A stretch of DNA of 64,000 bases. Origin: Leucoraja erinacea (lineage: Eukaryota). Positions 1-64,000 of the stretch are shown in pieces; within the stretch, counting starts at the first letter, position 1; each line of letters begins with the position of its first letter. Where the stretch lies: NCBI RefSeq assembly GCF_028641065.1, contig NC_073406.1, forward strand, positions 16,926,001 to 16,990,000, given 5' to 3'. Made by a program: the position numbers and the translations under genes. Under the pieces are notes generated by a model. That model did not search any database. It saw nothing but the letters and a program-made list of their open reading frames with translations, and was not told the origin of the DNA.

Positions 1-152
1 TCATACCATTATTAGCATTACTTCAGAACACAAACTGATGCACAATTTGTTTTCAACATTTCCTTCAATACCAATAAAGTATAAGAGTTCCATAATCACT
101 CACAAAATGTTCAGCAAGTCAAACATTTAGCTTCCCGATTAGTATAGCATAC

Positions 153-247
153 CTGCGGTAGCGTGGACGGTAGCCCCTAAAACGATTTTGTCCTCTGTTG
201 GATTTGCCTTCTTCCCCAGCAACCTGGTTTTCATTTATTTCACCACC
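153..247 (-). CDS. YBX1: YBX1 exon 7 (GGEINENQVAGEEGKSNRGQNRFRGYRPRYRR); gene continues left of the window
   Basis: 95-nt exon, AAG acceptor, GTATG donor; RGYRPR(F/Y)RR motif of YB-1. Confidence 0.92.
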
Positions 248-908
248 CTTTTTACAAAAATAAAGGCATTAGAAGTTGCAGAAATATGACTGACATCTGA
301 TCTCCCTGCACTATAAGCTGCTATTTACAAGGATGATAACTGCTTCTTGTGTATCAATGAGCTGCCAGAAGCTGCTGCAGTGGTGGAAATAATTACCATG
401 TTTAAAAGACATTTGTACAGGTACATGGATAGAAAAGGTCTGGAACAAACACAGGCAAATGGGGCGAGCTTATGTTGACAATATGGTCAGAATGGACAAT
501 ATGGTCAGCATGGACAAAAGGGGCTATCCATGTTGTGTATCTATGTCCCCAAAGATGACTTTGGCAACCTATAAAATAAGGAATGCAAGTGACCTCCATG
601 TTGCTGCAATTTTGGTAATAGAAATTTGTCCCGTATGGGGCTCACCAATCACTGCCAAAAATCAAGGATATAATTTAAAATTTGCTCATACAAATTTTGG
701 AACAAAAATAAATATATTTTGCTCAGCTCATTGTCCTTGACACATGCAGATGATGTGGGCTTTGCATTATAGAAAATCTCGATATGGACCCTTTTCTAGG
801 AACACAAATGCGACTAACTACTATCCCCCACCACCGGGTAAAATGGGGACCCGTCTATACTTCAAAAACCAAATTCAACAGATTGCCAGTGTATTCATAT
901 CTTGCTAC

Positions 909-1100
909 CTCAGTAATTTCTCCCTGAGGCTGGTTGCTATATTGTGGGCGGCGACCATAACGACGACGTACAAAGTAAGGTGGGTAACGTTGTCTTCTAT
1001 ATGGTGGACGATGTTGCTGATTTTGATATTCTTGGTTTTCCCCATCTGTTGCTGTCTCTGCTCCATCTCCTTTCTCTCCACCTTCAATATTCTGTTGGTA
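909..1100 (-). CDS. YBX1: YBX1 exon 6 ([10 protein letters not shown]...[20 protein letters not shown])
   Basis: 192-nt open phase 0-0 exon; acidic/basic C-terminal blocks with the YB-1-like RRPQYSN motif; weak GTAGCA donor. Confidence 0.9.
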
Positions 1101-1679
1101 CTAATCAAAAATTACATGGAAGCTGTTTGTAGTTTTAAACACTCAATTGTCTTACAACTACTTCCCTTTGTGTACCAACACATTATTTTACCTCAAATTA
1201 ACAAATGACGCTTGTCCAAACCCCGAATGCATCTTTACTAAGACGTAGATGCGTCTTTACCAAAAAAACTAAATATCCAATGAAAATCATATTTGATTTA
1301 TTACAACATTATAGGTCTATGATTCATCTAATTTCCAATAATCTTACAACTAGCCATTCCTCTGGTTTGAGCTTAAATTAATGGCATAATCACTAAATTA
1401 AAACAAATCTGAACTACAAAGGTTCTCTCGAACTTCTACAGATACACTATACAAAGCATTCTGACAGGATGCATCTAGGGTCGGGTATGGCAACTGCTCT
1501 GTCCTCAATGGCCTTAACTGCAGTCTATCACAGGCTCCTAATTTTCATCCATCTAGTCTATCTTCACAATACATTTCATTAGGAAGGCCGAAAGGATCAG
1601 CAAGGAACCCTGGCCATTCCCTTTTCTCACTTATACCATCTGGGAGATGATGTAGGTAGGAGCAAGAAAGCCCTGACAT

Positions 1680-1977
1680 GCAGAACAAGGGGTCATAGTT
1701 TAAGGATAAGGGGGAAATCTTTTAGGACCGAGATGAGGAAAACTTTTTTCACACAGAGAGTGGTGAATCTCTGGAATTCTCTGCCGCAGAAGGCAGTTGA
1801 GGCCAGTTCATTGGCTATATTTAAGAGGCAGTTAGATGTGGCCCTTGTGGCTAAAGGGAGAGAAGGCAGGAACAGGATACCGAGTTGGATCAGCCATGAT
1901 CATATTATATTGAATGGTGGTGCAGGCTCGAAGGGCCGAATGGCCTACTCCTGCACCTATTTTCTATGTTTCTATGC
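1680..1977 (+). mobile_element. CR1 LINE 3' end
   Basis: FFTQRVVNLWNSLP C-terminus, 3' UTR hairpin and (TTCTATGT)n tail. Confidence 0.88.
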
Positions 1978-2301
1978 ATACTCCTGAACCAATCATATCG
2001 TACTCACTCCCTTCCTGGAGGTGCTGCTCACTCTTAACACCTCCTAACTCAATGATTCCATTATTGCATTTTAGTTATGTTGAACTACTTCAGAACGCAC
2101 AACAATCTTAGTACATTTTTGATGTTTTACATTCATCTTTGTTTGTGGTCGCATTTGTGAACGCGAGCAAGGAATTTAGTTGCACCCCACTGACAATAAA
2201 CCAATCGGAAAAGATATACAGAGGGAAATGGGATTAATGGATCCTCCAGAATTGGTCCTCCAGCACCTTTAACAACATCTACACAAAAATCCTCTACTAA
2301 C

Positions 2302-2421
2302 ATTACGTGGTGGACCTCGGCGACGAGGGTTGTAGCGACGATAACGATTTCTGTCCGCAGCATAGCGGCTTCCTTGGACTGGAACTCCTCCGGGACCAGT
2401 TACGTTTGCTGCCTCTGCACC
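2302..2421 (-). CDS. YBX1: YBX1 exon 5 ([40 protein letters not shown])
   Basis: 120-nt exon, TAG acceptor, GTTAGT donor; read-through hits a stop within 11 codons. Confidence 0.93.
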
Positions 2422-2651
2422 CTACAAAGTGCAAACATTAATATCAAGAGTGAATAAGTAGAAATTTGCTTATTTCCTTGGAATTTAAAAGGGTTTGAGA
2501 GTCAGCTTGAAACAAGTTTTAAAAAAAAAATCTAACTGTTGACACCAGAGAAACTAGATGCAAAATCTTCCAGGACATTTCAACAACCTTTTGTAATTGT
2601 GGCCAGAGGGATTGGAAAGAGTTTAAAAAAAGTAGCTTCATTATTTAATAC

Positions 2652-2741
2652 CTTTTCACCTTCCACTACGTCGAACTCCACAGTTTCACCATCTCCAACA
2701 CTACGTAGGTATTTCCGTGGGTTATTCTTCTTTATGGCAGT
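2652..2741 (-). CDS. YBX1: YBX1 exon 4 ([30 protein letters not shown])
   Basis: 90-nt exon, AG/GT boundaries, canonical CSD sequence. Confidence 0.97.
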
Positions 2742-3272
2742 CTGTGAAGAGTTTAGATTTAAATTTCTTTATTTCATAGCAAGGCATTGTTTGATAATTA
2801 AGGAACTAGGATATACTACACAAATGTTATGTTCCATGCTTATATTCATGCTCTAAAAAACTTTGCACACCTAAATTTCAGTATGTTCCTCTATTCCTTT
2901 CTTTGTCCCAGCCTCTGTATACTGTTAACCACAACCACTCCTGATGGTAGCAAGTTACAAGTATTACTACACTCTGGGAAAAGATCCGTCTACCAAATAT
3001 TTGGTCACTGTTATGTTATATTGTTGGCCTCTTCCCAGTATCTACCTGCAAGTCTTCATTTAAATAGCACCCGTCACAAAATAATGTTCCATGGCTCTTT
3101 TAAAGTAACCTTTTCAAACCAAACCATATTAAAACTAGTAACCAAAGGATAGGTGGAATAGAAATGTTTTGAAAAGGCATCTTGAGCAAAGAGGAAATGC
3201 AGAGTTGCTTGTGGCAGTTGAAGACACAACTGGAGGAGCTGTTAGAGGGGGAAAATCAAAGGAAATGAAAAC

Positions 3273-3559
3273 AAGTTTAAAATTGACAACCTGGAGCGAG
3301 TGTAGGTCATCAAGCGCAGAGATAATGGATGAACTGGTGAAAGAGCAGAAAAGTTCTGATGAAAGGAATTAGCATGAGCTGAGTATTCCCATAGACACAG
3401 AAAATGTTGGAAAGTTTAAAATTGAACATTGGCTTAACCTGGAGCCAGTGTAGGCCATCAATCAGGGATAATGGATGTACTGGTGAAAGAGCAGAAGAGT
3501 TCTGATGAAAGGAATTAGCATGAGCTGAGTATTCCCATAGACACAGAAAATGTTGGAAA
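3273..3559 (+). repeat. Tandem duplication, two copies of about 140 bp
   Basis: 3273-3411 repeated at 3412-3559. Confidence 0.9.
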
Positions 3560-3917
3560 CACTCAGCAGGTCAGGCAGCATCTGTGGAAAGAGAAACAGA
3601 GTTAACAGTTCAGGTCAAAACCCCTTTGTATTTCCATCATTCTCTTTGTCTATTTCTACAAGAAGAAAGGTACACTTATAATGTTTAACTGTTGAAAAAA
3701 AAATTAGATTCAAAGGAACTCTTGACAGATGCAAATCTACCGTAGATGCAAACTGGACCGGTTCATGGAGATCATGTGCATTATACACTGTATCATCAAA
3801 TATTCAGTCAATTAAAATACCTCACCCTGGTCTGCTGAAAAATCGTGGCAATTTATCCTAATATAGAGTAATCTTTGGATAAACAAATAAAATGATGAGA
3901 TTATTTTGTGATGAGAT

Positions 3918-4272
3918 AAAATGATGAGAGGGATGGACAGAGTTGATGTGGACAAGCTTTTCCCTTTGAGAATAGGGAAGATTCAAACAAGAGGACATGA
4001 CTTCAGAATTAAGGGACAGAAGTTTAGAGGTAATATGAGGGGGAACTTCTTTACGCAGAGAGTGGTAGCAGTGTGGAATGAGCTCCCAGTGGAAGTGGTG
4101 GAGGCAGGTTCATTGGTATCATTTAAAAATAAATTGGATAGGCATATGGATGAGAAGGGAATGGAGGGTTATGGTATGAGTGCAGGCAGGTGGGACTAAG
4201 GGGAAAAAAATTTGTTCGGCACGGACTTGTAGGGCCGAGATGGCCTGTTTCCGTGCTGTAATTGTTATATGG
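3918..4272 (+). mobile_element. CR1 LINE 3' fragment (different subfamily)
   Basis: TRGHDFRIKG...FFTQRVVAVWNELP. Confidence 0.85.
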
Positions 4273-4984
4273 TTAAACACTAATGGAGTTGATGGAGTTA
4301 AATTACGTTACCGCCACTACTAGAGTGGCTAGATGCAAGTGTTATTTAACAATAATCTCTGCAGAACACAACATAGAAACGAAATACCGATTTAATGAGA
4401 ATTCACTTAATAGTAGATCAACTAAATACCTGCTGGAATCAGATATGCAACCATCATCAACATAAATGAAGCCTATTGTAATCACCTCTTTAGCCCTAGT
4501 ATCTTATCACAGCTTTAATTTTATTAATTCCCAACTCAACCACTGATCGGGTCATGTTAATGGCAAGCATTAACTTACATCCCCAAATGATTTTGGACCT
4601 CTACCATTACTGTTATTAAGAACTAGACCAAGTGAGACCCGTTGGGTCCCTGTCATACGGAGGCCTGGTCACCCAACGCAACCCATTACCCTAATGCAAT
4701 ATTCTACCACTCATCCATAGCCCAATTCTTATGCAACGTGAGATTACAAAATACAAATTGTTTTAAAATATAATTCTCCAAATCCAAATTATCATTCGAA
4801 ACAGCAAAAGCAACATTTAAGACAACCAGTGGAAACTATTAAATTGGCTCCAAACTTCAATGGCTACATTTTATTGCCCATGTTAAACACTCCAAGCGCA
4901 ATAAAATGTAATTAAAATGCTGGGGAAATTCAGTGGGTCAAGCAGCATCTGTGAAAGCAAAGAGCAATATTGGTGAAGAACTTG

Positions 4985-5195
4985 TATTTGTATTATTATG
5001 TTTTAATTGTCATGTGTACTGAGATAAAATTTCTTAGCATGCTTTCCAGAAAAATCATAACATACACGAGAACACGGCAGTACAAGAGAGAAAAAGAAAC
5101 AGCACCAGAGAAAGTGCAGGCAAGACAAGTGCTGCCACGAGGTAGACAGGGAGATCAGAAATTCATTCGAGACTGCAGAAAGTGGTCAGAGTTAA

Positions 5196-5234
<39 letters not shown>

Positions 5235-6100
5235 CGGCGCATGGTTTGCACGATGGACTGAACTGCATTCATACCTGCTGGGTAGTTGCCATTCCATACC
5301 CGTGATGCATTCTAAGAGCATGCTTTCTATGGCACATCGAGAAAAAACATGACAAATATCTCTACACTTTCAAAAAGGTAGCATCAATGGCGTGTTTCTT
5401 GGCAGTAGCATCAATGTGGTTGGTTCTGAGCGAATTGGTGATGCTTACAACTTGAAGCCCATGACCATCTCCACTTAAGTGCCATTGAATGAACTCAGCC
5501 AGAGGGGTGAACTCCGCCCCGCTTCTTGAAGCCAAAGACCAGCTTTGTAGTTTTTCTGATAGTGAGGGAGAGGTTGCCATCTTGACTCTGTGCTATGATG
5601 GCACTCATTTTTGGACTCCATCCACTGTGTGGTCGATTAAGATCCAGCCCATTAGCATCTTTATAAATTTGTGAAATGGAGCTAGAGGATAAGTTGGCGT
5701 AGTTGGTGCATCAATGTTGATAATTCTCAAGTTGTTGTTGTTGCCTATCCTTACTGATTGCAGCCTGTGGGCCAAAGTTAAGAGATCCAGTTGCTGATGG
5801 GGGTGCCAAATACTAGGTCCCGGAGTTTGGCTGGAAGTATGTTGAAGGCAGTGCTAATGTCAGTTATTGGGAGCCTGCCTTACCGCACAGATAATCGAGC
5901 GATGAGTATAGGCCCAGGGATATGGTGGAACCATGGACCTTTTCGGCAGTAGGCGAATTGGAAGCTGGAATTGATTTGCGCTATCAACAGCATCTTAAAG
6001 CACTTATGATGATGAATATCAGAATCACCAGATGGTAGCAGCTATTATTGAACACTACCTTGTGTTTCCTGTCACTGAGATTATAGTGGCCTTCTTAAGA
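4985..6100 (-). mobile_element. Old degenerate Rex/Babar-like LINE remnant
   Basis: Decayed similarity to the 16290-18285 element, including an SAFN-like RT motif near 5840. Confidence 0.5.
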
Positions 6101-6609
6101 GGAGAGGACCTCGGATTGGAATCAGGGGTCAATGGAGATGTGTACACAAGTTCTGAGGAAACAGCAAAGGACTGTATCTGGAGCAATTGGTTTTGAGTAC
6201 CGTTGCACCCAAGGCTGTCATAGGCAGGCGACAGCATTCCACTGGGCAGCCTACTTGAATGCCTGAGTTCCTCGCAGTCCACCCATGGCTTCCAGCTGGG
6301 AAACACTCAGTCAATTTCTTTAGCACAAATTAGTGGCAACTTATTGAGATTGGCAGCCAAGTCCTTGAATGTGGACTAGTCCGAATCAATAGCTCATCTA
6401 TTTTCTTAGACCAGCAGTGCTTAACATCGTTTAGCTTATCATTGCACTTCAAATTCTGCTTGTAAGCAGGGAGGAGTACAACCTGACAGTCTGATTTTCC
6501 AAAATGCAGGCAAAAAATTGAGCAGCAGGCAGCTTTGTTGGTTGTGCAGCAGAGGTAGAGAGGTTGCTTGGGCATCGGGCGGGATAAGAGACATCTTAAT
6601 AGTAATTTG

Positions 6610-7410
6610 ATTTGGGTTACTGTCATATGAGGAAAGACTGAAAAGACTAGGCATGTATTCACTGAAGTTTAGAAGGATAGAAACATAGAAACATAGAAAT
6701 TAGGTGCAGGAGTAGGCCATTTGGCCCTTCGAGCCTGCACCGCCATTCAATATGATCATGGCTGATCATCCAACTCAGTATCCCGTACCTGCCTTCTCTC
6801 CATACCCCCTGATCCCCTTAGCCACAAGGGCCACATCTAACTCCCTCTTAAATATAGCCAATGAACTGGCCTCAACTACCCTCTGTGGCAGTGGGTAGTT
6901 CCAGAGATTCCAGAGATTCACCACTCTCTGTGTGAAAAAAGTTCTTCTCATCTCGGTTTTAAAGGATTTCCCCTTTATCCTTAAGCTGTGACCCCTTGTC
7001 CTGGACTTCCCTAACATCGGGAAGGGGGATGAGGGGGATTCTTATAGAAACATATAAAATTATAAAAGGACTGTACAAGCTAGATGCAGGAAAAATGTTC
7101 CCAATGTTGGGCAAGTCCAGAACCAGGGGCCAGTCTTAGAATAAAGGGGAGGTCATTTAAGACCGAGGTGAGAAAAAAAAAAAACTTTCACCCAGAGAGT
7201 TGTGAATTTATGGAATTCCCTGCCACAGAGGGCAGTGGAGGCCAAATCACTGGATGAATTTAAGAGTTAGATACTCCAGGGGCCAGTGGAGTCAAGGGAT
7301 ATGGGGAGAAGGCAGGCACGGGTTATTGATAGGGAACATCAGCCATAATCGCAATGAATGGCGGAGCTGGCTCGAATGGCCTCCTGCTGGTGCATATTTC
7401 TATGTTTCTA
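6610..7410 (+). mobile_element. CR1 3' fragment (+) interrupted by an inverted CR1 3' end (about 6680-7023, minus)
   Basis: Host reads SYEERLKRLGMYSLKFRR then resumes at about 7027 (GDLIETYKI-like); the insert carries its own ACATAGAA tail and the TRGHSLRIKG ORF on minus. Confidence 0.85.
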
Positions 7411-7437
7411 CTCCATCAAGATTATCAAAAGAATGTT

Positions 7438-7584
7438 CACAAAAATGCTGGAGAATCTCAGAGGGTGCAGCAGCATCTATGGAGTGAAGGTACCTTCGCT
7501 CCATAGATGCTGCTGCACCTGCTGAGTTTCTCCAGCATTTTTGTGTACCTTCGATTTTTCAGCATCTGCAGTTCCTTCTTGAAC
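7438..7584. mobile_element. Penelope-derived fold-back short element with 14-bp TSD
   Basis: ATCAAAAGAATGTT at 7424-7437 and 7585-7598; internal inverted arms CACAAAAATGCTGGAG...CTCCAGCATTTTTGTG. Confidence 0.7.
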
Positions 7585-8122
7585 ATCAAAAGAATGTTGT
7601 TCATTCCAAGAATGTTGACCACCACGGGGCTGCCGGAGTTGGCATAAAGTCCATCAGTAAACTTTGTTTGTCCTGCTGCAGAATTACCACCCAAAACATT
7701 AACTATGCATTTGCCTCTTGACCAGAGATCTTCCAAGAATCCGCCTTTCGCTCCAAATTCTGTCCGCAGTAGAGTATGTCTCCATTAAGATGTAAAATTC
7801 TCAAAATATGCACCTTTCCTAGTATTTCTCCAAGAAACTGTTCCTGATCTTTAGCAATGGATCTAGCTTATGCTAAAAAATTCTCCCAAAGGAAATCTCA
7901 ACTCAGCAAAATGGATCACCAGTAACTCAAACTTATTTCTGAACCCATCAATATAATTTTTCACCGAAAACTTGCATCACATGCCAAGGGTAACACAATA
8001 GCGTGATAACCATTCTAATAAAATACCTTGGGGATTCATATCTCCAATCGATAAAGTCTTACTCAAATGCAACATCAACAAGCATATCTTAAAAGACAAA
8101 CCATCCACAGGAGAGAAACTAA

Positions 8123-9299
8123 AGGGCCTGTCCCACTTGGGCAGCAGCCTGAAAAGAGGTTGTCGTGTCATGGTCATGACGGGTGGCGAGGCGTTTCCCT
8201 GCCCTGCCCCAGGATTTTGGAATGTTCAAAATCCTCGCGGGACATCTGCGTGTCTTATCATGTTGTGCGGCCTTTCGCATGACGACGTACGGGTGGACGC
8301 ACGGTCATTGCTCAAGCTAATTGTGCATTGCGTGCATGCGAATGAAACTTCTTGTACGATTAAATGAAACTTCTTGTAGTTGAAGTACATAGAACCTCCC
8401 CTGGGTGGACACGGGATGGTCACATGCTTCCCGTCAACTGCCCCACATGTTTGCAGGAAGTTACATCTGGTTCGAAAGCCGTGTGCCACTCTCCTCCAAT
8501 CATCAGGTGTACTAGGTCAATTATTTCTTCTTCATATGCATTGGCAATGGAGTCACAGGTATCTCAGACAACCTTGCGCTGATGGTGTTGTGGGCCATGC
8601 GAAAGTTGTAGGAGAGGCTCTTGTACGAGTCTCCTATTGCCAGGTAGCACATGCCTGGTTCCAGTGCCTTCTTCCTCATGAAGGCGGCTTTTTTCTCCAG
8701 AAGAGGACCGACTCGCGTCTTCTGCTCCTGAAACAGGTCGGGGGGAATCCTGGTTTCTAAAGGCAGCCTCATCTGCTTGCTGGAGATCAGTCATCATGAT
8801 CTCATACTGGCCCAAAGTGGGTTTCATCAGGAACAAGGACCTTGTTCACACATACATCTTTCCTAGGCTTCTTCCTCCCCTTTCTTCATGCACTCCTGCC
8901 TGGCTGATCTGTAAGCACGAGGGCTATTGCAAGCAGAAGTCTTTGTTGTTGTTGTTGTTGTACGAATAGTGATGCGATCTGTAGTTGCTCCATGATAGTC
9001 ATGATGCAGAATAGCACCCTGCAAGCCCTGTTATTGGGAAGCTGGGTAATCAAAAGATGTCACGTACCCCAGATGACGCAACCTGTCATATCTTCCGCAT
9101 CGTGTCGCGAGTGAACGTACATTGACGTCGCTGTGACGTCACAGGCGCTGTTCTATGCCTCGCATGCCGTCCTATGGTGACGCGGAGTGATGTACCTGTA
9201 TCGTATCCTGTCGTACTATTTGACATTTTTTAAGCGACATCGGACGTCAGTCACCGACGCCAGTCGTCGCTCATAACATCACTAAGTGGGACAGGCCCT
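8123..9299 (-). mobile_element. Internally deleted PIF/Harbinger DNA transposon with frameshifted transposase fragment
   Basis: 16-bp TIR AGGGCCTGTCCCACTT at both ends; TAA TSD at 8120-8122 and 9300-9302; minus-strand peptides YLAIGDSYKSLSYNFRMAHNTIS and CGAVDGKHVTIPCPPRGGSMYFNYKKFH are Harbinger DDE motifs. Confidence 0.93.
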
Positions 9300-10690
9300 T
9301 AACCAACAGCATCCGCATCGAACTATACTAATCCCATTTACTTCTATTAGGACCAAAGTCTTATTATGTATAATTGCAAAACACCTCTACCACGATCTCA
9401 GAAGGCACACTCCAGATTCTATCCAATGTATGAAAAATTCCCTCAGTTCATCATCAGATTCCCATCTCTCAGCTATGCCCTGACCTACCTTATCTCCCTC
9501 ACGTTTGTACATGCTACCAGGTTAGCATTCTCAGCTGCAGGGAAAACAAACCGACCCCATCCAATTGCACCTCTTGATTTAAAAGCTCCAATCCAAGAGC
9601 ATCCAGCTGAATCTCCTCGGAAATCTTTCCAGATTCTAGATGGAATCATAACAAAAACCAAGTAACTTGAGAGAGGGTAGTGGAAATCTCAGATTTCCTC
9701 CCCAAAACTTTGCACAGTAGGTAATTTGAAAAATTAAAAATAGATGTCGGATGGATAAAGACATCAAGAGGTAAGGAGAAAGCATGAGTAGGTCAGCTTT
9801 GACTAAATCATCTGGAATAGTGCAACAGCCTAGTTCTGCTGTTCTTCTACACAACATGGTTTATATCTGTTGCCATACTCTTGAATGGGCCCCATTTTTC
9901 CACTTGAAACCAATGGCACCAACTTAATGACTGATGGTGCCTAACCTGCTACTTTGTTCCAGCACTTTGTGTTGAAACATACTCAAATAAGTTGCTGTAC
10001 CCAATTTAGATGCCATTTACTGATTTCGCAAAACCATTCCCACCAGATATGATCATATAATTTATCTTGCAAACTGATCTTTAGGAGATATTGCCTGCCT
10101 TTCTTAACCTCCAAACCCAATGGACTTTCAATAAGGCATTGATACCAAATTTGAACTATTCAATTCAATTCTGCCTTATGCAAACTTATTCATACATTCA
10201 AAATGGTGGGTAAAAAATATAATCTTTTTTAAATTGAGCTGTTTTAGCATTCTCAAAGGGAAATTACACCAATAACAACTGCATGTTATAGCCAAACTTG
10301 TACTTATACAGTTCCTTCAACATGGTAAAGCATTCTTTCCTGGTGATTTCAACAAGTGCTTTAAAAGTCAACACGATTTGATCATATTACACTTCAGGGC
10401 TAACAATCAAAGGTTGATCAATGTAGCAAAGTTAAAGTAATGCTATCAAGAAGAAAGCAGACATTCCAGAGCTTTGGACCTTCAGGCACTAGTGATAAGT
10501 GTTTCAAACAATTAAATATATTAAAAATTTTTATTTAACATAGATACCTCAATAAACACCCAATTATATTGCATGTTTCACATCAGCGAGATCTTCTTGG
10601 TACAATACAACCGGTGCCTATGATTTGCCAAGTTTCCAAGAGCAGTTACATGGACTTGCAGTATGCATGCATTTCTTAAAATATACTCAC

Positions 10691-10724
10691 CTGATGTACA
10701 AATACATCTTCCTTCGTATCATTC
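10691..10724 (-). CDS. YBX1: YBX1 exon 3 (NDTKEDVFVHQ), RNP2
   Basis: 34-nt exon, TAG acceptor and GTGAG donor; frame continuous with exon 2. Confidence 0.97.
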
Positions 10725-10972
10725 CTACAAGGCAAAAAGAGTTATACTTCACATATTTGTAACAAATTACTCATCTGAAATAATTGTCCCCCAATCATAC
10801 CTGTAGAGTTACTCTCCATAATTAAGTCAACAGTTCAAAACAGATTTTTTTTGGGGGGTGGAAGAAAAAGATGTACAACAAATTTATAAGATTATTTTAC
10901 ATAGGAGCTTCCAGGAGTGAAAAAAGAGAGTAAAGACCGCCAGCTAGATTACTAAAAATACTCAGTACTGAC

Positions 10973-11036
10973 CTGTTGATAAATCCATAGCCATTTCTTA
11001 CGTTGAACCACTTTACTGTTCCAAGAACCTTTGTTG
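10973..11036 (-). CDS. YBX1: YBX1 exon 2 ([22 protein letters not shown]), cold-shock domain RNP1
   Basis: 64-nt exon with AG/GT boundaries; canonical cold-shock domain sequence. Confidence 0.97.
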
Positions 11037-13371
11037 CTGAAAAAGAAAAAAAGGCACTAATGTTCAGAACAGAATTGGACAAACATGCGGCAATGTGCCC
11101 AATGACCCATCTTGCACAAAGAAGACTCAGCGACGACTGCGGGAGGCAAGTGGACAGTGCGTTTATGGTCAGTGTCTGCAGAGTAGGTTGCTTGGATTTG
11201 TCACCCACAGTAGCCAAAAGCATTGATCAGGTACAGCCTGCAGTGGCAGGGTAGGACACTGGCAGCATTGCTAGGCCAGGCCAATCCTTGTAACCCCGAC
11301 CCAGTGCTCCACCAAGATACAGGGCCATTATGGTCAAAGTAGGACTTTATACTGAAGGAGCCAAAATTGAAGGGTACAAGATGGCGCCGGAAACCTGGCA
11401 ACCCTGTTGTACTGCCTTGGTGATGTCTCGTATTTTCACACTACAATCATTGGACTTTTGTACCTATTTATGATAGTGGTAATGTACAGTATAACTTTAT
11501 TGAATAATATGCAAACCAAAGAATTTCACTGTAGCTAAGGTACATGTGAAAGTACCATTGAACAATTGGTTAGATTCAGAGTATGATTGGTGCAGAAAGC
11601 AAGCAGCGCACACTATTATTCTTGCACCCAGAAACAAGCAATTATCCTCCGAGCAGAGGCCACCATAAAATGCAAACAGATATCTGTTCTAATTTCTTAA
11701 ACATGACTTTAACCGAATAAAGTGGTCTAAGATGCTAAGCTGACCCTCAGGATATTGTTGACAAACAACAAAAATCAATCCAATAATAATCTATTTTATG
11801 TGTAGTATTCAGAACAAGTGCAGGCGACATCAGGAATGGTATCAAGGAACTTCAGAACTCGGACAGCCAAGTTGAGTTGCCTCTTCAAATGTATTTGTGA
11901 ACTCAACTGGTTTACATGATTAGCCATGTGGAAGACCAATTATCATAATTGCTCTCCACCCCAAAGCAGTTGAAAGAAATAATATTTAAACAAATTAAAG
12001 CAACAACCCACGAAAATCCATTTCACCAGTGGCAATAAGATACATTAAATAAACCACAACACTAACACAGAAAAGAAACAGGTCCAACCAGTCGATGTCG
12101 CCATCAATAACAGCATATTTCCATTCTCCCACCCCTTCATGTAATGACAATTGACAGCTAACACAAGCCAAAAGTGGATGAATGACCAAATTAGGGGATA
12201 CTCCAGAGAGCAGAATTTGAGGCTAACACAGCACCAGGGGTGACAGTCCTGATGATTAGAGGAGCTGAAGATTAAGAAGAGACCCAGGAAAGATTTAAAA
12301 ATAAGTATCTGCCCAACAAAGCTAGAACTGCTTCCTCGCAACTCCAATTCAATCCTGACCTCGGGTGCTGTGTTGGGAATTTGCAGTTCCTTCTGGGCAG
12401 TTGTGGATGACATAGAAATAGCAGCTAAATCTAAGCACAAGTGATAGGAAAGTGGAGAAAATAAAAATAGGATTAATGTACAGCACAAACAGATGTTTGA
12501 TGACGTGCAGCCACTCAGTGGGTTTTGAAAATTAAGGTGTTGCTCAATCAGGAACTTCTATTGGTCACTAAATATGGGGTGATTGACGATGATAGGGTGT
12601 TTAAGAAGGAACTGCAGATGCTGGAAAATCCAAGGTAGACAAAAATGTTGGAGAAACGCAGCGGGTGAGGCAGCATCTATAGAGCAAAGGAAAATAAGGG
12701 ACATTTCAGGTCAAGACCCTTCTTCAGATGATGATGGGTGTAGAACACAGGAATGAAGTGGATAAAGTCAAGTTCTTGGAAAGCAGTTATGGATGCCTCA
12801 AGAGTACACCAGATTTGTTGTAAAGATGCATAGATGAGAGTTCTAGCATCAACTGATTTAGGCATAGTCAAATGACAGATGGAAATATGGTCTTAGAGGT
12901 AGGAACAACAAGAATGCAACACTTGGGGGGAAATTTGCAAACAAGTTTCCAAATGAGCTAGTTTCAGACCACAAGAATGAAATTAGTAATGACAGAAAAA
13001 AAAACTGACAATATTAAATAAGAAAAGGGAATTCAGTCACAGGCTTAGCTGAATGATCTCATCAAATTAATATTGTAAGAAACACAAATATAGAAACCAA
13101 AAAAACTTGAAAGTAGAGTTCGGTGCAGATAAAACACCATAGTTAGACACAAAGGAAAGATTTACGGAAAGTGGATCATCTCTTACAATAATGAATTCAA
13201 GCTTGGCCCTCTGCAAAGAAACACTTAAGGGAAAATTAGACTTCTTATGGCATGGAAACCATCTAGGCTCCTATTCAGTGCCGAGTAATCCTGGATAGTA
13301 AGTAATAATGACAGCTGAGGAGGCTCCCTCATCCCTACCCCTATGACCCCACAAGAATTGTGAGATCCAAT

Positions 13372-13575
13372 AGACAATAGGTGCAGGAGTAGGGCATTCA
13401 GCCCTTCAATGTGATCATGGCTGATAATCCCCAATCAGTACCCCATTCCTGCCTTCTCCCCATATCCTCTGACTCTGTTATCTTTAAAAGCCCAATCTAG
13501 CTCTCTTGAAAGTATCCAGAGAATTGGTCTCCACTCCCCTCTGAGGCAGAGAATTTCAGACCCACAACTCTCTCC
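13372..13575 (-). mobile_element. CR1 3' end fragment
   Basis: Reverse complement of the CR1 3' UTR seen at 1680-1977. Confidence 0.75.
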
Positions 13576-14389
13576 AGTCAGACTTAATAACTAAACAAAC
13601 TGGACTTCAAAACAAAAATAAGAACTGTATGAGGGGAGTATCAAGATGAAGCATTGTATGAATACGGATGAAAGTAGCAAAAGTGAATGTGCAATGATGT
13701 TGCTTTATTATCACCAAAGGCACTGAAATACAGTGCAAAAGAAAACAGATCGCAGAAACAGAAAAAGTGCAAGGGACACACAAATTAGATTGGGAATTGA
13801 TCCTTAGTGTTGAGTGGAGTCAATAGCAATATGCTTAATTTCTTTAGACTTCTGAAGAGGGGCACAGGTGTGCAAGATAGGCTGAAGCATCAATCAATGA
13901 GGTTGGGGTAGGACAAATTGTTGGTGATATTGACTAAACACTTTTAGTCGCTGTAGCAAGTTTTTCAAAATGGAGGTTATTTTCAAAAGTTTCCTCCAAG
14001 TTATGCACAAGATTTCTGGGTGATTATCTTCAGACTTCACATTTCCTCCCTTCATAATTTTCAGGCACTTATAGGCTATTGCCATTTAGTTTTGAAGAGG
14101 ACAGAAAGCCAGCCTTCACTCCCAGCTTCAGTGTTGGAACTCATTTCTATTTATAAACCCACCATTTTTTTTTAATATGATCTGCAGCACACAATACTCT
14201 ACAACTCGTTCACCGTGCGATTACAGTAATCCAATGCTTAATCTGAATCCCAAGCCGACTGAACTCTGGGGACTGAACAGCCCATGATGCCCGAGGCAAT
14301 GTAATGTTGATCCGAGGGTGCCAATCTACCCCCACCCACCGAACAAAAAAATAAAAAATAAAACAAAAAAAAATAATTTTCAAGGTGCA

Positions 14390-15960
14390 GCACGTTGGGG
14401 CTGGCGCTGGGCAGACAGACAGGGTTTCACTTCGCAGCGCCGCCGCCAACTTTGCCGGGACAATGTGGAGGAGACGACGAGGGGGGATTGGAGTGGCGAG
14501 GGTGGCAGACCAGTCGGTCGGTCTCGGCCATCGGATCCGCTCCAGTTCCCCGACCCCGGGGGGGGGGGGTTTGGCGTTGGCGCCGTCCCGTCCCCAGCCC
14601 CGCGTCAAAGCCGAGGTGTTGTGGGGGTCGTGTCGGAATGGCGGCGAGCGAGTGAACGAGCGGGCTGCGGGGCTTGTGTCGCCGCTCCCCGCCCGCGGTG
14701 TTCGGGCTGGGGATGGACGGCCGGCGACAACACCCCAGTTGGAGGGGGGATCGGATGACGGCGGGGGCTGCGAGTCCTCGCCGTCGAACACCGCGGGTAG
14801 AGGCGGGTGCGCGCCTCAGGGGGCCGCGCGTGCCCGACTTCCCCCCCCCCCCCCCGCGCGCCTCCTCCCCTCTGTCCTCCACGCGGCCGGATGGGGGGGG
14901 CGCCCGTTTTCTTCTAACCGGTTGACAATCGGGGAGCGGGTTTGAAAACCAACGGCCGCCGCGGGTGGGGGGAGAGAGACGCGGGGGCGCGGGCGCGTCG
15001 CCGCCAATCAACCGCCAATTTACCCCCCCACCAAAACCCGTCCGAAAAAACCTCCTCCCACGGGCGGCGGCGAGAGGCGCCCGGCCCCAGGCCGCAGCAC
15101 GTGGCGGTGGGTGGTGAAGCCTCGCATGGCCGAGCCCGGGAGGCCTCGCTTCGTCGGTCGGTCGGTCCGTCGCCCGCCCCTCCCCTGTTGTCAATCCCAA
15201 GGGAAGGGGAGGAGGAGGGGGGAGGGGGTTGAGGGGAAGGGTCGCTCCGTCTCCTCCCCCCCCCCCCCCCCCCCCCGTTCCCCTCTCGCGGGCGGACGGT
15301 TGAGGTTTGAATGAGGCGCGAGCGCGGCCGTTAACGGCCATCCGCCCCTCCCCCACCCACCCGAGGTCGGTTTCAACCCCCTCCACACCCCGCACACACA
15401 CACACACAATCTTCTCCCTTCAACCGCCGTCCGCTCACCGATGACTTTCTTCTCCCCAGGGGACTTGGGCTTGTCTGGCTGTTGCTGCTGTTGCTGTTCG
15501 GGTTGCTGCTCTGTCTCGGCCTCGCTCATGGTGTTGTCAGGCTGTGTATGGTGGTGCGGCTCGGGCCGGTCTGAGGTGGGGGCTCCTGCGCTCTCTCCGC
15601 TCTTTCTTCTCTCTTTCCCTCTTGCTGAAAGAACATGGCTGGGCTCTCGCGAGAATTTCAATTAAATACCGCGCCGGGGCCCGCCCCCCGGCCGGCCACT
15701 GATTGGCTGCCCCGGCCGTCGGCCCATCGCTGGTTGGTCGACGCCGCCGTCCGTCACAGCCTCCTGGAGCCCCACATTCCAAGGGTAACGGACGCGATTG
15801 GGTGTTCCACGGCACCGCACGCTGCCCATTGGAACGCCCGCACGTCAATCACCGCCGGCCGAGGCGGACTTGTCCCCCCCCCCACGGTCCATTGGCCTCT
15901 GGGCAACTGTCACCTGGGTGGGCGGGCAGGTGAGCCGCTGTCACTTACTCTGCAGGCTCA
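14390..15960. promoter_or_regulatory. YBX1 CpG island/promoter with CCAAT boxes, TCTCGCGAGA element and GC boxes
   Basis: GC- and CpG-rich block spanning exon 1; ATTGG at 15702, 15797, 15828, 15891; TCTCGCGAGA at 15645-15654; TATTTAAT (minus) at 15661-15668. Confidence 0.85.
15439..15529 (-). CDS. YBX1: Y-box binding protein 1, coding exon 1 (MSEAETEQQPEQQQQQQPDKPKSPGEKKVI)
   Basis: ATG at 15529 in ACCATG context; MSEAET start and KKVI end match the YB-1 N-terminus; GTGAG donor, phase 1; lies in a CpG island. Confidence 0.93.
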
Positions 15961-16289
15961 CGTCCACAATACTACACTGCTGTCCACTGTGTAGGTAGGG
16001 ATAACAGGACCGGTATGAACAGGTGCACCGTTATTGTTCGTTTTTAAGTATGTGTTTGCTTGTATGTGTGTCACAAAGTGCTGGAGTAACTCAGCGGGTG
16101 AGGCAGCATCTCTGGAGAGAAGAAATGGGCGACGTTTCGGGTCGCGACCCTTCTTCAGAATCTGTGATTCCTTGTGTCCGTATGTGTATGTATATGGGTG
16201 TGTATATGTATATATATGTGTGCGTGTGCATGCGTATGTGCGCGTTTGTGTGTGCCTGTCTGTATGGATATGTGTCTACATATATAGAT

Positions 16290-18285
16290 TTAAGAGAGTT
16301 TATTGTCATGTGTCCCAGATAATACAATAAAATTCCTGCTTTGCACAATAGAATATTGCAAGCAGAAATAATGCAGAACAGATCAGTGTGTCCATATACC
16401 ATTGAATATATATATATATATATATATGTATACACACAAATAAATAAACATATAAAGTGCAGTAGGCTAATTAAAGTTCAGATTTTGTTTGAGTTATGTT
16501 TAATAATCTGATGGCTGTGGGGAAGTAGCTATTCCTGAACCTGGTTGTTGCCGATTTCAGGCTCTTGTACCTTCTACCTGAAGGCAGTGGAGAGATGAGT
16601 GTGTGGCCAGGATGGTGTGGGTCCTTGATGATGCTGCCAGCCTTTTTGAGGCAGCAACTGTGATAGATCCCCTCGATGGTAGGCAGATGATGGACTGGGC
16701 AGTGTTTACAACTTTTTGCAGTCTTTTCCGTTCCTGGGTGGACAAGTTGCCGAACCAAGCCACGATGCAAACGGTCAGCATGCTCTCTATTGTGCACCTG
16801 TAGAAGTTAGAGAGAGTCCTCCTCGACATACCGACTCTCCGTAATCTTCTCAGGAGGTAGAGGCGCTGATGTGCTTTATGATTGCATCATTGTTCTGGGA
16901 CCAGGAGAGATCTTCGGAAATATGAACGCCCAGGAATTTGAAGCTCTTGACCCTTTCCACCATCGACCCGTTGATATAAACGGGGCTATGGGTCCCCATC
17001 CCACCCCTTCCAAAGTCCACAATCAGTTCCTTGGTTTTGCTGGTTTTGAGAACCAGGTTATTGTGCTGGCACCATTTGGTCAGTCGGTCGATCTCACTTC
17101 TATACTCTGACTCGTCTCCATCAGTGATACGTCCCACAACAGTGGTGTCGTCGGCGAACTTGATGATGGAGTTTTCCCTATGACGGCTACGCAGTCATGG
17201 GTATAGAGTGAGTACAGCAGGGGGCTGAGCATGCAGCCTTGAGGTGCTTCCGTGCTGATTGTTATCGAGATGACACATTTCCACCAATGCGAACAGACTG
17301 TGGTCTGTGAATGAGGAAGTCGAGGATCCAATTACAGAGGGATGTGCAGAGAACCAGTTCTGAGAGCTTGGTAACCAGCTTGTAGGGGATGATTGTATTA
17401 AATGCCGAGCTGTAGTCAATGAATAACAGCCTGGCATATGAGTTTTTGTTGTCCAAGTGGTCCAGAGCGTAGTGGAGAGCCAGCGAGATTGCATCCACCG
17501 TTGATCTGTTGTGGCGGTAATTGAACTGCAGTGGATCCAGGTTTTTGTCGAGGTATGAGTTGATTTGTGCCATGATCAGCCTCTAAAAGCACTTCATCAC
17601 CTCAGACATTAGTGCCACTGGTCGATAGTCATTGAGGCACGTCACCTTGCTCTTCTTGGGCACCGGTATTATTGATCAGTTTACTATATTATTATACAAT
17701 CAGGTCCAGGCGCTTTCCGAGGGTTCACCCCTCGGGAGGATTTTCTGACGTCGACCTCTGTGACTGTGACTGAAAAACCATCACGGCGAATGGGGGCTCG
17801 GGAAGGCACATCAGTATTCTCTCTATCAAAACGTGCATAGAATGTATTGAGCTCGTCAGGGAGTAATGAATGCTTTGCTGACATTTGAGCTGCCTCCTGA
17901 TTTCGCCTTGTAGGAAGTTATGGTATTCAAGCCCGGCCACAGTTGCCAAACATCCGTCGCATCCTCCAGCTTGGAGCAAAAGTGTCTTTTGGCCTTTTTG
18001 ATGGCCTTACCAAGGTCGTATCTGGACTTCTTGTAGACCTCCGTATCTTCGGACATGAATGCCCAGTGTCTGGTCTTCAGAAGAGCGCGCGCGGATCTCA
18101 TAGTTCATCCAAGGCGTCTGATTGGGAAACACTCGGAAGAAATTTATTGGGATCCGGTCCTCCACGCATTTCTTTATGAAGTCTGTAACGACTGTGGCGT
18201 ATTCATTCAGGTCCATTGCCGAGTCCCTGAACATTGCCCAGTCTACAGACTCCAAACAGTCCTCATTGTACTTCCTCTTTTCCCA
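16290..18285 (-). mobile_element. Rex1/Babar-type (L2-group) LINE, 5'-truncated, frameshifted RT
   Basis: Peptides [58 protein letters not shown] in several frames. Confidence 0.9.
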
Positions 18286-18304
18286 ACTTGACACCATTCA
18301 TATA

Positions 18305-19365
18305 ATAATCTGCCTTCCAGTTTTTGCCACCTCACATTTATCCACATTAAACTGCATCTGTCATGCATCTGCCCACTAATCCAACCTGTCCAAGTAACCC
18401 TGCATCATCATAGCACCCTCTTCACAGTTCACATTGCCACCCAGCTTTGTGTCATCTGCAAATCTGCTAATGTTACTTTTAATCCCTTCATCTAAATCAT
18501 TAATGTATATTGTAAATAGCTGCAGTCCCAGCACCGACCCTTGCGGTACCCCACTAGTCACTGCCTGCCATTCTGAAAGGGACCCGTTAATCCCTACTCT
18601 TTGTTTCCTGTCTGCCAACCAATTTTCTATCCATGTCAATACCCTAACCCCAATACTATGTGCTCTAATTTTGCCCACTAATCTCCTGTGTGGGACCTTA
18701 TAAAAGGCTTTCTGATAGTCCAGATACACTAACATCCACTGGCTCTCCCTTGTTCATTTTCCTAGTTCCATACTCAAAACATTCCGGAAGATTAGTCAAG
18801 CAGGATTTCCCCTTCGTAAATCCATGCTGACTCGGACCGATCCTGTTACCGCTATCCAAATATGCCGCTATTTTCATCTTTTATAATTGACTCCAGCATC
18901 TTCCCCACCACCGATGTCAGGCGAACTGGTCTATAATTCCCTGTTTTCTCTCTCCCGCCTTTCTTAAAAAGTAGGATAACATTAGCTACCCTCCAATTCA
19001 CAGGAATTGATCTTGAATCTTTGGAACGCTGGAAAATGATCACCAATGCGTCCACGATTTCTAGAGCCACTTCCTTAAGTACCCTGGGATACAGACCATC
19101 AGGCCCTGGGGATTTATCAGCGTTCAGTCCCATCAGTCTACCCAACACCATTTCCTGCCTAATGTGAATTTCTTTCAGTTCCTCTGTCACCCTAGGTCCT
19201 TTGGCCACTAGTACATCTGGGAGATTGTTTGTGTCTTCCTTAGTGAAGACAGAAGACTATTTTTTTTCCTCTTCACATACCTAAAGAAGCTTTTACTATC
19301 CTCCTCTATATTCTTGGCTAGCTTACCTTCATGCCTTACCTTGCATCTTTTCTCCCCGTTTTGCC
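18305..19365 (-). mobile_element. CR1-clade LINE RT fragment
   Basis: KSPGPDGLYPRVLKE, NYRPVRLTSVVGK, YLDYQKAFYKVPH, GVPQGSVLG, FADDTKL. Confidence 0.92.
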
Positions 19366-21049
19366 TATGAAACATGATCTATCCATATTGAGAGATGCAG
19401 CCTGATCTGCTGAGTTACTCCACTCTGGTCTTTTTTGTCTTCTTGTACTGCAAGTCTGATTTAAGCACGACCAGTTCAAAAAACGTTTGGTTATCCAGGT
19501 GTGGTAAAATAATGTTATTGAAAGAATGCCACCTTGATCGCATAGTCATAGAATCATTAAAATGTATGATGCCAAAATGGATGTCCAAGAATCAGTTACT
19601 GGACTCATAAAAACATCTTCTACACCCATCATTATTTCCCCTCCATCACAATTAACAGGGCTCTGAACCATCTCCATTCCATTTTCTGTTCTCACGCAAA
19701 GCCTTTCTCATCCAGGACAAGGATAGGTTCACAATGTCTGCCCTACTATCAGGCAAGGATAGGTTCCAACAAACTGCTGGAGGAACTCAGCAAGTCGAGC
19801 AATATTTGTGGAGGGAAATGGACAGTCGACGTTTTGGGTCGGGATCCTTCATCTGGACTGCTTAGGAAAGGTTCCCAATGTCGACCCTACCAATCACCAC
19901 CTTCAATGGATCACATTCTGTAATAACTCCACCATCAATGTGAAACCATCAGTCGAACACATTTCAAACAGGGCTTTCCCTCAACGGTTCACTGATATCC
20001 ATCATTATCCATTCATAGAATCGTACATCCATGTAGATCAGAAAAAGGCCCTTGTTTCTCATACAGCACCTTCCATTGCAACTCTTCACTTTCCCTCTTG
20101 CCTTCTCACCATCCCAAACATTTATTTTCTATTTTATCATATCTTGAATTTCACTCTAAATTCTTAACCACAATTCCCCTCATTATGTCATTCCCTTCTT
20201 TCTGAAATATATGGTCATCATTTTGAATCATACCTATGATTTCTATACTCAAATTATATTTGTGATCCCTAAAAAACTATGTTTTTCCTATTGTTCTTCT
20301 TATGCTGTTTGTGAAATATGTTTGCTTATTTGTTTTTTAACCATTTTTAAACCATCTTTGATTTCCCACTTCCAAGTTTAATTTCACTTACACTCTCTGC
20401 ATTTTGTAAAACTTTCTGCAGCATTGTGCTCCCTACATTTGACATGTGCTTTCTATTTAGTACAGTCCTCAAAATCCAGGTGTTTTAGATTTGGGAGGTC
20501 CACATCCCTTGGAATTAAAAGGTTTGCCTTTACTATTGTATCCTTGACACCATCAAGTAGTGGTTTCCGGTTTAGTTTTACTACAATTCTTCACAGCATA
20601 CTCTGAATAAAGTTGAGAAGAATTAATATATCTTTGAAATATTCTCAGTTAAACATGTTCAAATTATTATTATCAGCAAACTGTTTGCTTCTATTTGACA
20701 TAATTTCCTAAAATCTAGAACCGGCCCCCTTTCTAGTTGCTAAGTTGCTAAGTACTAATTTAAAATGTTCTCTTGAGTACTTCAGACACAGGGAATGAAG
20801 GGGTATACCCCTTCAGAGCATGTGCTGGCAGATGAGATTAATTTATTTTGGCATCATGTTCGGCACTGCTATTGTGGGCCGAAGGGCCTGTTCTGCAACC
20901 ATGCCGTTCTGCGTTCTATCTCGAAATGCTGACCACTTATTACTCTTAAACCATTAAACCATCATGGAAGGCTGAATCCTTCTAAAATTACCGTCCTTTC
21001 GTTTTCGAACCTGCTAAAATTGACGTTTGCTCTGTCAAGCTTAACAAGC

Positions 21050-21600
21050 TAGACACTGTTAAACAATGATGAGATGGCATACAGAATGGAGATAGGGAGC
21101 TTAGTAACATGGTGTCAAGATAACAACCTCTCCCTCGATGTCAGCAAAATGAAGGAGCTAGTCATCGACCAGGAGTGGGGTGGAAAACGTGCCCGTCTGC
21201 TTCAATGGCACTGAAATGAAGATAGTCAAATTATTGAAGGTTACTATCACCACAATCGACCTAGTTCAACTATATTGATGAATGGCCAGGAAACACTACT
21301 TCCTCAGAAAAGTAAGGAAATTCAGCATATTCCCAGTACTCAGCAATTTCTATGGAAAGCTTTGGAGTGCATCGCTTTCATAGGAATGCACCGCAGCTTG
21401 GTTGGGCATCTCCTCTGCCCAAGAATCTGCAGAAAGCAGTGCAGCCCAGTGGAACCAAAATAATCAAGACCCACTCAAATCCCCGGTCATTCCCTCTTCT
21501 GCTCTCTCCCGTCGGGAAGAAGATATAAAACCTTAAAAGCACACACTACTAGATTCAAGAACAGCTACTGTTATCAGCCTCTTCAATAGACTTCTTGTAT
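21050..21600 (+). mobile_element. Degenerate Rex/Babar LINE 3' fragment
   Basis: WCQDNNLSLDVSKMKELVID and LPSGRRY-like stretches. Confidence 0.7.
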
Positions 21601-21667
21601 ACCAAGGATGTATTCCAGATCTACCAACCTACCTCGTTATAGCCCCAGCACATTGTTTTCTTTTGAC

Positions 21668-21950
21668 TTTAGAGATACAGCATGGAGACAAGCTCTTTGG
21701 CCCACCGACTCTGCACCGATCACGAATCACCGCATACTTTAACAATAACCTACGCACTAGAGACAATTTACAATTTACAGAAGCCACTTAACCTACAAAC
21801 CTGTACATCTTTGGAGTGTGGGAGGAAACCGGAGCACCCGGAGAAACCCATGCGGTCACAGGGAGAATGTACAAGCTCCATACAGACATTCTATGATCAG
21901 GATCGAACCCGGGTCTCTGGTGCTCTAATGCACAACACTACCACTGTGCT
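21668..21950 (-). mobile_element. tRNA-derived V-SINE/HE1-like SINE
   Basis: GTGGGAGGAAACCGGAGCACCCGGAG core; B-box GGTTCGATCC on minus. Confidence 0.75.
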
Positions 21951-24896
21951 GCACTCTGCACTTTCTTTGTAACTGTAACATTTTATACTGTACTCTTGTT
22001 TATTTTTTCTTTTGTACTACCTGATGTATGGTGCGATCTGTCTGGATAGTATGCGAAAAAACATTCACTATATCTCTGTACTCATGACAATAATAAACCA
22101 TTGCAGTTCTTAATTTGTGAATGGTTTCCGAAGATTGGTTTCCCATTACTAAATTCCAGGTCTGCTCTACATTCCCATTCTCCACCTCTTACTTTTCTTG
22201 CAAATTTCTATCTAATCTTTTTGATAGATTCAAGGGATAAGCTTCAGCCAAGGCCACATAACACATATCTAAAGGCAAAACCGTTCAACTCATATGCAAA
22301 GGGGCCCTTGCAAAATTTAAATAAAGGGGGTTGATACATGAATAGCAATGAAGTGGGATGATGGTTAGAATTTTACACTACCTTTCATTGGATCTTCACA
22401 AAATGGATCACCTCTCCTCTGAATTTTGAACTGGTCTCAGAGATCTGCAGTGCCCTCTTGAAAGATGAAGTAAACTCAGTGCGTGATATATGCTCACCCA
22501 AAGATCCTCTGTGACAGCATAGTCACATGAAGTATGACATAGCTTTCATGACCCTGAAATGAATCTCAAATTGGAGAAGTTTCTGATGTTTGAAAATAAA
22601 TCAGGGTTTTTTTTCATAGTTACTCACATAGGATGTAGGCTTCATTGGCAATGCCAGCCTTTATTGTCCATTCCTAATTGCCCCTGAATTGGAAGGCAAT
22701 TAGAATCAGATACTGCGATGCTGCTGGATAAATGTAGATAGGTCAGGTCAGGTAAGGAAATAGCCATGAATGGCTATAATAAACTTAATTGAAATAACAG
22801 CAATCCATGTAATTGCAATGGGAGTCACTTGGGAATTTTCATTGATGGAAATTTGTAGACATGCCCGGCATTTGTCCTGATTGCTCCAGAGAAGGTGATG
22901 GGGAACTGTCATCTTAAATAACATGAAGCAATGATTCAAATGAGTGGCTACAGTTCAGATACAAGGTCAGCCACATTGCTGCGGGGTCTGGAGTGGCACA
23001 CAGGCCAGACTGGGCGAGGATTACAATTTTCCCACAGGATTCTGGTGAACCAGAGAAGTGTTCACAAAAAAAAATAAACTAACTGCTAGAGGAACTCAGT
23101 GGGCCAAGCAGTATCTGTGGCAGGAAATGGACAGAATGTTTCAGGTGGGGACCATTCTTTAGACTAGCATTTACAACAGAATGGTGTTTTGTCATTACAT
23201 AGAACACAGAAATGTACAGCACAGGAACAGATCCTTCAGCCCACAATATCCCTGCCAAGCAATATCCCTCCAGTCCTCTCTCTGCACATGATCCATATCC
23301 CTCCAATCCCTGCATATCCATGTAGGCATCGAGAAGCCTTGTATCTGCTATTATATCTGGGTAAACCACCACCCCAGGCCACCCACCACACCCACCAAGC
23401 AAAAATGCTTGCCCCGCACATCTGCAAAAACCTTCTGCTCTCACATTTAAGCTATACTCTCTAGTCCTCATCATTTCAACACTGGGGGAAAAAGATCCTG
23501 CTCTACAACATAGACAGTTTATTTACACAAATTCAAACCTCCTTGATGCCCCAAGGTATTTCCTTATTTAGAGTATTGCCAGATATCGAATTACAAATAC
23601 GGGTTTTGTCAACTTTCTGTAGTACTATTTTTACTGGGTTCCATATTTACATTCTGGGAGTGGTGTATGAATGATATCAAGTCATGGACATTAGGATATG
23701 CAGATTACTGTGTTATACTTTGACCATTCACTTCCTCGAACTTTACAACAGGCACGTACAGATCATCAAGTTTAAAACGATCCTTTGTTCCAAAAGCTAA
23801 AGCATTATGATTCACTCTTGAATGTAGTCTGTTATGGAAGGAATTAGGGAAAGGCAAAATGCCCGGGGGGGGGGGGGGGGGATTTCAGTGGATCAGGCAG
23901 CATCTGTGGATGCATAGGGATGGTCAACATTTTGGGTCGAGACCCTGCATCAGGACTGAAAGTGTAGAGGGGAAGTAGCCAGTGTAAAGGGATGAGGGGA
24001 GGTAAATTATGGCAAGTGATAGGTGGAACAAGTTGTGCAGTGGGGGGGGGGGGGGGGGGGGGGGGGGGGAAAAAACAGAGGCTGATGGTGAGAGGTTGAG
24101 ACAATAGGGAAAAAAAGTCAGGTGGTGCCGTGTTGTGGGCGGGAGGGGGAAAGGACAGTGAGAGGGTAGAAGGTGACCGATAAAACCAGATAAGGGAGGG
24201 ATGATGGCAGAAGGAACCAGCAGGGAAGGGGATTGGAGGTGGACCAAGAGAGAGGAACCTTGGTGAGTAGGAACTGCACTTGTTGGAATCACGAGCAAAT
24301 CACAAAGTTCTGGAGGAACTCAGCAGGTTAGGCGGCATGTGTGGAAGAAATGGAGAGACAACGTTTCAGATCAGGACCTTTCTTTGGATTGTTCTTCCCC
24401 GTAATCACAAAGCCTCCATTGTGACATGATGACAAACATTGATCATTTCTATTTAACTCCACAAAGCTGTCACGGTAAGACATGATTAATGGTTTGAAAG
24501 CAAAAGACACTGCAAATCTGAAATAAAAACAGAAAAAGCAGGAAATAGTCAGCATTTGTGTAGAGGAAACCAGGGTTAATATCTGGGGTTTGTCCGTTTC
24601 CTCCATAAATGGTGCCTGATGTGTTGTTTCTCCAGCACTTTGTGTTTTGCCCAGGTAGCTAGATGTCATTTGCATTCTTTAAGAACAAATCTCTTGTTCC
24701 GGAAACACTAGGAGATGGAAAATTGCCAGGAAACTGGGAGCAGAGGCTGCCAATTGCCATCACCATGCAAATTTTGTAGCACAAGGACAATCACTATACA
24801 TCACCGCAATGAAGGAAGTTTAAATTCTCCGTATTACTAATTAGAGATTTCTGGAAAAAGTCATCTTCAAGTGACTCTTCCTCTCAATCAACTTTG

Positions 24897-25100
24897 AGGG
24901 GTGACACGGTGGCGCAGCTGGTAGAGCCGCTGCCTCGCAGCACCACAGACCTAGGTTCAATCCTGAACTCAGATGCTATCTGTGTAGAGTTTGCATGTTC
25001 TCCCTGTAGCTGTGTGGGTTTCCTCCGGTTTCTCCCCACATACCAAAGACGTGCAGGTTGATAGGTAAATTGGCCTCTATAAATTGCCTGTTTGTAGGTG
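24897..25100 (+). mobile_element. tRNA-derived V-SINE/HE1-like SINE
   Basis: A-box TGGCGCAGCTGG, B-box GGTTCAATCC, GAGTTTGCATGTTCTCCC core. Confidence 0.8.
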
Positions 25101-25144
25101 ACTGGAGGGAATTGATAAAAAAATATGGAGAGAATAATCATGAA

Positions 25145-25580
25145 CTCTTCTCGTGGATTGTCACCTTGTCTTGGTGGAGAAGCTTGTGTGGACCCGAGAT
25201 CCTGAGAGCGATGCCGTCTGGAGCTATGCTCCTGGTAGGGCCACCCATGGCGGTAGGATCGACGGGACGGACTCTGATAAAGAGCAATCCAATCAAGACC
25301 TCAATGGTGGAACAGGCGGAGGACGATGGCTGACCTTAGTGAAGCGTCACAACGGCTGGGAAGGCGGATGAAGGCTGCAGCAGAAAAGGGTCTCTGGTCG
25401 TCTTGGACTCTATGCCACTGGATCCTGACCCAGATCTGTCAAGGACCGTGAGGTGGCTGTCTGTGCACCAGTCTCTCCACGTTAAGCAAAGTCACGCATA
25501 GGCATCCTCCATATAGGTCATAGCATCCTGGAGACACCCATGCTCAGCCATGACCGAAGGGGGCCTAAGAAGGATGATGG
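25145..25580 (+). mobile_element. RTE-clade-related short non-autonomous element
   Basis: CACCTTGTCTTGGTGGAGAAGCTTG...CTGGAGCTATGC...GGTAGGGCCACCCATGGC resembles RTE 5' UTR motifs; related to 38917-39223. Confidence 0.6.
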
Positions 25581-26420
25581 ACTCGGTGTCAGAGGTTATG
25601 GCGAGAAAGCAGGAGAATGGGGTTAGGATGAAGAGATAGATCAGCCATGATTGAATGGTTGAGTAGACTTGATGGGCCAAATGGTCTAATTCTACTCCTA
25701 TCATGTATGACATGACCCTATGACCTACATTAGTGTAGGATCAGGGTTAATGGGTGGTTGAAGGTCAGCATGAACATGGTGGGCTAAAAGACCTGTTTCC
25801 ATGCTGTATCTAATTTTCCAGCCAGGGTAAACCACCCTCCAATCTATACACCTCATCTTTAGTTTCAGATTCCTGTATGGGGCTGTCACATTCCTTCACC
25901 AAGTCTGTGTGACTGACCCCTGTTCCTGGTCCAATACTTTGGTAACCTTCTCAAAATAAATTCAACTAGATATGTCAGTCATGACCCTGCTTTTACAAAG
26001 TGTTACAAGGAGTTCTTAAACATTTGAAGAGATGGAAAGTGCCAGGTTTGAGAATGGAAGTAATTCTAGATACCTCGCTAAATTACCAGTGCGTTTAACA
26101 TGGGTTCAATGGGCAGATTTGTACTGTAACCTAAACAAATTAAAGCTTCCATTTCATTACACAAAGTAACTCCAATAATTCCATGAGCCGCCTAAAGCTA
26201 TTTGGTGGACAGTTTGATGAAATGAAAAAAGGAATATTTATTTTTGTGTGCAAATAATAGATTGCAAAACATGACCAAATTATTCTTCACATTATGCAAT
26301 ATGTCTTCAAACTTTTGTTATTAGTACTGAATCGAAAGTGAGAAATGGCTGAAAGATTTAGAAACTTTATATCAGAGTAAGAGTCATACAGCCTGCCAAC
26401 CAAAATGGTATCTTAGATCA

Positions 26421-26775
26421 CAAAACCTAGGAGCAGAAGTAGCCTATTTGGCCCATCGAGTCTGCTCTGCCATTTGGTATTTGCTGATCTATTTCCCCCC
26501 CACCCCCCCCAACCCCATTCTCCTGCCTTCTCCTCATAAACTTTGACACCCTTACTAATCAAGAATGTATCAATCTACACTTTAAAAATACCCAATGACT
26601 TGGCCTCCACCACCATCTGCAGCAATTAATTCTGCAGATTCGCCACCCTTTGGCTAAAGTAATTCCTCCTCATCTCCATTCTAAAGGTACATCCTTGTAT
26701 TCTGAGCCTGTGCCCTCTGATCCTACCACTGGAAACATCCTCCACATCCATTCTATCTAGGCATTTCATTATTCA
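26421..26775 (-). mobile_element. CR1 3' fragment
   Basis: Reverse-complement similarity to other CR1 tails in the window. Confidence 0.7.
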
Positions 26776-26817
26776 CTAGATCTATGCTGGTCCCAATTGC
26801 CTGTGTTTAGCTTTTTG

Positions 26818-27120
26818 AAATGAAATGAAATGAAATGAAATGAAAATGAAATGAAATGATTCAATTTATTGTCATTGTCAGTGTACAGTACAGAGACAAC
26901 GAAATGCATTTTTAGCATCTCCCTTGAAAGGGAGACACAGGGCGTCGCGGTGTGCCCGCGCCTGCCGCCGTACATTCCATTACAGGCAAAGGTGGGTGAA
27001 GTGTCTTGCCCAAGGACACAACGACAGTATGCACTCCAAGCGGGATTTGAACCGGCTACCTTCCGGTCGCCAGCCGAACTCTTAGCCCATTGTGCTATCT
27101 GTCGCCCATTGTGCTATCTG
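26818..27120 (-). mobile_element. Distinct tRNA-derived SINE with (ATTTC)n tail
   Basis: A-box TAGCACAATGG, B-box GGTTCAAATCC, GTGTCCTTGGGCAAGACACTT core, AATAAA and pentamer tail. Confidence 0.8.
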
Positions 27121-28469
27121 TTGATGAATCTGTCCACACCCTCTAACCTGCAGGAGCGTTGGGACGTTAATAGTCGATTTGTCAAACTACATTCTTAAAC
27201 AAATATAAATTATCAGGACTAAATCTTTTGAATGATTACAATGCCATTATTTCAGAATAGCAATGTTCTTAAACTGAATCTGCACCAAACAATAAATTTG
27301 TTTTACTCAAATAAAAGTGGACAGGGAGGAATGTTGTCACAAATGTCAGCAGGATTCTGATTCTGATCAGCTGGAAAAGTGGGCCAAGGAATAGCAAATG
27401 GAGTTTAATTTAAATAAGTGCAAGGTGTTTCGAGTTTAGAGATACAGCGTGAAAACAGGTCCTTCGGCACACTATCGGTGACTATCGATCACCCATACGC
27501 GAGTTCTATGTCATCCCACTTTCACATGCTACACACTAGGGGCAATTTACAGAAGCCAATTAACCGACAAACCTGCACATCATTGGAATGTGGAAGGAAA
27601 CCAGAAAAAACCCACAGTCACAGGGAGAACCGCACAGTGCACCCATAGTTAGGATTGAACCCAGGCCTCTGGCACTCTGGTAGTAGCGCCACTGCCGTGT
27701 TGAGTGCATTGCACCATTTTGGGAAGTCAAACCTGGGTAGGACTTTCACAGTGAACAGCAGAGCCCTGGGGAGTGTTGCTTTAGTCCACAAATGATGCTT
27801 GTTTGAACATATATTACAGAAGAAACACATTATTAAAAATAACGTGCCAAATAATTTAAATTAATTTTCCAATTTTTTCAAAATGTAAATTAAAAACAAA
27901 CAAACAAGCAATAGGACATAATTAGTTCCTTCAATTCTAGGTCCATGTTAATGCACAAAATGTAAATATAACTGAAAGATCTAGACTGTGCTTGAAATAA
28001 CGTTTCTTGAGATAAAAGATACAAATACAATTCAATAGGTAGTGGAGATCTTGATACTCTGAAATATGAATACTTTGTACCACTATTTTGTTTCCAAAAC
28101 TATTTTAGCCGTTACAAGTTTCAGCTGATTAGAATAACTTTTTTGAGGGAGACATTGAATGATACATTTGAACCATCAGCTGTTTATGCTACGAAATTCA
28201 ATTAGAAGTAAAGTTTGGAATTTATGTTTTTTTATTTTTTATATGTTTATTGTCCATTATTAATTGTCATTGATCCAATAGGCCCATTATGCAGTTATAC
28301 AGTTTTAAATCAACACATTATATTTTTTAATTTTTTAAAAAGGTTCAATCCAGAGAGGTATCAAAATTTGTCTCATTTGGAAGGGCTGCTGGAGTCCCTG
28401 GATGGAAGGGAGAAAGGAAGTTTAGGGACAAGTGGTACATCTCCTGTGGTTGTAGGGTAGTGTCTGAGG

Positions 28470-28731
28470 AGGTGTGTAGGAAGGAACTGTAGATGCTGGT
28501 TTAAACCAAAGATAGACACAAAATGCTGGAGAGACTCAGCAGGGCCGGCAGCATCTCTGGAGAGAAGGATTTTTGTGTACCTTCTCTGGAGAGAAGGTTT
28601 GGGTGATGTTTTGGGTCGAGACCCTTCGTTAGACTGATCAGTCTGAAGAAGCGTCTCGACCCGAAACAAGACCCATTTCTTCTCTCCAAAGATGCTGCCT
28701 GTCCCGCTGAGTTACTCCAGCATTTTATGCC
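28470..28731. mobile_element. Penelope-derived fold-back short element with 12-bp TSD
   Basis: TAGTGTCTGAGG at 28458-28469 and 28732-28743; inverted arms centred on AGACTGATCAGTCT. Confidence 0.75.
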
Positions 28732-29456
28732 TAGTGTCTGAGGTTGTGTGGGAAATGAGCCAAGGAGTCGCGGAGTGACCTGTATGAAAAGCAGAAAGGG
28801 GTGGGGATGAGGAGATCTTTCAATCAGAAATATATGAGGCTAAGTAATAATAATTATATGCATATTCAAAGTAGCAATCCCTAAAAGGTTACCATTGATA
28901 CTCCACTAATCAGTGGAACCCACAAACATGGGATTGGCACAGCTGACTAGATGTTGGAAAACCATGCATAACATTCTCAAAGCAAAATTAAGGAAGCATA
29001 AAGCACAGACACAAAGTGCTGGAATAACTCAGCGGGTCAGGGCGGAACTGGACAGGTGATGTTTCTGGTCAGGACCCTTCTTCCTATTCAAAGTATAAAT
29101 TTGACACACATTTCCAACATGACATTTTCAGATTTTCCATTCAATCAGATGTTACTCATATTAACCTCCCCCGAACACTTGTCTCTATGACTCTTTTAGG
29201 TTTTTTTCACTGATCACCTTCAGCATAGGTTACTATCTCCACCCTTCTCTCTCAAACCTGATTTACCTGCCTTTCATCCTGAAGGGCTCCGCCTGATAGA
29301 TCACCATTCCTTTTCTCCAGAGATGCTGCTGACCCGCTGAGTTACTCCAGCACGTTGTATCTATCAACCGATCCACCTGGATTCACCTATAACGTGCCAG
29401 ATCTTGGCCTACCCTTTCCCCTCATCTTTTCCCCCCAGCTATCTTTCCTCAGGGTT

Positions 29457-29703
29457 TTGCAGATGCTGGGAAGCAGAAAACAGAAGATAGATACAAAATG
29501 CTGGAGTAACTCAGGGAGGACAGGCAGCATCTCTGGAGAGAAGGAATGGGTGACGTTTCGGGTGGAGGCCCTTCTTCAGACTGATGGGTCTCGACCCGAA
29601 ATGACGCCCATTTCTTCTCTCCAGAGATGCTGCTTGTCCCGCAGAGTTACTCCAGCATTTTGTGCCTATCTTCAATTTAAACCAGCATCTGCAGTTCTTT
29701 CCT
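29457..29703. mobile_element. Penelope-derived fold-back short element
   Basis: Same family as 28470-28731; inverted arms GCTGGAGTAACTC...GAGTTACTCCAGC. Confidence 0.7.
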
Positions 29704-31147
29704 GAGCAGAAAACAGAGCTCAGTTCTGCAGCATCTGTGCAGAAAGAAAGAGTTTGTGTTTAAGGTTGACATTGTTTCATCATAACTCATGAATTTATTC
29801 AATTTAATTCCCTCTCCACTGAATATTTTCATCATTTTCTGGGTTTTAACCCTATGTAGCATTTGATCTCCTTCATGTATTCCATCGGTCTGAAGGAGCA
29901 TCCTGACCCAAAACGTCGTCTGCCCATTTCCCTCCACAGATGCTACCTGACCTGCTGAGTTCCTCCAGCCTTCTGTTTCTTGCTCACGTCTCCTTTTTAT
30001 CCACATTCACCTTCCAACAGTTTCTCACAGCCACGATAGTAATTTAACTACTCAAAATACACAAAACTACTTGTAGGTAAATTCAATCATCTTATTATGA
30101 AAAATGGCGTTTATGATGTTTTAAGTTACAGTTTAAAGCTTCCTTCCTCTGCTACTTCCTCCAGAAGTGGTTCCACTTACATTCTGCTGAGCAGCCAGGT
30201 ACTTCCTGTAAATCGAGGTTCTTCTGCGATCCATGGTGACACTGCCTGCCCAGTAAAATTCCAATAACTGAACCCGTGTTATTTACCTCTATCCCATGGT
30301 TGAAGATTCATGGTTAACTATCATTGCAACTTGATAATTATTCCACGGTCGGTGCTAAAGCTGCTGACTAATGCCTCAGTTTCCATTGTCCTATTTTATT
30401 AGTTGAATTAAAATATGGCACTTCCCTACAGCAATGGCTGAAAACAAAACAAAAAGAGTTCTAGTCATCAGTGGAGATACTGAATTTTCTAAAACGTCCT
30501 TTTTTTAAACATATCAGCAACAATGGCTATTTCAAGGAAGGAACAGTCCAGAGTATAAGTGGTGATCAACTATGAAAGCATCTTTCGAGATGTATATTTC
30601 TTTCAAACCAACTATTCGGAAAGTTAAAATTTATTTTAAAAAAGGAAAACTGCTCCCTAGCAAGTTAATTCATCTTTGCTAAAGATTTAAACTTAAGGAA
30701 TTACGTGCATTCTCACAACCCAGTACTCGAGGCATATACATATTAAGTTGATAAATTAAGTTGTTAAATACATGGAGATCAAAAACTTTATAAAGATAAA
30801 CTCTAGAAAATGTAAATATTCAGTGGAGGAAAAAAAGTTAATACATTCATGAGTTCTGATGAAACACCAACTTTAAACACCAACTCTCTTTCTCCACAGA
30901 TTATCTCTGTCTGGACTGTTTTCTGGTTTTATTTCAGGTTCCAGCATCTGCAGAACACTGCTCAAGGTTTGTTATACCACAGTGCATCAAGTCCTCAATA
31001 CCTGCTGACTTGCTATCTATGGACCCACTTCATCAAGAGGCTGGTCAATCGTTATCGGTAACGTTAATGAACTAGGTGTTCCTCCAGAATTCTCTGCTGT
31101 GTCCTGTGAATCCCGTTTGCTGTGCGACTTTGAATGTTTTAAGTTTT

Positions 31148-31460
31148 AGAGAGATGCAGCATGGAAACAGGTTCTTCGACCCACCGAGACCATGCCGACC
31201 ATTGATCATCCTTTCACACTGGTTCCGTTATCTCACTTTCCCATCCACTCCATTCACCCAAGGGACAATTTGTAGAGATCCAATTAACATACAAACCCGC
31301 ACGTCTTTCGGATGTGGGAGGAAACCGGAGCACCTGGAGGAAACCTACGTGGTCACAGGGAGAATGTGTAAACTCCACACAGACAGCAGACGAAGTTGGG
31401 ATCAAACCCGGGTCTCTGGCACTGTGAGGTAGCAGCTCTATCAGCTGTGCCACTGTGTCG
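31148..31460 (-). mobile_element. tRNA-derived V-SINE/HE1-like SINE, near full length
   Basis: Head ACACAGTGGCACAGCTGATAGAGC, B-box GGTTTGATCC, V-domain-like core, CR1-like tail. Confidence 0.8.
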
Positions 31461-32603
31461 TAATTAAGTGATTTCCTACCAATTGGCAGCTTCCCATCTG
31501 AATGATTAATATTGCTATTTCTATTCATCCCACCACAATATTACCCTATGAATGGTCAATTAGGGTCCTGAAGAGACCTCATCTTATAGAGCTTCAATAA
31601 TTTACAATACATACAGCAGTGTACTTTTGAACTGACAGGGTATTGGAAAAATAGAGGTCATCAGCATAACATAGTTGGCAATAAATGCAATATTGAACAA
31701 TGGAAATTTCATACTGAAATTCAGAGCACAGGAAAAACAGTTGGGAGATCAGTCTGAAGTGTTGACCGTTTTGCTTCCCGCAGATGCAGGCTGACCTGCT
31801 TAGTGTCCGCATATTCCGATTTAATATTAGGGAGATACAATAGACGGGTCTGTTCTAGAGAGGAATGCATGGACCAGGTGGAACTGTCACCATCCTTTAA
31901 TTGGAATGCATCTGGCAGAAGAGGTTGAGGGTTGAAGTTTGAGGGATAGGGTACTGAAGGACTACCTAGGTAAGCGCACAATGAAGAAAAGCAAGACAAG
32001 ATTATACAGATAGAACTGGTTCGGAAGAAAGCTCATGGAGCACGAATATTATCCTAGTTCAGTAAGGTCAGAGTTTAGGATGATTAAAAATTTTAATCAA
32101 TATTCCTACAAGTTCAAGGGATAACAAAAGATATTCAAACTACGTCTCAGCAGAAAACATGAGATAATGTTTCTTTTAAATTAAATTAAATTAAATTATA
32201 ACTGCATTTAAATTGCAACATTATTATGCTGGAACGTTAACTCCTCTACACACAGAATCAGAATGCTGCAACAGGACACCATTTAGCCCACTGATGCTGG
32301 CCATTCTTGAGGATCCCAGCATTTTTAGTTTTTATTTTAGTTCACCAACATGCGTTTATTCTTCAATATTTTTTACAAAATCATGTTATTGATTTATCAG
32401 ATCAAATTATCAGCCTATTAAATAGTGCAAACCAATACAATTTAGTGTTTCAGTGCTTGGCTTATGTGCACAATTCAGACCACAACTTCACAGATAGCAC
32501 TCCATGAAATGAAACAGCCTGCACGTTAGCATCAGTCACCTATCTTATATTATTATTATTATTATCAAATAATACTGCAGTCAAAAGTTGGAGTTTTTAA
32601 AAA

Positions 32604-32720
32604 TTTATTTGCATACAAAATACATACAACGTTTTCAAGAAACTGGTCGGATCTTAAAGGGAAAATTAAAGGAAGCTTTAAAATTTAATTCGAATTGTGG
32701 TATGTCACCTTGATTTTATT
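32604..32720 (-). terminator. Candidate PPIH polyadenylation signals (AATAAA at 32715-32720 and 32604-32609)
   Basis: Two AATAAA hexamers on the minus strand 0.4-0.55 kb after the stop codon; usage not shown. Confidence 0.45.
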
Positions 32721-33134
32721 AGGAAAACACATTTTTGGCATTGGGAACAAACTCCTTAAAAAAAAAAAAAAAATCTATACTGGAATTTGAAATCTTGGTC
32801 ATTCAAAAGAGAATTAAAGCAATATTATACGATGGAGGACTGTCAATCTGTGCTTGTATCCAATTCAAAATGGTGGTTTCAGATCCAGCTGCTTACAAAA
32901 TGATGAGGTTAAATTAAAAATTGGGCATCATGAAGTTACACCAGATTAATATGGTTTGAGCTAGTACGTAAATTGCCCTTCTGATTAGTTCAACATTTCA
33001 AGGGGAAAGCACTGCTCACCTTACCCAAATAAAAAACTCCAAACAGCCATGAACCCACAAAAGACCAGTTTCTGCCAACACTGTGAGGTGTGGTCATACA
33101 GCAGAGACCCAGTGCCTTTCCTTGTCAGCTCACT

Positions 33135-33203
33135 CTACATCTCTCCACATTGTACAATCACCACAGGAAGTTTGGGTTTATTGCTGGGGCCGGAGGGAAC
33201 GTT
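33135..33203 (-). CDS. PPIH: PPIH exon 9, last coding ([22 protein letters not shown])
   Basis: 69 nt to TAG; the nine exons sum to 534 nt = 177 aa, the known PPIH length. Confidence 0.96.
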
Positions 33204-34249
33204 CTGCAGGCAGAAGATACAGGATGAGCAGATAATAAACATGCATTATCTCATAGAAGGTAATCATACAACCTCACAGCTTACTGGTCAATGTTTCACA
33301 TTGGTGCATAACAGATAAGTTTCTACAAAAAGTAGTCACAAATGTGCTGGAGGAACTCAGCGGGTCAGGCAACATCTCTGGAGAACATGAATAGATGATG
33401 TTTCGGGTCAGGACCCTTTTTCACACTCGTTATCAGATGCAGCAGAGGACATGCGAACAATTAATTGATTGAAAGACACAGCATGGAAATAGGCACTTCG
33501 ACCATCGATCACCCGCTTACACTAGTTCTATGTTATCCCACTTCCTACATATTAGAGGCAATTTACAGAGACCAATTGACCTGAATGCCTTTGAAATTAA
33601 TAGACCAAGAATGATGGAACTGGTGGTAGGAAGCATTCAGCAATGGGCAGAGGGATGATATAATGAAGTTGAGGATTGAACCAGTGTGTCTGGGGCTGTA
33701 AGGCAGCAACTTTAACGCTGCACCACTATGCTGCCAGAACTCCTTTCAACGAAAATTCTCAATGAGGATCTAAAGATTGGGAGGAGGGGGCAAGGACAGT
33801 GCAAGAGGGAGAGAAATTGATACATTTTACGTGGTGGATGATCCAAAAGGAAGAGTTGCTTCTGATGGTGGAGCGGAGATTATGACTAACTTTACACTCT
33901 GAGGATTGCTGCTGACATTAACCAGAAATAAATAACAAAACTGCCTATTAGCAAGATGTACACTTTATCATGGTCATTATTACTTGTCGTGAAGCTTAAA
34001 AACATTTAAACAGTAATCTTTAAAATTTCATCAACTGCAGCCATTGTCTGAATTAGTAGAACATAGGACACATATCAATACAGGATGAATAATTCACTGG
34101 TGAACCAGAGAAAGTGAGAAGAGTCAGGGATGCTTAAATGTTCTTCTGATGGAATCAGTGATTCAATGTTAACTGCAAAGGTAATAGAGGTTTGCTGACA
34201 GTAGTTTAAGAAATCCATCTTTAACTGCACAGATCTAACATAATAGACT

Positions 34250-34572
34250 AGACTTTATTCCTTGAAGTGCAGAAGGCTGAGATGTGATTTTATAGAGCTG
34301 CATAAAAGCATGAGGGGAATAGATAGGGTGAATGCCTAGTCCTTTGCCCTGGGTTGGGGTATCAAAAACCAGAGAGTATGGTCTTAAGATAAACGGGGAA
34401 AGATTTAATCGGAACCCGAGGGCCAACATTTGGACACAGAAGGTGGTGGATACATGGCACAAGCTGCCAGGGGAAGTGGTTGCTGCAGGGACAATAATAA
34501 AATGTAAGACATTTAGACAGGTGCATGGATCGGAAAGGTTTCGAGGGAGATGAGCCAAACGCGGGCAGATGC
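34250..34572 (+). mobile_element. CR1 3' fragment
   Basis: WTQKVVDTWHKLPGEVV decayed CR1 C-terminus. Confidence 0.75.
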
Positions 34573-34975
34573 ACAGAGATGCGTGCGATGCAGAGGAATG
34601 TGTTGGATTGTGCAAAACTCCATCCCTTTCAAAATGTTATACCTTTGTCATGGGATTGGGGATGATCTAAATATTCACATCTGTGGTTGATCCCAAGTTT
34701 GCCTGAGAGAGCACATCCTGTGGCATGTTTGCTGGATCATCATTTACAGAACCGGAGAGGAATGATCCTTTTAAACCACACTGCTCCCACCCACACGTTC
34801 CTCACTGGAAAACCCCTGGCATTTATTTTTAGCTGAAGCGTATGCGTGCATTAGACTCAAAGTAAAAACGTTTGGCCGCGGACAGTACCAATGCACTGTT
34901 TGCATAGCAAACATTTAACTTAGCCACATTATTTGCTCCTCGGCTATAAATATATCAAGATGAATAATTACTAAC

Positions 34976-35016
34976 CTCTATTTTTCTCATTACAAGCAAT
35001 CCATCAATTATTTTAC
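34976..35016 (-). CDS. PPIH: PPIH exon 8 (KIIDGLLVMRKIE)
   Basis: 41-nt exon, CAG/GTTAGT boundaries. Confidence 0.95.
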
Positions 35017-36052
35017 CTGGGTAAAAAAAAAAAGTGTTTTCTTTAAGGACTAAATAGGTTGGGGAATTTAAATAGATTCTAAATGCATTGATTAAAACTT
35101 TACAAGGAGGGCAAGGTTCACAGTGTAACGTTTGTGTAACGGCCCCGAGACTTTTGCTTTCTCACTCTGCAAATTCCTTCCCTGATCGTCAAACAAGAAT
35201 CGAGCTCAACCCCCATGATGCCAGAGAACCATGTTCAAACTACTTACTCCCTCCCAAACACAGTTAGGCACAAAATGGTGACCTGTCACAGAATATCATC
35301 GGGCATGGAGCTGATCACCGCTGATCAGTCCCAGTCAGTGAATCCCACCAAGGAATGCAGTGTTAAAATGTACATGGATAAATTTAAATGCTAAAAACAC
35401 ATTTGTGGTATTGATTTCTTCACTTGTTTTTCTGTGGAAATGTCCGAACGCAGGCCCGTGATCACAAGTAAGAATCAAACTGCAAGAAAATGTTATACTT
35501 CCTCCCATTGGTGTGAACAAACCAGCATTTTTTTTAAAGAGGGAAAATGTGACGAATGGCATCAGAATTTACATATAATTTGCAAATAACTGCCATGGAA
35601 TAGAGACACGAGGAACCGCAGATGCCGAAATCTTGAGCAAAACACAAGTTGATGGAGCAACTCAGCAGGTTAGTCACCATCTGGGAAGGGAAGGGACAGG
35701 CAGCGTTTTGGTCGAGACCCTTCTTCAGACTGATGGAGTAGGAGGAAAAAAGGTAGAAAAGAGAGGTGGGTCAGGACAAAGCCTTGCAAGTGATAGATGG
35801 GTACAGTTGAAGGGGTTTATTTGGCAGATGGGTGAAGTAAGAGACAAAGGTTAGAAATGAATAGGAGACATCCAAGAATAAATCCTGATGGGATTGAGGG
35901 CTTTCACAATATCCCTCAAATGTGTGAAGACATAATGATCAGCATTCCCAGTCACAAGCCCCTTATTGAATTTAATGAACAAGTTGCTGCTCTATTGGTT
36001 CTAACCCAGTGGACAACTGCAGCCATGGTAGTCATTGGAAAAGCTTCCTTAC

Positions 36053-36140
36053 CAAAAACAACATGCTTCCCATCCAGCCAATCACATTTAGAACATGTAA
36101 TAAAGAACTGGCAACCATTTGTATTTGGGCCACTGTTTGC
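36053..36140 (-). CDS. PPIH: PPIH exon 7 ([30 protein letters not shown])
   Basis: 88-nt exon; [10 protein letters not shown] motif. Confidence 0.97.
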
Positions 36141-36258
36141 CTGTTAGAAACAGAAAAGTAGTTACTATAGAAATTGCATTGAACAGTTTATTAGATATTT
36201 TTAGATATCACATATCTAGTTTTAGAAATGTTACGTAAGTAACATGGAGTGCTCTTAC

Positions 36259-36351
36259 CATGGACAATAGACCAGGGAGAGTGTGCTTCATTCTAAAGTT
36301 TTCGTCAGCAAATGGCCCTCTGTAGATGCTGCATACACCAGTTCCGTCTCC
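36259..36351 (-). CDS. PPIH: PPIH exon 6 ([31 protein letters not shown])
   Basis: 93-nt exon, CAG/GTAAG boundaries. Confidence 0.96.
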
Positions 36352-37033
36352 CTGTGGGCGAGATGTTGTCAGCATTACTTTGGTGTGTAGTCAGAAAAAT
36401 ATGGCACCAGCAAACACAAAAGAGGAAACATGCATTCTTGTAAAAATTAAATTAGTTACGTTCTGGAGATTTTAGTGGAATAGAAGGTCATGCTTATGTG
36501 AAGTGTTGAAACAGCACAATATGTACTTGGAGGATGAGCTATGATTTTTAAAAATAATTGTGTACATGCAAACACACAGGAAGGATGTGAATGGGCAGAG
36601 GAGATTCACCAGGATATTGCCTGAGAGTTATGGTGAGAGACTGGATAAGTTGGGCTGATTTTCCTTGGAGCAGAGGAGGCTGAAGGGAGGATCTGATATC
36701 AGAACATAAGCCATTCACAAATATTACAGGTAATGTAAAGAAAACATTACCAGAGTGCAGTAATTGTGTTACAGTATGATAGTGTTACAGCTCCAGAGAA
36801 AAAGTCCTGGGTCCACAATGAGGAAAGTTGGAAGATCGGGACTATACCCTATATTAGGGGGGATAGTTCAGTAGTGGGAAAGCAGAGGGGACGAATCTCT
36901 TCCTGAATCTGATGGTAGGTGCTTTCAAGCTTTGGAATCTTCTGCTCAACAGGAGAAAGGAAAATAGGGAATGATTGTAATGAAAAAAATCTTGATTATG
37001 TTGGCTGCTTCCTTGAGGCAGCATGGTGCAGAT

Positions 37034-37077
<44 letters not shown>

Positions 37078-37187
37078 GGGGGGGGGGGAAGGGGTGCACT
37101 GGGCTATATTCATAACATTCTGGAATTTCTTGCACTCTTGGAAGGAGCAGTTGCCAAATCATGCCGTGATGCAACCCAATAGGATGC

Positions 37188-37304
37188 AGGAGTCTGAAGA
37201 TGGGTCTCGACCCGAAATGTCACCCATTGCCTGTCCCGCTGAGTTACTCCAGCATTTTGTATCTACCTTTGATTTAAACCAGCATCTGCAGTTATTTCCT
37301 ACAC
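37188..37304 (+). mobile_element. Penelope-derived short element inserted into a Rex/Babar fragment
   Basis: 7-bp TSD AGGATGC at 37181-37187 and 37305-37311; hammerhead-like motif at its 5' end. Confidence 0.65.
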
Positions 37305-37744
37305 AGGATGCTTTCTATGATGCATCAACAGAGAACAGTGTGCCTCCGTTGTACCAAAAATCGTACGCCCCTCCTCTTCAATAGTAAAGCATTGCAGCAG
37401 AGGAGATAAACCAAATATGAAGATATTCATAGAAATAAAACAAAGTTATTTGGCATTTTATTTCCACATCAGGCAGGAGTTTGAGCAGAAAGCACTTCTC
37501 TTTATTCCTTTTCTTTAAACTGATAGTTGCTGGTTTAGTTGATTCAGAATTAAATTATACAGACCGCATCCAAAATTTAATTTCACCTGATTTACTAATC
37601 TCATGAGACAGCAGAGAGAATAATTGAAATGATACGATGAAAAGGAAAAAAACAGCTCAAGCTACTCTCTGTGATGCGAGTGGGCAATTCGGTGCAATAC
37701 TTGACGCTCAAGAAAAAGATGGCTATCACTCGAGTACTACTCAC

Positions 37745-37787
37745 ATTTACAAAGTCCCCTCCTTGTATCATGAAATCCTTTATTACT
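37745..37787 (-). CDS. PPIH: PPIH exon 5 (VIKDFMIQGGDFVN)
   Basis: 43-nt exon; FMIQGGDF cyclophilin signature; GTGAGT donor. Confidence 0.96.
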
Positions 37788-38916
37788 CTGGGGGGGGGGG
37801 AGAAAAAAATTTGCTTGAATGAAGAAAAACAATGATTCAAGAATACTTCACATGCACTGTTATAAATACCCATAAATGTAGTCAAAATTAATTCTAATGT
37901 TGCTAAAGAAAATAAATGCAAATACTGGAAATCAAACAAAAAAACTAGAATTACTCAGCCAATCACTTGGTACCTGTTCTCAGGAAAATGTTTCAGGTGG
38001 AAAGAATTAGAGACCCGAACAGAACAAAGGGAGCATAAAGGAAATAAAGAAAAGCCCCCCTCCCCCCTTAAATCTCTTTGCCTCTACAGCTTTCTCGTCC
38101 CTTTTATGACTTTAAAAAAAGCACTTCCATTTGGCTTGTTTTCCTCTGGGTCCATGGACTGCCTTTTTTGCTGCATTTAAATTAAATGAATACAAGTTGT
38201 TGAAAAGGAATAATCTGTTACGCACTTAGAAGAAAAACAGTTAAATGCCTAAAGCAACACAGGCTTTGGGCGAGAGGAAAGAGCATGATTAAAAAGGAAT
38301 GAAAAACACGTTTTAAAGGTTAATCCACATCTTTAGCTTTTCTTTACCCTCAGCCTCTACACCTGCTTCTCTTTAAATAATATTCATCTATTATTATTTC
38401 AATTCCGACAAAGGGCAGCACCTGGAATATTAGCTGCTTGGTGCCCTCACAGGGGTCCATTTGACCACCTGCTAATTTTTTTTTAATTCTAACAAAATAG
38501 TTCTATACATCACAATTTTACAACAAAAATATTTGAAATTAATAGATACACATATTCTTAAACAGAATATTCTTAATTTATAAGCCAAGGGAGGATTTCC
38601 TACATAAGAAGTGGGGCGGAGTATGAAAGTTCATTTGAGGTATCCTGCAAACAACAAAATACCATTCAAGATCTGTTCTCCAATATTTTATTTACTTTGT
38701 TATAAAATATATATTCTATTACCTCAGAGGGATCTATTACCTTAGAAGAGACTGCTAATGCTAGAATCTTAAGCAAAACACACATTACTGGGGGAACAGC
38801 AAATTATTTTTCACATAAAGAGTGCTGGGTGCCTGGAACACGCTACCAGGAGTGGTTGTGGAGGCAGATACAATAGTGACGTTGAGGTTCTTTAGAATAG
38901 GTATACTGAGAATGAA

Positions 38917-39223
38917 CTCCCCGATTGATTGCAACCTTGACGTGGTCGGGGAGCTTGTGTGTCTCAGTGACCCCTGGAGCTATGCCAAAGGCAGATTCGT
39001 CTGCTGTTAGGGTTTCCCATGCTGGACAGGTCGAAGGGTAGAGGCGAGACGAAGAGCGATCCACTGGTCCTCCAGGTTGGAGGTTGAGCACACGGCTAAC
39101 AACCCTGTCTCGTAAAACAAATATGTTATGGAAACAGCAACTGAAGGCTCCACCGGTTATTCTGAGTGGAGGACCTTTGTTGCTGCCCTACTTGCCAGGA
39201 GGCATAATAGGCAAGCCATCATC
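38917..39223 (+). mobile_element. RTE-related bipartite non-autonomous retroelement with 12-bp TSD
   Basis: ACTGAGAA(T/C)GAA at 38905-38916 and 39224-39235; GGTCCTCCAGGTTGGAGGTTG 5' motif; TGGAGGACCTTTGTTGCTGCCCTA 3' motif. Confidence 0.72.
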
Positions 39224-39359
39224 ACTGAGAACGAAGGAATGTGAATGATGTGCAGGCTGATGAGATTAGGTTATCTTAGCATTATATTCGGCAGAGGCAT
39301 TGTCGACTAAGCACTATGTTCACAAGTGCATTTATTTCACTTGGCTTTAAATGTAACAA

Positions 39360-39812
39360 TATAGGATGTTGAGGCTTTGGAGAGGGTGTGGAAGACATTT
39401 ACCAGAATGCTGCCTGGATAGAGGGTATTAGCTACGAGGGAGAGGATGGACAAAATTAAGATTGTTTTCTCTGGACTTCAAAGGCCGTCTACTGAGAGGA
39501 AGAGATAGGTTTTGACTGACTATCTTTTCTCCCAAGGTGGAAATGTCAAAGACTAGATGGCCGAACTTGAAGGTGAAAAGGCTAAAATTGGAAGATGTGC
39601 AACCAGAGTGGTGGGTGCATGGAATGTGCTGCCATGGAGGCGGTGGAGCCAGATAAATAGCGGCATTTAAGAAGTTTTTACATAGGCCAATGAAAATGTA
39701 GGAATGGAGGGATATGAATCATATGCAGAGAAGAGATTAGTTTAACTTGGCATTATGTTCAGCACAGACATTGTGGGCTGAAGGGCCTGCTCCTGTGCTG
39801 TACCGTTTTATG
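39360..39812 (+). mobile_element. CR1 3' fragment
   Basis: Decayed LERV...FTRMLPG and VVGAWNVLP regions. Confidence 0.7.
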
Positions 39813-40633
39813 TCTCAACAACTCATGGGGTAGGGAGTTGTACATTCTCATCATGTGTAACAGAGTTTATTTTCACCTAGTAAATGAGTTGATTCTGATT
39901 TCCCTATTGGATTTCTTGGTAATTATATTTTGCATCAATCAATCAAAATCTTTCACACTGACCAAGACTTTTGTTGACTCATTCCTGTGAAAATTATAAA
40001 ATCCCCTGCCTTCTCATCCTTTTCAGATAGATTGAACCTCACAGCTCTGGTATGATCCTAGTAGATTCTTTCTACAACCTTTCTAATGCCTTTTTCTCTG
40101 CCATGTTAAATAATGCTTACCATGTCAGAGGACATTCTCGGATCCAAGATGGATGCCAGGGAGCAATTTCATCAGTCCCTTTCTCTACACCCATTCAATT
40201 TATGTCTTTCACACGTACCGTTCAGCTACCCTTTTATTCATTTTGCCATTAACCAACATTAAGGGGCAATTTGAGGCCGCTCAATTTATCAGCACATGTT
40301 GGGATGTGGTAGAAAAATGGGGCAGCCAAGGGAAACCCACGTGGCGATCGAGAGAACATACCACATCTATACAGGCAGCATCCAATGTTTGGATTGGACC
40401 CAGTTTGCTGAAACTGCGAGACAATAATTCTAACTGCTGCACAAGCTTGTGTCCAAAATCGCACATGGTTTGCACAGTGTTATAAGGAAGCACCACTGTC
40501 AAAAGTTCTTAATTAAGCGCAGAGTCCTGCAATATTTACATAATTTTATCTCGGGACAAGTTCTGATGGAGTGGTGATAGATTTTTATCTCTGATCATAA
40601 TCCAACACTGGAATTTAAAAAGTCACATCATAC

Positions 40634-40678
40634 CTGTGGAACGTACTTCCTTTGTAACCAATAGGAACCCCATCCTTC
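40634..40678 (-). CDS. PPIH: PPIH exon 4 (KDGVPIGYKGSTFHR)
   Basis: 45-nt exon; PPIH-type KDGVPIG loop and YKGSTFHR catalytic motif. Confidence 0.96.
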
Positions 40679-41687
40679 CTGGTGAAACAAGTAAAATAAA
40701 ACTCACTTTTATTGAAATGGAGCTGATAATATTCAAGGTTCTTGAAACGAGCATGGTGTTAATGTTCAATCCATGTTGGTGCCCGAAACAACCTGCCATG
40801 GGTGGTGGCGGACACAGATACACAATAGTGGCATGCAAGATGCTTTTATCTGGGCACATGGATACGAGGGGAATGCAGGCAGAGGATATTAGTTTAACTT
40901 GGCATCATGTTCGACGTGGACATTGTGGGACAAAAGGCATGTCCCTGAGCTGTACAGTTTATTGTTCCAAGAGAGCAGGGAAATTAAGATTTAAGTGGTG
41001 GCTTCCAATCCTACTGGGACATAATAGACTCAGTGAAGTAAACGTGTTCAATCTTGTTCTTGTACATAGTGATCTGCACTCTGCAATATGGTGATTTGTT
41101 AACTGATTTCATCACTGCAACTTATTTCAGCAACTTTTACTAGGGGCAGGAGACATCAATGGGAAAACCCAAATTTAATCAAAAAATACAAAGTGCAGGA
41201 GAAACACAGCTGGTCAGACAGCATCTTTGGAGAATGTGGATAGGTTACGTATATTTTTTCAGAAGGGTCCCGACCCGAAACTGCACCTAGCCATTTTCTC
41301 CAGAGATGCTGCTTGACCCAATCAGTTGGTCCTGCACTTTGTGTCTTTTGTTCTAAACCAGCACCTGCAGTTTCTTCCTAAAAACATGTTACAAGATCTT
41401 TATAGTAGAGAGCAGAACTCAGTAACTAGGTTCACCAAAGTGAAAAGGAAGCACAATGAATTATTTCAGGAAAGAAAGTGAGATAATGCACATGTAAATA
41501 CTGAGTCTTTAGTCCACTAAAGAAGATATTATCTAGCCACTTTTCACCACTAATGTAAAGGGGAAAAAATCTGCTCAGATACTGGTACCACTGGATAAAC
41601 TGGATCATGGGCTTGTATAGTTTCCAAACTGGTGGGAACATCAAACCAAGACCAAAGACTGTATATGCAACAAAAAAATGCACTGAC

Positions 41688-41711
41688 CTGAATTCTCCGG
41701 TGCAGAATTGT
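41688..41711 (-). CDS. PPIH: PPIH exon 3, microexon (QFCTGEFR)
   Basis: 24-nt exon, TAG/GTCAGT boundaries, frame continuous. Confidence 0.93.
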
Positions 41712-41808
41712 CTAAATAGAGAAAAAAATAATTAGCAATAATGTTACAATGATTTAAAGTCATATTTCAGAACATGTTAAATACAGAGGTTAATTTAACA
41801 GTGTCCAC

Positions 41809-41873
41809 CTGATGTTCTCTGCTATCCTGGGTACAACGTCAGCAAATAGTTCAATCTTCATCCGGCCTACTTC
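41809..41873 (-). CDS. PPIH: PPIH exon 2 (EVGRMKIELFADVVPRIAENIR)
   Basis: 65-nt exon, TAG acceptor, GTGGAC donor; matches cyclophilin H. Confidence 0.93.
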
Positions 41874-44280
41874 CTATTACACAAACAAAAGTACAATTTT
41901 ACAACAGTTACAATCTTTTCCAAGGAGATTTGTAGAATTTTTTAAATGGTAGGATCCAGGATATCACCTTGTGGCTGTCAGCTCAAGCAAATTTTGATGT
42001 GAAAATTGAAGCACTTAAGTGATGTTAGACTGGAAGATGTCAATGTGCAAAGGGATATGGATGGTTTTATGCAATAGTTTTTTGAAATTAAACATGCAGG
42101 TGTACACAATGTTAAGATGACACTTATTGCAAGAGATTTTGAACATCACAGCAAAATTGTCTTACTAGAGGTGAAACTCGGAATTGTGCATGAAATTTTA
42201 GATCTCCTCAGCTAGAAACGAGTGAGGGAGTGCAAAAACGGATTCCTCGGATTGCAGGGCAGTCGTACGAGGAAAGAACGGCCTGACTTGGTCCATATTC
42301 ATTAACGTACTGAAAAATGACAGGAGATTTCATTGAAGCTTGCTAATTTTTGACAGGCATCCCCATCTTCCTGGAACCAATGGAAGCAGAACACGTGGCT
42401 AGATGTAGTGATATGTAGAGAAACTCAGAGGATGATGAATACACCATTCTGGAATTTCTTACCACAGAAACTGTAAGGGCCAAGTTACTGCATATATGTA
42501 AAGAGGATAATGATAAATTTCTTGGCACGATAGGCATCATAGGGAAGGGGAGAGTTCAGGAAAAGGCATTGCATTAGTGAATGAACCATACTTCGATTGA
42601 ATGGTGGGGCATGCTTAAAGGGCCAAATAGACTAGGCTTGTTCCCATTTTTCTATATTTCTCTGAATAATCTAAAGCACAAAGCAGTTAAATTCTAGCAC
42701 CAGAATAAACTGTGAAAATCTCCTCAAGAAGCACCTCACTCACAGTACCTTATTAAAGCTGGTATTACATAGAGAAGTACAGCACAGGCCCTTCAGCACA
42801 CAATGTATGTGCCAAACACGATGCCAGAATAAACTAATCTCATCTGCCTGCACGTAATCTATATCCATCCATTCCTGTACAGTACTTGGCACAATAATAC
42901 AGGAAAGATACGAGTACACTGGACATGAAAGATACGAGTACACTAATGTTTGTTAGAATCAGAAAGTTTTAGCCACGAGGAAAGAATGGGACTATTTTAG
43001 TTGGAACAGAGGGGACCGAGGGAAGAATTGAGGTATCGACATTTATAAAGGGCTCAGAGAGAGTAACTAGGATGACTTATTTCCCTTAACTAAAAATCTA
43101 ACATCAGGGAGAAAGATTTATAGTACTTGGTAGGAGGATTAGAAGAAAGACGAGGACAAGCATTTCACCCCAGAGTCTTGTAGGGAGTCGGACAATAGAA
43201 CAGTCAAATTCTTACTTGCAGCCACATTAACACAACAAATACAATCTATAATACACTAAATGAATAATTAGTAATTATCTGGTTACTTAATGTTACAGTA
43301 TTAATTAATTGGATTATTGCTTACAATATGTTTATTTGCTGTGTTCTTGCATTAATTGGCCAGTGTACTCATATCTTCCCTGTATTATTGTGGCAAGTGC
43401 TGTATGGGAATGAAGGGATATAGATCATGTGCAGGCAGATGAGATTGGTTTATTTTGGCATCATGTTCAGCACATACACACAGCAGCAGCAAGCAAGAAT
43501 TTCATTGTTCAGTTGCCATGTGTGTTCGACAATTAAACACTCTTGACTACGAACCGGATGGTTGATTGAAGCAGAAACTCTCACTGCATATAAATAATGT
43601 CTACAAGCATACTTCAAGATCTATGACCTGCAGGGTTCAAGTGCTGGGCAGATCCAACGTGACTGGCACAGATACGAAGCATTAAATAGCCTCCTTCTAC
43701 ATCATACTTTTTCTATAATTCTAACCATATATTGTGGCGGGGAGTCTGTATCGCTTTATAATTCCTGCATGGTGCACTGCCATTTCTGTCCACTAACATT
43801 GTAATTATAGAGTCATGCAGCTTCAGGCCCTTCAGCCCAACTTGCCCTTGCCGACCAAGATGCTCCATCTACACTGTTCCCACCTGCTCATGTTTGGCCC
43901 TTATCCCCAATAAACCGTTCCTATCCATTATCTGTCCAAAGTATAGTATAGTTAACGGTAGTGAAAGGTCTTTCCCATAGACCGTCTCAATATATTTGTC
44001 TATGAGTAAAAATATTTCATTTTTCACAACCAAGCAAACTACACATGGATATCCTGAACTAGCAGTACAAACTCATCTCTGGGGGGTTATGGCAGTAAAA
44101 TGCTAACAAAGCATTTTTTTGAAGCAACAAACAATCTGCTGGAGGAACTCAGTGGGGCGAGTAGCATACAGGTAAGGAATTGACGCCATTTCGGTTCAAA
44201 ACCTGCATCAGGACTGGTCGAGGTTTCGAGTCAAAACCCCGCACCTTAACTCCAAGCCTTTTTGAATTCAGATTGAAATG

Positions 44281-44447
44281 AAACATAGAACATAGAAAAT
44301 AGGTGCAGGAGTAGGCCATTCGGCCCTTCGAGCCTGCACCGCCATTCAATATGATCATGGCTGATCATCCAACTCAGTATCCTGTTCCTGCCTTCTCTCC
44401 ATACCCCCTGATCCCATTAGCCACAAGGGCGACATCTAACTCCCTCT
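44281..44447 (-). mobile_element. CR1 3' end
   Basis: Near-identical to 6680-6850. Confidence 0.85.
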
Positions 44448-44520
44448 TATGAGAATGAAGAATGAGTTTACATCACCCTCCCCCCCCCCACCCCGCGCCC
44501 CAGGAATTAAGCCAATATAT

Positions 44521-44700
44521 NNNNNNNNNNNNNNNNNNNNNNNNNNNNNNNNNNNNNNNNNNNNNNNNNNNNNNNNNNNNNNNNNNNNNNNNNNNNNNNN
44601 NNNNNNNNNNNNNNNNNNNNNNNNNNNNNNNNNNNNNNNNNNNNNNNNNNNNNNNNNNNNNNNNNNNNNNNNNNNNNNNNNNNNNNNNNNNNNNNNNNNN
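44521..44700. other. Assembly gap (180 N)
   Basis: N run flanked by TA dinucleotides. Confidence 0.99.
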
Positions 44701-46049
44701 ATGTATATATATTTGGAGGATTTGTCCGAGGTCTTCCCTGAAAGTTTGATGGATTTGCACCCTCCTAATATGGACTTAATTCCCAAGGCCTGATGTTTAA
44801 ATTCCCAGAACATGAAAATCATGAATTAGAAAGTGTATATATAATACCCATCCGAGAATTTGAAGTACTTCTGCTCCGCTTTTTATATTCACTTAAATCC
44901 TCAACAAAACTGTCAAATTCTTAAACCTCAACTCCATCACTACCTTACAATCTCCCTCAAAAATACCTCAATCTAGTTTTTTTCCACACAAGTTTACAGA
45001 TAATGAGAAGCTTCAAATCAATGGTTACAGAAAGACCATTATGAAACTATTACATAACTTGCTGGTTGAGATTATTAACCCATGCAACCCTCCACTTGGT
45101 ATTTGTTTTGAGTTATTCTTCCTTCCCATCAATGGAAAGGGCAGTTTCTTCAAAAACAATTATCCTGATCATTAAAATGTTCTGACTATTTGACAAAACT
45201 GATTCTTCTAAATTACTTAATATTCAATCAATCAGCTAATTGGACCAATCAATAAATAAAAGACCATTAAATAAAATAAAGAAATCTGACTTATTTTACT
45301 GGACACTTAGTAATGTGAAAACTGTGATTTAATGTGCATACTTTTCAAACACCGGCCCTGCTGAGCGCCCCCATCCCCCTGGACTGTCTCCCTCGGATGG
45401 TCACGACACACAGCTTATTTATTTATTTTAATTTTCTTTTTCATCGGTTGGAGCTGCATACTAAATCTCGTTGCACTGACGTGCAATGACAATAAAAGAT
45501 ATTATTATTATTATTATTAAATTATTTCCAATTAAAATGATTGTGGATTCAAAATGAAGGCAAAAATTTAATCTGCAGAACCAAAATTGTTCAAATTCAA
45601 ATTATAAAAACGTAGGCAGTGTACTAGGGCCCATTAAACGCTCATTCAACTGTCAAGTTATATGATTTTTAAAAATCTCCTTCATCAACAGTAACTGTTA
45701 CAGACTGAATTCGTATGAAAACACACAACATTCCAAACAGTTGAAACCAGCACAGACACGAAAAACTGTAGATGCTGGAATCTTGAGCAAAACACAAAGT
45801 ACTGGAGGAACTCAGCATCTGTGAAGAGAAAGGACAGGTGCCATTTTGGGTCGGGACCCTGCCCTTAGAAATGGCACTGAATAATACTTGAACTATCTGA
45901 ATGAACACAATGAAATAATTGAACACCAGTGAATATAAAGCTCATTAATAGAATTAAATATAAAATCTAGACGAATGCCTAGCCTATACTTTTGAGTAAA
46001 TCCTGCCCTCTAAAATATTTGATGATATTTAAGTTCAGGTAATGTAGCT

Positions 46050-47000
46050 AGTCCTCGCTCTCAACAACTTTACCTTTGACTCCCTTCACTTTCTCCAACA
46101 TATAAACGTAGGCAGGGTGCTTGCATGGGCCCCAGATATGCCTACTTTTTTGTAGGTTACATAGAACGGATCTTGTTCCAAACGGTCACTGGCACTATTC
46201 CTTCACTACATCAACAATTGCATCGGGACAGCTTCCTGCAGTCGTGCAAAATACATTTTTTTAATTAACTTCAACTTCCACCCTGGCCTCAAATTCACCT
46301 GGACTGTCTCTGGCACCACTCTCCTCTTTCTTGATCTCTGTCTCAATCACAAGGGATAGACTATCAACTGATATCTACTATAAACTTACCGACTCCCAGT
46401 TATCTGGACTTTAGTTTAGTCTAGTTTATTGTCACATGTACAATGAAAAGTTTCCTCGTACCCTGGGCCTTGTAAAGATGCTATTCCCCTACTCTTAATT
46501 CCTCCATCTCTGCCGCATCTGTTCTCAAGACGAGGCTTCCAGTCTAGGATAGCCGAGATATCCTCATTCTTTAAATAGTAAACAGTAATAGATTACAGTA
46601 AATGTTGTATGCTCCTGCTGTCACAGATGAACCCCTCACCCACATCCCCTCTACATACCATAGTATTGCTCTTGCTCCCCCTACCCCCAGGCGGAACTAG
46701 GAAACAGTTTGTAGGCCTAACATATCCAACACATTAGCCTCCAACATTTCCGTCACCTCCAACCCACCACCACACCTTCCCACCCCCACTCCTTGCCACC
46801 ACTGTCTGCAATTTCTTGGTTCCCTCCTTCCTTCCCACGCAACCCACCCCTTCCCTGGGTACTTTGCCCTGCAACTGCTAGAGATTTAACACCTGTCCCT
46901 AGGGACCCTAGCAGTCTTTCCAGACGAGTCAGGGTTCACTTGCACCTCCTCTAACCTGATCTACTGCATCCGGTAATCCTGTACATCGCCAGGACTAAAC
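46050..47000 (+). mobile_element. Degenerate Penelope-like retroelement (RT and GIY-YIG remnants)
   Basis: LNNFTFDSLHFLQ, MGPRYAYFFVGYIE, TDIYYKLTDS, FLHLCRICSQDEA, FTCTSSNLIYCIR in shifting frames; followed by the short-repeat motif at 47210-47330. Confidence 0.8.
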
Positions 47001-47467
47001 ATTAACTTGCATCCATTTCTCCCCTCTCCCACCCCTTCCTCTAACCTCACAATTTGCAACTCTTTTGTCTCAGCCTCTGTCTTTTCATCTCTAGCCTTTA
47101 ACCACAATTTGCATATCAACCCACACCCACCCTCCTGCTACATCTGAATCAACCTATTCCCTGCCAGGCCCCTCCTCACTTAACTTTCTTCCACCCGCCC
47201 CTACAATCTGGCTGAAGCAGGGTCCCAACCAAAAACATTACTGATCCATGTCCTCCAGAAATGCTGCCTAATCCACTGAGTTACTCCAGCACCTTGTGCC
47301 TTATTTTGCAAACCAGCGGCTGCAGTCCCTTGGCTACTCTAAATATGCTGACAGTCTATTTCAGGAAGTGGACACAAACTAAGAAAAGCCTCTCTTAACC
47401 TTGACTTCTTTACATCTTCCAGTTTTTTACATTATTCGAGAATCCCTCAAAGTTCATAAAGCAGTGT

Positions 47468-48165
47468 TCGAGCAGAGAAATCTTGGAGTGCTGGTGCATG
47501 GTTCCTTGAAGGTAGAATCGCAGATTAATAAGGTGGTCAAAAAAGCTTTAGGCACATTGGCATTTATTAGTCAGAGTATTGAGTATAGAAGTTGGGAGGT
47601 CATATTGAGGTTGTATAAGACGTAGGTGAGACCACATTTAGAGTATTGTGTTCAGTTCTGGGCACCATGTTATAGGAAAGGTGTTGTCAAGCTGGAAAGG
47701 GTACAGAGATGATTTGTGAGGATATTGTCAGGATTAGAGGGTCTGAGCTATGGGGAGATGTTGAGCAGGCTGGAACTCTATTTCTTGGGAGTGCAGGAGA
47801 ATGAGAGGTGATCTCTTAGAGATAAAATCATGAGAGGAATAGATCGGGAAGATGCACAGAGTCTCTTGCCCAGAGTAGGTGAATCGAGGACCAGGGGACA
47901 TAGGTTTAAAGAGAAGGGGAAAAGATTTAATAGAAATCTGAGGGGTAACGTTTTCACACAAAGGGTAGTAGGTGTATGGTACAAGTTGCCAGAAGAGGCA
48001 GTTGAGGCAGCGACTATCCCATCATTTAACAAACGGTTAAGACAGGTACATGGATTGGAGGGATATGGCCAAACGCAGGCAGGCGAGACTAGTGTAGCTG
48101 GGACATGTTGGCCAGTGTGGGCTAGTTGGGCCAGAGGGGCCCATTTCCACATTGCATCTCTATGA
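47468..48165 (+). mobile_element. CR1 3' fragment
   Basis: LGVLVHGSLK, RPHLEYCVQFWAP, TRGHRFK, FTQRVVGVWYKLP. Confidence 0.88.
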
Positions 48166-51100
48166 CAGTAAGTGGCAGACACATTAACTAATTAGTATAA
48201 AATTAAATTTAATGTTTGCAGAAATTCTTAAGAAAGCAATGCACCAGTACCAGCATTAATGCGATTTCTCTTAGAGTAAGACTACAACAGCACAGAAACA
48301 AAGCATGCAAACAATTTACTTGCTGATCATAAAGTTCCACAATACTAATCTGATTTACCACCATATAAAAAAAAGAAATATAAAACAGACCGAGTTTCTC
48401 CCCATTATTAAAGCACTTCACCCCACATAACATTTTGGTGAATTTCCTCTGCACTCTCCCCAATGTGATTACCTCCCTTCTTTTCCACGCCAACACTTTC
48501 AGCGATTCTTGTACTTGTATCAACAAGGTCCCTCTTTTCTTCAAAATTTCTCCAAATTCCTATCATTCCCCACATATGTTCCACCTTTACTATTCCTCCC
48601 AAAGAACATCTTGCACAAATCAGAATTAAATTCAGTCTAGCATTGATCTGACTATTATCAATATCATTCTGTGGCCTGACTGTACTTATTATTATCAATA
48701 CTACCAATTTTCAAGTCCTTTGTAAGCCTACTAACCATACCTTCAACATTCACCTACAAATTGTTAACATACAAGGCAAACAGTAAGATTTTCAGCACCA
48801 ACCCCTTTATACACTACCAAGGAATTGTGCAAGACAACATCTACCGTAAAAATACAGCAGTTTAATAAAAAGGAACGTGTCTTTTCTTGGTCACTAGATA
48901 GACCCCTTGCACGGGGAGATGGGGAGGAAATAAAAATATTTGACCTATAATGAGACATTAAGAAGATACTCTCAAGTTTAGAAGAATGACAAGATATTCT
49001 CATTGAAACAATGAAATGTTATGGGGCTTGACAGAGTAGGTGCAGGGATAATGGGTCTGCTGCATTGGAGTATCCAGAAAAAGTAAGGCCATCTATTCAG
49101 GAATGTGACATACATTTTTCTACTGAAGAGGGCAATGGATGTTTAGTTACGGATGTTTAGCGAACCAAAAGTATGGTTTGCGTCTTATTTTACTGTAGAT
49201 GTTGTGTTGGACAATTCCTTGTAGCTATTCATGACAGATATCAATGGATTTTGGGGTAGCAAAGGAAATCATGGGACCTGGGGTTAGTGCAGGAAGATGG
49301 TGCTGAGGTAAGAGGTCAATTATGATTGGATTGAAAGGCAGAATAGGCAAGGCCTAAAAGCCAATCAGCTTCTATTTCTTACTTTTGCATGTTCTGAGTT
49401 TTGCATCAAATGGAGACCTATACTCATATTAGCGTCAATGTCCAAAAGTGTGGTTCGCATCTTATTTTTTAAAGCATCAACAAGGAAGAAAGAGAGTTTT
49501 GCAAAGGGAATTGGAGGTAATAGGGTCTTGGTATAGCCACCAGTGAGCTGTTAAACATGGGTGTGTTCAAGAATTGTACTAATGTATGGAAACAGGAAGG
49601 TGGGATATGAAAACAAGACATGCCCAAATGAAAGCCAAAGGAAGTCAGTGGGCACAGGGCAATGAATGAACAAGATTTGATATGTTAGGATAAATGTAGC
49701 TAGGTTTTGTCCAATTCAAGGAGAACAGAATGAGGAATTGTCAGATCTAGAAGTAGAGGTGTGAATGATGTTATCACACCAAGTGAACTGACAATGCCAC
49801 AGAGGTGGGAATAGGTGGCGTATGATGGTACGTGCATGCAGTCTGGGTTGAAGGATAGAGGGAGGGAATAGATGGCTAGGTCAGCAAAGTGGCACACTGG
49901 TAGAGTTGCGGCCTTATTGCGGCGGGAACCTGGGTTTGATCCTGATTATGGGTGGTGTCTTAATTCTTCCTTTTGACGGCATGGGTTTTCTCCGAGTGCT
50001 TCAGTTTCCTCCCACACAGGTCCATACAGGTCTGTAGGCTAATTGGCTTCTGGAAATTGGCTCTATTGTGTAGGATAGAGCTAGTGCACAGGGTGATCGC
50101 TGGTTGGCGCGGACTTGTTGGGCTGAAGGGCCACATTCAACGCAGTATCTCGAAAGTGTAGCCTGAATTTGTCGAATTCAACATTATGCCTGAATAACTA
50201 AGATGGAAATTGTAGAGGATGATCTATTGAATCTCCTGATCGGGGGTAGCGGTTGAAGTCAAAGGAAACCTATCCTTTCTCTGATATAAGGAAATGGAGT
50301 GAGGAGAAATACAGGAAACAGATCATGTGTGGATAAGGAGCCCACCATTTATGGTGGAGTGAAAATACATTTGCAGAGAAAAACAGTAGGATGAGAGAAG
50401 GAGAAAGGCTCTAATAATGGGACAAATGCAAAAACTAGAAAAGTGGGATGGATTCCTCAGAGAGAGAGGGGGGGGGGGGGGGGGGGGGGGTGCGAACAGG
50501 GTTGCTGTGGTAGTTGATCTTCTCCGAGGGTCGCCACCTTGTCATGGTGGAGAATCTTTATTTGCTCATGTCAAAAAGTCTATTCATCACAGCCTTGACT
50601 GTACTCAACAACTGAGCATCTCCAGCCCTATGAAATAGGACAAGTTAATCATTTACATCTCTCTGGATAGAGACATTTCTCCCAAATGCCTGACCATGTT
50701 TGACTGTGACTATGCTCCCAGATTGCAATCTCTTCAGTCGAGGAAATAGTCTGCCGACATCTAGAAAACGCACAAAATTGTGGAGTAATTCAGCAGGTCA
50801 ACATGGACAGGTGGCATTTCAGGTCAGGGCCCTTGGTCAGGCTGATTGGGGAAAGGGAGGACGGGGAAAAGGGAGATGGATGGGAGAAGGACAAAGTATA
50901 ACAGGTAATAGGTGGATAGAGGTGAAGGGGGAGGGGGAGTTGATAGGCATATGGTTGGACAAAGGCCAGAGATGAAAAGGCAGAAAGAATGAGACAAAAG
51001 GATTGGAAAGTTACAAGATGAGAAGCCGGTGGAAGGAATGTTGGTGGAAACAGCATCTGTGCTAACTGTCCCTCTCAGGGGATCATGACAGAAGCCTCCC

Positions 51101-54095
51101 TGTGGCGATCCCTGGAAGCGATGATGCGATGCACTCTGTAACGCCTCGGGCGACAATTCTGTCAATATGTCGGACAACAGAAGCCCAGAAGCCCAATATG
51201 TCGGACAACAGAAGCTCCAGAAGCCCAGAAGCGAGCTCCATCGCCTGACACACGAGCGAACGAAGTCCCTCTCAGAACCTTGAATGTCTCACTCCAATAA
51301 AACTTCAGTGAGTTTTAGTCACTTTTAATCATGCTGCCCTAATAGGATGAACATCAAAAAACTATAAATGTTAGAAAACTTAAATAAAAAAGGTAAAAAC
51401 TGTTTATTTTGCCACAGATGTTGCGCATTTCCAGAATTTTCTGCTTCTGACTGTAGGGCAATCCCGTTATAGAGGAATGGAAGATTGAAGATGGGAGATG
51501 GTGGAAAAGTGATAACAGTTAACGGACATGGTGGGCTGAAGGGTCTGTTCCTGTGTTAGCGTTAACCTGTTTGTTGAGTTTCTGATAAAATTAAGTTGCA
51601 TACTTAAGGGAATAAAAGCAGTCTTGATCCACAGTTTAATACACGGCTTTTCTGAGTATCTCAGTAAGTACACTCACATAAAGCCATCGAGTACGATCTG
51701 TCTTCAGCTCTAGAAGAGCTGCCCATTGAACATTAGTTTTCTCACTAAAGGCACCCGATGAGTTTGCAACTTTGTCAGGCTAAATTTGCACAGTTGGGTT
51801 CAAGTGTGAAATATGGACAAAGCCAAAATATGTAATTATTTTTTTCTCCTGGCATGTAGTTGATGCTGGCTTAGTCAGATTTAAAGCCTATCTGCATGAT
51901 GCCAGAAGGGTTGACAACTAGCTTTCCTTTTGAGAGACAGTGATCGGTTCTGTAGCTGATGAGATGGAATTGATGCAGACTAAAATTAAAAGACACTGAT
52001 ATTGCAACCAAGACCAAGGCTTTCAGGAAATGTAAATACAAAGCATTTTTTTTTCCTCTTCTAATCAACCAAAAAGCATCAACCAAAAAGGCATAGAAAG
52101 TAGTAATAAACGGGGATTAGTATAGATATCTGATGGCCAGCATGGACATGGTGGGCTGAAGAGCCTGTTCCTGTGCTGTATAACTCCATAGGAATAACAA
52201 CTATGTACCAAATTATTATAGCCAACTGCCTTTTCTTCATATTGGACTAAATGCTGAGTTAGCATTCTCATTTTGTTTTATATTTTACAGCCAGAATGTT
52301 AAACATTTAAATGTTAAAATTGTCAGATGCCGACTGGAACTTTTGGAAACATTACTTCGAACAGTACAATGCAGCAACAGGTCCAGCAGCCTACAATGTC
52401 TGTTCCCAAACACGATGCCAAGATAAATGAATCTTATCATCCTGCACATAATCCATCCCTCCATTCTCTGTAACATTGTAACTACATAACTTCAAAAAAC
52501 ATAAAATATCAATGGAACCATACACTGAAAATTCTCGATAATATATTTATATAGACATATATAATAGAATAAAGACAGGAATCATACAGTAATGTAAATT
52601 ATTTATACTTCCAAGGCCCTTCAAAAGATGCCACTAAATAGATTTATGCATAACATCACAGCAAGCAGACTAAGGTACTAACAAACAGCTACTCACTGAA
52701 CTGTTTCTAACGTTGGTTAGATAATATTTGGAGTAGTGTAAGCTCTGATCGAGAGCCAAGGCAAAGGCGTGAGGGTTGAAAATTCTCGTTCAATGCAGCG
52801 AATGTATATGATTTTGAAGGTAAGGCAGGGGGTGCAAAAAAGGTTTCATGAGGATGGTATGAAGAGCCAACAGATTGGAGCCATTGGGTCTCTTTTCCCT
52901 TGAAGGTTAGCAGAGGACTGTATAAATTGTTCTTTTGTGGACTAGATGAAGGTGATGTTCCCCTGGGATTGGAGTTAGAGGTTTTTTTAAAAAATATTAA
53001 TGAACTGTTCTATATTAATATCCTGGACTGGAGAAGGGTCCCGACTCAAAACACCACCTGTCCATTCCCTCAACAGATGCTGCCTGACATGCTGTGCTCC
53101 TCCACCTGCGTTGCTTGTGGAAGAATTATGTTTAGTATAAATAAAGGACTGACAGTCAATCTTGATATTTTGTCCTGGATAGCTTTGAACCTCTTGAACA
53201 TTGCTGAGCTGTCTTGCAGGCTAGTGGAGAACATTCCACCATATTCCCAATTTGTGCCTTAAAAACATAGAAAATAGGTGCAGGAGGAGGCCATTTGGCC
53301 CTTTGAGCCTGCACCACCATTCATTGTGATCATGGCTGATCATCCACAATCTTGATAGTATTATGATGAGCCCCACCATACAAGCCAACAGCATGGGCTT
53401 TCTGGTGAGAAACCTGACAAATATCCATAAACGACACAAGAAACTGCACAAGAACAAAAAATGATAGCAGATACCATGAAGGGAAAGATGTAGGGCAGAT
53501 GGAAACAGATAGGGAAGGAAATTAAATGCTGGATAGTCAGCAGGAAGTCAGGAGGGGAAAGAGGATGAAAATAGGTGATGGAAGGGTGCGAAAATAGGGA
53601 TTTGGGACCGTCATACAACATGGAACCTGTCCTTTGGCCCGACACGTCCATGCAGACCAAGATGATTAATTCAATCTAGTCGCATGAATGGAAGCAAACA
53701 TAGGAGAGGGGGAATCGGAAGTGTTACCCGAACTTCAATAGGCAATGGTCAGAGATAGTAAACATGTGGAATACCGTTACGTGTTAGGAGCATAGTAAGA
53801 TATCGTTAAGAGTATTCTAATCAGTTCATGAGAGGGCAACGGCCAGGGATGGCGTGGATCTCAGTCGTACAGTTAGTACTCTAGCACTTGCAGCAACTCC
53901 CCGGGCACCCGGGACCGAGCTCGGGGAACCAGCTCACACCCCGGCTCCCTGCAGTGGCCAGGGTAGGGGACCCGCGGCCCGGCTCCGTCCTGACTCCCAC
54001 CCCGAGGACTGAGGCCACCCGCCGCACAACCGGACCAGAGCCGGTCCCCTCCCCTCCCCTCTCCTCTCCCCGCCTCGGACCGGGTCCCTCACCAT

Positions 54096-54165
54096 CCCGG
54101 CCGGGCCTTCGCCCTATCCCCGGGCCGGGCCTTCGCCCTATCCCCGGGCCGGGCCTTCTCCCCAT
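54096..54165 (+). repeat. 24-bp GC-rich tandem repeat (about 3 units) at the start of PPIH intron 1
   Basis: CCGGGCCTTCGCCCTATCCCCGGG repeated. Confidence 0.8.
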
Positions 54166-54254
54166 TCCCACTTCCCACTTCCCACCCCGGGCTTGCAAAC
54201 ATTATCCACTGCCCCCTCTCCCTCTCCCCTGGCCGGGCCGGGCCTGTTCCTCAC

Positions 54255-54320
54255 CTGGCCGCCGATGGTGATGTCGAAGAACACGACAGGGTTGTTGGGA
54301 TTGAATGGCGGAGCCGCCAT
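54255..54320 (-). CDS. PPIH: Peptidyl-prolyl isomerase H (cyclophilin H) exon 1 (MAAPPFNPNNPVVFFDITIGGQ)
   Basis: 66-nt exon; NPVVFFD motif; CAG|GTGAG donor; further in-frame ATGs upstream at 54326 and 54350. Confidence 0.92.
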
Positions 54321-54498
54321 GCCCATAGATGCTCTAGGATCTTTGGCCATGCCGGGCGAGGGGGTTGATCTTCTTTCCGCTCCGCGTGGGCTGATGAACA
54401 AGTGGGGCAACGACCCGGGCGCCGCCTCCCTGGGACCAAAGATCTTATAGCGCTATAAGATCTTTGCAAAGTACTTGGCCTGGGACAGCCCTGCTAAA

Positions 54499-56393
54499 GG
54501 GTGATTTCACGAAAGGTCACTGGGTCATAGATCCTCACCCACGTGACCGCAAAATTTAACTGGGGTACAAACGTCACTTCCAGTTCATGTTATTGATGCT
54601 AGAAACGCGAACTTTCAAACCCGTTAAAAACCGCGAAAGCGGCCCGTTTTTGAGCTGTAAATAACTGTGCCAGTCGGGGTGACCGCGAGACTGAGAGTGT
54701 GGGGAGAAGGAGACATAGAGATATGGAAGTGTAAGGTGTGAAAACAAGACACCAAAGGGGATGAAGTTCAATGAAAATTGAGAATAGCTCGAAGAAGGGA
54801 ACAGCGAAGCATACAGAGATAACATTTAATCAGAAGATAAACACATTCCTGCTCTCCAGAGATGCTGCCTGCCCCGCTGAATTACTCCAGCTTTTTGTGA
54901 TGGATAAAGAGAAAGAGAGGGAGAGAGGGAAAGCAAGGGTTACTTGAAGTTAGAGAAGTCAATGGTCATACCGCTGGGGTGACAGCTGCCCCAGCGAAAT
55001 GGGAGGTGCTGTTGAATGTTGAAATACGGCGAACAGCCTCATGCTATGATAATGTGTTACCTTTTCACACTTTACACTTCATTTTCTCTGTGGTTCCCTC
55101 TCCCCTGACTCTCAGTCTGAAGATAATATCACCTATTCCTTCTCTCCAGAGATGCTGCCAGCATTTTGTGTCTGTCTATCTCTTTGCCATAGAGGGAGTG
55201 CAGAGAAGGTTCACCAGATTGATTCCTGGGATGTCAGGACTGTCTTATGAAGAAAGACTGGAAATACTTGGTTTATACTCTCTAGAATTTAGGAGACTGA
55301 GAGGGGATCTTATAGAAACTTACAAAATTCTTAAGAGGTTGGACAGGCTAGATGCAGGAAGATTGCTCCCGATGTTGGGGAAGTCCAGGACAAGGGGTCA
55401 CTGCTTAAGGATAAGGGGGAAATCCTTTAAAACCGAGATGAGAAGAACTTTTTTCACACAGAGAGTGGTAAATCTCTGGAACTCTCTGCCACAGAGGGTA
55501 GTTGGGGCCAGTTCATTGGCTATATTTAAGAGGGAGTTAGATGTGGCCCTTGTGGCTAAGGGGATCAGAGGGTATGGAGAGAAGGCAGGTACGGGATACT
55601 GAGTTGGATGATCAGCCATGATCATATTGAATGGCGGTGCAGGCTCGAAGGGCCGAATGGCCTACTCCGGCACCTAATTTCTATGTTTCTATGAGGCAGT
55701 CTGCCCCAAAGATCCTATCGGGTGATTTCACGAAAGGTCACTGGATCATAGATCCTCACCCACGTGACCGCAAAATTTAACTGGGGCACAAACGTCACTT
55801 CCAGTACATGTTATTGATGCTGAAAACGCGGACTTTCAAACCTGTTAAAAACCGCGAAAACGGCCCGTTTTTGAGCTGTAAATAACTGTGCCAGTCGGGG
55901 TGACCGCGAGACACAGTTATCTTACGTTAGAGTCCAGAAGATAAACAAAAACGAAGGTAAAGACAAGAGAGCGCTGAAGGGGAAAATAACAGTGGAAGTT
56001 GTTGGTCGTGCAGATATAATGATCGAAAATATCGGGATTTTATTGCGTTTGCTCATTGCATTTCATCAAAACTAAGGCATTATTGATGTTTTGATGAAAT
56101 GCAGTGAGCAAACGCGATAAAATCCCGATATCTTCAAGTAACCCTTGCTTTCCCTCTCTCCCTCTCTTTCTCTCTATCCATCACAAAAAGCTGGAGTAAT
56201 TCAGCGGGGCAGGCAACATCTCTGGAGAGCAGGAATGTGTTTATCTTCTGATTAAATGTTATCTCTGTATGCTTCGCTGTTCCCTTCTTCGAGCTATTCT
56301 CAATTTTCATTGAACTTCATCCCCTTTGGTGTCTTGTTTTCACACCTTACACTTCCATATCTCTATGTCTCCTTCTCCCCACACTCTCAGTCT
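54499..56393. repeat. Complex duplication: 193-bp direct repeat, 262-bp inverted repeat, 44-bp hairpin
   Basis: 54499-54691 = 55720-55912 (direct); 54688-54949 = reverse complement of 56132-56393; hairpin arms 56029-56072 and 56088-56131. Confidence 0.92.
55182..55693 (+). mobile_element. CR1 3' end, well preserved
   Basis: Open frame AIEGVQRRFTRLIPG...EKAGTGY*, 3' UTR and TTCTATGT tail. Confidence 0.92.
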
Positions 56394-57069
56394 GAAGAAG
56401 GGTATGAAGAAGCAAGCAAGAATTTCATTGTCCTATCTGGGACACATAACAATAAACTCTCTTGGCTTGACCTGAAATGTCATCCATTCCTTCTATCCAG
56501 AGATGCTGCCGGTCCCGCTGTGTTACTCCAGCATTTTGTGACTATATTCTGTCCTGCCCCCTCCAACCCACAGCGAGGCAGCCTGAGACCCACACTCCCA
56601 CATCAGCACTGCGCTAGTGAGGCTGTATTTGGTGTACTGTGTCCAGCTTTGGGCTGTCGGAAGGATGTTGTTAAGCTGGAAAGCGTGCAGAGAAGATTTA
56701 ATACATAAGACGCCAAGGTCGTACAGATTTGTAAGTTAATTGGCTTGGTATATATGTAAAAAATGTCCCCAGTGCAGGTGTTAATGTGCGGGGATCGCTG
56801 GTCCGCGCGGATTCGGTGGGCCGAATGGCCTTTTTCGTGCTGTATCGCTAACCTAGCTAAACTAAATAAGACCTGAAGAAGGGTCCAAACTGAAGGAGAT
56901 TAGTTTAACTTGGCAGCGTTTTTAGCACAGACATAGTGACCTGAAGGGTCTGCTCCTGTACTGTACTATTCTATGTTCACGTCACCTATTCCTTTCCTCC
57001 AGAGATGCTGCCTGACCCGATCAAAGCAGACGATGATCAAGGAAATGTAGAATGGTTTATTGGTCGCTA

Positions 57070-57420
57070 AGTGGAAGGTGACTTGCTGGCGGAACGAAGT
57101 GTTGACGCTCATTTGTTCGGGAGCACCCGGACGGGGTTGCGGGACGGGCTGGGGGAGCGTATTGTGAGGGCACAGGAAGCGGCGGGAGGAGTTTGTGGCG
57201 CGGACCGATTGTGGGCGGTTGGGGATGGCGCTGCCGCCACAGTGACGGGCACCGCTCGCTCGCTCGCTCGCCATGAACTCGGAGACTGTGCAGCTGGGTG
57301 GCGCGGGCAGCAGCGCGGGCGTCAGCGGTGAGATGGGGACTGGCGTGCGGCCTCCACCCGGCCGGGGATTGAGGGCCGGTGTCGGGGGCGCGTTGGTGTC
57401 ACGAGTCCAGGGCCCCAAGG
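57070..57420. promoter_or_regulatory. TAF10 CpG island/promoter
   Basis: CpG-rich block around exon 1 with ETS-like GGAAG and GC-box motifs. Confidence 0.7.
57273..57327 (+). CDS. TAF10: TATA-box binding protein associated factor 10, coding exon 1 (MNSETVQLGGAGSSAGVS)
   Basis: GCCATG start in a CpG island; G|GTGAG phase-1 donor compatible with exon 2; peptide itself is poorly conserved. Confidence 0.78.
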
Positions 57421-57870
57421 GGTCACGTGTCCCGGGGACCATGAGGGTCAAGTGCCCAGGGCCCCCAAGAGATCACATGTTCAAATGGTCACGAGTCCAG
57501 GACCCCAAGGGGTCACGTGTCCAAAGGGTCACGTGCCCAGGGCCCCATGGGGTCACATGTCCGCAGTGGGGATAGGAGGCACGTGTCCAGTGCTCCTACT
57601 GTGTCATGTGTTACAGTATCACGTGTCCAGGGGCCCCACAGGGTCATGTGTCCGAATTGCTCACGTGTCCCAGGGCCCCGGATGGCATTTCCAAGGGCCC
57701 CTGGTAGTCCCGTGTCTAGAGCACCTGGTCATTGTGGTCAGGGACCTCGGGTGATGTGTCCACAGCCCTAGGCATCACATGCAGGGCTCCTGGAGTCATG
57801 TGTCCAAGCCACTCGAGGGTCTTGTGTCCAAGGTTGTGTGTCTAAGGCCCCCGGAGGGATACGTGGCCAG
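57396..57870 (+). repeat. Degenerate minisatellite (GGGTCACGTGTCCAGGGCCCC-like unit) in TAF10 intron 1
   Basis: More than ten imperfect units; six CACGTG hexamers. Confidence 0.8.
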
Positions 57871-60521
57871 GGTCACCAGTGCACAGCTGCAATGCAAGGC
57901 AGCAGGTCTCCACAGGAGTGCAGTGGTGATCAGGAGACTCGTGCATTGCCTAGACAGCCCACCAGGTTCAGTGATGTCACCTAGAGAAGAAGATATCCCG
58001 GCGTTTAGCATTTAGTCCAACTAGCCTGTCATTGACTGCAGCATCAGCCATCCCTCAATCCACTACATTAACAGACATATAAATAAAAATATAAAGGCTT
58101 AATGGGAATGTGCAATTCTTCTCCTGTGCTCTCTAGCATCAGGTCCAAAGCTGTCAGCATGTTCTCCCTCCAGTTTTCTCCAGCATGCGATACATTGAGC
58201 AAAAGACAAACTGCTGGAAATCTTGGTGGGTCAGGCAGCATCTGTGGAGGCATATTGATGGCTAACCATCCAGTTGCGATGCAGGGTTTGAACCCAAATT
58301 GTCAATCATACTTTTGCCTAAATAGATGCAGCTGGACCCACTGAGTTCTCCGAGCAGTTTTTTTTTTTGTGCCATAATCCAACATCTGCAGTCTCTTGTA
58401 TCTTTATGATACATTGAACTTGCCTATTCTACTCTTGAAATTCTCTGCCGCCCAACTTGGTTAACTATCCTTGGTTTCATTTTTGTCTGTCCATGTCATA
58501 CTGGTTTGTTCTCCAGACTTCTCTTTCCTGAACGTTTTTTGAATGGGACCTTTTGAAAGATCCGTCCTTGTCAAGCCCACCATACCAAACTACTCTTGAC
58601 GACATCAATTCTGTACTTTGAGGAGTCACACAATGTGGTTACAGTGGTCTCCTCCAGTGGTCATCGTTTAATAACTCCTTTGCATCAATGCTTCTGTCTG
58701 CTCCATCTTTGTCCTTGGTTTCTGGTAATGCATCATGTCATTTTGCATTTTTGACCTTTTGCTCTCTGCTCCTAAATCCACAATGTAAAATTATGTTCAT
58801 ACTTTATGGATCAACTTCACTAACCTGAAGCAACTTCAAGCACTATTTAGCAATTTTCCATTCTGCAGCTTTACAACAATCCTGTTAACACCCTTTGGTA
58901 GCAAACCATTTTATCATGCTGCTAGATCTCTTAAGCAAGGTACTGTTGTCTTGCCTTTACAGTTCTGTCCTTTCCATTTGATTTGCCTCTTGTTATTCCT
59001 CTCAGCTTTGGATGAAATGTTTGCAGCACTCCCATGGAATAACATTCTTATTTTTTTCTTCCATCTGTTCTGATGCCTTTTTATTTAACCCTTTCCTGCA
59101 CTAAAATTCCACCTAGTTGTCATTTTGTGTCTTGTTCAAGAGGTGTGGTTTTGAGTCCCTCTGTGGAATACCTAACCATACAAGTTATGCAGCCACACGT
59201 TCCAGAGAAGTGGTCTCGACTTGAAACATCAACTCTCCATTTCCCTCCACAGATGCTTCCTGAGTTGCTGAGCTCCTCTCGCAGTTTGTTTATTTTTGAT
59301 CCATTCCTTATTGTCCTTTTAAAAGGCAGCGCTGGTCTACTGAAGCACGTTTCCAGTAGAGGAACCCATGAAGCATAACAGTGGTGGTTCATGACTTATT
59401 CTTAACTTTTTCCTCCTTCTGCATCCCTCAAAACATTCACCACAGCCTTGGTAACCTTGCACTTAATTAATTCTTTATTAAGACGTTGCGAGAGGCTGGC
59501 AAATCAAAGAAATCAGGATTAAATAAGTTATCTTGGTTACTGTGCCTACGATGTATGATCATTTGGATCCAGCTTGGAAAGATGACTGAGAATTTGCATT
59601 GTATTGTATTAGGCTGATCCAGTCAGGGCTAGAAAAGCAGGAGAGTTTAGATTTAACTTGAACATTGTAATTCGGATACAAATAACAAAACATTTGTATT
59701 CTGGACTTAATTGAGCATCCCATCATTTTCCTCCCTCGTTTAATTATATATATATTTTAGTTTGATAATAATGATGACAGGCAGAATACTATTCCATGTT
59801 GATGTGATTTTGTCAAATACACAACATTCCCTAATCCATATTTTTAACTATACAAAATATAACTGTATGTGTCTGAAATGGAAGAACGACTGCGTTTTGC
59901 ACCTGCAACTTTAATTCTATTTATTTTTCAGTGGATGTTGCATTACCTGCAAAATAAAACCAATATTTTCTATTTTATTTCAATTTTACTGAGTTTGCTG
60001 TGGAGAATATATGAAAAGCTTTGTCCCATTTTTGGCTAACATCAGTTGTGATGTAACAAGAGAAAAGGGCAGTTAATATTTTCCCGTCGGGCAGAACATA
60101 CAAAAGCTTGAAAGTGCGTACCACCAGATTGAGGAACAGCGCCATTTCTCTCTGTTATCAGACTTCTGAACAGTCCTACCATAAGTTAAGGTGTAGTGCA
60201 GTTCCTCCAACATACCTCATTACGGGAATTATTTTTCTCTGGAACTGTAACACTGTAATGCGGAAAAAGTATTTTCGGTACTCTGGTATTTTTCTCTTTG
60301 CTCATACTACTGCACTTGCGCATGGCTTGAATGAATTCCTGTATAGTGTTATCTGATGTGATTGTATAGCAGGCAAATAAAAGCTTTTAATACTTGTGAC
60401 AGTAATAAAACAATAGCAATTTAGCATCAGTAAAGTTATTATTTTCTGCGCTGCAGCTTTCAGCAAGGTCAGTTTTCTGTTGCTATGCTAATAAATGTTA
60501 CTTTTCTTCTTGTGTCTTCAG

Positions 60522-60670
60522 TGGCAAATGCTGCTTCCTCTGCAACAGAGACATCTGTTTCAAATGGTGTCTACGTTCCTCAAGGGATTGCCAATGGGGA
60601 TGTCAAACCTGTTATATCAACAACACCATTGGCAGATTTTCTTATGCAATTGGAAGATTATACACCAACA
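60522..60670 (+). CDS. TAF10: TAF10 exon 2 (VANAASS...SNGVYVPQGIANGDVKPVISTTPLADFLMQLEDYTPT)
   Basis: 149-nt exon; NGVY, NGDVKPV and PLxDFLMQLEDYTPT motifs of TAF10. Confidence 0.96.
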
Positions 60671-61726
60671 GTAAGTTTATATGCTGCATTTCACTAATTC
60701 ATTATGGCTGGCACTCCAGTTTCTTACCCTACTTGTTAGTTAAATAAATAAAGTACTTGTAGAAACTCTTTCCAAGTCTTGACATTTCGGATCAGAATCA
60801 GTTTGAAGATGGGCTTCGACCCAAAACATTGCCTATCCATTTCTTTCACAGATGTATGAGTTGTGTGGCTGATGTGTTGAGTCCCTCCAGCACTATGTTT
60901 TGCTCAAGATTCCAGCATTTCCTACCTCTTGTGTCTTTGATTACAACCTGCAAATAATTTTAGTTGTTTTCTTATGTGACAGAATACTATGTTAATGCAA
61001 ATATAAATGAGTAAAGACAACATAACTCCATATATTTGGCTGTAACATTCCCTGTACCATTACACATAGGAGCGCTAAATGGAATTATGTAGAAAATAAA
61101 TGTTTGAAAATTTGGTGACATGTGGAACAGTAGATGCTAGTTTACACAAAATGATGCAAAGTGCTGGAGTAATTCAGCGAGTTAGGCAGCATCTCTGAGG
61201 AATATGGATAGGTGATGTTCTGGGTCGGGACTGTTCTTTAGACTGATTGTCATGGGGGTGGGGGGGGGGGGGGGAGAGAGCTGGAAGAGGGGGGAAAGTT
61301 GCGAGATAAAGCCTGGCAAGTGATAGGTGGATACAGGTGAGAGGAGCGAAATGTAAAGTGTCGCCTATCCATATTCTCCGGAGATGCTGCTTGAACTGCT
61401 GAGTTATTACAGCACTTGTTTTTTTATATTTGGTAGTTGATATTCTCATTAGTTTAAGTACAGAAATTTTGGAAAACAGATGTTGTGTTAGAACTTGTAT
61501 TGAATATGACCATTTAGAAAGTGCTGTTGCAGCCATTTAAGAATATATAAATCACTTGTTATGTGATGTTGGTGTGGTGATATCTCTGTAATATATCACC
61601 TATGTTGTCATTACATATGGTTAACATTTGTTAATGGTATTTTTCAAACACCATGCATTTTCTACCTTAATTACGTGTATAGTTAATTCACTTTCTAAAT
61701 GCTGCTTGTTTTTTGGAACACTTTAG

Positions 61727-61791
61727 ATACCAGATGCTGTAACAGGATACTATCTGAATCGAGCAGGGTTTGAGGCTTCTGATCCACGCAT
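61727..61791 (+). CDS. TAF10: TAF10 exon 3 ([22 protein letters not shown])
   Basis: 65-nt exon, TAG/GTAAG boundaries; histone-fold region. Confidence 0.97.
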
Positions 61792-62448
61792 GTAAGTTAG
61801 TGCATTGAGCAATTCAGGCAATGGAATGGATTCACATTTCTATATTGAGAAACCCCATTTTTTAAATGTTTTAAAAGTTGATGCAGGGTGTTTCACACGC
61901 TTTTGTTTCAGATAGCTATTCAATTTTTTTTAAGCCCCATTTGTTACAAATTTGCTCAGTGGTTAAAAACTGAATGTATGCCAGAAACCTTTCCTACCCC
62001 CTTGTTGTGTTTATTTATGAATCGATATTCCGAGGAGGCGAGCACAGAACATTGCACAGTGCAACACAGGACAGGCCCTTCAGCCTGTTGTATATCAATG
62101 TTGTTAAGATTCTTGCCATTGACCACACTTTTACCTTGCATTCAACCTCAAATAGTGCAACCTCACACTTGCTCTGAAATCCATCTACCATTTCTTACCC
62201 CATATCTGTAACTGGTTTAGAACTAGATGATCACAATTGCTGGAATTTTATCACTTGAAAAACTCGCAAGATGTTAACTCAGTAGAAATTTTCTGGGATG
62301 TTTAAACAACACATTTTGCTTGGTAACATGAAAAGTACTGATTTTTGAAAGTATTTTGGTAATTTATAAAATCTTCCTTAAGTTTGTGTTGATTTACTAC
62401 AAAATTGGTTGTATGCACAGGCTTTTGATCACATTGTTTTCTAAACAG

Positions 62449-62563
62449 AATCCGTTTAATATCTTTGGCTGCACAAAAGTTCATCTCAGATATTGCAAAC
62501 GATGCCCTGCAGCACTGTAAAATGAAAGGAACTGCATCAGGAAGCTCCAGAAACAAAAGCAAG
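62449..62563 (+). CDS. TAF10: TAF10 exon 4 (IRLISLAAQKFISDIANDALQHCKMKGTASGSSRNKSK); last exon beyond the window
   Basis: 115-nt exon, CAG/GTTTGT boundaries; histone-fold helix. Confidence 0.97.
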
Positions 62564-63331
62564 GTTTGTTCATATTGAGCATTACTTGCACAAAATTGCT
62601 TGAAATACAGGAAAGTTTTATCCATGTCACCCTAAGGATGTAAGAACAGGATATGTACGTTTAAAAGTTTAAAAATATATGATGTACAAGACTGCAGTAT
62701 TGTAATTTGGAATTATTCACTCTTTGAACCATTACTCTTTGTTGGTTAGAATACTTTTTGGCCACAGCAACTTGGTGATCAGCATAAATTGGTGATTGGT
62801 GAACAGCTCCAATAAATTATCAAACTTTAAATGTTCTACATATTTACCTTTAGGTGTAAACAACTTCTGGTGAGAAAACGTTCTCATAAGATTGTACCAT
62901 TAAATTCCAAATGTCAGACCATTGTCGTATCATGTTGGAATTGCTTTGCCTGGCCCTGCCTCATTGAAAATCACACAGAAATTACAAATTGAAGAATAAT
63001 CATTTGGCTCAAGTATGGCATGTTGGTGCAAACCAAAGTCCTGCAGATTCTAAAAATCTGAAATATATACAGAAAATACCAGAAACGTCTGGCAATTAAA
63101 GTCTCAGTTGGTGACTTTTCATCAGCTCAATGCTGATGTCACCTAGAATGTTATTTCTGTTTGTGCCTGACCTGGTGAAGATTCCCAATATATTTTATTT
63201 TTATTTTCATGCCTTCCTCACAATCTGCAGCTGTATCAAATTTAGTTTTGCACTACTCTCCAATCTCCTACTTTCACCACAACCGTCTCACTACCCCAAG
63301 ATCATTCCCAGTATTTGATTCAAATTGCTAA

Positions 63332-63559
63332 AGGGCCTGTCCCACTTTCACGATCTAATTCACGACCACTGCCGAGTTTGCCCTTGACTCGTACTCGCAG
63401 CAAGGTCGTCACGAGGTTGTAGGTAGGTCTTAGGTAGGCTGTGATGCTAGTTGTAGGTACTCGTGGCATCAAGTAGGTCGGGGTGTTTTTCTAGCCTGAT
63501 GAAAAATGTCCAGGAGTAAAAAAGGCCCTGAATTAGGTCGTGAAAGTGGGACAGGCCCT
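63332..63559. mobile_element. Harbinger-family MITE (228 bp) in TAF10 intron 4
   Basis: 31-bp TIR with 1 mismatch beginning AGGGCCTGTCCCACTT; TAA TSD on both sides; no ORF. Confidence 0.92.
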
Positions 63560-64000
63560 TAACTCTGCTAGGTAATTCCTCCGTCTCTCAATGCTCTCCA
63601 CATTTAAATGGAACATTTAAACAGAAGATGTATATCTTCATTGTTCTAGATCCATTCATAATTGGGAACCTCCAGCCATCATTTCCGTAATCCTAACGCT
63701 TGTATCAAAAAATCACGTAATGTCAAAGGTACAATGGTTCCTTTTTATCACCTATACAAAGGTGCAGTGAGATGCTATTCTTGCACACAGACCAGTATGA
63801 TTATTGCCAAATATTAGTACAATCCCGGTGCATATATGCATACAATCCTAATGCATAGAAACTACGCACTGAGTCTATATGCAATGGTCGGCAGGTATTG
63901 GTGCCATTTCACAGTCCCAGCTGCACCTGGCCATAACGGCCCGTTGCAGCTGTCGCTTCCGTCCGGTTGTCCCGCGAACTATCGTCCTTCTACTTTCCCA

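Follow-up and report, generated by a model that had tools for sequence, protein, structure and literature searches.

Minimal hammerhead motifs in the pseudo-LTRs of a Neptune-type Penelope-like element of Leucoraja erinacea

The stretch of 64,000 nucleotides of the skate Leucoraja erinacea analysed here (the window; coordinates below are positions within it) contains many copies of a short repeat that carries the sequence boxes of a minimal type I hammerhead ribozyme. The initial annotation placed them in a non-autonomous, retrozyme-like family related to Penelope elements. The locus raises the question of whether this repeat is an element in its own right or a part of a larger one, and what its hammerhead motif does.

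The motif, its copies and their decay

Both the motif and the family proved to be real, well beyond chance. The exact motif occurs 23,550 times genome-wide and 0 times in the reversed control; with up to 4 substitutions allowed, 10 matches were found in the window and 0 in 30 shuffles. A window-built HMM gave 44 family matches in the window and a tighter HMM 39 distinct ones. Extrapolation to the genome yields a family of ~0.96 million copies, which bears out the very high copy number proposed for this Penelope-derived motif. An Rfam scan gave no match to a hammerhead family at E<=5. The copies considered below are as follows.

7435..7549, no single strand: head-to-head pair without the hammerhead part
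12598..12728, minus strand: solo pseudo-LTR with a ~35-nt tail; motif at 12700-12727 with two CpG-type changes and without stem I
16071..16161, minus strand: solo pseudo-LTR in which the minimal hammerhead motif (16131-16158) is exact
19769..19860, minus strand: copy of a rarer lineage; stem I of 5-6 bp, U4>A in the core
23880..23958, minus strand: copy of a second rarer lineage; stem I of 3 bp, A9>C in the core
28433..28738, no single strand: cluster of two minus-strand copies and one plus-strand copy; head-to-head junction at 28637/28638, cores broken
29486..29670, no single strand: head-to-head pair; 29486-29584 (minus; motif 29552-29579, stem II mismatch) and 29578-29670 (plus; core truncated)
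33338..33427, minus strand: decayed copy with broken core, on the sense strand in host intron 33204-34975, which is spliced normally
35640..35733, minus strand: decayed copy with broken core, on the sense strand in host intron 35013-36048, which is spliced normally
37190..37305, plus strand: solo pseudo-LTR with tail, C15.2>T and an internal deletion of ~20 nt; antisense within a host intron
41185..41346, no single strand: head-to-head pair
45735..45885, minus strand: inverted pseudo-LTR, ~140 nt upstream of the truncated Penelope-like element
46024..46973, plus strand: broken, 5'-truncated Penelope-like element with the C-terminal half of the RT, the linker and the start of GIY-YIG
47183..47370, plus strand: 3' pseudo-LTR of that element, behind a pyrimidine-rich 3' UTR; motif decayed
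58204..58361, no single strand: head-to-head pair
60798..60898, plus strand: decayed copy with broken core

Four copies had been singled out as the best, and of these the one at 16131-16158 is exact while the other three carry changes: C15.2>T disrupts the ACGU palindrome at 37194, the copy at 12700 has two changes, and a C.A mismatch within stem II puts the copy at 29552 outside the pattern that the annotation itself had given. The description of the first as fully intact does not extend to its function as a ribozyme, as its stem I is a single U.G pair. Nine of the ten copies listed as decayed lie within family matches; the tenth, at 56873, comprises no more than the leading ~18 nt of the motif and adjoins a match. 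The copy at 37190..37305 is likely flanked by a 7-bp target-site duplication, read by eye; an automatic search for such duplications at four window copies gave nothing convincing.

Each of the eight consensuses of the main subfamilies has the CUGANGA, GAAA and UH core boxes (in the oldest, an A at G12 was set by hand to G as CpG decay), and each has the palindromic ACGU at 15.2-16.2, which corresponds to a loopless helix III. There is an extra base between A9 and 10.1, and a G10.1-C11.1 pair is possible in 86% of 342 copies. Stem I, rightly described as very short, is nearly absent: in the main lineages it consists of 2 bp, two mismatches and then 1-3 bp, with pairs 3 and 4 pairable in just 11-12% of copies, while one rarer lineage has 5 bp; for PLE hammerheads, whose published descriptor was relaxed, helix I is given as ~4-5 bp. 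The full helix I and the loop 1-loop 2 contact of a canonical hammerhead were not found in it. As to covariation, the stems of the family show changes on one side only, with U-A turned into U.G at a single pair in each of stems II and I, and the rarer lineages gained one extra C-G pair on both strands. In 10 of 10 constructs the hammerhead fold lies 1.7-16.5 kcal/mol above the MFE; three natural micro-dimers, with stem III forced, lie 11-17 kcal/mol above theirs. The four bases that follow the cut site are able to pair with stem II, and this pairing is predicted to keep the ribozyme off.

Across the eight main subfamilies the core varies at 0 of 13 positions and the downstream flank at 16 of 52 (p 0.027, with one hand correction), the other 36 downstream positions being invariant as well. 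Wherever these subfamilies differ, the change is one that a hammerhead tolerates (in loop II, from U-A to U.G, at residue 17 or at residue 1.1), and the two hypermutable core CpGs are kept. Loop II is variable at 2/4 positions and stem II at 1/8, in agreement with the earlier remark that the loop varies more than the stem. The stronger conservation of the core holds for the main subfamilies, but two rarer lineages combine a longer stem I with an altered core (U4>A or A9>C as the majority state). The youngest lineage has GUU in place of GUC. No older lineage that would unite a 5-bp stem I with the canonical CUGAUGA core was recovered (0 matches, and 0/34 under a looser pattern).

The dispersed copies decay neutrally. 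The catalytic G12 is changed in 48 of 171 copies and the other CpG sites in 38-50 of ~171; of 300 copies sampled without bias, 19 retain the core together with all three stems, stem I in its 2-bp form. Changes are less frequent at the three A positions of GAAA than at downstream A's (20/513 versus 66/846, p 0.004), which reflects either sequence context or weak selection. These decaying copies are likely to be inactive.

The autonomous element and its relatives

The repeat belongs to an autonomous Neptune-type Penelope-like element (PLE), of which it forms the pseudo-LTR; a separate retrozyme-like family is not supported. In 32 of 37 ORF ends examined, the motif follows the endonuclease stop at ~100-125 nt. 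Full-length units occur in tandem with a spacing of 3.7-3.96 kb and are young (98-99.6% identity), the next ORF starting ~160 nt behind the motif. A single open frame of 1,052 aa holds RVT_1 (E 7e-6) and, at its C-terminus, a GIY-YIG domain (E 0.009), both below the Pfam cut-offs, and the linker between RT and endonuclease has CX4CX2C at residue 919. A CX2-5CXXC linker is part of the definition of Neptune-type EN+ PLEs (PMC8557442) and is shared with Nematis. Other Neptune-type traits found here are pseudo-LTRs from partial tandems, inverted 5' copies and a 30-40 bp tail; the clade assignment is based on such motifs and not on an RT tree. The Penelope remnant noted earlier in the window was confirmed, as 46024-46973 matches an intact RT/GIY-YIG ORF from the genome over residues 634-961 (E 5.5e-25), and we infer that the inverted pseudo-LTR at 45735..45885 belongs to it. 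Direct linkage to the ORF is seen only in some subfamilies, which leaves room for a short lineage independent of the autonomous element. Young short copies and ORF-linked copies fall into the same clusters.

That the pseudo-LTRs of metazoan PLEs contain minimal hammerheads, mostly as scattered single motifs, was described in 2014 (Cervera and De la Pena, PMC4209133). The skate motif shares with them the core boxes, the extra base between A9 and G10.1, the G10.1-C11.1 pair, the palindromic loopless helix III, the location in the pLTR and the prevalence of dispersed single motifs with some opposite-strand pairs. It differs from the motifs that the consulted part of that paper describes in helix I (2 bp in the main lineages versus 4-5 bp in Schistosoma), in helix II (4 bp versus 7-8 bp) and in copy number, which is far above the 4,000-9,000 motifs of coelacanth and Xenopus. 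With Neptune-type EN+ PLEs (Craig et al. 2021, PMC8557442; Arkhipova et al. 2013, PMC3846280) the element shares a single ORF with RT followed by GIY-YIG, the CX2-5CXXC linker, partial tandems, mostly head-to-head inverted 5' copies, the optional 30-40 bp tail and solo pLTRs; unlike the Neptune-type elements in the consulted parts of these descriptions, its solo pLTRs predominate, with a 5' edge that lies sharply at the hammerhead.

PAc, a Poseidon element of the green anole (Frangieh et al. 2024, PMC11167929), likewise has two 3' ends one tail apart, an uncut RNA template and, in the part of the study consulted, no RNA-seq ends at the cut site; its ORF begins inside stem II, in contrast to the skate ORF. 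Non-LTR retrozymes (PMC7229834; bioRxiv 10.64898/2026.07.22.740005) also have type I hammerheads, kinship with PLE pLTRs and short non-coding units. As far as these sources were consulted, however, they form tandem arrays of 150-450 bp units whereas the skate copies are dispersed or head-to-head, and those in PMC7229834 have canonical hammerheads and circular RNAs, whereas the skate motif is minimal and the ends of its copies lie off the cut site.

Ends, neighbours and transcripts

The 3' ends of 63 young copies concentrate at two sites about 35 nt apart, 27 at ~+91..98 and 23 at ~+129..137. At the other side, 5' ends accumulate at -7..-1, where 546 base-exposures include 69 events (12.6% per base), compared with roughly 1% per base elsewhere (16/1550 upstream, 42/5375 downstream), and simulated truncations were called near their true positions. 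This edge spreads across ~8 bases rather than marking a single start site, is common to subfamilies with different upstream tracts and coincides with an initiator-like TCAGT. The tract upstream of the motif is nearly all C and U, and the loss rate returns to ~1% per base inside the C-rich tract itself. Only 44 of 218 copies extend at least 8 nt upstream. Among 20 long loci the truncation points lie at many places, and 0 of the 20 have a full-length body that starts exactly at the 5' edge (one starts at -73, two at +132/+134). A literature search, with most subscription journals and Repbase outside its coverage, returned nothing on a 5' edge at the hammerhead or on this skate/ray family.

The cut site is crossed by 189 of the 218 copies, which indicates that the template RNA was uncut; the majority of copies thus derive from uncut RNA. 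Six of 218 begin at +28/29. A pile-up of starts at the cut site, suggested by six copies at +28, was rejected, as two of these represent a single copy that was duplicated and a third is misanchored. A cap-derived G was also considered: a G was found at 19 of 33 micro-tandem junctions (p 0.0003), a count from a crude parser in which some G's are templated, but genome-wide a G precedes AGU in 562 of 1,856 non-C cases (30% versus 27.7% expected), and the point was dropped as support.

Among 300 copies in 664 kb, 51 close neighbours are head-to-head and 9 tandem. Micro-tandem junctions number 601 genome-wide, and in 57 of 73 parsed non-inverted junctions the second unit begins at -2..-8. Their spacers nearly all differ, from which it follows that the micro-tandems arose one by one. 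A few arrays of 42-51 bp exist; the window contains no tandem array of 150-450 bp hammerhead units.

Host introns containing copies are spliced normally. Three raw-read RNA runs with the same species label come from oligo-dT and single-cell libraries. Since 66-94% of their reads continue into other sequence, they come from dispersed copies; neither starts nor ends pile up at the 5' edge of the motif or at the cut site in these libraries, whose types are poorly suited to this purpose. An intron running from the ORF end to the front edge of the motif, which would fuse the frames or better stem I, was rejected: the joined form has 1 genomic match, the frame is closed in the young lineage and no GT-AG joint among the RNA joints listed supports it.

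Copying route and role of the hammerhead

Based on these observations, we consider it very probable that an autonomous Neptune-type element has this repeat as its pseudo-LTR and that the scattered copies are its short, neutrally decaying insertion products. They likely arise when reverse transcription begins at 95 or 130 nt behind the hammerhead, proceeds along uncut RNA and halts at the front edge of the motif. The ribozyme is predicted to be off by default through its 2-bp stem I and the competing pairing, and would cleave only when it forms a dimer within tandem transcripts or acts together with the protein of the element; lone copies would leave host RNA uncut. We only tentatively suggest a more specific course, in which transcription starts from the front edge of the hammerhead and reverse transcription from ~95 or 130 nt runs off the 5' end of the RNA, like retroviral strong-stop cDNA. 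Jumps of these ends would build head-to-head pairs, micro-tandems and pseudo-LTRs, and the ribozyme would be a switch held off by the stem II pairing and muted differently in each lineage, by a short stem I or an altered core.

A distinct retrozyme-like family, with tandem transcripts cleaved by dimeric hammerheads, circularised monomers and mobilisation in trans by a Penelope protein, seems to us very improbable. Such a family would fit the excess of short over long copies, the micro-tandem junctions with the few short arrays, and the tandem retrozymes that a 2026 preprint reports in the single chondrichthyan it sampled (bioRxiv 10.64898/2026.07.22.740005). However, the units do not end at the cut site, head-to-head neighbours prevail and the window has no array of the unit, micro-tandems arose individually, the micro-dimers fold poorly as hammerheads, and young short copies cluster with ORF-linked ones. 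It is also possible, though somewhat doubtful, that the 5' pile-up of the same element marks a polymerase stall or a preferred break at the junction of the hammerhead and the C-rich 3' UTR, the short copies being ordinary 5'-truncated 3' ends. The diffuse edge, the lack of a genome-wide cap-G excess, the pyrimidine tract and the scattered truncations of long copies all speak for a stall, whereas the return to the background loss rate within that tract, the edge shared by subfamilies with differing tracts and its initiator-like TCAGT, comparable to the TCACT noted in a rotifer pLTR (PMC3846280), argue against it. The stall differs from the explanation that we prefer in the copying step, not in the identity of the repeat, and the two overlap.

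Finally, the motif might be vestigial and have lost its ability to cut in these lineages, with the sequence being kept as a promoter or protein-binding signal. We regard this as unlikely, but it would agree with the poor pairing of stem I, GUU in the youngest lineage, the altered cores of the rarer ones, the equally invariant downstream positions and, in the consulted part of the PAc study, in vitro insertion unaffected by ribozyme mutants (PMC11167929). On the other hand, changes in the main subfamilies are confined to tolerant places and the core CpGs are retained, and the similar motif of PAc was shown to cut with the assistance of protein (PMC11167929).

As a ribozyme discovery the family is ordinary, the motif having been known from PLE pseudo-LTRs since 2014. 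Less ordinary are the 5' pile-up ahead of the core, the competing stem II pairing and the rarer lineages that combine longer stem I with altered cores. The dated, sharp-ended insertions, about a million in number, together with young, near-identical full-length units, provide material for direct tests of Penelope transposition, including at which position the RNA begins, if it undergoes cleavage, by what route inverted and tandem ends arise and which function the hammerhead serves; the positions at which copies start and end are clues to the likely copying route of the element. Should the competing pairing indeed act as an off-switch, this would account for both the weak activity of such motifs in vitro and the tolerance of dense intronic copies by the host.

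The motif family and its parent element

The initial annotation listed four best copies of a 28-nt minimal hammerhead motif (CTGAAGA-N-GGGT, a 4-nt loop, ACCC-GAAA-C-GTC) carried by an abundant short repeat. The family is real and the copy at 16131 is exact, but the other three carry changes:

16131-16158, minus strand: motif copy, exact match to the 28 nt
37194: motif copy, one change
12700: motif copy, two changes
29552: motif copy, mismatch in stem II
46024-46973: broken RT-linker-GIY-YIG fragment; behind it lie a stretch rich in pyrimidines and, at ~47212, a decayed motif copy

At up to 4 substitutions the motif occurs 10 times in the window and in none of 30 shuffles, and two profile searches (44 and 39 matches) place about 40 family copies there. 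The exact motif occurs 23,550 times in the 2.19 Gb genome and its reversed control 0 times, while the first family HMM gave 281 matches against 0 on reversed sequence. Scaling from the 263 family matches in sixty 10-kb stretches at fixed offsets gives a family of ~0.96 million copies. The Rfam scan of the window reported no hammerhead; its weak match to the CPEB3 (HDV-like) ribozyme at 51067-51140 (+) (25.6 bits versus a cut-off of 35, E 0.016) is probably due to chance.

The repeat was shown to be the terminal repeat of a Penelope-like element (PLE). A genome search with an endonuclease-region peptide returned 121,008 first-look candidates, and in 32 of 37 ORF ends, taken from 40 loci, the motif lies ~100-125 nt past the stop. 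The open frames of young, near-intact elements reach 1,052 residues; they match RVT_1 and GIY-YIG, in both cases under the Pfam cut-offs, and contain a CX4CX2C linker. Where element units stand in tandem (spacing 3.7-3.96 kb, identity 98-99.6%), the motif also sits in the 5' leader of the unit that follows, and the ORF of that unit begins ~160 nt later. This type of RT-endonuclease linker is described as a mark of Neptune or Nematis (PMC8557442), and the vertebrate types are given as Neptune and Poseidon in a preprint (bioRxiv 10.64898/2026.07.22.740005); we therefore assign the element, judging by its sequence, to the Neptune type, a class based on the linker and the types given for vertebrates.

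Fragments of LINE-type reverse transcriptase (RVT_1) were also found at 16471-17582 (-) and 18376-19256 (-), and copies of a LINE 3'-end repeat lie at 6686, 44285, 53260 and 55481.

The hammerhead core and its helices

Eight clusters, built from 372 near-complete copies, are alike in their core, in the ACGU palindrome and in an additional A ahead of stem II. Variable positions across clusters number 0 of 13 in the core versus 16 of 52 downstream (p 0.027), a count in which G12 of the oldest cluster, read as A, was set by hand to G as CpG decay. Differences between clusters map to loop II, a single pair of stem II (U-A to U.G), residue 1.1 and residue 17, where the youngest lineage has U in place of C; no two-sided covariation was found in the stems across the eight clusters.

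Helix I is unusually short for a minimal PLE hammerhead: moving outward, its positions can pair in 83%, 90%, 12%, 11% and 96% of copies. The four bases 3' of the cut site can also pair with the stem II GGGU in 87-91% of copies, and this pairing survives changes at both variable positions. On sequence grounds it may act as a switch or simply reflect C-richness. In 10/10 constructs, the MFE was lower than the energy of the hammerhead fold.

Two rarer lineages (loci L287-L316; window copies 19769-19860 and 23880-23958) argue against a clean picture, as their longer stem I is paired with altered cores: U4>A with a 5 bp stem I in 9/30 loci and A9>C with a 3 bp stem I in 19/30, the two changes occurring together in 2 of 30.

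Decay of the dispersed copies and their surroundings

The catalytic G12 is changed in 48/171 unbiased copies, about as often as other CpG-type sites (G16.2 in 50/171, the loop G in 40/166, a downstream CpG G in 38/171), and is thus not protected. Non-CpG core positions are changed slightly less than invariant downstream ones (6.4% vs 8.4%). The core is intact in 50 of the 152 copies that span the motif; stems II and III are retained as well in 25, and the 2-bp stem I on top of these in 19. On the minus strand, a cyclophilin-type gene (~32600-54450) is spliced normally across the introns holding the 33400, 35710 and 37194 copies; the two sense-strand copies (33400 and 35710) have broken cores. 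Dispersed copies were shown to be short, uncut at the hammerhead and neutrally decaying.

Four CT..AC introns of this gene, between 33203 and 37744, are backed by reads. A cold-shock-domain exon (Pfam CSD, E 7e-6; 10900-11226 (-) and ~15300-15660 (-)) probably marks, from its sequence, a Y-box protein gene, and the 16131 copy, in the same orientation, precedes what seems to be the first exon of this gene by a few hundred bases. At 54494-56393, a LINE fragment is bracketed by a 198-nt direct repeat (95%) and by 265-nt inverted arms (99%), and one truncated family copy is duplicated along with them (54843, 56238); this is either a recent duplication-inversion at this locus or a feature of the assembly. 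Read depth is high at ~26900-27110, and loose ends of poly(A) type occur at 26909; this may reflect the end of a transcript or repeat reads placed wrongly. A 180-base N run occupies 44521-44700.

Copy ends and a possible route of copying

With C3 numbered 0, the 3' ends of 63 young copies fall mainly at ~+91..98 (27) and ~+129..137 (23). The gap between these sites is the 30-40 bp tail of PLEs, which in PAc, the anole Poseidon element, is reported to match a pair of internal sites where reverse transcription begins (PMC11167929). In the 5'-end analysis, flanking sequence was sufficient in 294 of 300 unbiased copies, of which 218 passed the filters on score and length. Loss per base was 12.6% at -7..-1, 1.0% at -50..-8 and 0.8% at +14..+41; truncations simulated at -4 were placed at -4..-7. 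The cut site is crossed by 189/218 copies, and 6/218 start at +28/29. Neighbours up to 60 bp apart comprise 51 head-to-head, 9 tandem and 3 tail-to-tail pairs, the same arrangement as described for PLEs (PMC8557442, PMC3846280). There are 601 micro-tandem junctions genome-wide; parsing of 90 of the first 100 listed gave 78 distinct junctions, 73 of them non-inverted, and in 57 of these 73 the second unit begins at -2..-8. Two long copies begin at +132/+134, exactly at the tail end, and one at -73 (L183, L182, L188).

The reading of the family as a PLE-derived minimal hammerhead repeat is upheld, and it resembles the minimal PLE hammerhead of a Neptune-type element, to which we assign it. Its supposed retrozyme-like nature is not, as it lacks three retrozyme features: tandem arrays of 150-450 bp units (looked for in the window), a canonical hammerhead and unit ends at the cut site. 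In a literature search with most subscription journals and Repbase outside its scope, no account of the family or of its 5' edge was found; chondrichthyan families may be listed in the preprint supplements.

We suggest that the element protein would nick DNA and start cDNA at either of two sites behind the motif. Such cDNA would often halt at the front edge of the motif, leaving solo copies, while priming or jumps at this edge might yield inverted pairs and micro-tandems, and read-through past it, long copies. The sharp 5' fall-off would agree with transcripts beginning at the initiator-like TCAGT, but the genome-wide test for a cap signature failed (G in 562/1,856, 30% vs 27.7% expected), and RNA reads, from library types poorly suited to the question, gave no accumulation of starts at this edge or at the cut site. 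Cleavage, if any, would require a dimer or a protein. Minimal hammerhead monomers are reported as uncut and dimers as weakly cut (PMC4209133), the preprint gives 1/9 Xenopus dimers as cut, and the PAc ribozyme is described as requiring protein and as dispensable for insertion in vitro (PMC11167929).

Units of 42-51 bp, each with a whole minimal hammerhead core, form short arrays at G000:C1:162023479-162023645 (L217-L220), G000:C4:64292197-64292409 (L264) and G000:C3:7905511-7905656 (L244). These arrays are possible seeds of satellites, and constitute natural substrates for testing dimer cleavage.
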